Part shown: one piece after another, positions 1-50,269 of the stretch
Layout of the letters: every line of letters starts with the position of its first letter
How positions within the stretch are numbered: position 1 is the first letter of the stretch
Notes under the pieces: generated by a model
Told to the model about the DNA's origin: nothing
Database searches by the model: none
The model's input: only the letters and a program-made list of their open reading frames with translations
Origin: Planctomycetota bacterium
GTDB lineage: Bacteria > Planctomycetota > Phycisphaerae > Sedimentisphaerales > Anaerobacaceae
Direction of reading: 5' to 3'
Assembly: GCA_020350405.1 (NCBI GenBank)
Contig: CP070715.1
Location: forward strand, 606,856 to 657,124
Length of the DNA: 50,269 nt
Program-made: the position numbers and the translations under genes

Positions 1-57
1 AGTGAAGATCAGTATTACGGCCGCGAACTTGATGGTTGCAGAACGTAAGATTCTCAT
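1..57 (-). CDS. Partial CDS (first 19 codons only, continues off the left edge) with a signal-peptide-like N-terminus
   Basis: Reverse-strand ATG at 57-55 is preceded by AAGGAAAGGAAAC (RBS-like). It reads MRILRSATIKFAAVILIFT and stays open to position 1. Confidence 0.3.
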   Translation of the reverse strand, partial: MRILRSATIKFAAVILIFT

Positions 58-249
58 TTTTAGTTTCCTTTCCTTGCTAAGCGAAAGTTTTCAGAACGAG
101 ATGTCTGAAGAAAATAGCTTTTCAAGCATTGTTTGTCGGGTCATTTTGATAAGCTGTATTTCGAATCACCCTATTTTTCCAATGTATTTGGGTTGTTTTG
201 CCAGAGGTTGCTTATATACCCAAAGAGGGCGGGGATTTCAAGGATTGTT

Positions 250-1011
250 TCAGGCTCGCATATAGAGGCCGCCGTTTACTGCTATATATTCGCCGGTGAT
301 GAAGGACGCGGCATTGGAGGCAAGGAAGAGGATTGCATTTGCGACGTCCTCAGCGGTGCCGTTTCTTTTGAGCGGGGTTTGCTGGGCGATTTTTTTCTTT
401 TTTTCCGGCGTGGTGAAGCGTTCATGGAATCGGGTTTCGATAAGGCCTGGGAAAACGGAGTTGGCGCGGATGCTGTATGGCGCGAATTCCTTTGCCATGG
501 CGATGGTTGTTGTGGCGACGGCAGCTTTTGCGGCAGCGTATATTCCTGCGCCGGGTCCTCCGCCGTGATGGCCGGCGACAGAGCCAATGTTAACGATGTT
601 GCCTTTGCTCTTTCTTAGATGTGGTAGGGCTGCTCTTGTTGCGAGGAATATGCTGCGGACGTTGGTGGCGTAAATATTTTCGTGATATTCGAGCGTTGCG
701 GACTCAAAAGTCCGGCGGTCGATGAGGTCGCCGGCGTTGTTTACAAGGACATCGATGCCGCCGGCGGCCTTTGTGAACTCGTCGACCATTTGGCTGACTT
801 GTTTCTCGTCGCGGATGTCTGCAGCGAGCAGTATGCCCTCGCTGTGTTGTTTAACCTGTTCGAGGGTCTTTTGGCCGCCGGTTTTTGTCCTGAAGTAGTG
901 GACGCCGACAAAGCAACCCTGCTCGGCGAACATAATTGCGCTTGCGGCGCCGATGCCGCTGCTGGAGCCGGTGACCAAGACTCTTTTGCCTCTTAGGTCT
1001 TCGTAAATCAT
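250..1011 (-). CDS. Short-chain dehydrogenase/reductase (SDR), FabG-like oxidoreductase
   Basis: Has TGSSSGIGAA (TGxxxGxG) cofactor motif, NNAG, and the S...YAAAK catalytic motif. 253 aa. Start overlaps the upstream gene stop as ATGA. Confidence 0.9.
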   Translation of the reverse strand: MIYEDLRGKRVLVTGSSSGIGAASAIMFAEQGCFVGVHYFRTKTGGQKTLEQVKQHSEGILLAADIRDEKQVSQMVDEFTKAAGGIDVLVNNAGDLIDRRTFESATLEYHENIYATNVRSIFLATRAALPHLRKSKGNIVNIGSVAGHHGGGPGAGIYAAAKAAVATTTIAMAKEFAPYSIRANSVFPGLIETRFHERFTTPEKKKKIAQQTPLKRNGTAEDVANAILFLASNAASFITGEYIAVNGGLYMRA

Positions 1012-2126
1012 TCTGATTGCCCTTGTGTCTTTGTTTTTTCTGCAGGAGAGGTTGTATCGGTGTCGGCGGTCTTTTCGGTTAGCTGAGTGAGCCGCTGTCG
1101 GGCTGTATTTGCTGTTTTGGTGTCTTTGTGTCTATTGCAGATATTGGTAAGTATTCTTTCTACCCTGGCTAAAGTCATATTGTTAAGCCGCTTGCAGTTT
1201 TTACATTCGGGGTTGAAATTGGTGCAGGTTTGACAGGCGGAGCATTGGGTGAGGAGCTTTTCGGCCTTTCCCATATCTTTGATTGCGGCGAACTCCTTCT
1301 GGACTTTTTCATCTTTTCGTAACTGGTCCTGGGCGATTACGGCTGACCTTGCCGTCTCTACACCTCTGAAGTTTTTTACTATGCGGCGGTAGAGCGTAAA
1401 CGCCTCGGCGGGGTCGGTTTCGCGGAGCTTGTCGGCCTGCTTAACCTGCTCCTGGATTTTGGCGTCGATGGTTTCTATTATTTTGGTGGCGATTTTGCTA
1501 TCCGGTGAATTTTGCTTTCTGGCGCGGATTTTTAGTCGGCGATAGGCCCTGAGGAAGTCTCTGCCGCCGGAGAGCCGCAGTCTGAGGTCCTCGAAGGGGC
1601 CGAGCTCGACGCCATCCAGGAAGGGCGGCGGGGCCGCTTCCAAGGCGGCGACGATAGCGGTTTCGAAATTCCAGTTCATAGGGTGGCCCTGCCATGTCAG
1701 GTTGCCGGTGCTGCCTATGACGAAGGCGGTGGGGATGCCGCGGAAGGAGAAGTTGTCGCTTATGCCGGTGTCCATGGCGATGTGGTAGTTGATATCGCTT
1801 TGCTTAAGGAAGGTGCGGACGTCGCCGGCGGATTTGTCGCGGGAGATGCCGATGAAGAGGACGCCTTTGTCGGCGTACTTATTTGTCAACTCAACCATGT
1901 GAGGAATGGACTTGACGCACGGGGTGCACCAGGTGGCCCAGAACTCGACGACGAGCACCCGGCCCTGGAGGCTTGCGCTCGAGGGCGGGTCGGGCGTGAG
2001 CCAGTTGGTTATATGCAGCCTAGGGGCCTTTTGTCCGACCGCGCCTGCGGCGTCGGCGTCTCCGCAGGTAAACAGAATTATAAACGTCACAAGAGTTATT
2101 ATCGGCTTAATCTTTAGATTTTCCAT
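1008..2126 (-). CDS. Exported TlpA/ResA-like thioredoxin-fold thiol:disulfide oxidoreductase with a helical, Cys-rich C-terminal extension
   Basis: Hydrophobic N-terminus, FWATWCTPC (WCxxC) redox motif, then a ~200-aa charged helical tail containing CSACQTCTNFNPECKNC. Confidence 0.8.
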   Translation of the reverse strand: MENLKIKPIITLVTFIILFTCGDADAAGAVGQKAPRLHITNWLTPDPPSSASLQGRVLVVEFWATWCTPCVKSIPHMVELTNKYADKGVLFIGISRDKSAGDVRTFLKQSDINYHIAMDTGISDNFSFRGIPTAFVIGSTGNLTWQGHPMNWNFETAIVAALEAAPPPFLDGVELGPFEDLRLRLSGGRDFLRAYRRLKIRARKQNSPDSKIATKIIETIDAKIQEQVKQADKLRETDPAEAFTLYRRIVKNFRGVETARSAVIAQDQLRKDEKVQKEFAAIKDMGKAEKLLTQCSACQTCTNFNPECKNCKRLNNMTLARVERILTNICNRHKDTKTANTARQRLTQLTEKTADTDTTSPAEKTKTQGQSE

Positions 2127-2151
2127 TTCTATTGTAAGTTGCTATTTAGGT

Positions 2152-3222
2152 TTATTCACGCAGGTCGGTGCTCGAGAGAGCTTGTGGCCCATTTTCGGCT
2201 TCTTGTTTTCTTTCTTGTTGTATTTGGTTTAGCTGGATGCCGAAGCGGTCGAGTTTTTTCTGTCCTTCGTCGTACTGGCTGTATGCATTTCTGAGGTGTC
2301 GGCCGAGGACTTCCCAGGTTGCGCCGAAGTCGGCGAAGGAGGCGTTAAGTTTTTTTAGGTTTTGTCTTATTTCGGCGGCCTGTTTTTCTATCTGCAGGCC
2401 GTGCAGGCCCATTACCACGGTCATAAGGTAGGCGTACAGCAGATTGGGGGAGACGGGGATGACCTTTTTGTCGAGTGCATACTGGAGGATGTCCTTTGTA
2501 TCGGATTCGTATTTGACGATTGTTTCGTAATAGATGTTCTCGGCGGGGATGTACATTATCGCGAAATCGAGTGTGCCCTCGGCGGGTCTTATGTAGTCAG
2601 AGGCGATTTTATCTATATGGTTGGTTACGTCTTTTAAGAACTGTTTTCTAAGTCTGACCTTCTCCTCATCGGTATCGGCCTTTACGACCGCCTCGAAGGC
2701 GGGCAGGGGGAACTTGGCGTCGATGGAGACGGCGTAGTCGGGCATTTTTACAAGGGCATCGACCATTTTGCCTTCCTTGAATGTATACTGCAATTCGTAG
2801 CTGTCTTTGGGAAGGATATTTTCCAGCAGGTTTTTGAGCGACCACTCTCCCATCTGGCCGCGAAGCTTGGGGGAGCTGAGGATATCCTGCAGTCTTCTTA
2901 CTTCGGTACCGACCTGGAGCATTTGTTTGTTGGTGCCCTGGAGCTCACCGATTTGAGTGTTGAGGCGGCTGAGGACCTGCTGGCTGGACTGGATGCTCTG
3001 GCTTATGGTCTGCTGGCCTGTCTGGAGGGACTTCTGGAGGGTGTCTTTTGTGTTGTCCTGGGCGGCCTTTATCGCCTCGAGCTGCTGAGCGAGCAGGCCG
3101 ATATTGGCGGCGTGGGCGGCGGTATCTTTCCTGGCGGCGAAATTAGTGGTGATTAGCCAGACGAGAAGGACGAGGACAACCGCAATCAGAACGAGTCCGG
3201 CGACAATTAAGGTCAATTCCAT
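2152..3222 (-). CDS. rmuC: DNA recombination protein RmuC
   Basis: N-terminal TM helix, long Q-rich coiled coil, and a C-terminal nuclease-like core (VDALVKMPD..SIDAKFPL, DFAIMYIPAE), which is the typical RmuC layout. Confidence 0.8.
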   Translation of the reverse strand: MELTLIVAGLVLIAVVLVLLVWLITTNFAARKDTAAHAANIGLLAQQLEAIKAAQDNTKDTLQKSLQTGQQTISQSIQSSQQVLSRLNTQIGELQGTNKQMLQVGTEVRRLQDILSSPKLRGQMGEWSLKNLLENILPKDSYELQYTFKEGKMVDALVKMPDYAVSIDAKFPLPAFEAVVKADTDEEKVRLRKQFLKDVTNHIDKIASDYIRPAEGTLDFAIMYIPAENIYYETIVKYESDTKDILQYALDKKVIPVSPNLLYAYLMTVVMGLHGLQIEKQAAEIRQNLKKLNASFADFGATWEVLGRHLRNAYSQYDEGQKKLDRFGIQLNQIQQERKQEAENGPQALSSTDLRE

Positions 3223-3386
3223 ATCATTATCCAGAAAAAAGGCGATTCGATTATAGTATTTTTCGGGGCGTTCGTCAAAGCGGTTGCGATTGAGCGATGT
3301 TTTTTTGCTTGGTGGGGCTGCAAAAAGCTATATAATAGTTGTGATGTGCAGGTAAGAATGTGGATCAGTCGTTAAAGGAGAAGTAA

Positions 3387-4391
3387 GTGATGTCGGAGAA
3401 ATTTAATCGTCGGAATTTCATAAAAGGATCGGTTGCCGCGGCGGGGTTTATCAGCTTAGAGGAGAAGATTCTGCTGGCGGCGATGGAGAAGGGGATTGAC
3501 GTTAAAAAGGAAAAGGGCAGGGACAAATGCGGCCAGAAGATGCCGACCGGCAAGATTGGCAGTCTTACGATAAGCCGGCTTATTTTAGGCGGGAATTTGA
3601 TTGGCGGCTGGGCGCACTCGAGGGACTTAATCTACGTTTCAGAATTGTTCAAGGCCTACAACACCGATGAGAAGATTTTTGAGACGCTTGCGCTGGCTGA
3701 GGAGCGCGGCATCAATACTATCATTATAGACTGTACGCAGATAGATGTTATCAATAAATACAAGAAGGCAACGGGAGGGAAGATTCAGACGATTGCATCG
3801 GTTAAGCCGCTGGAGGAAAATCCGAAGGCGGACATCGACAAGACGGTGGACAAAGGGGCTACGACGATATATCTGCAGGGAGCGGTTTGCGACTTTACCG
3901 TGCAGAAGGGTCGGATAGACGTATTGGCCAAGGCGCTTGAGCACATAAGGAAGCACAAGATATTGGCGGGGGTCGGCGCTCACTCGCTGTTTGTACCGAT
4001 GGAGTTCGAGGAGGCGGGGATAAAGGCGGACTACTATGTCAAAACACTGCACCACGACAAATACTGGTCGGCGCACCCGAAGGAAAACCGCAGGCCCTTT
4101 AGCGTTGACGGGCAGCGGTACGATGACCACAACGAATTTCACGACAATATATATTGCCTTAACCCGGAGGAGACGGTTGAGTATATGAAGAAGGTGAAGG
4201 CACCGTGGATAGCATTCAAGACACTGGCGGCGGGTGCAATTGAGCCAAGGTCCGGCTTCAAGTATGCCTTCGAGAAGGGGGCTGATTTTATTGCTGTCGG
4301 GATGTTTGATTTCCAGATTGCGGAAGATACGCTTATCGCCAAAGATGTTTTAGCGGGTATCAAAGATAGAGGGCGTCCCTGGCGTGCCTGA
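3387..4391 (+). CDS. Tat-signal exported protein of unknown function
   Basis: Twin-arginine motif NRRNFIKGSVAAAG at the N-terminus. AAAGGAGAAG RBS upstream. 334-aa uninterrupted ORF (GTG 3387 or ATG 3390). Confidence 0.7.
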   Translation: MMSEKFNRRNFIKGSVAAAGFISLEEKILLAAMEKGIDVKKEKGRDKCGQKMPTGKIGSLTISRLILGGNLIGGWAHSRDLIYVSELFKAYNTDEKIFETLALAEERGINTIIIDCTQIDVINKYKKATGGKIQTIASVKPLEENPKADIDKTVDKGATTIYLQGAVCDFTVQKGRIDVLAKALEHIRKHKILAGVGAHSLFVPMEFEEAGIKADYYVKTLHHDKYWSAHPKENRRPFSVDGQRYDDHNEFHDNIYCLNPEETVEYMKKVKAPWIAFKTLAAGAIEPRSGFKYAFEKGADFIAVGMFDFQIAEDTLIAKDVLAGIKDRGRPWRA

Positions 4392-4584
4392 GAATTCTCA
4401 GCAGGGCCGGCGCACAGAAATGCAGCACACTATGGGCCGGTACTTCTGGAGAAGCTACGAATTGGGATGACCAAACGAGTGTATTTTTCAAAAATGCAAT
4501 AAATTCGCGTCTGAGTTCGTCTATATCTTTTCAAAGCACGATTGATCGAGAAAAAACGGCTTATACTTTGAAAGGGGGCCCAAA

Positions 4585-5598
4585 GTGTCACGAAAAGTTA
4601 TTTTAGCCACGGCGTTTTTTGCATTATCGCTGGTGTTTTTACAAGGTTGCGGTGCTGCGCAAAGAGGCGGGCGCCCGCAGAACATTGTCCTGATAGGATG
4701 GGACGGCGCCCAGAGGAACCACGTTAAAGAGTGTTTAGGGCGCGGCGAACTTGGCAATTTGAAGAAGCTGGCCAGCGAAGGAACGCTTGTGGCAATTGAT
4801 GTTCTGAGGGTAACGGATACGAAGGCCGGATGGGCGCAAATCCTGACCGGATATGAACCGGAAGTAACGGGGGTATTCAGTAATCGGAAATATCAACCAA
4901 TACCAAAGGGATACACTGTCTTCGAGCATCTGGAGGAATTTTTCGGGCCGGACAAGTTTGTGACTGTAGCAGTGATTGGCAAGAAAGGAAACGTTGGGGC
5001 CGCCGCACCCCGGCGAGTGCGCGTTAACAATGGGAAGAAAAAGCAAAAGAAGCCAGTAGGAAAAATCGTAGTTGAGGACAGTGTGAAGTACCGGCTTGTT
5101 CCGGCGGAGCCGTACTTTTACGCCAAGGAGAGTATGGATGTCTTTGTCAACGGTCTGAAGGAGGATGAAAAGGTGGGCGTCAAGACGCTGGAGCTATTGG
5201 AAAAATACAAGGACAAGCCGTTTTTCTTCTTTGTGCATTTCGCGGAGGTGGACCATAAGGGCCACAAGCACGGCGAGAATTCGAAGGAATACAGCGATGC
5301 GCTCGTCTCGGCAGACAACTGGACGGGCAAGATTATGGAGAAACTGAAAGAGCTGGGCTTATATGATAAGAGCCTGATTTATATTACGGCGGACCACGGG
5401 TTCGATGAGGGTATGAAGGGGCATTCCGACGCGCCTTATGTATTTTTAGGCACGAACGATCCTAAGGTCAGGCGCCGCGGGGAACGGGCGGACATTGCCC
5501 CCACGATACTTGAGAGGTTTGGGTTGGATCTTAGTAAGATTGAGCCGCCGCCTGACGGGCGTTCTTTGACACGAGATTGCGCGGAACTGGTGTGGTAG
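4585..5598 (+). CDS. Alkaline-phosphatase superfamily protein (type I phosphodiesterase / nucleotide pyrophosphatase-like), probable lipoprotein
   Basis: Signal peptide ending LQGCG. GWDGAQRNH and VTDTKAGW (metal/nucleophile region). ITADHGFDEGMKGHS C-terminal metal-site motif. Confidence 0.7.
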   Translation: MSRKVILATAFFALSLVFLQGCGAAQRGGRPQNIVLIGWDGAQRNHVKECLGRGELGNLKKLASEGTLVAIDVLRVTDTKAGWAQILTGYEPEVTGVFSNRKYQPIPKGYTVFEHLEEFFGPDKFVTVAVIGKKGNVGAAAPRRVRVNNGKKKQKKPVGKIVVEDSVKYRLVPAEPYFYAKESMDVFVNGLKEDEKVGVKTLELLEKYKDKPFFFFVHFAEVDHKGHKHGENSKEYSDALVSADNWTGKIMEKLKELGLYDKSLIYITADHGFDEGMKGHSDAPYVFLGTNDPKVRRRGERADIAPTILERFGLDLSKIEPPPDGRSLTRDCAELVW

Positions 5599-5633
5599 GG
5601 GAAAAAAGGGGGAGCTTTGCCTATGTGTCGTAA

Positions 5634-6182
5634 TTACTGCCAGTCGCCGGGGTAGTAGATGCAGTCTCGCTGAATATCGAACTTTCTGCAGAGGCCTTCC
5701 ACGAGGGCCTCGGTTCTTTTTCTCTGGAAGTCGGTTGGGTGGGCGGCTTTTGCATCGGCTATAACGCAGATTCGGACGGTCTGGCCGGTGCCGTACCAGG
5801 TTCGGCCGGGTATGACTGACCATTGCCGCTGCCATTTTTCAGTGGATTGTATCTGTCCGTCGCCGCCGCCGAGCCCGTTGCAGACAACGAAATGGCAGTT
5901 GATATCCTCTGGAGCGGCCAAGCCGCTGAGCGAGGCCAACTGCAGTATGTTACCGGCCCGAGTGGAACTATAGTAGATTTCGATGCAGTTCCATCGGCTG
6001 GGCGCTTGGGCGGCCAGAGAGCGGATAGCTCTGTCGACGGGGTTGAGCCGATAATAACTTGAAAGACAGAAGGGACCGGCTGAAGGAGGGTCATTGGCGA
6101 GTGCCATCAAGACTATTGCGCCGGTGGTCATCGAAACCAGCAGAGCCGCTAATACTTTTGCCACCCTTGGCTGATTCGACAT
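5634..6182 (-). CDS. Membrane-anchored Amidase_2/PGRP-like protein (putative N-acetylmuramoyl-L-alanine amidase), tentative
   Basis: N-terminal TM helix. The pattern W..IEIYYS ... CHFVVCNGLGGGDGQIQSTEKWQRQ resembles the PGRP/amidase_2 core. Confidence 0.5.
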   Translation of the reverse strand: MSNQPRVAKVLAALLVSMTTGAIVLMALANDPPSAGPFCLSSYYRLNPVDRAIRSLAAQAPSRWNCIEIYYSSTRAGNILQLASLSGLAAPEDINCHFVVCNGLGGGDGQIQSTEKWQRQWSVIPGRTWYGTGQTVRICVIADAKAAHPTDFQRKRTEALVEGLCRKFDIQRDCIYYPGDWQ

Positions 6183-6403
6183 ATTTTCGTCCCTGAAAAA
6201 GTTTTTATGAGCTTAACGGAAAAGTTTCCACACCAAGCTGGAATCATTATACACAGTGAACATCGGCAGCTGACAAGAGATTACTACAAAATTTGCGAAA
6301 ATTTTTTGTATTGTGCCGCTCGCTGCAAAGGTCAAAAAAGCTTGACTAAAAGGCACTGTTCTGTGATAACACTTAGCGTCAAATATCCAAGGAAAGGGAA
6401 TTT

Positions 6404-7102
6404 ATGTTTAAGCTTGACGCTATAAGAGAGCCAGCCAAACAAGCCGTAACGTTACAGGCACCGGCAGGGGGCGTGGATAATTCACTTTGGGACCGTGCCC
6501 AACGTCTGGTCCGTACGGTCGATTATATCTGTGGGTTGCCAGAGCTGGCTCAGAGCAGTGTGCAAATAGACCGCTTCTGTTTGATAGCGGCGGCATATTT
6601 TAATGAATCCGGTCTGGCCAGGTATATTAAAACGAAAGAGCAGAGAGGGGCGTTTGGGCTTAACGAAGCTAATGGTGAGGAGTTGCTGGATTTGTCCGCA
6701 AAGGTAGTTGAGGAGACGCTGGCAGATGCTGTTGAAAGGGCTAAAATCGAGAAGATAAACAGGATTATCGTGGAGAGCGGCAGCCGTTCGGCCGGGATGA
6801 TGGAGGCAATGATACTTTCCGATGCCCGCAATTTGGAAGATATGGGAGTTGCGGGGGTCCTTAATGAGTTCAGGCGGTTTGTTTGCTGCGGCAGATGTAT
6901 TTGTGATGTCGTGCAGAGCTGGCGTAAGAAGAAAGATTATCGGTACTGGCAGGCCCGTTTGAAGGAAGGTTTCCGGTTTGAGCCGGTGCGCAGGCTTGCT
7001 GAGCAGCGACTTTTTGCGGCCGAGCAGTTTATGAAGCAGCTTGAGGTCGAGGCGGAGGCTCAGGACCTGAAAGCATTGTCAGCTAAACCAAGTTTTAGTT
7101 GA
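6404..7102 (+). CDS. Hypothetical protein (helical, possibly HD-domain-like)
   Basis: 232-aa ORF with an AAGGAAAGGGAATTT-ATG RBS context. I recognise no firm motif. Confidence 0.55.
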   Translation: MFKLDAIREPAKQAVTLQAPAGGVDNSLWDRAQRLVRTVDYICGLPELAQSSVQIDRFCLIAAAYFNESGLARYIKTKEQRGAFGLNEANGEELLDLSAKVVEETLADAVERAKIEKINRIIVESGSRSAGMMEAMILSDARNLEDMGVAGVLNEFRRFVCCGRCICDVVQSWRKKKDYRYWQARLKEGFRFEPVRRLAEQRLFAAEQFMKQLEVEAEAQDLKALSAKPSFS

Positions 7103-7205
7103 GCAATTCGGTTGTTTAACCAGCGGGTGGGTAAGAGGAGGAACGGCTAATTACTGTCTAATCGGCAATAAGAATTTTTACGTTGCACTTTGCAGCTTAT
7201 CGCTG

Positions 7206-8303
7206 TCATTCAGCGCCAGACTTTTCGTCAGGCGGAGCGGTCGGTCGGGGCTTGGTCGGCGCAATAAGAACGCTGTCAGCTGGGGGCTCTTTGCCGGGGG
7301 GGTAGAGGATGCTCGCATCTGCCTTAAGTGATTCGATATAGGTCTTGGCGAATTCGCCCTGCTTGGTCTGTGTCAGTGTATTCATTATGTCGTCTTTGGC
7401 CTGTTCAAACGTTTTGGTGGCCGCCTGTTTTTTATCGGTTACTTTGATTATGTGGTATCCGAATCGGGTCTCGACGACTTCGCTTGTTTGTCCGATGTCC
7501 AATTTGAAGGCTGCTTTTTCGAATGGCGGAACCATTCGGCCTCTTGTGAAGAAGTCCAGGTCTCCGCCTTTTGCCGCTGAGGGGCAGGTAGAGTTAACCT
7601 TGGCCAATTCGGCGAAGTCGGCGCCTTCTTTTATTTGCTTAAGCAGGCCTTCGGCCTTTTCTTTGGCCTTAGCTTTTGCCTGGTTTGGGTCGGAGTCAGG
7701 GGCGGTGGTGTCAGATTTTATAAGGATATGGCTTGCTCTAACCTGTTCGGGTGTTTCGAATTCTCTTTTATTTTCGGAATAATATTTTTGGGCATCTTCT
7801 TCTGTGACATTTATCTTGTCGGTCCACTGGGTCTCCAGCAGTTTTTGATAGCCCAGCCCTCTTTTGATTCGCTGTTTTACCTCGTCGAAGCTTTTGCCGT
7901 AGGCCTCTATCATGGCTTTGAAATTTTCCATTGACAACGGAGGCCGCTGTTGCAAGGCCATCTGCTTTAGCTGGCTAGTCACCTCTTCTTCGGTGACCGT
8001 CACGTCGGCCTTTTTTATTTGCTCATCGAGCAGCTGCTCGACGACCATTCTCTCCAGGATTTGCGTTCTAAGCCGTTTTTTGTTTTGCTCAACAACCGCC
8101 GGCGGCATTTGTCTGGACATTTTCTGAAGCTGTGGTTTGAGCTCTTCTTCAATCCGACTTTCATAGATTTCGACACCGTTAACGGTAACTGCCACGCTGT
8201 CGGAGGTGGTTTGGCCGGGGGCATTAGGTTCGGCCGAGCGGGCCAGGCTGCTGGCGGCAGTAAATATTGCAAAGCAAGCTAAAGACATCAGATAGGTTCT
8301 CAT
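7206..8303 (-). CDS. Parvulin-type peptidyl-prolyl cis-trans isomerase (SurA/PrsA-like periplasmic chaperone)
   Basis: Signal peptide, SurA-like N-terminal chaperone region, and rotamase core RASHILIK ... GGDLDFF ... FGYHIIKV. Confidence 0.85.
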   Translation of the reverse strand: MRTYLMSLACFAIFTAASSLARSAEPNAPGQTTSDSVAVTVNGVEIYESRIEEELKPQLQKMSRQMPPAVVEQNKKRLRTQILERMVVEQLLDEQIKKADVTVTEEEVTSQLKQMALQQRPPLSMENFKAMIEAYGKSFDEVKQRIKRGLGYQKLLETQWTDKINVTEEDAQKYYSENKREFETPEQVRASHILIKSDTTAPDSDPNQAKAKAKEKAEGLLKQIKEGADFAELAKVNSTCPSAAKGGDLDFFTRGRMVPPFEKAAFKLDIGQTSEVVETRFGYHIIKVTDKKQAATKTFEQAKDDIMNTLTQTKQGEFAKTYIESLKADASILYPPGKEPPADSVLIAPTKPRPTAPPDEKSGAE

Positions 8304-8583
8304 GAGTTTTTCCTTTCATAGATTTGGCCCCCCTTTTGCGGAAAAGCAGCGAGGTGCAGCAAAACGGCGACCCTTCTAAATAAGTTCTGTATCTTCCAAT
8401 GTGAATTCTCATAAGTATTATCGTTTTAAAAGCCGCTTAAGTCAACGCTTTATTTCTCATTGTCAATTGAGTGGGCAGCAAATGCTAGTTTTGGGTTATT
8501 TTTGGCATTATTTCGGGTCACGTGGTATAATACCGACTCTGTAAAATTTCGAAAGATAGGAAAAGGTGTAGGGTTTTAGGAAT

Positions 8584-9885
8584 ATGGATTCAGGCGTTGA
8601 GAGCAGTGGAAAGTGGGGATCGATAGTGACGGGCAGGGAGCGAGTTCTCAGGGTGCTTGAGCACAAAGAGGTGGACCGTGCTGCTGTTGATTTGGGCGGC
8701 ACTCCTTTTTCCGGGGCGCAGGTCAGTGTAATCGCGAAGCTGCGAGAGGCAATTGGTCTGGATAAGGCCGGGGAGCCGGTCAAGGTCATCGAGCCTTATC
8801 AAATGCTTGGAGAGGTTGGGGCAGATTTGCGTGAAGCGCTTGGGATAGACGTTGTGAATCTGTGGGGGCCAAAGAGTTTTTTGGGCTTTGTGAACGCGGA
8901 CTGGAAGCGTTGGAGAACTTTTGACGGGACAGATGTTCTGGTGGCGGGCAGGTTCAACACTGAGGCGGATGCTGAGGGGGCCATTTTACAATATCCGGAA
9001 GGCGATAAGTCTGTGCCCGCATCGGCCAAGATGCCCAAGGGGGGATTCTACTTCGACGCGATTATACGTCAGGAGCCAATAGACGAGGCGAAATTGAACC
9101 CGGCGGATAATCTCGAAGAGTTCGGGCCGGTCAGCGATGAAGATTTGAGGGTTTATGAGCAGCAGGCAGATGATCTTTATAACAATACGGACCTTGCTAT
9201 TGCAGCGGGTTTTTCAGGGACGGCTTTTGGCGATATAGCACTTGTTCCGGCCCCGTTCCTAAAGCATCCAAAAGGTATTCGCGACATTGAAGAATGGTAT
9301 ATCAGTACGGTAACGCGAAAGGAGTACATAAAGGAGGTTTTCGCCGGTCAAGCTGAAATTGCCATTGAGAACCTTGGGCGGCTATACCAAGCCGTGGGCA
9401 ACAAAGTTCACGTTGTTTACCTGGATGGGACGGACCTAGCCGCGCAGAACACGCTGTTTTGCAGTCCGGAAGGATACAAGGAGCTTTATCTGCCGTTCAG
9501 CAAAAAACTTAATGACTGGATACACGCCAACACCAAATGGAAGACGATGAAGCACTGCTGCGGCGGGTGCGAACCATTAATCGAGGGGTTCATCGAAGCC
9601 GGTTTCGATATTCTGAATCCTGTTCAGACTTCAGCGAAAGGTATGGACCCGCAACGTCTGTCTGAGAAATATGGTGACAGGATAGTTTTCTGGGGCGGGG
9701 GTGTTGACACACAAGGGAGGCTGCCGTTTGGCACGGCCGATGAGGTGCGCGAGCAGGTTGCTGAGCGTGTTAAGGTATTCGGCGGGAAGAGCGGATTTGT
9801 TTTTGCTGCGATTCATAATATTCAGAGCAATACGCCGGTCGAAAATGTGGTGGCGATGTTTGAGGCGCTCGGCAGGCAATTATGA
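8584..9885 (+). CDS. Uroporphyrinogen decarboxylase (URO-D) family protein, MtaA/CmuA-like
   Basis: 433 aa. C-terminal TIM-barrel pattern (HCCGGCEPLIEGFIEAGFDILNPVQ, VFWGGGVDTQ, IHNIQ) is typical of URO-D family methyltransferase-like proteins. Confidence 0.7.
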   Translation: MDSGVESSGKWGSIVTGRERVLRVLEHKEVDRAAVDLGGTPFSGAQVSVIAKLREAIGLDKAGEPVKVIEPYQMLGEVGADLREALGIDVVNLWGPKSFLGFVNADWKRWRTFDGTDVLVAGRFNTEADAEGAILQYPEGDKSVPASAKMPKGGFYFDAIIRQEPIDEAKLNPADNLEEFGPVSDEDLRVYEQQADDLYNNTDLAIAAGFSGTAFGDIALVPAPFLKHPKGIRDIEEWYISTVTRKEYIKEVFAGQAEIAIENLGRLYQAVGNKVHVVYLDGTDLAAQNTLFCSPEGYKELYLPFSKKLNDWIHANTKWKTMKHCCGGCEPLIEGFIEAGFDILNPVQTSAKGMDPQRLSEKYGDRIVFWGGGVDTQGRLPFGTADEVREQVAERVKVFGGKSGFVFAAIHNIQSNTPVENVVAMFEALGRQL

Positions 9886-9962
9886 GATTTGTTTGTGGCA
9901 CACCACATTGTGCTTCGAAGCCTGATGGAGCGTTTATGCTTTTACGTACTAGAAATTAAGAT

Positions 9963-10394
9963 ATGGATTTTCCAAAGCGAATAAGTATTCAGGACCACAC
10001 GATAACAATCACCCCCCGCTATGCGGAAACCGACCAGGGCGGCATGGTTCACCACAGCGTCTATCCGGTCTGGTTTGAGATGGGTCGGACGGAACTGCTG
10101 CGAGCGAATGGTCTGGCTTACAAAGACCTTGAAAGGGCTGGTATATTTTTTGTTGTCGCCGAGCTCGCGATGAAATACCGCCAGCCCGCAAAATATGACG
10201 AAAAGCTCGAACTGCATACAAGCTGCTCAAGCATTATCGCCAGCAAGGTTGAGCATAGTTATAAACTCACCCGCTGCAGCGACGGAGTACTTCTGGCTGA
10301 GGGCTCCAGCATCCTTGTCTGTGTAGATAAGGGAGGGAAAATTCGACGGATGCCTGATTTTATGTACCCAGCGTCAGACAAGACAAGTGTTTGA
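9963..10394 (+). CDS. Acyl-CoA thioesterase, YbgC/4HBT hotdog family
   Basis: PRYAETDQGGMVHHSVYPVWFEMGRTELL is the canonical 4HBT N-terminal catalytic region. 143 aa. Confidence 0.85.
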   Translation: MDFPKRISIQDHTITITPRYAETDQGGMVHHSVYPVWFEMGRTELLRANGLAYKDLERAGIFFVVAELAMKYRQPAKYDEKLELHTSCSSIIASKVEHSYKLTRCSDGVLLAEGSSILVCVDKGGKIRRMPDFMYPASDKTSV

Positions 10395-10468
10395 CTTGCT
10401 TCGGCCAATTCGCTAAACTACTGTTTACGCTGACTGTTGCTTTGATCCCCAATCTTCGTGTAGGGCGT

Positions 10469-11911
10469 ATGATTTCAGAGAAAAGAGAGAATTGTGGTCT
10501 TTTCGGTATTTTTGGAGACCCCGAAGCGGCGCAGAAGGCCTATTTTGGTTTATTTAGCCTGCAGCACCGCGGACAGGAGTCAGCAGGGATAGCATCTAGT
10601 AACGGTGAGTTTATCGAGTGTTACACCGGGACGGGCACGGTGGCGAGGGTCTTTCGGAGCGGGACGGGCCTTTTGGAGAAACTGACCAATCCGATGGCCA
10701 TAGGCCATGTGCGGTATTCGACGACCGGTTCGAGTAATCCGATGAACAGCCAGCCGCTGTTAAGTGAATACTCGCGGGGACAGGTGGCGGTGGCACATAA
10801 CGGCAATCTTATAAATGCCGCGCTACTACGGGATGAGTATGAGGCATATGGGAGTATTTTCAAGACTACCTCCGATACCGAAGTAATTATTCACTTGCTT
10901 GCCAAGCCGACCCACGTTGCCAATCCCGACCCACTGGCCCATGTATTAAATCATTTGCAGGGCGCATACAGTCTGCTGTTTCTGTACGCTGACAGGATTG
11001 AGGCGGCCCGTGACCCTTGGGGCATTCGGCCTTTGTGTGTCGGCCGGACCGAAGAAGGAGCTTATGTTGTTGCCAGCGAGAGTTGTGCGTTGGATACTAT
11101 AGACGCCAAGTTCGTTCGCGAGGTCGAACCCGGTGAAATCGTTCGGCTGGACAAAGACGGATTGAGCAGCAGATTTTTCGTCACGCCGGGGGCGGTGACA
11201 CCAGCACACTGTATTTTTGAGCATGTTTACTTCGCCAAGCAAAACAGCACTATTTTCGGTGAGAACGTGCACGAGTTTAGAAAAAAGCTCGGCAGACAAC
11301 TGGCCACAGAACATCCCGTTGATGCTGACGTTGTAATGCCTGTGCCTGATTCGGGGACATCGGCGGCAATAGGATACTCGGAGCAAAGCAAAATACCGTT
11401 CGATATGGGACTGGTCAGGAGCCACTATGTAGGCAGGACATTCATCTCGCCAGGCCAGCAATTGCGAGAGCTGCAGGTCAAACTCAAGCTGGCGGTGATA
11501 AAGGAGGTAGTGGGCGGCAATAGCGTTGTAGTGGTGGACGATTCCATAGTTCGCGGCACGACGACGCGAGGCAAAATCAGGACACTGCGTCAGGCAGGTG
11601 CGAAGGAAATCCACATGAGGGTAAGCTGTCCGCCGCTGAGGTATCCGTGTTTTTATGGTGTGGACTTTCCCACGAAAGAAGAGCTGCTGGCAAATGGCCG
11701 CAGTCTGGAACAAATTAAAGAGTTTCTCGAAGTGGACAGTGTCGGTTATATCTCGCTGGAGGGGCTGTTGTCTTGTGCAAATCTGCCGGCGGACCACTAC
11801 TGCACGGCGTGCTGGAGTGGTAACTACAGAATACCGGTGGATACTGTGGTTAATAAATTCTCCCTTGAGCATTACCAGATGCGCATGTTCGATGATCGGC
11901 AAGAGGTATGA
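10469..11911 (+). CDS. purF: Amidophosphoribosyltransferase (glutamine PRPP amidotransferase), Fe-S type with short propeptide
   Basis: MISEKRENCGLFGIFG (N-terminal nucleophile Cys after a propeptide), PRPP loop VVVDDSIVRGTT, and Cys ligands (CIFEHVYF, CPPLRYPCFYG, CTACWSG). The track ORF begins at TTG 10391, but ATG 10469 fits the family N-terminus. Confidence 0.95.
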   Translation: MISEKRENCGLFGIFGDPEAAQKAYFGLFSLQHRGQESAGIASSNGEFIECYTGTGTVARVFRSGTGLLEKLTNPMAIGHVRYSTTGSSNPMNSQPLLSEYSRGQVAVAHNGNLINAALLRDEYEAYGSIFKTTSDTEVIIHLLAKPTHVANPDPLAHVLNHLQGAYSLLFLYADRIEAARDPWGIRPLCVGRTEEGAYVVASESCALDTIDAKFVREVEPGEIVRLDKDGLSSRFFVTPGAVTPAHCIFEHVYFAKQNSTIFGENVHEFRKKLGRQLATEHPVDADVVMPVPDSGTSAAIGYSEQSKIPFDMGLVRSHYVGRTFISPGQQLRELQVKLKLAVIKEVVGGNSVVVVDDSIVRGTTTRGKIRTLRQAGAKEIHMRVSCPPLRYPCFYGVDFPTKEELLANGRSLEQIKEFLEVDSVGYISLEGLLSCANLPADHYCTACWSGNYRIPVDTVVNKFSLEHYQMRMFDDRQEV

Positions 11912-12975
11912 GTAAATACGTTACCTACGAGCAATCCGGAGTAAATATAGAGGCCGGCGATGAGAGCGCCGGGCAGATCTATTCATCGGTGGCCAGTACA
12001 TTCGGGCCCCGTGTTATGGAACTGAGGGGCGGCTTTGCAGGGCTGTTTCGGCTGGATTACGATGAAAGGCTCTTCAAGAGAAATTATAAGAGACCTGTTC
12101 TGGTGGCGTGTACGGATGGTGTTGGCAGCAAGGTTCAACTGGCTGGCAAGATGAAGAAGTTCGATACGGTAGGGATAGATTTGGTGGCGATGAGTGTCAA
12201 TGACATGCTCGTTCTTGGGGCGGAGCCATTGTTTTTTCTGGATTATCTGGCGGTGAACAAACTCGAGCCGAAGGTAGTGGCTGAGCTGGTAAAAGGCGTT
12301 GCTGCCGGTTGTCGGTCGGCTGATTGTGCTTTGATAGGGGGTGAGACGGCTGAGATGCCGGACACGTACCGCGCGGGTGATTTCGACATGGCCGGCTTTG
12401 CCGTGGGAGTCGTGGAGCGAAGAAAAATCATCGACGGAAGGAATGTGCGGAAAGGCGATGTAATTCTTGGGCTTGGCTCGAACGGACTTCACAGCAACGG
12501 CTATACACTTGTTCGCAAGATATGTTTTGAGAAGTCCGGTCTGAAGATGACCGACGCGCCGGATGGTCTTGACGGTACCGTATTAGGTAACGTTTTGCTT
12601 GAGCCAACGCGAATTTACGTTCGGCCGATAGTGAAATTGCTGTCACAATACAAAGTCAAAAAAATAGTGCACGGGATGGCACATATTACCGGTGGTGGTT
12701 TGCCGGGAAATATTCCGCGGGTCCTGCCGAAAGACTGTGATGCCGTGATAAAGAAGTCGAGCTGGCCGAGACACAAGATATTCGAGTTTTTGCAGGAAGC
12801 CGGGCCTGTCGAAGAGGAGGAGATGTTCAGAGTTTTTAATGTGGGGATAGGGTTCGTGCTGGTAGTGGCGGAGGACTTTGCCGCGTCGATAAAAAAGAAA
12901 TTGACCAGATACGGTGAGAAGGTTTACAGGATAGGCAGGATCACTACGGGCACAGGCAAGGTAGTTTTGAAATAG
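11908..12975 (+). CDS. purM: Phosphoribosylformylglycinamidine cyclo-ligase (AIR synthetase)
   Basis: YEQSGVNIEAGD, GGFAGLF, CTDGVGSKV, DLVAMSVNDM, GGETAEMP, HSNGYTL. ATGA overlap with purF. Confidence 0.95.
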   Translation: MSKYVTYEQSGVNIEAGDESAGQIYSSVASTFGPRVMELRGGFAGLFRLDYDERLFKRNYKRPVLVACTDGVGSKVQLAGKMKKFDTVGIDLVAMSVNDMLVLGAEPLFFLDYLAVNKLEPKVVAELVKGVAAGCRSADCALIGGETAEMPDTYRAGDFDMAGFAVGVVERRKIIDGRNVRKGDVILGLGSNGLHSNGYTLVRKICFEKSGLKMTDAPDGLDGTVLGNVLLEPTRIYVRPIVKLLSQYKVKKIVHGMAHITGGGLPGNIPRVLPKDCDAVIKKSSWPRHKIFEFLQEAGPVEEEEMFRVFNVGIGFVLVVAEDFAASIKKKLTRYGEKVYRIGRITTGTGKVVLK

Positions 12976-13084
12976 GAGGAACTATTTATTTTGGCCTTTA
13001 CTGTTTTAGCGTGCGCTTCCAATGGTGTGAATTGCATTTAAATGAGCGATTTGGATTTAGACATATAATAAAAGAAGGCGAATA

Positions 13085-14149
13085 TTGATGAACGACTCGG
13101 TGAAGGAGAAAAGATGCGGATTAATTAATAGGTTATTTCCAAAAGGGATACCGAAGCTTTTGTGTCCGCCCCTAACGCACTATACAGAGCAAGGAGGCAT
13201 TGATTTTGCACGGATGGAGGCTCATCTTGCACATTTGTCGCAGTGGGTCAAAGCATATCTGGTTCCCGGCTCGACCGGCGATGGCTGGGAAATGAGCGAG
13301 GAGGAAATTCGTCAGGTCCTGGTGTTCGACCATGGTTTGGCGGAGAAGCTCGATGTACAGATACTTATAGGAGTATTGAGAACTGATGCACAAGCAGCAC
13401 ATCAGAGCATCGTTGATACGCTAGTGTGGTTGAAAGAGCGGATGGGCATTGAAAGTGATGATGACGTTATGGAAAAGACAAAGGTGTGCGGGTTCACAGT
13501 TTGTCCGCCGAAAGGTAAAGATGTCTCACAGGCACAAATATATAGCGCTCTCGTACCTATCCTGGAGCTGGGGATGCCCATTGCTCTTTACCAGCTGCCG
13601 CAGGTAACCGAAAATGAGATGTCCAGCGAGATAGTAGCGAAGCTGGCGGCTGAATTCAGCAATTTTTATCTACTCAAGGACACAAGCGGAGGGGACAAGG
13701 TGGCGCTATCAGGTCTTGATTTGGGCGGTGTGTATCTTGTCAGAGGTGCGGAAGGCAACTATTCCAAGTGGTTGCGGACTGGCAGCGGAAGCTATGATGG
13801 TTTCCTGTTGGGCTCAGCTAATTGTTTCGCAAAAGAACTTAATTCAATTATCGAAAGTGTTTGCACTGGTAATCTGAGTGTGGCTGAGGAATTATCAGCG
13901 AGAATCACAGGCGTAGTGGACGAGGTTTTCAAGTGTGCTACCGGTCTGGGGGCCAGCAATCTATTTAGTTATGCGTACAAGGCTGTTGACCATTTTTTCG
14001 CATACGGCCCAGACGCAGCAGAAATTGCACCGCCTCGGATTTATTCAGGTGAAAGGCTTGAAGCGGGGATTATAAAAACAGCCGGCGAGGCCCTTATTCG
14101 TTTTAGACTCATGCCATCAGAAGGCTACTTATCAACCGAAAAAGCGTAA
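13085..14149 (+). CDS. DapA/DHDPS-like class I aldolase family protein, tentative
   Basis: LVPGSTGDGWEMSEEE resembles the GSTGE motif of the dihydrodipicolinate synthase family. 354 aa. ATG at 13088 is a likely start. Confidence 0.5.
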   Translation: MMNDSVKEKRCGLINRLFPKGIPKLLCPPLTHYTEQGGIDFARMEAHLAHLSQWVKAYLVPGSTGDGWEMSEEEIRQVLVFDHGLAEKLDVQILIGVLRTDAQAAHQSIVDTLVWLKERMGIESDDDVMEKTKVCGFTVCPPKGKDVSQAQIYSALVPILELGMPIALYQLPQVTENEMSSEIVAKLAAEFSNFYLLKDTSGGDKVALSGLDLGGVYLVRGAEGNYSKWLRTGSGSYDGFLLGSANCFAKELNSIIESVCTGNLSVAEELSARITGVVDEVFKCATGLGASNLFSYAYKAVDHFFAYGPDAAEIAPPRIYSGERLEAGIIKTAGEALIRFRLMPSEGYLSTEKA

Positions 14150-14369
14150 AATACATCGAAACGGGGAGGGCGGCAGGCTGGCGGCTCTGCGACCGCTATT
14201 TTGAATCTTAGGGATTCAGGCTGCATATCTTTTGGGGATTTTGCCGATTTGATAGATACAGAAGGTTGCCAAGCACGACAAAAACGTCCCTAAGCAAAGT
14301 ATTGTTACTATCAGGCACAGCGAGGCAGTTTGCAGCGGGTTGTGTGGCCTAGTTCACGGGTGATACACG

Positions 14370-15395
14370 ATGACAGCACACAAGATGCTAAATAAGAAAT
14401 ATAGTAGGTTCGCTGCCGCTGCTATTCTTTACGCTGCCTTTGCGGGCTACCTTTATCAGCCGTATTTCAAACAGTTCCACAAACTGCAATACCTTCTCGT
14501 AGTAAATATTTGCCTGGGTTCTCTTGGCTGCTTCGTGTTGAGTCGGCGATGGGTGGTATCATTCTGTGGTTCGTTTTTTGCCGGGGCTGTTTATGGCTTC
14601 GGGCCATCTTCACTTGGGCTTGCGTGTTACCATCCGGCGGCTGGTCTGCTAACAGCGAGTATCCCATGGTTGTTTTTGCCTGCGGTGTTCGGGCCTAAGG
14701 GGAGGTGGCGATGGCTGAGGTTGCCTCTTTGTGCACTGCCTTTTTTGACGATAGTGTTATTTTTCCAGGTGGCTATCTACTTTAGGTTATTCATAATTCC
14801 AGTGCAGGTCAAACTGGGCTTAGCTGACTTGACGGGGTTTTTGGCTCCACTAGTTGCGGCCGAACGCAATATGACTTTAATCGGCTTCTACCATGTTCCG
14901 ATAGCAGCTCTTATTATGGGTTTTTCGATGCTACTGGCGGCGCGGCGACTCGCGGTGTTGGCAATTTTGTGTGTTGGTGCCGCATTGGCCTTCTGCCCGG
15001 CGTTTCTCAACGTTAGCCCAATTGTATGGCCGGCCCTTGCGGTCTTGTGCTGCTCGGTGATTATAGGAGAAGGGATGCATGGACTTATCCTCGCTGGCCA
15101 TGCTGACAGAAAGTGGGTGCTGGTGAGCGCAGTGATTATGGGTGTATGTTCGACAGCAACGTTGCTACTGGCGACCAAGTACTCCGGAATGTTTGGAGGC
15201 CTAGGGACAAAGTATGCGAAACTGCTTGTGGAAGCCGCGACAATGTACATACTCGGTACGGTTGCGGTTGTTATCCTTTATGTTATGGCACGTACGAGAT
15301 TGCGTATTAACTGGCTACGGCTGGTTATCCTGTGTTCGGCAATGGCGCTCGATGTATTTCTGGGAGCAAGGTTTATCGTCGATAAGGTATTCTGA
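14370..15395 (+). CDS. Polytopic integral membrane protein, unknown function
   Basis: 341 aa with about 9 hydrophobic segments. No recognised catalytic motif. Confidence 0.65.
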   Translation: MTAHKMLNKKYSRFAAAAILYAAFAGYLYQPYFKQFHKLQYLLVVNICLGSLGCFVLSRRWVVSFCGSFFAGAVYGFGPSSLGLACYHPAAGLLTASIPWLFLPAVFGPKGRWRWLRLPLCALPFLTIVLFFQVAIYFRLFIIPVQVKLGLADLTGFLAPLVAAERNMTLIGFYHVPIAALIMGFSMLLAARRLAVLAILCVGAALAFCPAFLNVSPIVWPALAVLCCSVIIGEGMHGLILAGHADRKWVLVSAVIMGVCSTATLLLATKYSGMFGGLGTKYAKLLVEAATMYILGTVAVVILYVMARTRLRINWLRLVILCSAMALDVFLGARFIVDKVF

Positions 15396-15406
15396 CTCGT
15401 ATAAAG

Positions 15407-15688
15407 CTAAAAGGTTTCTCTTTCGATTTGGCCGAGGTAGAAGCGGCCATCCTTTCGCATAAAGGAAATCACGGCATCAAATTGCTGGTCTATGAAGCGG
15501 GTATCGTTTGAGACTATTGCAACTGCAACAACAGCAAAGGTTTTGTTGTCCTGATGGTCGACCTCGGCGATGGAGATATTGAACCTGCTTTTGAGCCGGC
15601 CGATCAGACCTTTTACGATACTTCGCTTCTGCTTGAGCGAGGTTATCCCCTGCATATGTAGTTGAGCTGTAAGCACACCGACAATCAT
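15407..15688 (-). CDS. DUF503 (YlxP-like) family protein
   Basis: MIVGVLTAQLHMQGITSLKQKRSIVKGLIGRLKSRFNISIAEV matches the DUF503 pattern. The internal ATG at 15688 gives the family-typical N-terminus (track ORF extends to 15724). Confidence 0.7.
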   Translation of the reverse strand: MIVGVLTAQLHMQGITSLKQKRSIVKGLIGRLKSRFNISIAEVDHQDNKTFAVVAVAIVSNDTRFIDQQFDAVISFMRKDGRFYLGQIERETF

Positions 15689-15811
15689 CAGGGCGGCACC
15701 CTTTGGCCTATTGGTTCCAGCCATTAGTATAGGACGACCATTGTAGGCTTTTTCGGTGGAACTTCAACCCTACGGATTGTCGAGCATCCGCAAAGCGGTC
15801 CCAGATCGTTG

Positions 15812-16390
15812 CTAAGGCTTCATTTGTGCAACTAATTGGCGTGTTTCGGGTGATTGCTTGTGGTGGGCTTGTTTGAATGCGCCGGCCTGGTCCGTATGCT
15901 GGCTCTTAAAAAGCTCGTTGCCGGCGATAACCTCCTGCAGGGCCTTAGACTTTACTCTGGCCTCTTTCAAGAACCGAACGGCCCTTGTTCCGTACACACC
16001 GCCCAGCAGAGCCGATATACCGATGGCTAATTCAAAGATATTATCAGCCACCTGAAACGTATCGGGCCTTTCAGCCGACTGGGCCACAGCTGTCTGCGCA
16101 AGCTGGAAGCTCGATTCGGCAAGTATGTCCTCGGCGGTGTCGGCTTGCGGGAGCTCTCTCGGCAGACCACAGTAGGATACGAAAGCCCCACTCTGCAATT
16201 TTGATAATCTGGTCAGGGCCTGCAGCTTCCCGGAGGCATTTTCCGTGTGTGCGGTATCAGCCGCCACTGCGGCGGTTCGGTTGTGTAGCCAAGCGTTTTG
16301 CTTTTGCGCCTCGGTCGGCGCAAAACGCAGACTCTCGCATCCAGCTAACACAAGGCATAACAGAATTAATGTTCCAACAATCTTTCTCAT
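15812..16390 (-). CDS. Putative lipoprotein, unknown function
   Basis: ATG at 16390 is preceded by AAGGAGAGAAATT. The N-terminus MRKIVGTLILLCLVLAGCES has a lipobox. This start removes the overlap with the divergent gene. Confidence 0.6.
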   Translation of the reverse strand: MRKIVGTLILLCLVLAGCESLRFAPTEAQKQNAWLHNRTAAVAADTAHTENASGKLQALTRLSKLQSGAFVSYCGLPRELPQADTAEDILAESSFQLAQTAVAQSAERPDTFQVADNIFELAIGISALLGGVYGTRAVRFLKEARVKSKALQEVIAGNELFKSQHTDQAGAFKQAHHKQSPETRQLVAQMKP

Positions 16391-16487
16391 AATTTCTCTC
16401 CTTAATTTTAGATGCATTTCACGTTTTTCAGCTATAATAGTGTTAATTTGATTGGGAAAACTACGGGATTCGACCCGAGACTTGCCT

Positions 16488-17621
16488 ATGGACACAGCGA
16501 AGCGATTCAAACCCAAGACTATATTGTTGTGGAAGAAAGTGGCGGACCATCCTGAGGCCCAGCGAATTTTAGAGTTGTTTCCATCGGCCGAGATTCATGT
16601 AATAGAGCAACAGCGCGGCGGGCCTTTTCCAAATATGTCACTATCTCAGGCACTGCTAAGCGGAAAAAGGACCTTAATGATAGGGGAAACATCATCTTTT
16701 GTAGGGTATTTCGATGGGCAACCTGGAAGATTTTCACATTGTGATAAAGCGCGAAATGGGGTCGGCTCAAATGTTTGTTGCCAGCCCTACTACAAACTCG
16801 TTCCCATCTCGAACGGTTGTCCCTATTACTGCACATATTGCTACTTAGCGTTTGTTTATCGCAAGTTTGCTCCATTTATTAAGATTAATATCAATTACGA
16901 AACCATGTTTAAGCAAATACGAAAAACTTTGGCCTCATATCGAGGCAAAGTCAGCTTTAACATGGGCGAAATGCTCGACAGTCTCGCGCTCGACCACATA
17001 GCCGGTCTTACAAAGATTTTAGTTCCTTTTTTTGCAGGTTTTTCTAACGCTTATTTGATGTTGTTAACTAAGAGCAGCAACATTGATAACCTTTTAGCCA
17101 TTGAACCTAACGAGCATACTGTTGTTTCGTGGAGCCTGAACAGCCAAGATGCAATCGAAACATATGAGTTGGGTACAGCCAGTCTTGACGAGCGTATCCA
17201 CGCGGCCAAACAGTGCCAGGATCACGGCTATCGGATACGGTTTCGCATCGACCCAGGCATCCTGCACCAAGACTGGCAGGCTGGTTATGCCGATTTAATT
17301 CAAAGAACATTAACTGTCATCCGGCCGGAAAACATAACACTTGGAACGCTGAGGCTTCTGCCCGGCCATTTTCGCTTTGCTGCTGATGCGTATGGCAGTC
17401 GCGCTCGGAAGCTCTGCCAATGCAATTTCTTTAAAGGCGCTTCAGATGGCAAGCTCCGTTATCCTCGCGAGCAACGTATAAAATTTTACAATTTCTTAAT
17501 CGATAGCATTTGCAGCTTTGACAAGAATGTGTCTGTCAGCCTCTGCCGAGAGACACCTGAGGTTTGGAGTATTTTTAAGAACCAATGTGCGACCAAGAAA
17601 TGTAACTGTGTGGTTTGGTAA
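16488..17621 (+). CDS. Radical SAM protein, spore-photoproduct-lyase (SplB/COG1533) family
   Basis: NGCPYYCTYCYL (CxxxCxxC radical SAM cluster motif) in the context typical of SPL-like DNA-repair radical SAM enzymes. ATG 16488 is preferred over TTG 16452. Confidence 0.75.
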   Translation: MDTAKRFKPKTILLWKKVADHPEAQRILELFPSAEIHVIEQQRGGPFPNMSLSQALLSGKRTLMIGETSSFVGYFDGQPGRFSHCDKARNGVGSNVCCQPYYKLVPISNGCPYYCTYCYLAFVYRKFAPFIKININYETMFKQIRKTLASYRGKVSFNMGEMLDSLALDHIAGLTKILVPFFAGFSNAYLMLLTKSSNIDNLLAIEPNEHTVVSWSLNSQDAIETYELGTASLDERIHAAKQCQDHGYRIRFRIDPGILHQDWQAGYADLIQRTLTVIRPENITLGTLRLLPGHFRFAADAYGSRARKLCQCNFFKGASDGKLRYPREQRIKFYNFLIDSICSFDKNVSVSLCRETPEVWSIFKNQCATKKCNCVVW

Positions 17622-17650
17622 TAATAGCACTATGAGACCTTGTCGTGCCG

Positions 17651-18532
17651 TCATTTGTCGGTAGGTGTGTACAAACAGTGGCAATATGTGTACGTTTGGG
17701 TTTCATTCGTGTTTCTACTCGGATAAACATGTTGTGTTAACTCTTCATGGTGGCTTGATGTGCCTATCGCCCTGCTAAGTCGTCGCATAAGCGGTGCCTT
17801 AAACTTGTCCTGCAAAACCAGGATTCTTCCGTTGGGAGTACAGAGTTTCTCTATGTTTAACACACCGTTAGCAAGGTCAATTAATCCATTGTCTTCATCT
17901 AAAGGGACTATAGCATAAGAAAACGTTATTATGTCATATGTGCCCAAATTGCGTTTTACTCTTCGGAGTTGGTTTATGTTGCTGGGAAAGGCCTTTTGTA
18001 CGCTAATCGTTTGGCTGTGAACAATCCCTCTATTATGCTTTTTGCTGAAGGCGAAGTAGTCGCTTAACATACGTTGGGCGCTACCCAGACAGTAACCGGA
18101 GGTGTCATTCAGTATATAGGTTATCTTCACTGTCTCGGCCGTTGGCCAATTGTCTACGTCCTTATGATGTTCGAAGATGCAGGCAAGCAAGTCAGTAATC
18201 GCTAAAGAAGCGACAGCTGGGCCACAGCCGATATCAAGGATTCGCAACCTTCCAGACGTTAAGAGATTTAGGAAGTCGTTTGAAGTCATATAATCAAACA
18301 AACTGTTTTGTGCTTGGAAGTAGTGTCTGGTAAAAAACTTGACGAGAAAGGCCCTCATTTCTGCTGGATTTTTGGGGTAACGTGTAGCATCTTCCGAAAC
18401 TTTTCTCTTAGGCAGGCGGGCTATATGATATTTTAGCAGCGTTTTCACCGTAGCGCCGAGTTGCCATATTCCATCAGGGCATAATTCTTTTCGCATGCGA
18501 TTCTGCAATGTTCTGTTCATGGGCAGTGGCAC
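17651..18532 (-). CDS. Class I SAM-dependent methyltransferase, substrate unknown
   Basis: Motif I RILDIGCGPAVASLAI and a downstream acidic post-I residue (YILNDTS). No DPPY/NPPY or PCQ DNA-methyltransferase motifs seen. Spot GC is 30-37 percent. Confidence 0.65.
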   Translation of the reverse strand: MPLPMNRTLQNRMRKELCPDGIWQLGATVKTLLKYHIARLPKRKVSEDATRYPKNPAEMRAFLVKFFTRHYFQAQNSLFDYMTSNDFLNLLTSGRLRILDIGCGPAVASLAITDLLACIFEHHKDVDNWPTAETVKITYILNDTSGYCLGSAQRMLSDYFAFSKKHNRGIVHSQTISVQKAFPSNINQLRRVKRNLGTYDIITFSYAIVPLDEDNGLIDLANGVLNIEKLCTPNGRILVLQDKFKAPLMRRLSRAIGTSSHHEELTQHVYPSRNTNETQTYTYCHCLYTPTDK

Positions 18533-18579
18533 CTTTTACTTTTGCTGGAGAGACAAGAAGTGTAGTTTTGCCTCATTGG

Positions 18580-18870
18580 TCAGGGTCTAAAACTTCCTTG
18601 TGTGATATCACCCTTAGAAATGTTTTTTTCGATTACTTGGAGCCGGTATTCGCAAGAGAGGCTTTTTGTCTGAAGCGATTCAAGTTTTTGCTCAAAACTC
18701 TTCTGGCACTGAAGCAGCATCGTTACATCGCGCTGCAAAAGGTCAAGTTGGCGCTGTAAATTGACCCAGCTGCCCACAATCAGGAAAGCCAGAAATATCA
18801 GCTGTATCAAGATAGAAAGGTTTGCCGGTTTATTAAGACGCCATGATTTGCAATTAGTCTGAGCCATCAT
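18580..18870 (-). CDS. Small single-pass membrane protein with coiled-coil C-terminus (holin/spanin-like by architecture only)
   Basis: 96 aa. TM segment LSILIQLIFLAFLIVGSWV is followed by a heptad-like stretch QRQLDLLQRDVTMLLQCQKSFEQKLESLQ. Confidence 0.45.
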   Translation of the reverse strand: MMAQTNCKSWRLNKPANLSILIQLIFLAFLIVGSWVNLQRQLDLLQRDVTMLLQCQKSFEQKLESLQTKSLSCEYRLQVIEKNISKGDITQGSFRP

Positions 18871-18904
18871 TCAGTCCTAGCCGAGAATCCAGAATCGAAT
18901 TTTT

Positions 18905-19240
18905 TTAGACTGGCGCGTAGAAGACGTTCTTTTTACCCACTCTGCACATTACCACATAAGTTCCAGCCGTAAGTTGGCCTGTTTGTAGAAATGATTCCGC
19001 CAAGTTGGTCGCCTGCATCTCGCTGCCAATTTCAGTGGGAAGCGAGCCCGGCTGGCCTATCTCTACAGCCCGGACGTTGTAGACGTTATATGAAGAATTA
19101 CTTTTGACCTTAATGGCCCAGATGGTTGCACGAGCGCCAGGTGAAGCCACGATCGATGTCTCCGTATTTAGTTCTGAACTCTTTCGGGCAAGTCTTTCCA
19201 GTGCCTGCTGAGTATTTTCGGTATTTGTCTCTTCTCTCAT
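18905..19240 (-). CDS. Hypothetical protein, 111 aa (island member)
   Basis: ORF lies 5 nt downstream of the 609-aa gene on the same strand. No recognised motif. Confidence 0.5.
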   Translation of the reverse strand: MREETNTENTQQALERLARKSSELNTETSIVASPGARATIWAIKVKSNSSYNVYNVRAVEIGQPGSLPTEIGSEMQATNLAESFLQTGQLTAGTYVVMCRVGKKNVFYAPV

Positions 19241-19245
19241 AGCCC

Positions 19246-21075
19246 TTAGGTCCTTCGGCGGACGATTTTCAAGTTAGTACACTGTTTTTCAAAATCCATA
19301 TGTACCCGCGCTATCCAGTGGAGACTGCGATTATCACTCCTGCAGCTAAGCAGGTCCCGGCTCTCAGGGCTTGTAGTTACCCTGTCGCCGACTCTGTAAT
19401 CAAATGCCAGGCAAGGCGTCTGGATATCAACCGTCTCGATTACTGCAGATGCAGCCCCGGCCTTTTCACGGATGAACTCATACAAGGCGGTAGAATCATC
19501 GACCTCGTCCGGCACACCCAGGGATTCATCCGGTGTGTTTTTGAAAATACTGCAATGCGAAACTTGGCGGAACTTGAACCAGCGAGGCAGCGTAATGATC
19601 TGGTCAACCACGGGCACAGTCGAATTAACAGGTCCATCGGCAACTACGCAAGTGAGTCTTTCGTCGCTGACTACGGATGCTGTTATTCTAAACTTAAGTA
19701 CCCCCTTTAAGGCTGCCACCCATGTATCAGCATCAAGATAGTCGCTGCTCAGCCACACTCCACATTCGTTGAGCAGGTTGTTAAAAGCATAGAGATACTG
19801 CCACCAATGCAGGCCATCATCGAATGATACCTGCAGAAAATAGCCTAATGATTTACCCTGTTTGTCGGTGGTAAGGGTCGGCCAGAAGCGCCTGCGCCGA
19901 CGGCCGAAATTGCCGCTCTGGAAGATTTTTGAAAAGTCAAATGCATCGCCTTGATTGTATGGTGAGCCGCTGTAGTCGCCTGCCTCATTAAGACACCATT
20001 TGCGAAATACATCCTTTACCTTGTAGAAATCAGCATTTGTCGAGGGTGAAAATTTGTCGTAGTCGGTGTCCTCGCCGGCAGGGTCCCATGCCTTGACCAG
20101 ATCAAACGTTGCTTCGTAGGTTTTGAAGTCACCTTGGCCGACATATCTGTGTGTTATCGGCCAGAAATTTTCCCTGCTGTGCAAACGTGCAATATTTGTC
20201 TTTGAAATGCTGAATTGTTCGCCCTGATGCTGGCAGTTTAACTCAACTACCCTGCCTTTGCCCGGTCGGTAGAACACAATCGCTTGTTCAGCCCCGGTTG
20301 GCAAAGGCCGAGGGACAAACTTGAATTTCAGCCCTATTCTATCGCAGCACCGCTGCAACGCCTCTATCAGGTCTAATCCGGTGACATCGAGGTCGCGAAC
20401 TACTTGACTTTCGGTTAGCGTCAGCAGTTGCTCAATGCTTGGCGTATGCAATTGGCCGCATGGCAGATACTCACAGAGCAAATAGTGAATTACTTCGGCA
20501 TAGCTCCAAAGTTTGCCCGCCGACGGCTCGGCACAGAACACCGTGTAACTGCAGCCGTTGTGTTCTATTGGCTCGGCCGAAGCATTGGCCTTTCCGTCTT
20601 CGTTAAAAGCGGTGTCCACACCAGACAAGAACAAAGTCGAACCATCAAAGTTGCTGACTCGCTGGCCATATGCAGTGATGCGCTTTAAGTTAGCACTAAA
20701 ATCCTTGGCTATGATTTCCACGCTCTCACCGTTAGGGCCTAACTGTGTCTCGACACTTTCTATTTGGCCTGCAAAAAGAGGAAAGCTAAAAGCTGATGCG
20801 CCAGGCGGGGTGCCATTGTAGACCTGACGAATACAAACGCGTTTGCCAATTGCGACTTTCGGCTCTATTTCTTCGATAGATAGCAGCTCCGCTTGTGGGT
20901 ACGCGGCAGGGTTATAAGCCAGTCTGGCCCAGCTAAACTCTGTCCAGCGTCCATCCACAATTTCTATAGGCTCAAGCCAGGGACACAGTTCACCGTCAAG
21001 CAAAATCAAAAATGCGGGTGCAGGCAACGTCAGTTTCGTTTGAGCTGATTGGAAAAAGTCGATTCTGTTGGACAT
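19246..21075 (-). CDS. Phage-like large structural protein, possibly a gpD/hub- or nozzle-like tail component
   Basis: 609 aa. The N-terminal segment PLFAGQIESVETQLGPNGESVEIIAKDFSANLKR resembles the N-terminal pattern of gpD/VgrG-like hub proteins. This is weak and by eye only. Confidence 0.6.
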   Translation of the reverse strand: MSNRIDFFQSAQTKLTLPAPAFLILLDGELCPWLEPIEIVDGRWTEFSWARLAYNPAAYPQAELLSIEEIEPKVAIGKRVCIRQVYNGTPPGASAFSFPLFAGQIESVETQLGPNGESVEIIAKDFSANLKRITAYGQRVSNFDGSTLFLSGVDTAFNEDGKANASAEPIEHNGCSYTVFCAEPSAGKLWSYAEVIHYLLCEYLPCGQLHTPSIEQLLTLTESQVVRDLDVTGLDLIEALQRCCDRIGLKFKFVPRPLPTGAEQAIVFYRPGKGRVVELNCQHQGEQFSISKTNIARLHSRENFWPITHRYVGQGDFKTYEATFDLVKAWDPAGEDTDYDKFSPSTNADFYKVKDVFRKWCLNEAGDYSGSPYNQGDAFDFSKIFQSGNFGRRRRRFWPTLTTDKQGKSLGYFLQVSFDDGLHWWQYLYAFNNLLNECGVWLSSDYLDADTWVAALKGVLKFRITASVVSDERLTCVVADGPVNSTVPVVDQIITLPRWFKFRQVSHCSIFKNTPDESLGVPDEVDDSTALYEFIREKAGAASAVIETVDIQTPCLAFDYRVGDRVTTSPESRDLLSCRSDNRSLHWIARVHMDFEKQCTNLKIVRRRT

Positions 21076-21092
21076 TAGAATCCCTAGAGCTG

Positions 21093-21782
21093 CTATACAG
21101 CTTCAGCGCCTACAATATCAATTGTGTCGGAACTCCCAGTACCGAATTGAAATTGTATCTTAGCTGATGAAGCATCCTCTGTGCCGGCTGCATCCTCAAC
21201 CTTTATGGCAAATAAATATGTATCTTTGTCAAGCATGTTACTCACGTAACTGTAGAACAACCGGCCCGCGTAGCTTGTTGAGACAATTGCATTTGAGTAA
21301 TCGATCTGGCCGGTTCCGCTATCATAGTAAAGCTTTAAAGACTCCGGCCGTGACTTTTGTTCGATGGGGCAATAGAACCATAGCAATTGAATCTTATTAC
21401 CACCTACCTGTTCGGCCCTTGCGGCAAGAATGCTATTCGGCCTCGGCTTGGCCATATCTCCATTGGCATCTAGGGAAAGCTTAACTGAGGCGGCTAAGGT
21501 ATACTCTTGAGCACCGCAATTGTTGGCCCGGCGAATTACATAAAAATATGTCGACTTGCTACTATGCTGAAGATAGTTGGGTGGTTGAATTTGGGAAGCA
21601 TCTGCTTTGGCTACAGCCAGTATATTAGTAAAATCAATAGTCTCAATACTGCCGCCCCGATAAAGTATAGAACAGCTGGCAATCCGAGACCAGAACCAGC
21701 CCAGAGTCAACACCGTGCCCAGCTTAAACGCGTTGCTTGTCTGCCCGGCAAACAACGCTTCTCTCAACCAGTATATCTCCAT
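21093..21782 (-). CDS. Phage-like structural protein with C-terminal FN3/Ig-like domain (paralogue of 23885..24661)
   Basis: Shares KLYYDSGTGQIDYSNAI and YLFAIKVEDAAGTEDASS with QLYSDGGSGEIDYNSPL and YKFAVKVTDEGGSESGVS of the 258-aa ORF. Start overlaps the upstream stop as TAATG. Confidence 0.6.
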   Translation of the reverse strand: MEIYWLREALFAGQTSNAFKLGTVLTLGWFWSRIASCSILYRGGSIETIDFTNILAVAKADASQIQPPNYLQHSSKSTYFYVIRRANNCGAQEYTLAASVKLSLDANGDMAKPRPNSILAARAEQVGGNKIQLLWFYCPIEQKSRPESLKLYYDSGTGQIDYSNAIVSTSYAGRLFYSYVSNMLDKDTYLFAIKVEDAAGTEDASSAKIQFQFGTGSSDTIDIVGAEAV

Positions 21783-22273
21783 TAGCTTGGCGTCCTAGTC
21801 AATGTAGATTCCTCATCCGTAGGAGTATGGGTCAGGATAACTGTTTCGCCATCATCATCATAGTAGTCAATTGTGCCCGTAACCTTGTTCTGTATGGCTT
21901 TGTTTAAAAGCAATTTGGCCGCCTTCTCGAAAAGCGAACTGCCTGCGAACCTGTTCTCGATTGAAAATGTTGCAAGTACCGCGTTGACCGTCTCGCCGTC
22001 AATAGTAGCCCCAACCAGGACCACAGAATAGTCATGCCCTTTCGCATAGAAAGCATCGGCACTTAAATCTATCTCGCAATTGTGAACACCAGTCAAGCCA
22101 TCAAAGTCCTCGGTATCCGTTACACCCGACGTGCTTTCACTGTCGTCATCATCTTTGTAAACTTTAATAGTCCCGTTGGTAGCACGCGTAATGCTTGCTC
22201 CGTTCTTATCATTTGTGTCCCAACAGAAATACACTGTCGAGCCTTCTTTGAAATCACCTAAATAAAATCCCAT
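21782..22273 (-). CDS. Phage-like structural protein, unknown function
   Basis: ATG at 22273 (MGFYLGDFKEG...) overlaps the LamG gene stop as TAATG. The track ORF start at 22309 would overlap by 37 nt. Has an acidic stretch KDDDDSESTSGVTDTEDFDG. Confidence 0.6.
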   Translation of the reverse strand: MGFYLGDFKEGSTVYFCWDTNDKNGASITRATNGTIKVYKDDDDSESTSGVTDTEDFDGLTGVHNCEIDLSADAFYAKGHDYSVVLVGATIDGETVNAVLATFSIENRFAGSSLFEKAAKLLLNKAIQNKVTGTIDYYDDDGETVILTHTPTDEESTLTRTPS

Positions 22274-23013
22274 TACGCTAATCCCCGCTTTCCTTGTGCC
22301 AGAGAACACCTAACTAACAACCGGCATACTGTTTTTAATCCCTCTGTCCCATAGCCATTGTTATACAAATAAGCCCACTCATCCGATGATAACAATCTAT
22401 CAAATACAATCATGCAGTCCATAGCACCGTCAAAATATGCATGCTGGCTGAGTCTGCTGCCGATACATAAATCCTCATTGTTTGATATGTCATTGATTTG
22501 CATGATTGGGGCAGATATTGCGACCTGGCTTGCATTTATGTATATCTTAAAAGTCCCGTCGCGGTCAAATTCAACTGTGCAAAAATACCAAGCGTCATCA
22601 TTGTACGTCGAAGATGTGCTTTTGCTGACACTATTGCTTCCTTTGCTGATTCTAGCCCACACCTTGCCGCTTTGCATCCAAATATCCCAACCGCTGTAGT
22701 TACCCTTTTTACGATGGTTTATAAAAAATCCTGTTCCGGTCATAGTTGTTCTGAACCAAAAAGCTACAGTAAAATCCTTGCCGACAAAGTCCCAAGCGTC
22801 ATGGTCCGAAACGGTGATGTGGTCACTCGTACCATTAAAGTCAAAAGCACCGTTCAAATAGGGTGGTTGCCCGCTGCCGATGTGCATAAGTGCTGTGTTT
22901 CGCTGTGAGCTACCATCGTGTGAATTGTCCGAGCTATCCTCGACATTGGTATCTGCTGCATTTTCATTTAGTCTCCAACGAGATATACAGTTTGCGGATA
23001 AATCAATCGCCAT
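22273..23013 (-). CDS. LamG (concanavalin A-like lectin/glucanase, Laminin_G_3) domain protein
   Basis: WRLNENAADTNVEDSSDNSHDGS ... NGAFDFNGTSDHITVSDHDAWDF..DFTVAFWFRT ... FDGAMDCMIVFDRLLSSDEWAYLYNNG is the standard Laminin_G_3 layout. Confidence 0.75.
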   Translation of the reverse strand: MAIDLSANCISRWRLNENAADTNVEDSSDNSHDGSSQRNTALMHIGSGQPPYLNGAFDFNGTSDHITVSDHDAWDFVGKDFTVAFWFRTTMTGTGFFINHRKKGNYSGWDIWMQSGKVWARISKGSNSVSKSTSSTYNDDAWYFCTVEFDRDGTFKIYINASQVAISAPIMQINDISNNEDLCIGSRLSQHAYFDGAMDCMIVFDRLLSSDEWAYLYNNGYGTEGLKTVCRLLVRCSLAQGKRGLA

Positions 23014-23075
23014 TATGCTAACCTTTTCCGCGTCACCAGCTGTTTAATTCTATTCCTGTGGACCTGACGCTTCAC

Positions 23076-23864
23076 TTACGCCTCCTCTGTCCAAGTCCCA
23101 TTTTTCGCTATAGTCACCCAGTCACCATTTGAGTCGGCCGCAACAGCAATGCTCTCACCGATCGCGTTTGCTGCCTTGTACTTACCAGCGGTTTGACCGC
23201 TGTTGTCTCGGATTGCGGCCGTGCCGGGATCGATGCGTAGTTCTTGTCCTGCTTGGACAGCAAATGTAAATACCGTTCCTTCCAGTGCTGATGCAGGTAG
23301 TGTAAGCGTAACCAGCCCTGTCGCACCGAGATTGCTGTGAATACTGCCCGACTCGGCCACCGCGAGCGTGTCATCACTGGTGTGCGCTTCAATTTTCTTC
23401 GTAACCCCGCCAGCCTCATACGGTATAACAAAATTATGACCCACACGAGAATCCGTTATCGATGTGACATCGCCGTTTGACGTACTCGCTACCGCCAGCC
23501 GAATATGCGGCGTCGTTGCCATATCAGGAAAGCCGTTGTACTCGTTTGTTACAAGATTGCCGCTTGAGTCCAGATAAACATAGATATTGGTTTTGTCATC
23601 TTCTAAAGTATTACCCGACGAGCCGTCGTAGCTGACCAGTTCTGTACCTATCCAGAACTTGCCCTTTTTGACGCCAATATCCAGCCCACCCTCGCCATAG
23701 ACTCTTAAGTCATTTGCTCGCCTTGTACCAAGCAGTAGCCGATAAAGTAATTTCCTGAATTGCAGATAATAAGGCGATGTGCCGGTTGGTATATATTCGA
23801 CGCCGGTCTCGCTGTCAGACTGGATATTTAACAATTCATTGTCGGACGGGTATACTTCAGCCAT
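23076..23864 (-). CDS. Phage-like structural protein, tail-fibre/spike-like (tentative)
   Basis: 262 aa, beta-rich and Gly/Thr/Ser-rich. Its position in the tail part of the module supports the call. No firm motif. Confidence 0.55.
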   Translation of the reverse strand: MAEVYPSDNELLNIQSDSETGVEYIPTGTSPYYLQFRKLLYRLLLGTRRANDLRVYGEGGLDIGVKKGKFWIGTELVSYDGSSGNTLEDDKTNIYVYLDSSGNLVTNEYNGFPDMATTPHIRLAVASTSNGDVTSITDSRVGHNFVIPYEAGGVTKKIEAHTSDDTLAVAESGSIHSNLGATGLVTLTLPASALEGTVFTFAVQAGQELRIDPGTAAIRDNSGQTAGKYKAANAIGESIAVAADSNGDWVTIAKNGTWTEEA

Positions 23865-23884
23865 AATATTCTCCTTGTAATTAT

Positions 23885-24661
23885 TTACAAGACACTCAAT
23901 ACCAATTGATTTTCTTGTTTGTCGAATGAAAAAATGCTCATCCGTTCGGCGGGCCGCGCGGCCGGTATCACTGTTAATTGCCCTGTCTCGCTAACCCCAC
24001 TTTCACTGCCCCCTTCATCAGTGACTTTGACAGCAAATTTATATATACCTGTTTCTAAAAGTGGGCTTGTCCATTCAAGTACATCGGCATCAAAGCCGAA
24101 TTCTCCCCTGCCGAAGACGCCTTTGCCAAAACCAACCGCTGCCGAACCGTCAAAGCCAAAGTCACTCGTGCCAAATCTGGCCATTCCGAACCCTGTCTTA
24201 TCCTGCCAGGCAGGCCAGACTCTTACGGGTGAATCATTAAGCGGACTGTTATAATCTATTTCCCCGCTGCCACCATCGGAGTAAAGTTGAACTGTCGCGC
24301 CAATGGGTACTTTCTGGCTGCGCAGCATGTCTATCTTCGCGCGGCCACATTGGCCCATCGATGACTCAATCTCGCTGCTAAAATCAGTATTTGCCTGTTC
24401 AGCTTCGACCGCGAAGACCTCAATTCGCACCGCTGTCTCCAAAGAAGTGGGTATCTGAACCATCATTTGTCGCTGCTGACCATCAAGCGTTGACCCCGCA
24501 TACCAACCGTTGACGTAAACCTGGTAGAACATGTTGGACAGGTGCGAATGCCATTTTACCAAAGCAATTCGCGGGCACCCGGCATAACTTCCGTCTGGCC
24601 AGATACCACCAGGCAGTTCGAACGCCCGTACCTTTTCTATGCCGCTACTGACAAGTGCCAT
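23885..24661 (-). CDS. Phage-like structural protein with an FG-rich Gly/Phe segment and a C-terminal FN3/Ig-like domain
   Basis: TGFGMARFGTSDFGFDGSAAVGFGKGVFGRGEFGFD (six FG dipeptides in 36 aa). C-terminal YKFAVKVTDEGGSESGVSETGQLTV. Confidence 0.6.
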   Translation of the reverse strand: MALVSSGIEKVRAFELPGGIWPDGSYAGCPRIALVKWHSHLSNMFYQVYVNGWYAGSTLDGQQRQMMVQIPTSLETAVRIEVFAVEAEQANTDFSSEIESSMGQCGRAKIDMLRSQKVPIGATVQLYSDGGSGEIDYNSPLNDSPVRVWPAWQDKTGFGMARFGTSDFGFDGSAAVGFGKGVFGRGEFGFDADVLEWTSPLLETGIYKFAVKVTDEGGSESGVSETGQLTVIPAARPAERMSIFSFDKQENQLVLSVL

Positions 24662-24666
24662 GCCCG

Positions 24667-25038
24667 CTAAACCACCAATTGCGTATAAACGATTTCATAA
24701 TCAATAACCACCCCGTTGCCACTTGTCCTGTCGTCCATTACCCTGAAGGTATCCATCCGAAGATTATCAAACTCCCCGTCACCGCTAATCACCAACTTGT
24801 GTGTATTACCATTTATGAAAGCTGATATTGCCGCGATCCTGTTATTCATTTGCGATTGGCTTTTCGCGCGCAGCACACCGCTCTGCTTCACCTTCCTGCT
24901 GCGCTTACCCAGATCAATACTGAGTACGCCGTCCAGACCCGGGACCGCTCTCTCTACTGAGTCCTGGCGAACACTGCCCAGCTCAATCTCAAGCTCTTCT
25001 TCGTCGAATATTTTTTGTCCATCCAAAGTGACGCTCAT
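24667..25038 (-). CDS. Small phage-like structural protein (123 aa)
   Basis: ERAVPGLDGVLSIDLGKRSRKVKQSGVL loosely recalls the DNA-circulation-N/baseplate-hub-associated motif (..P..dG....DLG...r.i...G). Weak. Confidence 0.5.
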   Translation of the reverse strand: MSVTLDGQKIFDEEELEIELGSVRQDSVERAVPGLDGVLSIDLGKRSRKVKQSGVLRAKSQSQMNNRIAAISAFINGNTHKLVISGDGEFDNLRMDTFRVMDDRTSGNGVVIDYEIVYTQLVV

Positions 25039-25056
25039 CTCTGTTCCTGTCCCAAA

Positions 25057-25713
25057 CTAATCCCGTGCGAGCCTTACAGATGACCCGACCTTAGCGATCT
25101 CAGCCACTCCATCGCTATCAACGTCAATACTAAGATGACACCGTTCTCTTGCTCGCTGAAAGAGTTTCTTGTAGTACAGGCTCTTCTTCCAGAAATTCTC
25201 ATCTTCGGCCTTACTGGCTAACATTGCATAAACGCTTGAAACAACCGCAAAGACCGATGCTCTCTTCAAAACCTCTGTATTCAAAACATCCTCTACATCA
25301 ATCTCGCTTGCGGGGTCACCGGGCCTGATACTAAAGTACTCGGTCAGCGTGAGCCCGGCTTCATTGGCCTGGGGCTCAAACGTGCTGATCCGGTAGGATA
25401 TATCAGTAGCAGCTGGCGGCGCTACGGGATCGTCATCCGAATCTGCCCTGATTACCGAAACGGTAAGCTGGGTGGTCGAGTCTACCGAGACTATCTCGTA
25501 CGCACCGTCCAATAAGGCGCTTGAAGATTGTAGATTTATAACTTGCCCCGCCGAAACCTGCGCACTTACAAAATCTGCATCGTTCGCGGTGAATGTCGTC
25601 CCGCTCAGCGTACCACCTGTCCCTGACACAAGTACTTGCCACGGCAGATGCAACTCGCCGAACAACACCGGCTCGTATTTCAGAATATCGACATCTTTTG
25701 AAAAACAAACCAT
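25057..25713 (-). CDS. Phage-like protein immediately downstream of the capsid gene, possible head-tail adaptor/connector
   Basis: 218 aa with a beta-rich N-terminal half and a helical C-terminal half (EVLKRASVFAVVSSVYAMLASKAEDENFWKKSLYYKKLFQRARER). The assignment rests on gene position. Confidence 0.5.
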   Translation of the reverse strand: MVCFSKDVDILKYEPVLFGELHLPWQVLVSGTGGTLSGTTFTANDADFVSAQVSAGQVINLQSSSALLDGAYEIVSVDSTTQLTVSVIRADSDDDPVAPPAATDISYRISTFEPQANEAGLTLTEYFSIRPGDPASEIDVEDVLNTEVLKRASVFAVVSSVYAMLASKAEDENFWKKSLYYKKLFQRARERCHLSIDVDSDGVAEIAKVGSSVRLARD

Positions 25714-25798
25714 TTTCTTTTAAACCCTTCTTTCTATGAGTTGCCGGGACAGGCGCCCAAAGACTATACCAAACAGAGTGCCTCCGGGCGCCTTACGT

Positions 25799-25821
25799 CA
25801 AGACGCATTAGTTGCGTCTTG
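25799..25821. promoter_or_regulatory. Perfect 9-bp stem / 5-nt loop hairpin directly downstream of the capsid gene
   Basis: CAAGACGCA-TTAGT-TGCGTCTTG. A second inverted repeat, GGCGCCC (25752-25758) / GGGCGCC (25786-25792), is adjacent. No U-tract follows on the transcribed strand. Confidence 0.4.
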
Positions 25822-25841
25822 GGCAGTTCCCCTACTACTTA

Positions 25842-26996
25842 TTAGCTGGTAGTCAAGCCGCGAATGAGTCCATGGGCTCCTTCGTTCTTGATCTCCAAAG
25901 TATATTCGCCAATCACCTCGCCGCATTCATAGTCACCGCCACTTGCCAGCGGCTTGAAGTGGAAGCTCCGTCCCCCTAACGGCAATACGCTAATACGGGA
26001 TGAGTCCAACAGCAGAGCCGCGTCCTGAGGTATCCATCGCGTCGTAACAATTCTGCACACACCGAAATCACTTTCGTAGATGTTGATCATATCGGTGAAG
26101 GTGGTATCGCCGGCCGCATAGCTGCGGCTGTTGGCCGTGAAGGCATTTATCTTTCTCTTCTGGAATCCCCCGACGACAATCAGGTCCACATTGCCGTTGC
26201 TGTTGCCCCAAACCTGCCTGAGGACGTAGTTAATCTTGGCTTCGTCAAGGTCATTGCCCGTCGGAAAACCACTGTCGCCGGTATGAAAGGCATTCGTCGT
26301 CATGTGCTGAATAATCCCCTTCATCGACCTTCTCGCGGATCCGCTCCCTTCTGGGTTGCTCGTCGGTTGGCCGCCGTTAATTACCGTATTTTCCAAGTCC
26401 CGGATCAGTTCACGCAACCGCTCTTGTTTTTGATAGTCCATCTCATCAGCTAGACCCAGTTGGTTTGCCGCCATATCTGTCCCACTGACTTCCACCGTCG
26501 CGCTGAATATCTGCGTGTAGTTACCCAACCTGCTGCGATTGGTGAATCTTGCATCCGGTTTGTCTGCCCCTTCGAGAGCCGCATTTCCGAGAATGTTTAT
26601 CACCTGGTTGTCTGCTAAGTCCTCCGCTGTGGTGCCGGCATAACCACGAACTACCGTCAACGTGTCATCGTTGATTCCGGTTACGAGCATCAGTTCTTCT
26701 GACCCCTCTACCTGAATCTGATCGCCTATGCGGAACCTGCTGCCGTTATCAACTACAAAATCAGTGTCAGCTGCAGGGTCGGTATAGGTACTATCGTTGA
26801 TGGCGTCCTTGTTTGGTAGCAGTTCGTCTTCAAGCCATTCGTGGTGTGTGCTTCTGGCTTCTCTCATCGGGTCACCCAAAGCATCCAGCAACGGAGTCTC
26901 ATAAGGTGAAATTATCCCAATTAAATCCGATACATCCTCAGCCAATTCCGGTAGAGTTATACCCGCTGAATAAGTTGCTTTTCCAGTAAAAGCCAT
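25842..26996 (-). CDS. Major capsid protein, HK97-fold, DUF5309/SU10-like family
   Basis: The N-terminal signature DVSDLIGIISPYETPLLDALG....ARSTHHEWLEDEL matches the conserved start of DUF5309-type coat proteins. 384 aa. Sits directly after the scaffold gene. Confidence 0.7.
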   Translation of the reverse strand: MAFTGKATYSAGITLPELAEDVSDLIGIISPYETPLLDALGDPMREARSTHHEWLEDELLPNKDAINDSTYTDPAADTDFVVDNGSRFRIGDQIQVEGSEELMLVTGINDDTLTVVRGYAGTTAEDLADNQVINILGNAALEGADKPDARFTNRSRLGNYTQIFSATVEVSGTDMAANQLGLADEMDYQKQERLRELIRDLENTVINGGQPTSNPEGSGSARRSMKGIIQHMTTNAFHTGDSGFPTGNDLDEAKINYVLRQVWGNSNGNVDLIVVGGFQKRKINAFTANSRSYAAGDTTFTDMINIYESDFGVCRIVTTRWIPQDAALLLDSSRISVLPLGGRSFHFKPLASGGDYECGEVIGEYTLEIKNEGAHGLIRGLTTS

Positions 26997-27047
26997 TTGT
27001 TCTTCTCCTTGTATTTATGTATTGTCTCTGTCAGTTCTTCATTAAAA

Positions 27048-27578
27048 TCAAACAAAATTTCTTCGCAGCTTCAGATACTCTTGTAAATCTGTTCGGTTGC
27101 CCGTTGCTGCCGCTCTCTTTGCTGCTCTTTCAAGGATTGCCTGGTCGCCTGTAACGCGGTCCTTGGCACCTGCTGTCCTTTTGACCGTGGCAGCCGTCTC
27201 TTTGTCGTTACCGAACAGATATTGCTTTTCTTTTTTCAACTGTTCAATCACACTGTCTAAATCTGTCTCGGTTTCATCTTTTACTCTGGCCTTGGCGATT
27301 AACACAGCTGCTTCTAGGTCAACTGTCCCCGCAGCGACTAATTTTCGCATTAGCTTTTGCTCAACCTGAATACTGCTCAATTTCTCAACCATTCCGCCAA
27401 TCTGAGATTTCGCCTGGGCTAATTGCTCAGACAAGGTTTCAACTTTTTTCTCGGCACTCTGTGCCCTTTTGCGATAACGGATCGATTCGGCTACCGGAAC
27501 AAGTTTCGAGTCGTCAACATCGCCCTGTCCCGCTTTTGTCTCTGATAAAACATTTCCCTCTATGTCAATCTGACTCAT
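27048..27578 (-). CDS. Phage scaffolding protein (coiled-coil)
   Basis: 176 aa, highly charged and helical (KRAQSAEKKVETLSEQLAQAKSQIGGMVEKL...). Located between portal and capsid genes. Confidence 0.6.
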   Translation of the reverse strand: MSQIDIEGNVLSETKAGQGDVDDSKLVPVAESIRYRKRAQSAEKKVETLSEQLAQAKSQIGGMVEKLSSIQVEQKLMRKLVAAGTVDLEAAVLIAKARVKDETETDLDSVIEQLKKEKQYLFGNDKETAATVKRTAGAKDRVTGDQAILERAAKRAAATGNRTDLQEYLKLRRNFV

Positions 27579-27603
27579 AAAATCTTTTAATTAGACTAAA
27601 GCC

Positions 27604-29139
27604 TTAACTTTCTTTCACAACCTCATAGCCTAATTCTCTGAGCACCTGCTCAGCAGGGACGCCCAGTTCTTTCTTGATTTGGGCTTCCTTTAGCTTCTCG
27701 AGCACATTTTCAGGCAATGGGCTCGGGAAAATAACATCGATCATTCTGTCTGCACTGCTGGTTTTATAAATGCCGGCTGTGTTAAGTATCTCAAGAACCT
27801 TCCCGCAAATCTTTTTCAGCCCCTCACCGTAAGTAAATATCTTTCGGTCATTCTTTGAGAGCATCCCTATAAGTGTCAATCTGAGAGCCACCCCACTCGT
27901 AAGATGACCTAATCTGGTTTTGATTACCCCAGCTACCACCGGCGTTACACCGCTGGCCTTGTCCATCGCCTCTCTGATTTCTCTGATATGTGAATCCTCG
28001 CTCGGTGTATCTGCGTCACCGCCAAATTCTTTAATTGTTGCCTCCGGATTGTCGGTGTGCCACATTCTCCCTGGTGCCACTGGCTTGTCTTCAAAACCCT
28101 CTATCCCCTTACCCAAATACATCTTAAACGATTGAAAGGTAATCCTGCTCGCCCTGTCACTTAACCTCGTATTGAGCTCATCCTGTAGGGGTATCAGGGG
28201 TTCTACATCACTTGCCCCTTCGTAGTAGTATGGCTGAGCTATATTCTGTATATGTACCACCGGCAAAATTCCCCACGGCAATTCACCTTCCGCCACAAGC
28301 TGCTTGTTCTCATATCTCTGCCACGCCGTTGCCGACGTTATCTCAGTCACCTCAACCACTTCTTGCTCACAACCGCTTCTTTTACCTTGCCAGAGCAGTC
28401 TACCCAAAAAGGAGCCTTTCTTGTCGAGGGAATTCTTCCTCTGGTGGAAGTGCTGAATATAATATCTGATCTTTGTGTAGTCGTTCTCATCAAGGATAGG
28501 CAGTGCTCTCGGTGCTTCAATCAGTTCCAAGCCGATTGTTTGTGTCAATTGCAGCACATCTTCGAGCGGGAGAGTTTGAGAGGAGGAGGAAATGGATTGT
28601 TCTAAGATCTCATTGCCAGGCCTGACGAGACAATCGACAAAACCGTAAACACCTCCAAGCACTGCCATATCGTGAAAAAAACCAATAGCACCGTTAGCCG
28701 AGAACACCGCCTTTAATATAGACTCTATTTCTGCTCGTTTCCGGCTATCCGGTGCCCTGGAAACAAAACTTATCGGTTTTCCAAACAAAAAATCCACTGC
28801 AGCATTTATGCGCCACCCGATATCATTCTCGATAACGACTTCTTTTCGTTGCACCTCCCCCGCGCACCTTCCGCCAAAGACACCTCCCTCTGCCGAGTGA
28901 ACAAGCCCTGTTATTCGTGTAGGTAGTCCGTGTTCCTGCGCCTGAAGATAGCATCGACCCACCTCATTTACTTTCCTGTACAGGGAACTATGTCCGCTCA
29001 CCTCACGCATTGGGTTTGTATAATAGTCCCACAGCTTCGCAAAGTGCCTCTGGGTATCTACCGACCGTTCATCAACAAGCCACTCAATGTAATCCGCCTC
29101 GAGTTGCGGGTCCTTAAAAATACCAACGTCAAATCCCAT
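27604..29139 (-). CDS. Phage portal protein, SPP1 gp6-like
   Basis: 511 aa. Has HFAKLWDYYTN and ENDIGWRINAAVDFLFGKPISF (the portal N-terminal pattern N.ia.....v..l.GkPi). GGGAG RBS upstream of ATG 29139. Confidence 0.7.
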   Translation of the reverse strand: MGFDVGIFKDPQLEADYIEWLVDERSVDTQRHFAKLWDYYTNPMREVSGHSSLYRKVNEVGRCYLQAQEHGLPTRITGLVHSAEGGVFGGRCAGEVQRKEVVIENDIGWRINAAVDFLFGKPISFVSRAPDSRKRAEIESILKAVFSANGAIGFFHDMAVLGGVYGFVDCLVRPGNEILEQSISSSSQTLPLEDVLQLTQTIGLELIEAPRALPILDENDYTKIRYYIQHFHQRKNSLDKKGSFLGRLLWQGKRSGCEQEVVEVTEITSATAWQRYENKQLVAEGELPWGILPVVHIQNIAQPYYYEGASDVEPLIPLQDELNTRLSDRASRITFQSFKMYLGKGIEGFEDKPVAPGRMWHTDNPEATIKEFGGDADTPSEDSHIREIREAMDKASGVTPVVAGVIKTRLGHLTSGVALRLTLIGMLSKNDRKIFTYGEGLKKICGKVLEILNTAGIYKTSSADRMIDVIFPSPLPENVLEKLKEAQIKKELGVPAEQVLRELGYEVVKES

Positions 29140-29680
29140 ACTAGGCTCCCATTTCTCGGGGTTCCCATCTTGCTATCTTTTCGCAAAATGAAGGCTCTGG
29201 AGCAAAGCTCTGACCACCTCAGGGCAACTATCATCGCTGCCACCATTTGTGCAACCCGCGCAATTGTTGCGAAAAAAAGAACGGTTTCATCATCGCGTTT
29301 TGAGCTAAGTCCTTAGGGTACAAGAAGTAAAATTTTCTCAAATTTTTCGATGATACCACCCAACCCACGCGCACTTTTGATTGAAACGCCGTTTCCCCTC
29401 CGGCGCTGCAAACGTTGAAAACGAATACCAAATAATTTTGCTCTGTCGGTAAGGACAGGATGCGTAGCTCTTCTCAGCAGATGCGGGGCAAGAGTTCCAA
29501 GAGGTGCTATGTGATGAGGATAATGAGAAATTGCACGCCGGCCGCAGCCTTAAAACTCGCATTCTTGCCTATGACAGACCGCGACAAAACCGAACAAGTG
29601 AAAGTCTAGGCAAAATAAGCTAACTCTAATGCTTCTTTAATTTCTCTCCCAATGGGCCTGCTGACACATCGCTGCTTGGA

Positions 29681-29956
29681 TTAAAATGTAATTTTGAAGT
29701 TTGTGCACTGTGGGTCTATGGGGATTTCTTCAATTTTAGAATCTGTGACGTAACCGCTAAAGAATTCACTAATGTCACGGATACAGTCAGATACGTCGTC
29801 AGCATTGCCCTGGATGACCATCTCGACGGTACCGTCGGATAAATTGCGGACCCATCCCACCAGTTGATAACGGCTCGCTATATTGTGAGCCGTGAAGCGA
29901 AAGCCGACTCCCTGCACCCGCCCGCTAAAAATTATGTGTTTGGTGGTCTCGCCCAT
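29681..29956 (-). CDS. acyP: Acylphosphatase
   Basis: FSGRVQGVGFRFTAHNIASRYQLVGWVRNLSDGTVEMVIQG is the canonical acylphosphatase signature. 91 aa. Confidence 0.9.
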   Translation of the reverse strand: MGETTKHIIFSGRVQGVGFRFTAHNIASRYQLVGWVRNLSDGTVEMVIQGNADDVSDCIRDISEFFSGYVTDSKIEEIPIDPQCTNFKITF

Positions 29957-30077
29957 TATAGTCTTTATACTAACCTAAAATAATTTGCACCTCAAGGTCA
30001 CGGTCCCGGAATAAATTAAAGTTCAGATAAGGCTCCAAATCGAGTATAATCCTTCAAATTTCTAAAAGTATTTAATT

Positions 30078-31364
30078 ATGGCAAAGAAAACAACCAGACA
30101 AACTGAAAGGGCCGAGCAGATTTACCAGCTCATTACGCTTGTAGCAGGCAATTTCTCGCTTCAGGAGGTCCTTGATAAGCTCGCCGAAGCGGCCGTGAGG
30201 ATAACGGCTGTCAAAGCTTGTTCTATTAGACTTCTGGACGAGGATGCTGGTGACCTGAAGATGCGAAGCACCTACGGCCTGAGTGAACAGTACCGCAATA
30301 AAGGCGTCGTCTCAAAAGAAGACCCCGTAGTGAAAGCAGCATTTGCAGACCAAGCGGTCGTGCTGGACGATATGCGCGTTGATAGCCGAGTGAAATATCA
30401 CCGGGCAACTATCGAAGAGGGGCTTGTCAGCCAGCTTACCGTTGCCATGAAATTCAGAGACAAACCAATCGGCGTGCTTCGGCTCTATAGCCCGAAGCCA
30501 AAATGCTTTGAAGAAGACGACATTAATCTTGCAAGAGCCGTCGCCTCGCAGTGCGCCGTGGCCATTACAAACGCAAAACTATATTCAGAAGCCATTGAGG
30601 GGCAGCGCATTGCTGAACAAATGCGGCTGGCAGGAACCATTCAGCGAAGAATGATTCCCCGGGAATCACCGGTGATACCTGGGCTGGATATAGCAGCCGA
30701 TTATATACCATGTTTTGATGTCGGCGGTGACTTCTACGATTTCCTTCGGATAAGTCACGCTTGCATTGGACTGGCAATCGCTGATGTCATAGGAAAAGGA
30801 ATTCCAGCTGCAATAATGACAAGTTCGTTTCGAGGAGCTTTACGGGCCTACGCTGACAGCAAAAGCGGAGAAAATACTGTTGAAGGAATTATCAAGAAAC
30901 TCAACAAAACGGCGTGTAGCGAGTGCGAAGACGGCGAGTTTGTTTCTTTGTTCTATGCAATCATCGATGTTAAAGCTATGACTATAACCTACTGCAACTG
31001 CGGACATGACCCCACGGTATTGATAAGAGGCGCGGAAATTATGGAATTGGAAAAAGGTGGACTTGTGCTCGGTCTCAAACCACAGGCCGAATATGAGACT
31101 GCAACATTGCATCTTAAAGACGGGGACTGTTTGCTTTTCTATACTGACGGCTTGACTGATGCAGTTAACTTTGATGGCCAGTTTTGGGGCAGAAAGAATC
31201 TGCTCGAAATCGCAAAAAAGTTCATTAACGACCCGGCCGAACATATGGTCAAAAGTATCCTTGGTTACAGAAGGCGTTTTGTGGGACTTGCTCATCAAAG
31301 TGATGATACAAGTATCCTTGTTGTAAAGGTACATAAGGCAACAACACCGGAGCTTGAGGCTTAG
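30078..31364 (+). CDS. GAF domain-containing PP2C/SpoIIE-family serine phosphatase (RsbU-like)
   Basis: N-terminal GAF-like region. The PP2C core has GGDFYDF, IADVIGKGIPAA, CNCGHDP, LFYTDGLTDA and DDTSILVVK. Confidence 0.85.
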   Translation: MAKKTTRQTERAEQIYQLITLVAGNFSLQEVLDKLAEAAVRITAVKACSIRLLDEDAGDLKMRSTYGLSEQYRNKGVVSKEDPVVKAAFADQAVVLDDMRVDSRVKYHRATIEEGLVSQLTVAMKFRDKPIGVLRLYSPKPKCFEEDDINLARAVASQCAVAITNAKLYSEAIEGQRIAEQMRLAGTIQRRMIPRESPVIPGLDIAADYIPCFDVGGDFYDFLRISHACIGLAIADVIGKGIPAAIMTSSFRGALRAYADSKSGENTVEGIIKKLNKTACSECEDGEFVSLFYAIIDVKAMTITYCNCGHDPTVLIRGAEIMELEKGGLVLGLKPQAEYETATLHLKDGDCLLFYTDGLTDAVNFDGQFWGRKNLLEIAKKFINDPAEHMVKSILGYRRRFVGLAHQSDDTSILVVKVHKATTPELEA

Positions 31365-31376
31365 ATCGTTTTTAGA

Positions 31377-32063
31377 GTGGCGAGTTTGATTGTTACAATT
31401 GATGGCCCTGCGGCAAGCGGCAAAAGCACAGTCGCTCGACTGCTGGCTGAAAAGCTCCGAGCCAGCTTTCTCGATACCGGTGCGATGTACCGGGCCGTTA
31501 CACTGGCAGCATTGAAGGCTGGAGCAGACATTACCGACCAGGACCAATTGCTTAGCATTTTGACAAACAGCGATTTTAAATTTGCCGTAAAAGAAGGAAA
31601 AATGATCGTCTCTATTGATGGTGTCGATGTTACCGAGCAGATACGCGACGCCAAGGTTACTGCTAACGCTCGAAATATTGCCTCAGCGGAAAAACTACGC
31701 GAAAGATTGGTACACATGCAGAGACAATTTGCAGCCAAAGAGAAAAAAATCATTACCGAGGGCAGAGATCAGGGCACAGTGGCATTCCCCAACGCCAATA
31801 TTAAATTCTATCTCATAGCTGACCCACTCGAAAGAGCAAGGAGAAGACAGGCTGAATTAAAGACTAAGGGCAGCAGCGAAAATCTCGAGAAAATAAAAAT
31901 GGCCATCGAAGAAAGAGACAAAAGCGACCAAGCCAGAGCTGCAGGCCCGTTAAAACCAGCAACCGACGCCATTGTTGTTGATACTACCCATTTGACTATA
32001 GAAGAAGTTGTAGAAAAACTTCTGGATCGTGTAGAAGAATGTCTAAAAAAAGACCAAAGATGA
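31377..32063 (+). CDS. cmk: Cytidylate kinase
   Basis: IVTIDGPAASGKSTVARLLA P-loop, LDTGAMYRA, EGRDQGTVAFP. GTG start at 31377. Confidence 0.9.
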   Translation: MASLIVTIDGPAASGKSTVARLLAEKLRASFLDTGAMYRAVTLAALKAGADITDQDQLLSILTNSDFKFAVKEGKMIVSIDGVDVTEQIRDAKVTANARNIASAEKLRERLVHMQRQFAAKEKKIITEGRDQGTVAFPNANIKFYLIADPLERARRRQAELKTKGSSENLEKIKMAIEERDKSDQARAAGPLKPATDAIVVDTTHLTIEEVVEKLLDRVEECLKKDQR

Positions 32064-32695
32064 TATGGTTCCGGTTTGCACGAATGCTCTGCAGAATCTT
32101 TTGCAGACTGTTCTTCCATTTACGCGTTTACGCCGTGGAAAATGTCCCCGGCCAAGGCGCTCTTGTTCTGGTCAGTAACCACCAGAGCTTTCTTGACCCG
32201 ATATTTTGTGGAGTGCCTTTGAAGAGACCTTTGTATTTTCTTGCACGTGATACACTTTTTACTAATCAGTTCTTCGGACGGCTGCTCTCCTCGGTCAATA
32301 CTATTCCGGTCAGAAGAGGCCAAGCCGATCTGGCGGCCATCAAGACAGTTGTCGCCAAACTTAAGGAAGGTAACGGAGTCTGTCTCTTCCCGGAAGCTAC
32401 GCGCACCAGCGATGGGAAAATAACGCCCTTCAAGCCCGGCTTCGGACTTTTGTGCAGACGTGGAGAGGCTGCAGTTGTACCGGTGGTGATTGATGGAGCC
32501 TTTGAATGCTGGCCCAGACACAAGAAGGTGTTCTCACCGGGAAAAGAAATCACTGTCTGCTACGGAGAATGCATAACAGCCAAACAAGTAAAAAATATGA
32601 ACGACAGAGAACTCGCAGAGAACTTAACTAATACGCTGCGGCAAATGCAGAACGACTGCCGCATCAGGCACGGTAAGGAACCGCTTAAATATTGA
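32039..32695 (+). CDS. plsC: 1-acyl-sn-glycerol-3-phosphate acyltransferase
   Basis: VSNHQSFLDP (HxxxxD) and FPEATRTSDG motifs. The alternative start ATG 32060 forms an ATGA overlap with the cmk stop. Confidence 0.85.
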   Translation: MSKKRPKMIWFRFARMLCRIFCRLFFHLRVYAVENVPGQGALVLVSNHQSFLDPIFCGVPLKRPLYFLARDTLFTNQFFGRLLSSVNTIPVRRGQADLAAIKTVVAKLKEGNGVCLFPEATRTSDGKITPFKPGFGLLCRRGEAAVVPVVIDGAFECWPRHKKVFSPGKEITVCYGECITAKQVKNMNDRELAENLTNTLRQMQNDCRIRHGKEPLKY

Positions 32696-32827
32696 TTGAG
32701 TGCCCATTTTTGGGACCTTTTGCTAAAATGTCGACTCTTGTTTCTTGCCTATTTGACGTGATCAATCTTAGGCGGCGAGTACGACGTAATCTGATAAGGT
32801 AATCTTGTTGGAGGAAAGGAAAGGAGA

Positions 32828-34024
32828 ATGGCAAAAGATATGGAACGATTATATACTGAGCGACTCAGGCGATACATCACAGCAATGAGGAATGAAAAAC
32901 CGGATAAAATTCCGATCCGTCCGTTTGTCGCCGAATTTACGGCCAAATACGCTGGCTATACCTGCCAAGAAGTGACCCACGATTTCGAAAAGGCCTTTGA
33001 TGCCGCTCGTAAGTGCGCAGCTGATTTCGACTGGGACGCCGTCGTCGCAAATATGGTCTATGTTTGGACCGGGCTAACACAGGCCATCGGAATAAAGTAC
33101 TATGCCATTCCCGGAATCGACCTCTCGCAGGACACCCCATTTCAGTACCGTGAACCGCCTGAGGACACTGCATTTATGAAACCGGACGAATACGACCAGC
33201 TCATTGAAGACCCGACCGGATTCTTGTTCAATGTCTGGCTCCCACGTGTCTCGGCAGACGTAAGCCCGATAGATGAACCGACTTCCTTTCGCAGCAATCT
33301 GTCATTTTTGAAGGGCGGTATGGCAATGATGAAGTACTTCGCTGCGTTTGGAACACAGAATGCATTGTTGCGGTCCGAGTCTGGAACCGTTTCGGCCATC
33401 TCAGGCATTCTAAAGGCACCCTTTGATATTCTTGCCGATAAGTTGCGCGGCTACATCGGCCTGACTATGGACCTGTTCCAGTGCCCGGACAAAGTGCTCG
33501 CCGCCTGTGAGGCCCTGATGCCACATCTAACACACGTCGCCCTTTCCAGTGCTGACCCAGATAAGAACGTCCCTATTGGTTTCTGGATGCATCGCGGATG
33601 CGTGCCCTTCATCTCACATGAGCATTTCAATAAGCTCTATTGGCCGACACTCAAGCCGATCATCGAGGAAATCTGGTCCCATGGCCATCAGGTTCTGTTT
33701 TACGCCGAGGGTGACTGGAACGCTCATCTCAAATCCTTCACCGAGTTGCCGGATCAGGCAATCGTTTATCACGTCGATAAGGCCGATATCTTCGAGGCTC
33801 ACAAGACGATTGGACATAAATTTTGTATCAGCGGCGGAATCCCCAACTTTCTGTTGGGCTTCGGCACGCCGAACGAAGTACGTGACTATTGCAGGAAAGT
33901 GATTGACGGCGTTGCCAAAGAGGGTGGCTATATAATGGACGCCAGCGCTATCATACAGGATGATGCCAACGTCGAAAATATAAAGGCCATGACCGACTTC
34001 ACCCGCGAATACGGAGTATACTAA
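32828..34024 (+). CDS. Uroporphyrinogen decarboxylase (URO-D) family protein, second paralogue
   Basis: 398 aa. Overall URO-D-family layout with a C-terminal GGYIMDASAIIQDD-type end. AGGAAAGGAAAGGAGA RBS upstream. Confidence 0.65.
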   Translation: MAKDMERLYTERLRRYITAMRNEKPDKIPIRPFVAEFTAKYAGYTCQEVTHDFEKAFDAARKCAADFDWDAVVANMVYVWTGLTQAIGIKYYAIPGIDLSQDTPFQYREPPEDTAFMKPDEYDQLIEDPTGFLFNVWLPRVSADVSPIDEPTSFRSNLSFLKGGMAMMKYFAAFGTQNALLRSESGTVSAISGILKAPFDILADKLRGYIGLTMDLFQCPDKVLAACEALMPHLTHVALSSADPDKNVPIGFWMHRGCVPFISHEHFNKLYWPTLKPIIEEIWSHGHQVLFYAEGDWNAHLKSFTELPDQAIVYHVDKADIFEAHKTIGHKFCISGGIPNFLLGFGTPNEVRDYCRKVIDGVAKEGGYIMDASAIIQDDANVENIKAMTDFTREYGVY

Positions 34025-34084
34025 TTAATGATTTAAGTGATTGAACACAATTATCGATAATTGATTATTTAGGGAGCTATTCAC

Positions 34085-34255
34085 GTGACCAAAAAACAAA
34101 AGATTGAAGTAAAACCGGGTACTTGTATCCCATGGGAGCAGAAGCTCAAGGAGATACCTGAGATTTCGGGAGATAAGACACTCACCCGGGAAGTGTGGGA
34201 AGATATTGATGCACTTGGCTATATGTACATCTGGCAGTGTCTGCTCTCGTTCTGA
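34085..34255 (+). CDS. Candidate small ORF (56 aa), unverified
   Basis: GTG at 34085 is preceded by TAGGGAGC (RBS-like). Reads (M)TKKQKIEVKPGTCIPWEQKLKEIPEISGDKTLTREVWEDIDALGYMYIWQCLLSF. It is below the 60-aa ORF-track cutoff. Confidence 0.25.
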   Translation: MTKKQKIEVKPGTCIPWEQKLKEIPEISGDKTLTREVWEDIDALGYMYIWQCLLSF

Positions 34256-34505
34256 GATGGAAATGTCGGTGACGCTGAGAAAGAGCCAGGCCGTCATCAA
34301 AGCCGCTGAGGTTCGGTCCTGAATATATGATAATGATGGAAGACGCATAAAGGGTGGCTGAGTAGCGGCTCCGGCTTTCTGGGCTTCTTGAAAGTAAAAA
34401 AATCCGGTTGTAGAGAAAGGCGTAGTTCCCAAAAAGAATCGCAATATGAGTCCAAGACCTAAACACAACAAAAGCATTTGGGTCTGTGTCATCAATTGAA
34501 TAGCT

Positions 34506-35354
34506 ATGAAAGTCATAGTTGCAGAAAAGTCTGGTTTTTGTCAGGGCGTTAAAAACGCCATCAGTACAGCCGAGACGATACTGGCGTCCGAGCCAGGCCC
34601 CATCTATAGCCTCGGGCCTATCATCCATAATAAAGACGTGGTCCGACGATTGAAAAAAGCTGGACTAATTATGGCTAATAGCGTGAAACAGATTCAGGCA
34701 GGGACCGTTATCATCCGTTCTCACGGGGCTGTCCCTGAGCATATGGCCGAGCTTAAACAAAGAGGGCTCAAAATCGTTGATGCCACCTGCATATTGGTTA
34801 AAAGATTACAAACAATAGCCAAAGAACTCGAAAAGGCAGATTATAAAGTAGTGATTATTGGGGACGAGAATCATCCGGAGATTCAAGCTGTTATGGGCTG
34901 TGCAACGGATGTTGTCGTCGTTGCTGACGAGAAGGATCTACACAAGTTGCCCAAGAATGCTAAATTAGGGGTCGTCTGTCAGACCACCGAAAGCCCCGAG
35001 CACCTAAGCGCGATGCTTGGCGCCGTAGCTAAGGTGGGCTTTCGGGAATTGAAAGTAATCAATACTTTGTGCAAAGAAGCTGTAAAGAGGCAGAAGTCCG
35101 CCGTGAAATTGTGCAAACAGGTGGATATAATGTTCGTACTCGGAGACTTGGAAAGTGCTAATACGCGGAGGTTGGCCGAGCTTTGCAAAAAATATAATAA
35201 ACAAACATTTCACTTGCAAAATTGGAATGAACTTGATAAAAATATACTTTCCGGCAAAAATATAGCGGGCGTTACAGCAGGAGCCTCGACGCCTGAATGG
35301 ATAATAGCCAGATTTGTCGAAAATTTAGCGGCTTTTGGCAATAGCGCCGCCTGA
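34506..35354 (+). CDS. ispH: 4-hydroxy-3-methylbut-2-enyl diphosphate reductase
   Basis: MKVIVAEKSGFCQGVKNAI, GPIIHN, RSHG, DATC..V, CQTT, NTLC and SANTRRL are the canonical IspH/LytB motifs with three Cys ligands. Confidence 0.92.
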   Translation: MKVIVAEKSGFCQGVKNAISTAETILASEPGPIYSLGPIIHNKDVVRRLKKAGLIMANSVKQIQAGTVIIRSHGAVPEHMAELKQRGLKIVDATCILVKRLQTIAKELEKADYKVVIIGDENHPEIQAVMGCATDVVVVADEKDLHKLPKNAKLGVVCQTTESPEHLSAMLGAVAKVGFRELKVINTLCKEAVKRQKSAVKLCKQVDIMFVLGDLESANTRRLAELCKKYNKQTFHLQNWNELDKNILSGKNIAGVTAGASTPEWIIARFVENLAAFGNSAA

Positions 35355-35578
35355 GGCAGCGTTGCCGCAAAAACTCTGATCGTCAGGATGCACTGTGCAT
35401 TGGCTGCGTAGGCCAATGCGTTTTTATAAATGATTAACCAGAAATTTTGGATTTGTGCAGTGTAGCACAGGGACCTCTTGGCGTAAATGTGGGGCGCCAA
35501 AAGGCCTGAAGCTGACCCATTTGCTATCCTTAACAAAGTGGGAAGTCGGGAACAGACTGCACAGAGGAATTTGAGTTT

Positions 35579-37582
35579 ATGGTAGATAGAAATATAGTTA
35601 GTAAATTAGGCTTGTCAAAAGAGGCTATCGACAAACAGGTCACAGAGATGTTCAGTGATAAAGAAAGCGAACTTTTGGAGGAAGTACTGCAGAAAAAAGT
35701 GGATTCGCGCCTGCCAGGAACTATCCTCAAAGGAACAATCGTTTCCCAGATAGGAAATGATGTTATTGTTGAAGTGGGTTTGAAAAGCGAAGGAGTTGTT
35801 GACGCAAGTGAATTTGATAGTCCCGATGAGATATCGCCGGGCAAGGACATTGAAGTGCTGCTTGAGGATACAGACTCCGAGGGCGGCTTCATACTGTTGA
35901 ACAAACGCAAAGCCGATCGAATCAGAGGCTGGGAGGTGATTGTTAACACGAAGAAGGAGGGGGATGTTGCAAGCGGAAAGGTTATAAGACGCATCAAGGG
36001 CGGTTTGCTTGTTGACATTGGCGTGCCCGTGTTTTTGCCCGCCTCGCAGGTTGATATCAGAAAACCTGGCGATATTAGTAGGTTTATCGGCAAGGAGGTG
36101 GAATGTAAGATACTTAAAATTGACGTTGAAGGCCGGAACATCGTCGTCTCCCGGCGCAAGCTCATCGAAGAAGAACGCCAGAGCAGTAAAGAAAAGATTC
36201 TTGCAGAGATCGAGGCAGGCCAATTGCGAAAAGGTGTGGTCAAGAACATTGCTGACTTTGGCGTGTTTGTAGATTTGGGAGGCTTGGACGGGCTGTTGCA
36301 TATTTCAGATTTGAGTTGGGGCAGAATCTCACATCCCTCGGAAGTGGTTCAACTCGACCAGGAAATCGAATGTGTTGTTATTGGTGTCGATAAGGAAGGG
36401 GAGAAGATTTCCCTTGGTTTGAAGCAGAAAACCTCCAGCCCTTGGGAGGATGTTGAGCATCGCTATCCTATTGCAGCAAGGGTAAAGGGTAAGGTGGTCA
36501 ATGTTATGAATTATGGCGTTTTCGTCCGGCTTGAAGACGGGATTGAAGGGCTCGTGCATATTAGTGAGATGAGCTGGACCAGGCGCCTCTCACACCCCAG
36601 CGAGATGCTCAGTCTCGGCGATGAAATCGACGTGGTTGTACTGAGTGTTAACAAGGAGAGACAGGAAATCTCGCTGGGCCTGAAGCAGACTGAAATAAAT
36701 CCCTGGGCGGTTGCTTCTCAGAAGTATCCGGCGGGAACGATTGTTCCCGCTACGGTCAGAAGCATGACCAATTTCGGCGTCTTCGTCGAGATCGAGCAGG
36801 GCATTGACGGTATGATACACATCTCGGATCTAAGTTGGACTAAGAAATACGGACATCCCAGTGAGGCCCTGCAGAAAGGTCAAGAAATAAAATGTGTTGT
36901 CTTGGAAGTTAATGAGGAAAAACGTCGGATATCTCTCGGGATGAAGCAAATGACTGAGGACCCCTGGCTTCGTGCTATTCCAGAAAAATATATTCCCGGT
37001 CAAATTATTAAAGGTAAGGTGACGAAAATTACCAATTTTGGTGCTTTCGTTGAACTTGAACCAGAGTTGGAAGGGTTGTTGCACATTTCTGAACTCGCAG
37101 ACCATAAGATCGAGAAACCACAGGATATTGTTAAATTGGACGAAGAGATCGAAGTTAAGATTCTAAGGGTTGATACTGAGTCCCGCAAAATCGGTTTGAG
37201 CTTACGAAGAGTGCGGTGGGCTGCCGAAGAGCAGGCGGCTGAACATGCCCCGAAGCCGGCCCCGGTAGGTGTTCAGACGGTTCTTTCTGACAGTGATATC
37301 GACCGGTTAGAAAAACCGAAAGACGAGCAAACAAGTGAGCCAGAGCAGGATATCTCTGAACCGAGCCCGCCAAGTGAGCAGAAGGCCGAAACGGTTGGAC
37401 CTGAAAAAATCAGCGACAGCGAGCAGGTGCAAGAGGCAAAAGAATCTGAACCGGCACACGTTGAGCCGACTCAGGAAGCTACCGACTCTGAGAGTCAGGC
37501 CGGCGACGATAGTAGTAAAAAGGAGGAGGATAAAACCAGTGATGATAGTAATGCAGAGGAGGAAAGCAAGGCCGATAATTAA
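35579..37582 (+). CDS. rpsA: 30S ribosomal protein S1 with six S1 domains and a 120-aa acidic C-terminal tail
   Basis: Repeated S1 motifs (G.V..I...G..V..G....G..H.S) occur six times. The cmk...ispH-rpsA neighbourhood is the usual context. Confidence 0.92.
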   Translation: MVDRNIVSKLGLSKEAIDKQVTEMFSDKESELLEEVLQKKVDSRLPGTILKGTIVSQIGNDVIVEVGLKSEGVVDASEFDSPDEISPGKDIEVLLEDTDSEGGFILLNKRKADRIRGWEVIVNTKKEGDVASGKVIRRIKGGLLVDIGVPVFLPASQVDIRKPGDISRFIGKEVECKILKIDVEGRNIVVSRRKLIEEERQSSKEKILAEIEAGQLRKGVVKNIADFGVFVDLGGLDGLLHISDLSWGRISHPSEVVQLDQEIECVVIGVDKEGEKISLGLKQKTSSPWEDVEHRYPIAARVKGKVVNVMNYGVFVRLEDGIEGLVHISEMSWTRRLSHPSEMLSLGDEIDVVVLSVNKERQEISLGLKQTEINPWAVASQKYPAGTIVPATVRSMTNFGVFVEIEQGIDGMIHISDLSWTKKYGHPSEALQKGQEIKCVVLEVNEEKRRISLGMKQMTEDPWLRAIPEKYIPGQIIKGKVTKITNFGAFVELEPELEGLLHISELADHKIEKPQDIVKLDEEIEVKILRVDTESRKIGLSLRRVRWAAEEQAAEHAPKPAPVGVQTVLSDSDIDRLEKPKDEQTSEPEQDISEPSPPSEQKAETVGPEKISDSEQVQEAKESEPAHVEPTQEATDSESQAGDDSSKKEEDKTSDDSNAEEESKADN

Positions 37583-37826
37583 AGCCTGATGGCAGATATT
37601 GACCAGCTGCATCTAACCAGTTAAACTTGCGCGTATATCTGACCGATACCTCAAATAGATTTGTTCTTTGGCGAAGGACCAAATATGGCCTTATGGCTGG
37701 AGCCGGAAGGCTTTTCCGGTTGGGCAGGAGTGAGCTATAGCATTTGACATAACCATAAAAGAGTACCTGAAGGAGATTGACGAAGCCTCGCTGCTGACAG
37801 TAGAACAGGAGCGCTCATTAGGCAAA

Positions 37827-38555
37827 TTGGTTGTTGAAGAGAATGACCCGGGTGCCAGAGACCAGTTGGTGCGAAGCAATCTGAGACTGGTCGTTAATAT
37901 TGCAAAGAAATATGGTGGCCGCGGAATGAGTCTTGGCGACCTGATTGAGGAGGGCAATCTCGGCCTTATAAAGGCTGTTGACTATTTTGACCCCGACCAT
38001 GGGACACGATTCAGCACCTATGCCGCATGGTGGATAAAGCAGAGTATCAAGCGCGCGTTGCTGGCCAATGTCCAGCCCGTCCATATACCAACCTATATGG
38101 TTGCATTAATGAATCAGTGGCGACATACCACCGCAGATCTCGAAAGCAGGCTTGGCAGAACACTCGATGTCGAAGAAATGGCAGAGATAATGCACCTGCC
38201 GCTGCGGAAAGCGAAAATCATACATCAAATTGTCAAAATACTTAGCTCTGTGAGGGACACTTCCGGCACGGATGGCACGCCCGACGATAAAATGCTCGAG
38301 GAGACTCTGCCAGACCAGAACGCGCCTACACCCGAGGATGAATTGGTCGCCGACGAAGAAAAGACAAAGGTTTTAAAATTGCTCGACGAAATCAACCCGC
38401 GAGAAGCCAATGTCTTGAGATTGCATTACGGGCTGGATGGACGCAAACCAATGACGCTAAGACAAATAGGCGAAAAATTGGGCCTGACCCGCGAGAGAAT
38501 TCGACAAATTCAACGTGCCGCACTTACTAAGCTTTATGAGTATATGAACGAATAG
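37827..38555 (+). CDS. Sigma-70 family RNA polymerase sigma factor (regions 1.2-4). The true start probably lies upstream of the first canonical start codon.
   Basis: [47 protein letters not shown], and the region 4 [23 protein letters not shown]. An in-frame upstream peptide [24 protein letters not shown] (region 1.2) lies at 37755-37826. Confidence 0.85.
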
Positions 38556-38684
38556 CGGCGGTGGACAGCAAGTCAATGGAGCTCGCATTTCCCCTGTGAT
38601 ATACTATCAATGGTAGATAGCGGCAATCGAATAACCTGCTGGCTCTAAGCAATGCCTTGATAAATGCCGAGGAATGCAGAATAA

Positions 38685-39212
38685 ATGGTGCCCCAAAAAA
38701 TTGACCTGGAAAGATACATTCGCAGCATACCTCACTGGCCAAAGAAAGGAATCTTATTTCGCGATATTACACCGCTGTTAGCCGACCGGGATGCGTTTGC
38801 AGCAGCGATAGACGCCTTATGCGCCGACTTCACGAACACAGATATTAACTATGTTGCCGCTATTGAGGCCAGAGGGTTTATATTTGGTGCGGCCGTCGCA
38901 AAAAAACTCCAGGCTGGCTTTGTACCCATAAGAAAAAAGGGCAAACTGCCCTTCAAAACCGAAAGTGTTACTTATGACTTGGAATACGGCACTGATACTT
39001 TAGAGGTGCATATTGATGCTATAAAAAAGGGCCCGCGCATCCTGATGGTCGACGATTTACTGGCAACTGGTGGGACAATGGCCGCCTCGTGCAAACTCAT
39101 CGAGAAACTGGGCGGACGAATTGTGGGAATATCCTTCCTTATAGAGCTCAGCGAATTGGCCGGCCGAGATAAACTGACCGGCTACGAAATCAGAACCGTT
39201 ATTTCTTATTGA
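38685..39212 (+). CDS. apt: Adenine phosphoribosyltransferase
   Basis: FRDITPLL, IEARGFIFGAAVA, and PRPP motif ILMVDDLLATGGT. 175 aa. Confidence 0.92.
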   Translation: MVPQKIDLERYIRSIPHWPKKGILFRDITPLLADRDAFAAAIDALCADFTNTDINYVAAIEARGFIFGAAVAKKLQAGFVPIRKKGKLPFKTESVTYDLEYGTDTLEVHIDAIKKGPRILMVDDLLATGGTMAASCKLIEKLGGRIVGISFLIELSELAGRDKLTGYEIRTVISY

Positions 39213-39357
39213 CCCTCTGCCCGTAACTGCACCACCGAAATATTAAGGCATGCAAAGTAGAGAGTCGTTGCCTTGATAAAAAATTAAGGCTTCACAAACA
39301 ACGTGAACCCTTTACCTTGTTTAAATGATACAATAAAGCCTCCGAGTGTTGGCCAGC

Positions 39358-39933
39358 TTATTTTCTTCCCCTTCTCCGCAACATCAGGATACCCAGACCA
39401 AGTAGCCCGATTGTTGCCGGTTCCGGGACCGGATTCTGGGTCAAAGTAAGCTCAAAGGTTCCGGCGGTAGGCAACAGGATGTCAAACTGAAGCTGAAGTA
39501 ACTGGTGGTCCTGAACTGCATCGTCCCCTGAGAACTCGATTGTTGTAGCATCCGGATATACCACCGTTTGAAAGTTTGTGCCAACAGCACTCGCGCTGCC
39601 GTTAACAAAGCTGGCCTCGCCCGACGGGTCATATAGTGTCAGCGTGTACTCGCTCCACGTAATAGCAGTGCTATTTGTGATCTTTTTAAGAACAGTAAAA
39701 CTTGTCGAATCCGCGTCGGTCTCGCCGCTCAATTCACCTACATCCGGGCCGAGGTCTTCAAGCGTCTCGATGATTGTTAGTTCGGCCAGCCCATAATTAA
39801 AGCTCCACTCGTGCCTGTACATATGAGGATCGCCCGGAAAGTTGCAGTCAAAACTGCCGTCGACAATACCCCCTAGCGTGACTTTACAACAAATTACTAG
39901 CACCACCCCCAAAATAGCGACACACCTTCTCAC
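39358..39933 (-). CDS. PEP-CTERM sorting-domain secreted protein
   Basis: C-terminus VPEPATIGLLGLGILMLRRRGRK (PEP motif, TM helix, basic tail). GTG 39933 is preceded by AAGGAGGAG and gives the signal peptide (M)RRCVAILGVVLVICC. Confidence 0.8.
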   Translation of the reverse strand: MRRCVAILGVVLVICCKVTLGGIVDGSFDCNFPGDPHMYRHEWSFNYGLAELTIIETLEDLGPDVGELSGETDADSTSFTVLKKITNSTAITWSEYTLTLYDPSGEASFVNGSASAVGTNFQTVVYPDATTIEFSGDDAVQDHQLLQLQFDILLPTAGTFELTLTQNPVPEPATIGLLGLGILMLRRRGRK

Positions 39934-40191
39934 CCGTCTTCTCCTCCTTAAAACCTCTTCTCGCCCGAACTTCGCCTGACGAGAGTATTCCAGAAACAAG
40001 CGGTGCTCTAACCCTGACAACGTTACTATATAATAGCCGCTCTTATTTTGTCAAGCGTATTTTTTTGAAAATTCCGTCAAAAATCAAGGCTTACGTCACC
40101 GTTACACTGTTAGCGCCATGTAAGCCCTTAAAGAACAACCACTTAAGGCAGGTAAAAAATCTTGCTTTTTTTCAAAAAATGTGGCAAATAT

Positions 40192-41088
40192 TTAATGTTG
40201 CCCTTGGGCCTCCACTTTTTGTTTTTTCCCAATTGCAATCCGGTCATTATCCTGAAAATCCTTTTCAATTGCAATCTGAGCAAAACAGCCCTCCTCATCA
40301 AGCAATGCCTTTACTGTCGGCCCTTGGCTGTAGCCGACCTCAAGCATCAGGGCCGCGTCGGCCTTCAGAAAGCTGTCCGCCTTTTCGATGACCCTTCGAC
40401 AGATGTCCAGACCATCATCTCCTCCAAACAGCGCCGATTTTGGTTCGTAATCTCTTACGTTTTTACCAAGCCCTTCAAACTCAGCGGTACCTACGTAGGG
40501 TGGATTGCAGATAATCAAGTCGAATTTCCCCATGTCCAGCTGTGGTACAATTGGTTCGAATAGATCGCCGCATAATAGCTTGATTCGCTCCTGTAGTTGG
40601 TGCCCTTCGATATTTCTAGCGGCTATCTTCAGAGCGCCATCTGAGATATCCGTTGCGATTATCTCAGCATCGGCGTAGTTTTTGGCTACTGCCACGGCGA
40701 TGCAGCCGCTGCCGGTGCAAAGGTCGCAAACGAATTGCTTGCCATTGCGCGTTCGAAGAAACTCAATGGCTCTCTCAACGAGCAACTCGGTCTCCGGCCG
40801 GGGAATCATACAGTCAGGCGTAATTTCCAATTCTAATGAATAAAATTCAGTCTTCCCCACTATGTATGCGATGGGCTCATTTTGGCTGGCCCGTTCTACC
40901 AGCTTGTGCAGCTCGTCCAATTGCTCTTTGGTGACCACTTTATCGAATTGTGTGTATAATTCAATCCGCTTTAATCCTAAGACGTGAGAAAGTAGAAGCT
41001 CTGCGCTCAGCCGTGGTGCATCAATCCCCTTCTCGGTGAAGTGCTTGACGGCCCAATTTAATAGTCGCTGTATCGTCCAGACTTCCAT
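40192..41088 (-). CDS. prmC: Peptide chain release factor N5-glutamine methyltransferase
   Basis: DLCTGSGCIAVAVA (motif I) and LIICNPPYV (NPPY). The HemK N-terminal domain is present. ATG 41088 is preferred over TTG 41106. Confidence 0.88.
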   Translation of the reverse strand: MEVWTIQRLLNWAVKHFTEKGIDAPRLSAELLLSHVLGLKRIELYTQFDKVVTKEQLDELHKLVERASQNEPIAYIVGKTEFYSLELEITPDCMIPRPETELLVERAIEFLRTRNGKQFVCDLCTGSGCIAVAVAKNYADAEIIATDISDGALKIAARNIEGHQLQERIKLLCGDLFEPIVPQLDMGKFDLIICNPPYVGTAEFEGLGKNVRDYEPKSALFGGDDGLDICRRVIEKADSFLKADAALMLEVGYSQGPTVKALLDEEGCFAQIAIEKDFQDNDRIAIGKKQKVEAQGQH

Positions 41089-41188
41089 AAAGTTATAATG
41101 TAACAAAAATCTTCCGTCCGGGATACGTAGCGAGGGCCGCCCGCTTAACCGGCCCTCCTCGTTCGCTCAATATTAGACCCTCCCAAAA

Positions 41189-42112
41189 TCAATTCGCGGA
41201 AAAACCAAAAAGCTTTTTCAGCTCACCCTTGGAAGGCCGCCGACCGTACTCACATACCTCGAACGCCTCGGCGTATCGTACCTTCCTGCCCTTCTCGCCG
41301 CCGTAAAGCTCGGTTAGCTTCTCGCGATACTTATCTGCAACCCGCTCGTCCCTCGAGCCTAACCGCCTGCTAACCTGTTGCCGGCGCTGCTCGCGCGCCG
41401 CTGGCTCTTTAGGCACCGGCACCACCTTCTCAAAGTTACCCGTAGCCCACAGAGATTCAATCTGAGACTCAAAAGACCAGATAGCCTCGAATTTCCGCTT
41501 GAATACCTCATCTACCGCAACAACGATATCAGGTTCAAAAGGATTAGGCTTTTGAAAGTTGTCGGAAAGATACAGAAAAACAGGGTTTCTCGCCAACTGA
41601 GGAACATCAGTGCAGAAGAACTTAACGGTAACCATAAACGCCGCGTCCTGAACCAATATGCCGGTGTACCGATGGTCAGGATGGTAGTCGTTCGGCCGGT
41701 GCGACATTACAATATCGGCCTTCCACTCGCGTATCAGCCGCACTATTGTCCTGCGGTTTTCCAGCGTCGGCATCAACTCTCCATCATGGATATCCAGCAC
41801 CTCCGACTCATCAATGCCAAGTGTCTTCGCCGCCTTCTTTACCTCAGCAGCGCGGCGTTTTGCGAGCGTGCCTCCAGCCATCTCCGCGTGCCCAATATCA
41901 CCGTTGGTCGTCGAGACAAACTTCACATGGTGACCCTGCGCCGCCCACACCGCCGCAACACCCCCGGCCTTCTGCTCACAGTCATCCGGATGCGCACCAA
42001 ACACGATAATCCGCAGCTTCCCATCACCCTCTGCCCCAACCACAACAACCGCCGTTACCGCAACAACCAAAACCGCCACACACAACCTGACACTATTTCT
42101 TCGCTTCTTCAT
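41189..42112 (-). CDS. PIG-L/LmbE family deacetylase with N-terminal signal/anchor
   Basis: VFGAHPDDCE and NDYHPDH zinc-site motifs. ATG 42112 is preceded by GGAGG with a 6-nt spacer. Confidence 0.8.
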   Translation of the reverse strand: MKKRRNSVRLCVAVLVVAVTAVVVVGAEGDGKLRIIVFGAHPDDCEQKAGGVAAVWAAQGHHVKFVSTTNGDIGHAEMAGGTLAKRRAAEVKKAAKTLGIDESEVLDIHDGELMPTLENRRTIVRLIREWKADIVMSHRPNDYHPDHRYTGILVQDAAFMVTVKFFCTDVPQLARNPVFLYLSDNFQKPNPFEPDIVVAVDEVFKRKFEAIWSFESQIESLWATGNFEKVVPVPKEPAAREQRRQQVSRRLGSRDERVADKYREKLTELYGGEKGRKVRYAEAFEVCEYGRRPSKGELKKLFGFSAN

Positions 42113-42158
42113 AACGTACCTCCACATAAGAAACCTTCTGACCTTATGACTTTATTGC

Positions 42159-43676
42159 CTATATATAAACCTTATCCATCAGTCTCGGAAATGCGATACA
42201 CTGGCGGATGTGTTTTTCGCTCGTCAGCCAGGCAACGGTCCGCTCAACACCAAGGCCGAAGCCGCCGTGCGGTACCGAGCCGTATTTCCGCAAGTCCAGA
42301 TACCAACTATAATTTTCAACATCCAGCCCTTGCCCGCTAATCCGCTTAAGCAGCTTCTCGTAATCATCTTCTCTGACCGAGCCGCCGATGATTTCTCCAA
42401 ACCCCGCAGGGGCAAGCAAATCAAAGTTCAAAACGACCTTTTCATTGCCCCTGTCGGTCTTCATATAAAATGCCTTGGCGTCTTTCGGATAGTGCGTGAC
42501 AAAGATGGGCTTATCGTGCATCTGCGAGATTATCGTCTCATCCGAGCCGCCTAGGTCCTTGCCCCACTGAAACCCGGCCGCCAATTTCGCATGCTTCGGA
42601 TTGTTTTCAATCCTGGCATCGGTCTCGCCGAGCTCCGCACGCAATTCAATCAGTTCAGCGGCGATCTTGTCCTTCTGCCACTGCTTTCTCTGCCCTGCCT
42701 GCTTCTTTTCAAGCTCGCCGATCCTGCTCTCTATTTGCTGCTTTTGGCGTTGCAGCTGTTCTAATTGCTCCGAGAGGAATTTTTGTGTCTTTTCGCCGGT
42801 TAGTATCTCTACCGCCTCAGTGTACGTCAGCCGGTAAAAAGGCGGCTTCATCTTCTCCAGCGCCGCGATGTCCGCCCCTAAATATTCCAGTTCGCTCCTG
42901 TTATTCGTAAGCGCCTGCTCGGTAATGAAATAAACGAAGTTCTCCGCCAGTTCGAGAAGCCCATCCAAATCAATAAAGGCCACTTCCGGCTCGACCATCC
43001 AGAACTCCGTCAGGTGCCTGCGGGTCTTGCTCTTTTCCGCCCTGAACGTCGGCCCGAAGCAATACACCTTGCCGAAGCTCATCGCCGCCGACTCCAGATG
43101 CAGCTGGCCCGTCTGCGTCAGGTGAAGCGGCTCGCCGAAATAATCCACCTCAAACAGCGTCTGCTCATCCTCTCCCGCCATCGACATAAATATAGGCGTA
43201 TCAATCAGCACAAAACCTTTATCGTTAAAGAACCTGCGAATCGCGTCGATTACCGTGTGCCGGACCTTCCCGATGCACCACTGCCGGCGCGAGCGAAGGT
43301 GCAGGTGCCTGTTCTTCAGCAGAAAGTCAATCCCATGTGACTTCGGCGTTATCGGATAATCGGTAGCGGCGCCAATAACCTCCGCGTCCGTTACAGCCAA
43401 TTCGTACCCGCCAACACTCCTCTCATCTGCCCGAACAGTCCCGCTTACGCGGATGCTCGACTCCTGCCCTAAGTGCCTCAACTCATCAAATAGCTCGTCC
43501 GACACACTGCCCTTCTCGACAATACACTGACAAAGCCCCGTACCGTCCCGAATAATCAAAAATTGTATCTTGCCGCTGCTCCGGCTGTTATACAACCACC
43601 CCGACAGCGTAACCTCTTTGCCGACATAATCTTTCAATTCAGATATGTAAGTCTTATTATTGTTCGTCATCTGCAC
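42159..43676 (-). CDS. asnS: Asparagine--tRNA ligase with a ~70-aa coiled-coil insertion
   Basis: OB-fold N-terminus (GWLYNSRSSGKIQFLIIRDGTG). Class II motifs FGPTFRAE, EFWMVEPE and GGFGLGVERTV. The YRLTYTEAVEIL...WGKDLGGSDE region is interrupted by the insertion. Confidence 0.85.
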   Translation of the reverse strand: MQMTNNNKTYISELKDYVGKEVTLSGWLYNSRSSGKIQFLIIRDGTGLCQCIVEKGSVSDELFDELRHLGQESSIRVSGTVRADERSVGGYELAVTDAEVIGAATDYPITPKSHGIDFLLKNRHLHLRSRRQWCIGKVRHTVIDAIRRFFNDKGFVLIDTPIFMSMAGEDEQTLFEVDYFGEPLHLTQTGQLHLESAAMSFGKVYCFGPTFRAEKSKTRRHLTEFWMVEPEVAFIDLDGLLELAENFVYFITEQALTNNRSELEYLGADIAALEKMKPPFYRLTYTEAVEILTGEKTQKFLSEQLEQLQRQKQQIESRIGELEKKQAGQRKQWQKDKIAAELIELRAELGETDARIENNPKHAKLAAGFQWGKDLGGSDETIISQMHDKPIFVTHYPKDAKAFYMKTDRGNEKVVLNFDLLAPAGFGEIIGGSVREDDYEKLLKRISGQGLDVENYSWYLDLRKYGSVPHGGFGLGVERTVAWLTSEKHIRQCIAFPRLMDKVYI

Positions 43677-45276
43677 TTTCCTCTTCAGTATCGCAATCCC
43701 TTGTTCTTTGTGGCCAAATTAGTCGGTCATCGGGTTGTGCTTCATTCGGCCAGTGGGACTCATAAAGTCCACCTTCATCAATTCTATTCGCCCCTCTGCT
43801 GTATAGAATAAAACCATCATCAGTAAGCCTATACACAAACAAGCCACCATTAATTGGGTCTATAAAGATTTCCTCCGAGGCGAATTGGCGGACCTCATCA
43901 AGGTTGTCCGGCCATCGGCCATTTGCGTTCTTATAGCGTCTTAAAGCAACCATTATCCGGCTGCCTCGCTTATCCGACTTCACCCGAAGATATACCTCGT
44001 GAATCCTTTGGTAAGCTGGTGCTAACACTTCAGTTAAATGCTCAACCAAGTACGTGTAATTAAGCCGAAATATTTTAGCGGGCTTTTGAGGTTCCTTTTG
44101 CCAATCAAAATCCGGCTCCGCCATCGCATCGTATCTGGCAAAGCTGGCGTCAATTATCTCCGCCGCCTTCTGTGGCGTAGACGGCATATAAAACCAAGCC
44201 AATATCGTGTGTGCCTTCATAAGTTTTCTTCGCCAGTACCTAAGTCGAGCCTTATCCCCGATTTCCTCTTTCGCATCCTCTGGCAATTGGGCAATCATTG
44301 CCCTCATTGCCACACCGGGATTTAATCTTATCCTCCCTTCAGGATTTACCACATAAAACATCCCCAAAAAATTCTTATGCAGTAGCTTTTCGTATTCGAT
44401 AAATCTGGGGAAATCCGTGCTCCAGTCGTATTTAATCGCCTCCAAAGTCTTTTCTATAGCAGCCAGGTCTTCCTCAGTAGCATCACCGGTAACTATGAAT
44501 CTTTTAAACTGGTCTATCGCAAGCGCCTCTATGGCAACCCCGACCAGAAACTCGACCAGCGATGCTTGCTGGCGTTGGTGCTTTCCCATTTGAAGGAGGG
44601 TCACAAGTTTTTTAAGACCCTCCCCACTCCGCACTTCAGCCATGTCGTTACTTACCGCCGAAATAAGCAAATACGCCCACTTTCTCATCAATGGCAGTCG
44701 GTCCATAGTATCGTCAAGACTAAAAGGGTCGGCGTTAATCGGAAATCGGCACTCTTCCATCGCAGCGGCACTCAACAGCTTGCTTATTGTCGTTTTATGC
44801 CCTTCCACCCACGCTGCGATTTGTGGATGCTCCTCACCCAACCAGGGCTCCCGCATAGGTATTTTATCAGCTTCACCCTCTTCCAGTCCGGCGTAATATG
44901 AGTTTGAGTCGTAACTTTCCAATAATTCGTTGTAGATTCTTGCGGCGTTTTCTTCGTCGGGTATTGCGTACTTTGCCTCTAACGCGGCTAATTCCTCATC
45001 GAATGTGTACGGCCGCCAGCCCGTATCGTCTTCAGGCAGAAAGACCCAGATAATCAGCGCTATAACGACAACACCAACGCCGGCCCAAAACCATTTTAGC
45101 CCGCCTCTTGGAAGGACAGTGTGGGCTAATAAAAACACAACCAGAAGTGCAATAACCTTCCACGGCGCCTGGAAGATAAGCCCCAGGATTATCAGAAGTC
45201 CCAACACCCCCACCCCAATCCACTTAAGGATTTTCTTAACAACGCCGCGTTTTTTCTTAGGTTCTTCCTCGGCCAT
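43657..45276 (-). CDS. Membrane protein of unknown function with a pseudopilin (GspG-like) C-terminal-type motif
   Basis: Three N-terminal hydrophobic helices. C-terminal ALRRYKNANGRWPDNLDEV...IDPINGGLFVYRLTDDGFILYSRGANRIDEGG resembles the T2SS major pseudopilin C-terminal pattern. Confidence 0.6.
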   Translation of the reverse strand: MAEEEPKKKRGVVKKILKWIGVGVLGLLIILGLIFQAPWKVIALLVVFLLAHTVLPRGGLKWFWAGVGVVVIALIIWVFLPEDDTGWRPYTFDEELAALEAKYAIPDEENAARIYNELLESYDSNSYYAGLEEGEADKIPMREPWLGEEHPQIAAWVEGHKTTISKLLSAAAMEECRFPINADPFSLDDTMDRLPLMRKWAYLLISAVSNDMAEVRSGEGLKKLVTLLQMGKHQRQQASLVEFLVGVAIEALAIDQFKRFIVTGDATEEDLAAIEKTLEAIKYDWSTDFPRFIEYEKLLHKNFLGMFYVVNPEGRIRLNPGVAMRAMIAQLPEDAKEEIGDKARLRYWRRKLMKAHTILAWFYMPSTPQKAAEIIDASFARYDAMAEPDFDWQKEPQKPAKIFRLNYTYLVEHLTEVLAPAYQRIHEVYLRVKSDKRGSRIMVALRRYKNANGRWPDNLDEVRQFASEEIFIDPINGGLFVYRLTDDGFILYSRGANRIDEGGLYESHWPNEAQPDDRLIWPQRTRDCDTEEESADDEQ

Positions 45277-45279
45277 GGT

Positions 45280-46746
45280 TTACATGTCCAGTCTTTCCTG
45301 CAAATGGCTGCGCAGCTGGTCTGTGGCGACCCTTACTTGTTCCATTGAGTCACGGTCGCGGACGGTAACGGTATTATCCTCTTTTGTCTGGCCGTCGACG
45401 GTAATACAGAACGGCGTACCCGCCTCATCCTGCCTGCGGTACCGCCTGCCGACCGCCCCCTTCTCATCATAAAAGCAGTTAAAGTGACGCTTTAGGTCAT
45501 TGTAGATGTTCTTCGCAATCTCCGGCATGCCCTCTCTTTTGACCAACGGAAATACGCCCACCTTGATCGGCGCAAGGGCGTGGTGAAATCTCAAGAGGTT
45601 CCTCTTCTCGCCCCGGACTTCTTCCTCGTCGTACGCATCGACCAGAAAGGCCAGAGCGCTTCTATCGATGCCGGCACTCGGCTCAATCACATAGGGGATA
45701 TAGCGTTTCTTCTGCTCATCATCGAAGTATGACAGCGGCCCGGACTCGTAATCCTCCGCTTCAGCAGCCAATTCGATTTTGTCCATCAGCCGGTTGTTCT
45801 CGAACCATTTATTGAGCGTTCTTATCCCCCGCTGGTGCTGCCGCAGGTCAAAATCCGTCCGGTTTGCAATCCCTTCGAGCTCCTGCCAGTCGCCGCTGCC
45901 CAATGGGAATTTATATTCGACATCCACGCAGGACTTCGCATAGTGCGCCAGCTCATCGCCGGCGTGGTCACGCATCCGCAGGTTCTCTTTCTTGATTCCC
46001 AGCTCGACATACCAGTCAAAACGCGTTTTTTTCCAGTGCTCGAACCACTTCTCATCCGTTCCCGGCTCACAGAAAAACTCCAACTCCGCCTGCTCGAATT
46101 CGCGTGTCCGGAAGATAAAGGCCTTGGTAGTTACCTCGTTGCGGAAGCTTTTGCCTATCTGTGCGATGCCGAAGGGGATTTTGACCCTCGTGGTATCGAG
46201 CACGTTTCTGAAATTGGCGAAAATTCCCTGAGCTGTTTCCGGCCGAAGGTGCATCGTCATCGAATCGTCAACATTCGCACCCATCTGCGTTTCGAACATC
46301 AATTTAAAGGGCATCGGCTCGGTGAACCCACCTACCGCACCGCAGTTAGGACAGACCTTGTTGCTCAAATCGTGCTCTTTGGCCATTGCCGCATCGATTG
46401 AGATGTGCTCGGTGTGCTCTTCGGCGTGTTCGGCCAAATGGTCGACGCGGGTTCTGGCGTTGCATTTCTTGCATTCTGCAATCAGATCCGCGAATTTATC
46501 GACGTGGCCGGAGGCCTTCCAGACCAACGGGTGCATCAGGATGCTGCAATCAAGGCCTACGACGTCGTCGCGCATCTGCACGACGGAGTTCCACCAGGCT
46601 TTTTTGACGTTATTTTTCAGTTCGACGCCGAGCGGGCCGTAGTCGTAGCAGCTTGCCAAGCCGCCATAGATTTCACTGGACTGAAAGATGAAACCCCTGC
46701 GTTTACAAAGAGATACGATATCTTCGAGCTTGGTGATTCTGGCCAT
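45280..46746 (-). CDS. glyQS: Glycine--tRNA ligase, homodimeric (alpha2) type
   Basis: MARITKLEDIVSLCKRRGFIFQSSEIYGGLASCYDYGPLG is the canonical GlyQS N-terminus. Also has FRNE, PYVIEPSAGIDR and GTPFCITVD. ATG 46746 is preferred over the upstream-extended track ORF (46920). Confidence 0.92.
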   Translation of the reverse strand: MARITKLEDIVSLCKRRGFIFQSSEIYGGLASCYDYGPLGVELKNNVKKAWWNSVVQMRDDVVGLDCSILMHPLVWKASGHVDKFADLIAECKKCNARTRVDHLAEHAEEHTEHISIDAAMAKEHDLSNKVCPNCGAVGGFTEPMPFKLMFETQMGANVDDSMTMHLRPETAQGIFANFRNVLDTTRVKIPFGIAQIGKSFRNEVTTKAFIFRTREFEQAELEFFCEPGTDEKWFEHWKKTRFDWYVELGIKKENLRMRDHAGDELAHYAKSCVDVEYKFPLGSGDWQELEGIANRTDFDLRQHQRGIRTLNKWFENNRLMDKIELAAEAEDYESGPLSYFDDEQKKRYIPYVIEPSAGIDRSALAFLVDAYDEEEVRGEKRNLLRFHHALAPIKVGVFPLVKREGMPEIAKNIYNDLKRHFNCFYDEKGAVGRRYRRQDEAGTPFCITVDGQTKEDNTVTVRDRDSMEQVRVATDQLRSHLQERLDM

Positions 46747-46873
46747 AGCGCTGTTCCTTGATAATTTTGAATTAACCGGCTCATTATATAGCGGAAAACG
46801 CTGATTACAAGCAATGAAAAAGGCAGGTGGGGTCCTTCCACCGGGCTCAGGATGGGGACTTTGCGTGCTCAAT

Positions 46874-46951
46874 TTTTGCGGGAAAAATGGGGGCGGGCAA
46901 ACTTGGGCGTTGAGGCTCACCCTTACTTTTGGGCGAAAAATGGAGGTGGGC
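46874..46951 (+). repeat. Two 25-nt imperfect direct repeats (21/25 identical), starts 53 bp apart
   Basis: TTTTGCGGGAAAAATGGGGGCGGGC (46874-46898) versus TTTTGGGCGAAAAATGGAGGTGGGC (46927-46951), lying 130-205 nt upstream of the glyQS start. Confidence 0.6.
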
Positions 46952-47187
46952 TGTCTGGAAACGTTCTACAAAGTTGGAAAGATTACGAAAAGTTTGTATG
47001 AAACTTGCAAAAGGTGGGGGTATTGCGCTCGAAGAAGTTTGCGAGATGTGTAAAACGTTTGAAAATTTACAAAAGTTTTGACGGTAAAACGGGGTGTTTA
47101 GGGCGAACGGGTGGTTTCGGTGTGGGAGAGTGGAGAGATTGTATTATGTATAGCAGTACAAAGGCAGGAGGGAAAAAGCGGGGCGGT

Positions 47188-47220
47188 GGGAGGGGAATAA
47201 TTGGGGGTTGGGGGCGAGGG
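47188..47220 (+). other. Canonical G-quadruplex-forming motif (five G3-5 tracts, loops of 1-7 nt)
   Basis: GGG-A-GGGG-AATAATT-GGGGG-TT-GGGGG-CGA-GGG, read directly. The surrounding 60 nt have 35 G and 4 C. Confidence 0.55.
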
Positions 47221-47389
47221 ATTAGAAAATCAAAGATTAAAGTGCAAAGATACAGGGCAAAGATCAAAGACAGGTTGAGATTGCCGCGTCGGCAACGTTG
47301 TTGCCTCCTCGCAATGACAAGGGGCTGAGAGGGAGGAGTGCTCTCAGCCCGGAGGTGAGGAGGTGCGTGTGTGTGTTTTGTATTTATTT

Positions 47390-47424
47390 AATCAGGCGCA
47401 GTCTCCGCGCGGCTGCGCCTGATT
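47390..47424. terminator. 12-bp-stem GC-rich hairpin in the spacer just downstream of the giant minus-strand gene
   Basis: AATCAGGCGCAG-TCTCCGCGCGG-CTGCGCCTGATT. T-rich sequence follows on the plus strand, A-rich on the minus strand, so the direction of action is ambiguous. Confidence 0.45.
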
Positions 47425-47468
47425 ATATTGTATCGATTTTGTATCGGCGTTTTTTCGGCCGGGTTGTG

Positions 47469-50269
47469 TCATTCGATTAATTCCTTATCAGGTGTCTGGT
47501 TGGGTTCGGGTTCGGCGCCGAGGGAGGTCAGGGAGTCTTCGAGCTTGTTGATGCCTTTCTCGAAGGCGTCGGCGGACTGCTCGTGGTGCTGTATGGCGGA
47601 GGAAATTCTCTGCTTAGCCGAGACGATGTCGGCTTTGGATGCATCGGTGTAGTCACGGGTATCGAGCAATTCGTCGAGGGCATCGTAGGCCTCCCACTGG
47701 AGAGCCAAGAATTCGTCGATTAGGGCGAGGAGCTCATGGTGTCTATCGAGGACGGTGCCGAGGCGGTCGACGGCGCGGTCGTATGGCGGGAGGATGAAGG
47801 CCTCGTAGGCACCCATGTCGAAATCGGGCAGGCCGGCGTTGTTGTCGATGTCGGGGTAGTCGTAGGGGCGCGGGGTGCCCTCGATGTCGGTGTAGACGCC
47901 GGCGTCTTTGGCCGCGTCGATGCAGGGCGAGGTCGGCAGCAGGCGATAATCGCCTTCGACCCAGCAGGGGCCGGATTGGCCGGGCTGGACGAAGCAGGGG
48001 TCGGCGTCGATGTTGCCCTCGCCTTCCCAGCCGCCCTGGACATCGCTATATGTGACCGTGGGTGCATAATCACCATCGTAGTAGATTTGTTCGGGCGAAT
48101 TGGCCCAGAGTATGCAGTTTGTAATTTGAGTGGGGGCAAGGCAGTAGAGCCCTCCGCCTTCGTAGCCGGAGGTGTTGTTTGCGATGGTAGTGTGTGTGAT
48201 TTCGGCGGGGCCTCTGCAGTAGATTCCACCGCCACCGCTGCCATGTCGAGATGCTGCGGAGTTTCCAGCAATTACGCAGTTCGTGATTGTTAAGCTGTCT
48301 TCCTGGTCGCCGCTTGAATCGTGGTAGATTCCACCGCCTGCGTAGCCTACTGAATTTCCTAATATGGAGCAGTTGGCAATCGTGACAGTGCTGCCGGAGG
48401 CGTATATTCCGCCACCGGCGCCGTAGTCAGGGTTCTCCGGCTTGTTTTCTCTGATAGTGGAGTTTGTAATGGTCAGGTTGGAGCGGGCGCAGTGTATTGC
48501 GCTGGCGTAGCGTCCGAGGGAGTTCTCCGCGATAACACAGTCGTCAATGATGGCGCTAGCATTGTAGAGGTAGATCGCAGCGCCGCTATCGGCGTAATTA
48601 TCGGTGAAGGTACAATTGGTGATTTTGGGGCTGCCTACGTCACAGTAGATCGCACCGCCGCGGGTCTTGAGGCCTGAGTTGTGCGTGAATATGCAGTTGT
48701 TGACAGTGAAGTCAGTGTGATGGGCATAGATGGCCCCGCCGTCACCACCGTGGGGATAAGCGTTAGTTATTGTGAGGCCATCGATGGCAGGTGTTACATC
48801 TGCCGTTGTGTGGAAGTTGAAAGCACGGTGTCGGTCTTCTCGCGAGCCGTTGCAGTCGATGATGGTGTTTTCTGGGCCGGATTCGGAGCGGACTGTTACT
48901 GTTTTGGCGAGGTAGATGTCCCGGTTGCCCTCTCCGGTGTAGGTGCCGGGGGCGACGAGGACAATATCACCCTCGAGAGCGTCGTCGATGGCTGCCTGGA
49001 TAGTCGGGTACTCGGAGGGTACGTGCAGGAAGCGAGGGGGCACGACCTGGACTGATACCTGTGTCTCGATGGTAATGGCGGCGGCGGTGTACCAGGTGGA
49101 GATGGTAATATCCTGGGGCTGGTTGACCTCGGCGGTAGTAACTTTGCCGTTTTCATCGATGGTGGCATAGGTCTGGGGCTCTACGGACCAGACGGCGGAG
49201 GTGGTGACATCAGCAGTGGAATCATCCTCGTAAGTGACTTCTGCGTAATACTGGGCGTGGAAGCTGCCGGGGAGCTTGTCGCGGCCCGTGATTTGGAGGG
49301 CGACGGGCTGAGCTACCTGGACGGCGGCCTGTGCCTGAAGGGTGGCGCCGGCGACGGTGTAATCGGCATAAACGGTGAGAGCTGTGTCCGTCTCGATGCG
49401 GTCAGTATTCAGGCGACCATCGTCACTTATGCTCGCGACGTCCTGCGGCTCAACAGACCATGTTGCGGAGGTGGTTACATCCGCGGCAGAACCGTCTTGG
49501 TAGTAAGCCGCTGCCTCGTATTGGGCGTAGCTGTTCTCGGTGACTTGCTGCGGGCCTGATATCTGGAGGTCAGTGAGGGCAGAGACCTGGACAGAGACCT
49601 GTGTATCGACGGTGACAGTGCCTTTAGTATACTCGGCGGAGATTGTAATCTGGTCGGCTGTCTCTATGCGGTCGGTGGTGAGGAGACCGCTATCATCGAT
49701 TGTTGCAATGTTCGGCTCGGCGGACCAGGTTGCCTGGGTGGTGACATTCTGTGTAGAGCCATCCTCATAAGTAGCGATTGCGGTGAACTGTGCTGAGGAA
49801 TTCTCGCGGACGTGGTCGGGGCCGGTGATGTCGAGGGCGACGACGGGAATCAAGGCGGCCTGATAGAGCTGCTGGATTTCTTCGGCGGAGAGTGTCCGGC
49901 TGTAGACGCGGACGTCGTCGAGTGCACCTTTGAAGTAGGCAACTATGCTTGCGTAGAGTCTGGCGCCGATTGCGAAGGGCTGGGTATTGTCGATGTCGCC
50001 CACTTCTGAAATGGGCGGCGATGTTGCGACAACCTCGCCATCCACGTAGACGGTAATTACGTCGGTTCTGTCGAAGACGGCAGCGGCGTGGTGCCACTGG
50101 TTGTCGTGAAATGATTGCTCGGGAGACTGCGCCAAAACATACGAGCTGGTACTGGTGATTCTGGCAAATATGCGTCTGGAGTCCATGTAAAAGTCATAGC
50201 CGGGGGTATTGCCCTTTTCCCTTTTGTTGACGAGCATCTGGCGGCCAGTAAAAGATGTTTTAAACCAGG
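47469..50269 (-). CDS. Giant secreted/surface protein (5' end off the window): LamG domain, three Big_2 Ig-like repeats, right-handed beta-helix (PbH1) region, helical C-terminal tail
   Basis: The frame stays open upstream of ATG 50237 to the window edge (..WFKTSFTGRQ-MLVNK, mid-LamG). LamG end is FKGALDDVRVYSRTLSAEEIQQLY. GGAIY/GGGIY beta-helix rungs and the DADPCF...GDYRLLPTSPCIDA motif are present. Confidence 0.85.
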   Translation of the reverse strand, partial: WFKTSFTGRQMLVNKREKGNTPGYDFYMDSRRIFARITSTSSYVLAQSPEQSFHDNQWHHAAAVFDRTDVITVYVDGEVVATSPPISEVGDIDNTQPFAIGARLYASIVAYFKGALDDVRVYSRTLSAEEIQQLYQAALIPVVALDITGPDHVRENSSAQFTAIATYEDGSTQNVTTQATWSAEPNIATIDDSGLLTTDRIETADQITISAEYTKGTVTVDTQVSVQVSALTDLQISGPQQVTENSYAQYEAAAYYQDGSAADVTTSATWSVEPQDVASISDDGRLNTDRIETDTALTVYADYTVAGATLQAQAAVQVAQPVALQITGRDKLPGSFHAQYYAEVTYEDDSTADVTTSAVWSVEPQTYATIDENGKVTTAEVNQPQDITISTWYTAAAITIETQVSVQVVPPRFLHVPSEYPTIQAAIDDALEGDIVLVAPGTYTGEGNRDIYLAKTVTVRSESGPENTIIDCNGSREDRHRAFNFHTTADVTPAIDGLTITNAYPHGGDGGAIYAHHTDFTVNNCIFTHNSGLKTRGGAIYCDVGSPKITNCTFTDNYADSGAAIYLYNASAIIDDCVIAENSLGRYASAIHCARSNLTITNSTIRENKPENPDYGAGGGIYASGSTVTIANCSILGNSVGYAGGGIYHDSSGDQEDSLTITNCVIAGNSAASRHGSGGGGIYCRGPAEITHTTIANNTSGYEGGGLYCLAPTQITNCILWANSPEQIYYDGDYAPTVTYSDVQGGWEGEGNIDADPCFVQPGQSGPCWVEGDYRLLPTSPCIDAAKDAGVYTDIEGTPRPYDYPDIDNNAGLPDFDMGAYEAFILPPYDRAVDRLGTVLDRHHELLALIDEFLALQWEAYDALDELLDTRDYTDASKADIVSAKQRISSAIQHHEQSADAFEKGINKLEDSLTSLGAEPEPNQTPDKELIE
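49038..49844 (-). repeat. Three tandem ~90-aa Big_2-like Ig repeats within the giant protein
   Basis: ITGPDHVRENSSAQFTAIATYEDGSTQNVTTQATWS / ISGPQQVTENSYAQYEAAAYYQDGSAADVTTSATWS / ITGRDKLPGSFHAQYYAEVTYEDDSTADVTTSAVWS, each ending in ..QVSVQV / ..AAVQV. Confidence 0.8.

What the first reader, a model, noticed from the sequence alone, without database searches (positions are those of the whole stretch)
17651..29680. Phage head plus short-tail structural island with no terminase, integrase, replication or lysis enzyme, bounded by chromosomal genes on both sides
Fourteen co-oriented, intact ORFs run from 29139 down to 17651. Junctions range from 1-nt overlaps to a 128-nt gap.

I recognise an SPP1-gp6-type portal, a coiled-coil scaffold and a DUF5309/SU10-type HK97-fold capsid protein. 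Structural-looking ORFs follow: a possible adaptor, a small hub-associated-like protein, two FN3-like paralogues, a LamG protein, a fibre-like protein and a 609-aa hub/nozzle-like protein.

Nowhere in the window is there a large or small terminase, integrase/recombinase, prohead protease, repressor, replication gene, tape measure, sheath/tube or endolysin. The flanks are acyP/GAF-PP2C/cmk on one side and radical SAM/lipoprotein/DUF503/purM-purF on the other. They are inside the window, so the missing functions are not simply out of view.

An intact, compact, structural-only module is what a domesticated particle system (gene-transfer-agent-like, capsid-forming satellite-like or other phage-derived nanomachine) would look like. 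A very recently truncated podovirus-like prophage is the null hypothesis.
Basis: partly seen in the sequence, partly recalled or inferred. Interest (0 to 1): 0.8.

Follow-up and report, generated by a model that had tools for sequence, protein, structure and literature searches.

The report
Domesticated phage-particle genes in Planctomycetes
A compact set of phage head and short-tail genes with no DNA-packaging enzyme beside it has been inherited vertically in hundreds of sediment planctomycete species, with its capsid protein more conserved than core metabolic enzymes, so the bacteria probably build a phage-like particle for their own use (most likely a gene-transfer-agent-like particle) that has not been described.

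Summary
Window 15812-29139 (- strand) encodes an SPP1-type portal, a scaffold, an SU10/DUF5309 capsid protein and tail-like genes. One of these is a 609-aa protein whose partial model matches gp27/VgrG/gpD-type hubs. The whole 50-kb window holds no recognisable terminase, integrase, protease, tape measure, sheath or endolysin.

The "fresh prophage remnant" null is refuted. The island occurs in at least 291 species-level genomes, named Planctomycetota, Phycisphaerae or Sedimentisphaerales in their records. Gene order is kept, often at the same chromosomal site. The genes are intact: capsid 80/80, portal 62/65. dN/dS is 0.09-0.25, the same as flanking housekeeping genes. Capsid identity (median 87.5%) exceeds that of the neighbouring PfkB kinase (75.8%), and purM/purF are 77-81% against the window. 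The receptor-binding slot is swapped freely between species.

No close relative is in phage databases: the best isolate capsid is 31% identical, and IMG/VR holds one, chromosomal, hit.

- ORF 14 is an optional methyltransferase-like accessory gene, not a structural gene.
- A conserved lipoprotein (15812-16390) is the island's real last gene.
- The related Ig-like pair is g06/g10, not g06/g07.

Best reading: a domesticated particle, GTA-like, with its terminase unlinked as in Brachyspira BhGTA. That terminase could not be searched for here.

The parts
29250..29386 (-). Conserved upstream noncoding module. Box2 lies at ~29363-29386 (TTTCAATCAAAAGTGCGCGTGGGT). Box1 lies at ~29250-29275 (TTTTCGCAACAATTGCGCGGGTTGCA), about 110 nt upstream of the portal ATG. 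Probably the island's promoter region.
   Evidence: Box1 is found 80-150 nt upstream of the portal in 43 of 60 species, with box2 113-115 nt further upstream. The same module is dispersed elsewhere in these genomes, so it is not specific to the island. The 74-aa ORF at 29338-29562 overlaps it and is probably spurious.
27604..29139 (-). Portal protein (511 aa), SPP1 gp6 type
   Evidence: PF05133 2.3e-13; phrog_64 1.4e-19. 67-97% identical across 82 loci. Intact in 62 of 65 species.
27048..27578 (-). Scaffolding protein (176 aa), coiled-coil
   Evidence: PF06810 9e-7 (below cut-off); phrog_194 and phrog_2303, head scaffolding. Position between portal and capsid. Intact in 78 of 78.
25842..26996 (-). 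Major capsid protein (384 aa), SU10/DUF5309 HK97-fold family
   Evidence: PF17236 2.5e-87. 84-96% identical in the 80 best species genomes. Median pairwise identity 87.5% against 75.8% for the neighbouring PfkB kinase. dN/dS 0.03-0.09.
25057..25713 (-). g04 (218 aa), probable head-tail adaptor or head-completion protein (inferred from position only)
   Evidence: No family or PDB match. Always follows the capsid gene, also in distant islands where the capsid is 52% identical (30% identity). dN/dS 0.13.
24667..25038 (-). g05 (123 aa), small beta-rich neck or tube-like protein (weak hint only)
   Evidence: Single-sequence AlphaFold model is poor (pLDDT 48). Foldseek hits are not significant (best E 0.018) but are mostly tail-tube, terminator and neck proteins. 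Conserved in 69 loci.
23885..24661 (-). g06 (258 aa), Ig/FN3-like protein with a Gly/Phe-rich middle segment
   Evidence: No family or PDB match. Shares an Ig-like C-terminal motif with g10 (E 3e-4). Not related to g07.
23076..23864 (-). g07 (262 aa), second most conserved protein. The N-terminal ~160 aa are fixed and the C-terminal ~100 aa are exchanged in some species, which suggests a fibre or anchor protein.
   Evidence: 70-95% identical across loci. C-terminal part replaced in L055, L080 and L082. Only a non-significant PDB hit to a long tail fibre (E 0.44).
22273..23013 (-). g08 (246 aa), LamG/concanavalin-like putative receptor-binding protein, in the variable slot
   Evidence: PF13385 1.2e-20. 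Present in only 11 of ~76 loci. Replaced elsewhere by Peptidase_S74-chaperone, beta-helix, GH172 or other proteins.
21782..22309 (-). g09 (163-175 aa), fibre-like protein with a conserved N-terminal ~45 aa anchor and a variable remainder
   Evidence: Median alignment coverage is only 26% of the protein across 64 loci. Relatives start at the ATG that gives 163 aa.
21093..21782 (-). g10 (229 aa), Ig-like tail protein preceding the hub. In most species it is the C-terminal part of a ~510-aa LamG fusion.
   Evidence: 39-83% identity. Intact in 55 of 55. No real PDB match.
19246..21075 (-). g11 (609 aa), tail hub of the gp27/VgrG/Mu gp44/gpD type (N-terminal ~270 aa)
   Evidence: Foldseek PDB and BFVD top hits are nearly all hub or spike proteins, from a low-confidence model. 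1102 homologues, all unannotated. No hit in 50,697 phage genomes. Intact in 49 of 49.
18905..19240 (-). g12 (111 aa), small beta-rich protein after the hub (possible spike tip; inferred from position)
   Evidence: No family match. A paralogue with its own copy of the upstream module lies elsewhere in L015.
18580..18870 (-). g13 (96 aa), single-pass membrane protein followed by a coiled coil
   Evidence: The hydrophobic helix and the motif GSWVNLQRQLDLLQRDV are conserved in all 30 orthologues inspected.
17651..18532 (-). g14 (293 aa), methyltransferase-like accessory gene; optional, not structural
   Evidence: Motif ILDIGCGPA. PADLOC hit to the N-terminal, non-RT part of the DRT UG35 model at 5.6e-8, and to a methyltransferase model at 7e-4. 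Follows g13 in 14 of 55 loci.
16452..17621 (+). Spore-photoproduct-lyase-like radical SAM gene, opposite strand; optional insert that travels with g14
   Evidence: PF20903 3.5e-30. Found in 23-24 loci between g13/g14 and the lipoprotein.
15812..16390 (-). Lipoprotein (192 aa from the internal ATG), the conserved last gene of the island. Together with g13 it forms a spanin-like membrane pair (inferred).
   Evidence: Directly follows g13 (median gap 33 nt) in 35 of 55 loci. Lipobox L-A/V/T-G-C found in 15 of 23 orthologues by a strict pattern. dN/dS 0.21.

Best explanation
The island is a host-maintained (domesticated) phage-derived particle module of a Phycisphaerae/Sedimentisphaerales-type planctomycete. 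It is not a prophage.

Proposed mechanism:
1. Portal, scaffold and the SU10-type capsid protein assemble a procapsid.
2. g04-g07 complete the head-tail junction.
3. g10-g12 form a short, tape-measure-less tail tip around a gp27-type hub.
4. A freely exchangeable cassette (LamG here; beta-helix, GH172 or S74-chaperone proteins elsewhere) binds surface glycans of target cells.
5. The membrane protein g13 and the lipoprotein act at the envelope, in release or anchoring.

Because the head is the most strongly conserved part, the particle most probably carries cargo. The most likely mode is gene-transfer-agent-like: host DNA is packaged by a terminase encoded elsewhere in the chromosome, as in Brachyspira BhGTA.

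Shown here: gene content, vertical inheritance, purifying selection, receptor-cassette swapping, and absence of a linked terminase. Inferred: particle formation, the roles of individual tail proteins, DNA cargo, and an unlinked terminase.
For: - Distribution: relatives in at least 291 species-level genomes, all of the best 80 with the same gene order; 4576 capsid homologues.
- Fixed chromosomal site: GAF-PP2C/acyP upstream and DUF503-341aa-purM-purF downstream recur in L002, L079, L093 and L095. In those loci housekeeping proteins are only 48-84% identical to the window's. A PfkB kinase neighbour is found in 42 loci.
- Selection: dN/dS is 0.09-0.25 for every island gene against 0.08-0.25 for flanking genes, with matching dS of 0.19-0.72 against 0.19-0.63.
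- Relative conservation: capsid median identity 87.5%, portal 77.3%, g07 79.7%, against PfkB 75.8% in the same species set; purM/purF are 77-81% against the window.
- Intactness: capsid 80/80, scaffold 78/78, g10 55/55, g11 49/49, portal 62/65.
- Codon usage is fully host-like: r 0.725 against a control of 0.752.
- The variable receptor-binding slot holds 41 ORF clusters among 54 loci.
- No close phage relatives: the best isolate capsid is 31% identical and sits next to TerL; g11 has no hit; IMG/VR has one, chromosomal, hit.
- Precedent for an unlinked terL in a recognised GTA: PMC9662315.
Against: - No terminase (large or small) was found in the window or in about 2.2 Mb of related loci. The one exception is an inserted TerS fragment in a single lineage. 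The rest of the genome could not be searched.
- No endolysin or holin was recognised.
- There is no expression, particle or packaged-DNA evidence.
- The portal is truncated in 3 of 65 species while the other genes stay intact. This could mean the portal is dispensable, or that the island is decaying locally.
- Most tail assignments rest on position or on low-confidence models (pLDDT 46-48).
Confidence: 0.6

Rival explanations
1. A particle that carries no DNA. The bacteria make a head-plus-tail particle that is empty or loaded with protein or another cargo, and use it as a killer particle (bacteriocin-like) or delivery device. No terminase exists anywhere in the genome.
For: - No terminase is seen in the window, in 80 species loci, or in the flanks out to ~10 kb.
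- The rapidly exchanged receptor-binding cassette is what strain-targeting weapons show.
- The portal is truncated in three lineages while the other genes stay intact.
Against: - Known killer particles (tailocins) have discarded the head. Here the capsid is the most constrained gene.
- The portal and scaffold are also conserved.
- HK97-type procapsids of tailed phages normally mature on DNA packaging (established knowledge).
- An unlinked terL has a precedent in BhGTA.
Confidence: 0.2
2. A helper-dependent satellite, like a capsid-forming PICI. The island makes its own capsids and tails but relies on a helper phage's terminase and lysis genes, and moves between cells.
For: - A structural-only gene set without a large terminase resembles capsid-forming satellites.
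- One lineage has a TerS-containing cassette beside the portal.
Against: - No integrase, att-like repeats, tRNA, replication or regulatory module.
- The same chromosomal locus is kept across species whose synonymous sites are saturated.
- dS equals that of the flanks.
- The TerS is confined to one lineage. Its relatives are generic phage TerS proteins, and it sits in an insertion that truncates the portal.
- Almost absent from 2.9 million viral contigs.
Confidence: 0.05
3. A recently truncated or decaying podovirus-like prophage: the first reader's null.
For: Phage-type head genes lie next to chromosomal genes, and many ORFs have no known family.
Against: - Conserved and intact in hundreds of species.
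- dN/dS of 0.03-0.25.
- Capsid more conserved than purM, purF or PfkB.
- Host-like codon usage.
Confidence: 0.02
4. A mobile element or temperate phage that spread recently by horizontal transfer. On this view the high capsid identity reflects recent spread, not selection.
For: - The flanks differ in some genomes: L001 has sulfatase and aconitase; L006 has a DinG helicase.
- The upstream module is also found with mobile HNH-AP2 genes.
Against: - Island dS tracks flank dS. Both are 0.2-0.7 against the closest relative and saturated against L079 and L006.
- Identity of the less constrained island genes falls to 40-60% in step with host divergence.
- The ancestral flanks recur in distant species.
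- No mobility genes.
Confidence: 0.03

Closest known systems
Brachyspira hyodysenteriae GTA (BhGTA / VSH-1, Brachygtaviriformidae)
   Same: - A chromosomal ~16-kb cluster of head, tail and envelope or lysis genes without terL.
- In BhGTA, terL is a conserved single-copy gene outside the cluster.
- Co-diversification with the host.
- Almost no sequence similarity to known phages (PMC9662315).
   Different: - No sequence homology was tested or is expected.
- BhGTA has a 65-nm flexible tail and a recognisable endolysin. This island has no tape measure and no endolysin.
- BhGTA synteny is not kept across the genus. Here synteny is kept across hundreds of species.
- BhGTA is proven experimentally. 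This island is not.
Rhodobacter capsulatus RcGTA-type GTAs (Rhodogtaviriformidae)
   Same: - A vertically inherited, purifying-selected head-tail cluster lacking integration and replication genes.
- Includes a gp27-like hub.
- Accessory genes elsewhere in the genome.
   Different: - The RcGTA cluster itself encodes TerS, TerL, a prohead protease, a tube and a tape measure.
- Its capsid is of another HK97-fold family.
- The present island has a scaffold instead of a protease, and no tube or tape measure was recognised.
Phages with SU10-type (PF17236/DUF5309) capsid proteins, e.g. Sporosarcina phage Lietuvens and Clostridium phage CB452P1
   Same: The same capsid family, and the portal-scaffold-capsid order.
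   Different: - Only 31% capsid identity.
- Those phages carry TerL (plus HNH or TerS) immediately upstream of the portal.
- They have long contractile tails (sheath, tube, tape measure, baseplate J) and integrase or replication genes.
- None has a g11 homologue.
Tailocins (R- and F-type pyocins, monocins)
   Same: Chromosomal phage-derived structural clusters kept by the host, with exchangeable receptor-binding proteins.
   Different: Tailocins have no head genes. Here portal, scaffold and capsid are present, and the capsid is the most conserved gene.
Capsid-forming phage satellites (cf-PICIs)
   Same: They encode their own capsid, portal and connectors but no large terminase.
   Different: - Satellites carry an integrase, replication and regulation genes and a TerS.
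- They lack tails and are mobile.
- None of these features applies here.

Membership tests
Gene transfer agents (viriforms; criteria as in PMC9662315) | Caudoviricete-like structural gene cluster in the chromosome, without genes for its own replication or integration | tested here: met
Gene transfer agents (viriforms; criteria as in PMC9662315) | Co-evolution with the host: vertical inheritance under purifying selection | tested here: met
   dN/dS and dS equal the flanks. The locus is conserved. The genes are intact. No formal co-phylogeny test was run.
Gene transfer agents (viriforms; criteria as in PMC9662315) | A terminase that packages DNA (in the cluster, or elsewhere as in BhGTA) | tested here: inconclusive
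   None in the window or in ~2.2 Mb of related loci.
Gene transfer agents (viriforms; criteria as in PMC9662315) | Particles package random host DNA, less than the size of the cluster, and transfer it | not testable with these tools
   Needs particle purification and sequencing.
Gene transfer agents (viriforms; criteria as in PMC9662315) | Sequence homology to an established GTA family (RcGTA, BaGTA, BhGTA, Dd1, VTA) | not tested
   The capsid belongs to PF17236 and no match named a GTA protein in the Pfam, PHROGs or NCBIfam scans, but the island proteins were never compared directly with GTA sequences. If it is a GTA, it would be an independent family.
Tailocin | Tail-only particle with no capsid genes | tested here: not met
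   Portal, scaffold and capsid genes are present and conserved.
Capsid-forming satellite (cf-PICI) | Integrase or att site, replication module, TerS, mobility | tested here: not met
   None found. The locus is fixed over saturated dS.
Intact or recently defective prophage | Patchy distribution, neutral decay, foreign composition, neighbouring lysogeny, replication or terminase genes | tested here: not met
Encapsulin nanocompartment | HK97-fold shell without portal, scaffold or tail, next to a cargo enzyme | tested here: not met
   Portal, scaffold and tail-like genes are present.
SU10-type capsid family (PF17236/DUF5309) | Capsid protein matches PF17236 above the gathering score | tested here: met
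   293.5 bits against a cut-off of 24.1. This is a protein-family membership only. No tail homology to any phage was found.

The most novel reading that the evidence does not exclude
These genomes contain no terminase at all. On that reading the island specifies a new kind of phage-derived machine: a capsid with a hub-tipped short tail and swappable receptor binders, which is either loaded with non-DNA cargo or loaded by an unknown mechanism. It would be conserved across a whole order-level lineage of Planctomycetota, with shorter head-only relatives (L219 type) in other bacteria.
Probability: 0.15. Interest if true: 0.9.

Novelty: new variant of a known kind. Interest (0 to 1): 0.72.

Why it matters
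Only a handful of independent phage domestications into gene-transfer-type particles are recognised, and none is in Planctomycetota. I found no paper linking Phycisphaerae or Sedimentisphaerales to such a particle.

This lineage is abundant in anoxic sediments and is mostly uncultured. A particle system kept in hundreds of its species, with a capsid more conserved than purine-biosynthesis enzymes, implies a strong and unexplained benefit. It may also be a major route of gene exchange, or of antagonism, in sediments.

The architecture separates a nearly frozen head from a hypervariable targeting cassette. That makes it a natural system for asking what selects for heads in domesticated particles.

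The missing terminase makes one question directly testable: is the packaging motor unlinked, as in BhGTA, or absent?

Tried and rejected
1. Exact look-up of the window's capsid: not on record.
2. Profile searches of g04, g05, g06, g07, g10 and g11 against PDB sequences gave nothing real. The g10 hit is to a designed beta-trefoil. g14 as a single sequence also gave nothing.
3. The AlphaFold models of g11 (41-sequence alignment, 72-100% identity) and g05 (single sequence) were poor, at pLDDT 46 and 48. Only the g11 N-terminal hub resemblance is used, with caution.
4. Rfam and the promoter/terminator consensus scans of the island gave nothing above chance.
5. I suspected that the conserved upstream module marked an island-specific regulon that might lead to the terminase. 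A metagenome scan showed the module is dispersed: only 10 of 120 sites are portal-linked, and 34 precede HNH-AP2 genes. The idea was dropped.
6. A 160-aa ORF in L017 behind the module looked TerS-like by eye. It has no Pfam match and is followed by a sulfatase, so it was rejected.
7. A genuine TerS beside the portal in L025/L090/L216 is a lineage-specific insertion, not a conserved component.
8. tblastn with two phage TerL proteins against all loci found nothing. This is an insensitive test.
9. An alignment of diverged capsids was too variable for the locus finder. The single distant capsids P0361 and P0365 have no IMG/VR relatives.
10. Literature searches found no prior description.

Full report
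**Observation**

Family searches confirm an SPP1-type portal (PF05133, 2e-13), a weak scaffold match (PF06810, PHROG scaffold families), an SU10/DUF5309 major capsid protein (PF17236, 2.5e-87) and a LamG protein (PF13385). The other ORFs match nothing in Pfam, PHROGs or NCBIfam.

All other sizeable ORFs of the 50-kb window are housekeeping genes or have no match. None is a terminase, integrase, protease, repressor, replication protein, tape measure, sheath or endolysin. There is no tRNA gene.

The only island ORF large enough to hide a large terminase is the 609-aa g11. Its AlphaFold model is poor overall (pLDDT 46) but moderate over residues ~20-270. Foldseek against both PDB and BFVD returns almost exclusively central hub and spike proteins: eCIS hubs, VgrG, Mu gp44, phage protein D, Mu gpP.

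**Host and distribution**

The capsid protein has thousands of homologues. The 120 best 90%-identity clusters are 88-100% identical to it, and those that carry a name are called Planctomycetota, Phycisphaerae or Sedimentisphaerales. A scan of one genome per GTDB species found 291 genomes encoding a relative. The best 80 are 84-96% identical.

Around the capsid gene, the same genes recur in the same order and with almost the same lengths: portal, scaffold, capsid, g04-g07, g10-g13.

Core genes are intact in nearly all non-redundant species loci: capsid 80/80, scaffold 78/78, g10 55/55, g11 49/49, portal 62/65.

**Vertical inheritance**

- In L002-L005 and L010 both flanks are the same as in the window.
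- In L079 and L095 the upstream GAF-PP2C (with acyP and cmk in L079) recurs. In L079, L093 and L095 the downstream DUF503, 341-aa ORF and purM recur, with purF in L093 and L095. In these genomes the housekeeping proteins are only 48-84% identical to the window's.
- In 42 loci the upstream neighbour is a PfkB kinase.
- No locus has a terminase next to the portal.
- Island codon usage correlates with the window's housekeeping genes (r 0.725) as well as two halves of the housekeeping set correlate with each other (r 0.752).

**Selection**

| Comparison | Island genes | Flanking genes |
|---|---|---|
| dN/dS against the closest relative | 0.09-0.25 | 0.08-0.25 |
| dS against the closest relative | 0.19-0.72 | 0.19-0.63 |

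Against L079, which carries the island at the same locus, synonymous sites are saturated for both island and flanks. There the capsid dN (0.088) is below that of the rpsA-like gene (0.099).

Median pairwise identity in one and the same set of 39 species:

| Protein | Median identity |
|---|---|
| Capsid | 87.5% |
| Portal | 77.3% |
| PfkB neighbour | 75.8% |

In a 27-species subset, g07 is 79.7%, g11 is 68.6% and PfkB is 75.2%. Against the window, purM and purF are 77-81% identical.

The null hypothesis of a fresh or decaying prophage is therefore refuted. So is recent horizontal spread as the cause of the similarity.

- **Variable slot.** The region between g07 and the hub is 1.7-4.7 kb long and holds 41 ORF clusters among 54 loci. 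In the window it holds the LamG protein. Elsewhere it holds proteins with a Peptidase_S74 chaperone, a beta-helix or GH172 domains, or a LamG-g10 fusion.
- **Partly exchangeable proteins.** g09 keeps only a ~45-aa N-terminal anchor. g07 keeps ~160 N-terminal residues and swaps its C-terminus in some species. This is the pattern of exchangeable receptor-binding proteins on a fixed particle.
- **Envelope pair.** g13 is a conserved single-pass membrane protein with a coiled coil. The gene that follows it directly in 35 of 55 loci is a lipoprotein with a lipobox found in most orthologues. In the window this lipoprotein is at 15812-16390. I read the two as a spanin-like envelope pair. This is an inference.
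- **Accessory insert.** The window's ORF 14 has a methyltransferase motif and matches the methyltransferase-like N-terminal part of DRT UG35 models. Together with the oppositely oriented SPL-like radical SAM gene, it is an optional insert between g13 and the lipoprotein. It is accessory, not structural.
- **Paralogy.** g06 and g07 are not related at profile level. g06 and g10 share an Ig-like motif.
- **Tail length.** No tape measure or sheath is recognisable, so a short tail is inferred. A short tape measure hidden among the unassigned ~220-260-aa proteins cannot be excluded.

**Upstream region**

A ~150-nt noncoding module lies 80-150 nt before the portal start in 43 of 60 species. It consists of box2, a 113-nt A/T-rich spacer and box1. 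A diverged copy is in the window at about 29250-29386.

I tested whether the module marks an island-specific regulon. It does not. Of 120 metagenomic sites with box1, only 10 precede a portal, and 34 precede HNH-AP2 homing-endonuclease-like genes at varied places. It is probably a common promoter-type element of these genomes. One copy drives a g12 paralogue in L015.

**Relation to phages**

- The best capsid match among 50,697 phage genomes is 31% identical (Sporosarcina phage Lietuvens). There, as in Clostridium phage CB452P1, TerL lies just upstream of the portal, and Lietuvens has a long contractile tail.
- g11 has no phage match.
- IMG/VR holds a single locus. It is a chromosomal fragment whose portal is truncated by a small inserted cassette containing a generic TerS.
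- A search of 50%-identity representatives shows that intermediate capsid relatives exist, at 35-63% identity. One such type (L219-L221: capsid 52%, portal 38%, g04-like 30%) is a shorter portal-capsid-g04 island followed by chromosomal genes, with no hub. The family is therefore wider than the lineage studied here.

**Mechanism**

I conclude that this is a domesticated phage-derived particle system. Heads are costly and are discarded in tailocins. Here the head is the most constrained part, so a cargo-carrying particle is most likely.

The best-supported model is a GTA-like particle whose terminase is unlinked. The published precedent is BhGTA of Brachyspira: its 16.3-kb structural cluster lacks terL, and a conserved single-copy terL lies elsewhere (PMC9662315).

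I could not search the rest of the genome. A two-query tblastn over ~2.2 Mb of related loci found no TerL, but that test is insensitive.

The main rival is a particle without DNA, acting as a killer or a delivery device. It is not excluded, and it would be the more novel outcome. Satellite, remnant and recent-transfer explanations are contradicted by the data above.

**Novelty**

Searches of the paper library found nothing linking Phycisphaerae, Sedimentisphaerales or DUF5309 to GTAs or domesticated particles.

I rate it a new variant of a known kind. It appears to be an independent, undescribed domestication in Planctomycetota with an unusual architecture: an SU10-type head, a hub-tipped tail with no recognised tape measure, a hypervariable targeting cassette, and no linked terminase or endolysin.

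Particle formation and cargo remain to be shown.

Noticed in passing
window 29250-29386 (-); L006 519-655 (-); L015 ~913 (-); L017 1002-1140 (-); metagenome loci L096-L215: A ~150-nt conserved noncoding module (two related 24-26-nt boxes 113 nt apart, with an A/T-rich spacer) precedes the portal. It is also dispersed through these planctomycete genomes, most often in front of ~175-aa HNH_3+AP2 homing-endonuclease-like genes inserted at varied sites (34 of 120 sites). 29 further sites precede low-complexity repeat sequence.
   Followed up: partly
L015 545-~830 (-): A paralogue of the small post-hub protein g12 (48% identity) lies between ispA and dxs, about 7 kb from the island, behind its own copy of the upstream module. 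In L006 and L022 the module remains at that spot but the gene is gone.
   Followed up: partly
L001 8779-9393; L025 2271-3386; L090/L216/L217; L065 828-1637: The portal gene is N-terminally truncated in 3 of 65 species while all other island genes stay intact. In CP070830.1 only 204 aa remain next to a sulfatase. In L216 388 aa remain. These could be assembly artefacts, local decay, or a sign that the portal is dispensable.
   Followed up: partly
L216 8671-10447 (equivalent to L090 ~5000-6722): In one lineage a small divergent cassette abuts the truncated portal. It holds four small ORFs, one of them weakly HTH_Tnp_1_2-like, plus a bona fide Terminase_2 small subunit. The TerS relatives are generic phage proteins, not conserved in Phycisphaerae. 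It looks like a fragment of another mobile element.
   Followed up: yes
L219 263-7212; L220; L221; L218; L222: More distant capsid relatives (47-63% identity) exist. The L219 type has a portal (38%), a 58-aa ORF, a capsid (52%), a g04-like protein (30%) and a few small ORFs, then chromosomal genes (TM2, DeoC, rhamnogalacturonan lyase). It has no hub or fibre genes. This may be a second, head-only kind of island. The contig starts at the portal, so an upstream terminase cannot be excluded.
   Followed up: partly
window 16452-18532: An optional two-gene insert: g14 (methyltransferase-like, matching the N-terminal non-RT part of DRT UG35/UG25 defence models) and a divergent SPL-like radical SAM gene (faint pVip match). 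It sits between g13 and the lipoprotein in about a quarter to a half of species. It may be a defence or modification cargo.
   Followed up: partly
L020 (JAIVYN010000011.1) and protein P0191: Island-bearing contigs are labelled 'Candidatus Aegiribacteria sp.' and 'Coxiella sp. DG_40'. Many 'uncultured Pirellulales' labels occur as well. These are probably binning or automatic-naming errors rather than real occurrences outside Phycisphaerae.
   Followed up: no
window 47469-50237 (-) and 39358-40020 (-): A 922-aa protein with LamG, Chlamydia-PMP repeats and a DUF4957-like region, and a PEP-CTERM protein. The same LamG family (PF13385) as the island's receptor-binding-like g08 is used by a host surface protein.
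   Followed up: no
window 5634-6182 (-): A 182-aa ORF with a weak, sub-threshold Amidase_2 (N-acetylmuramoyl-L-alanine amidase) match. It is the only peptidoglycan-hydrolase-like hit in the window and lies ~10 kb from the island. No link to the island was shown.
   Followed up: no
window 29338-29562 (-): The 74-aa ORF between acyP and the portal overlaps the conserved noncoding module and has no homologue beyond the closest relatives (65% identity). It is probably not a gene.
   Followed up: partly
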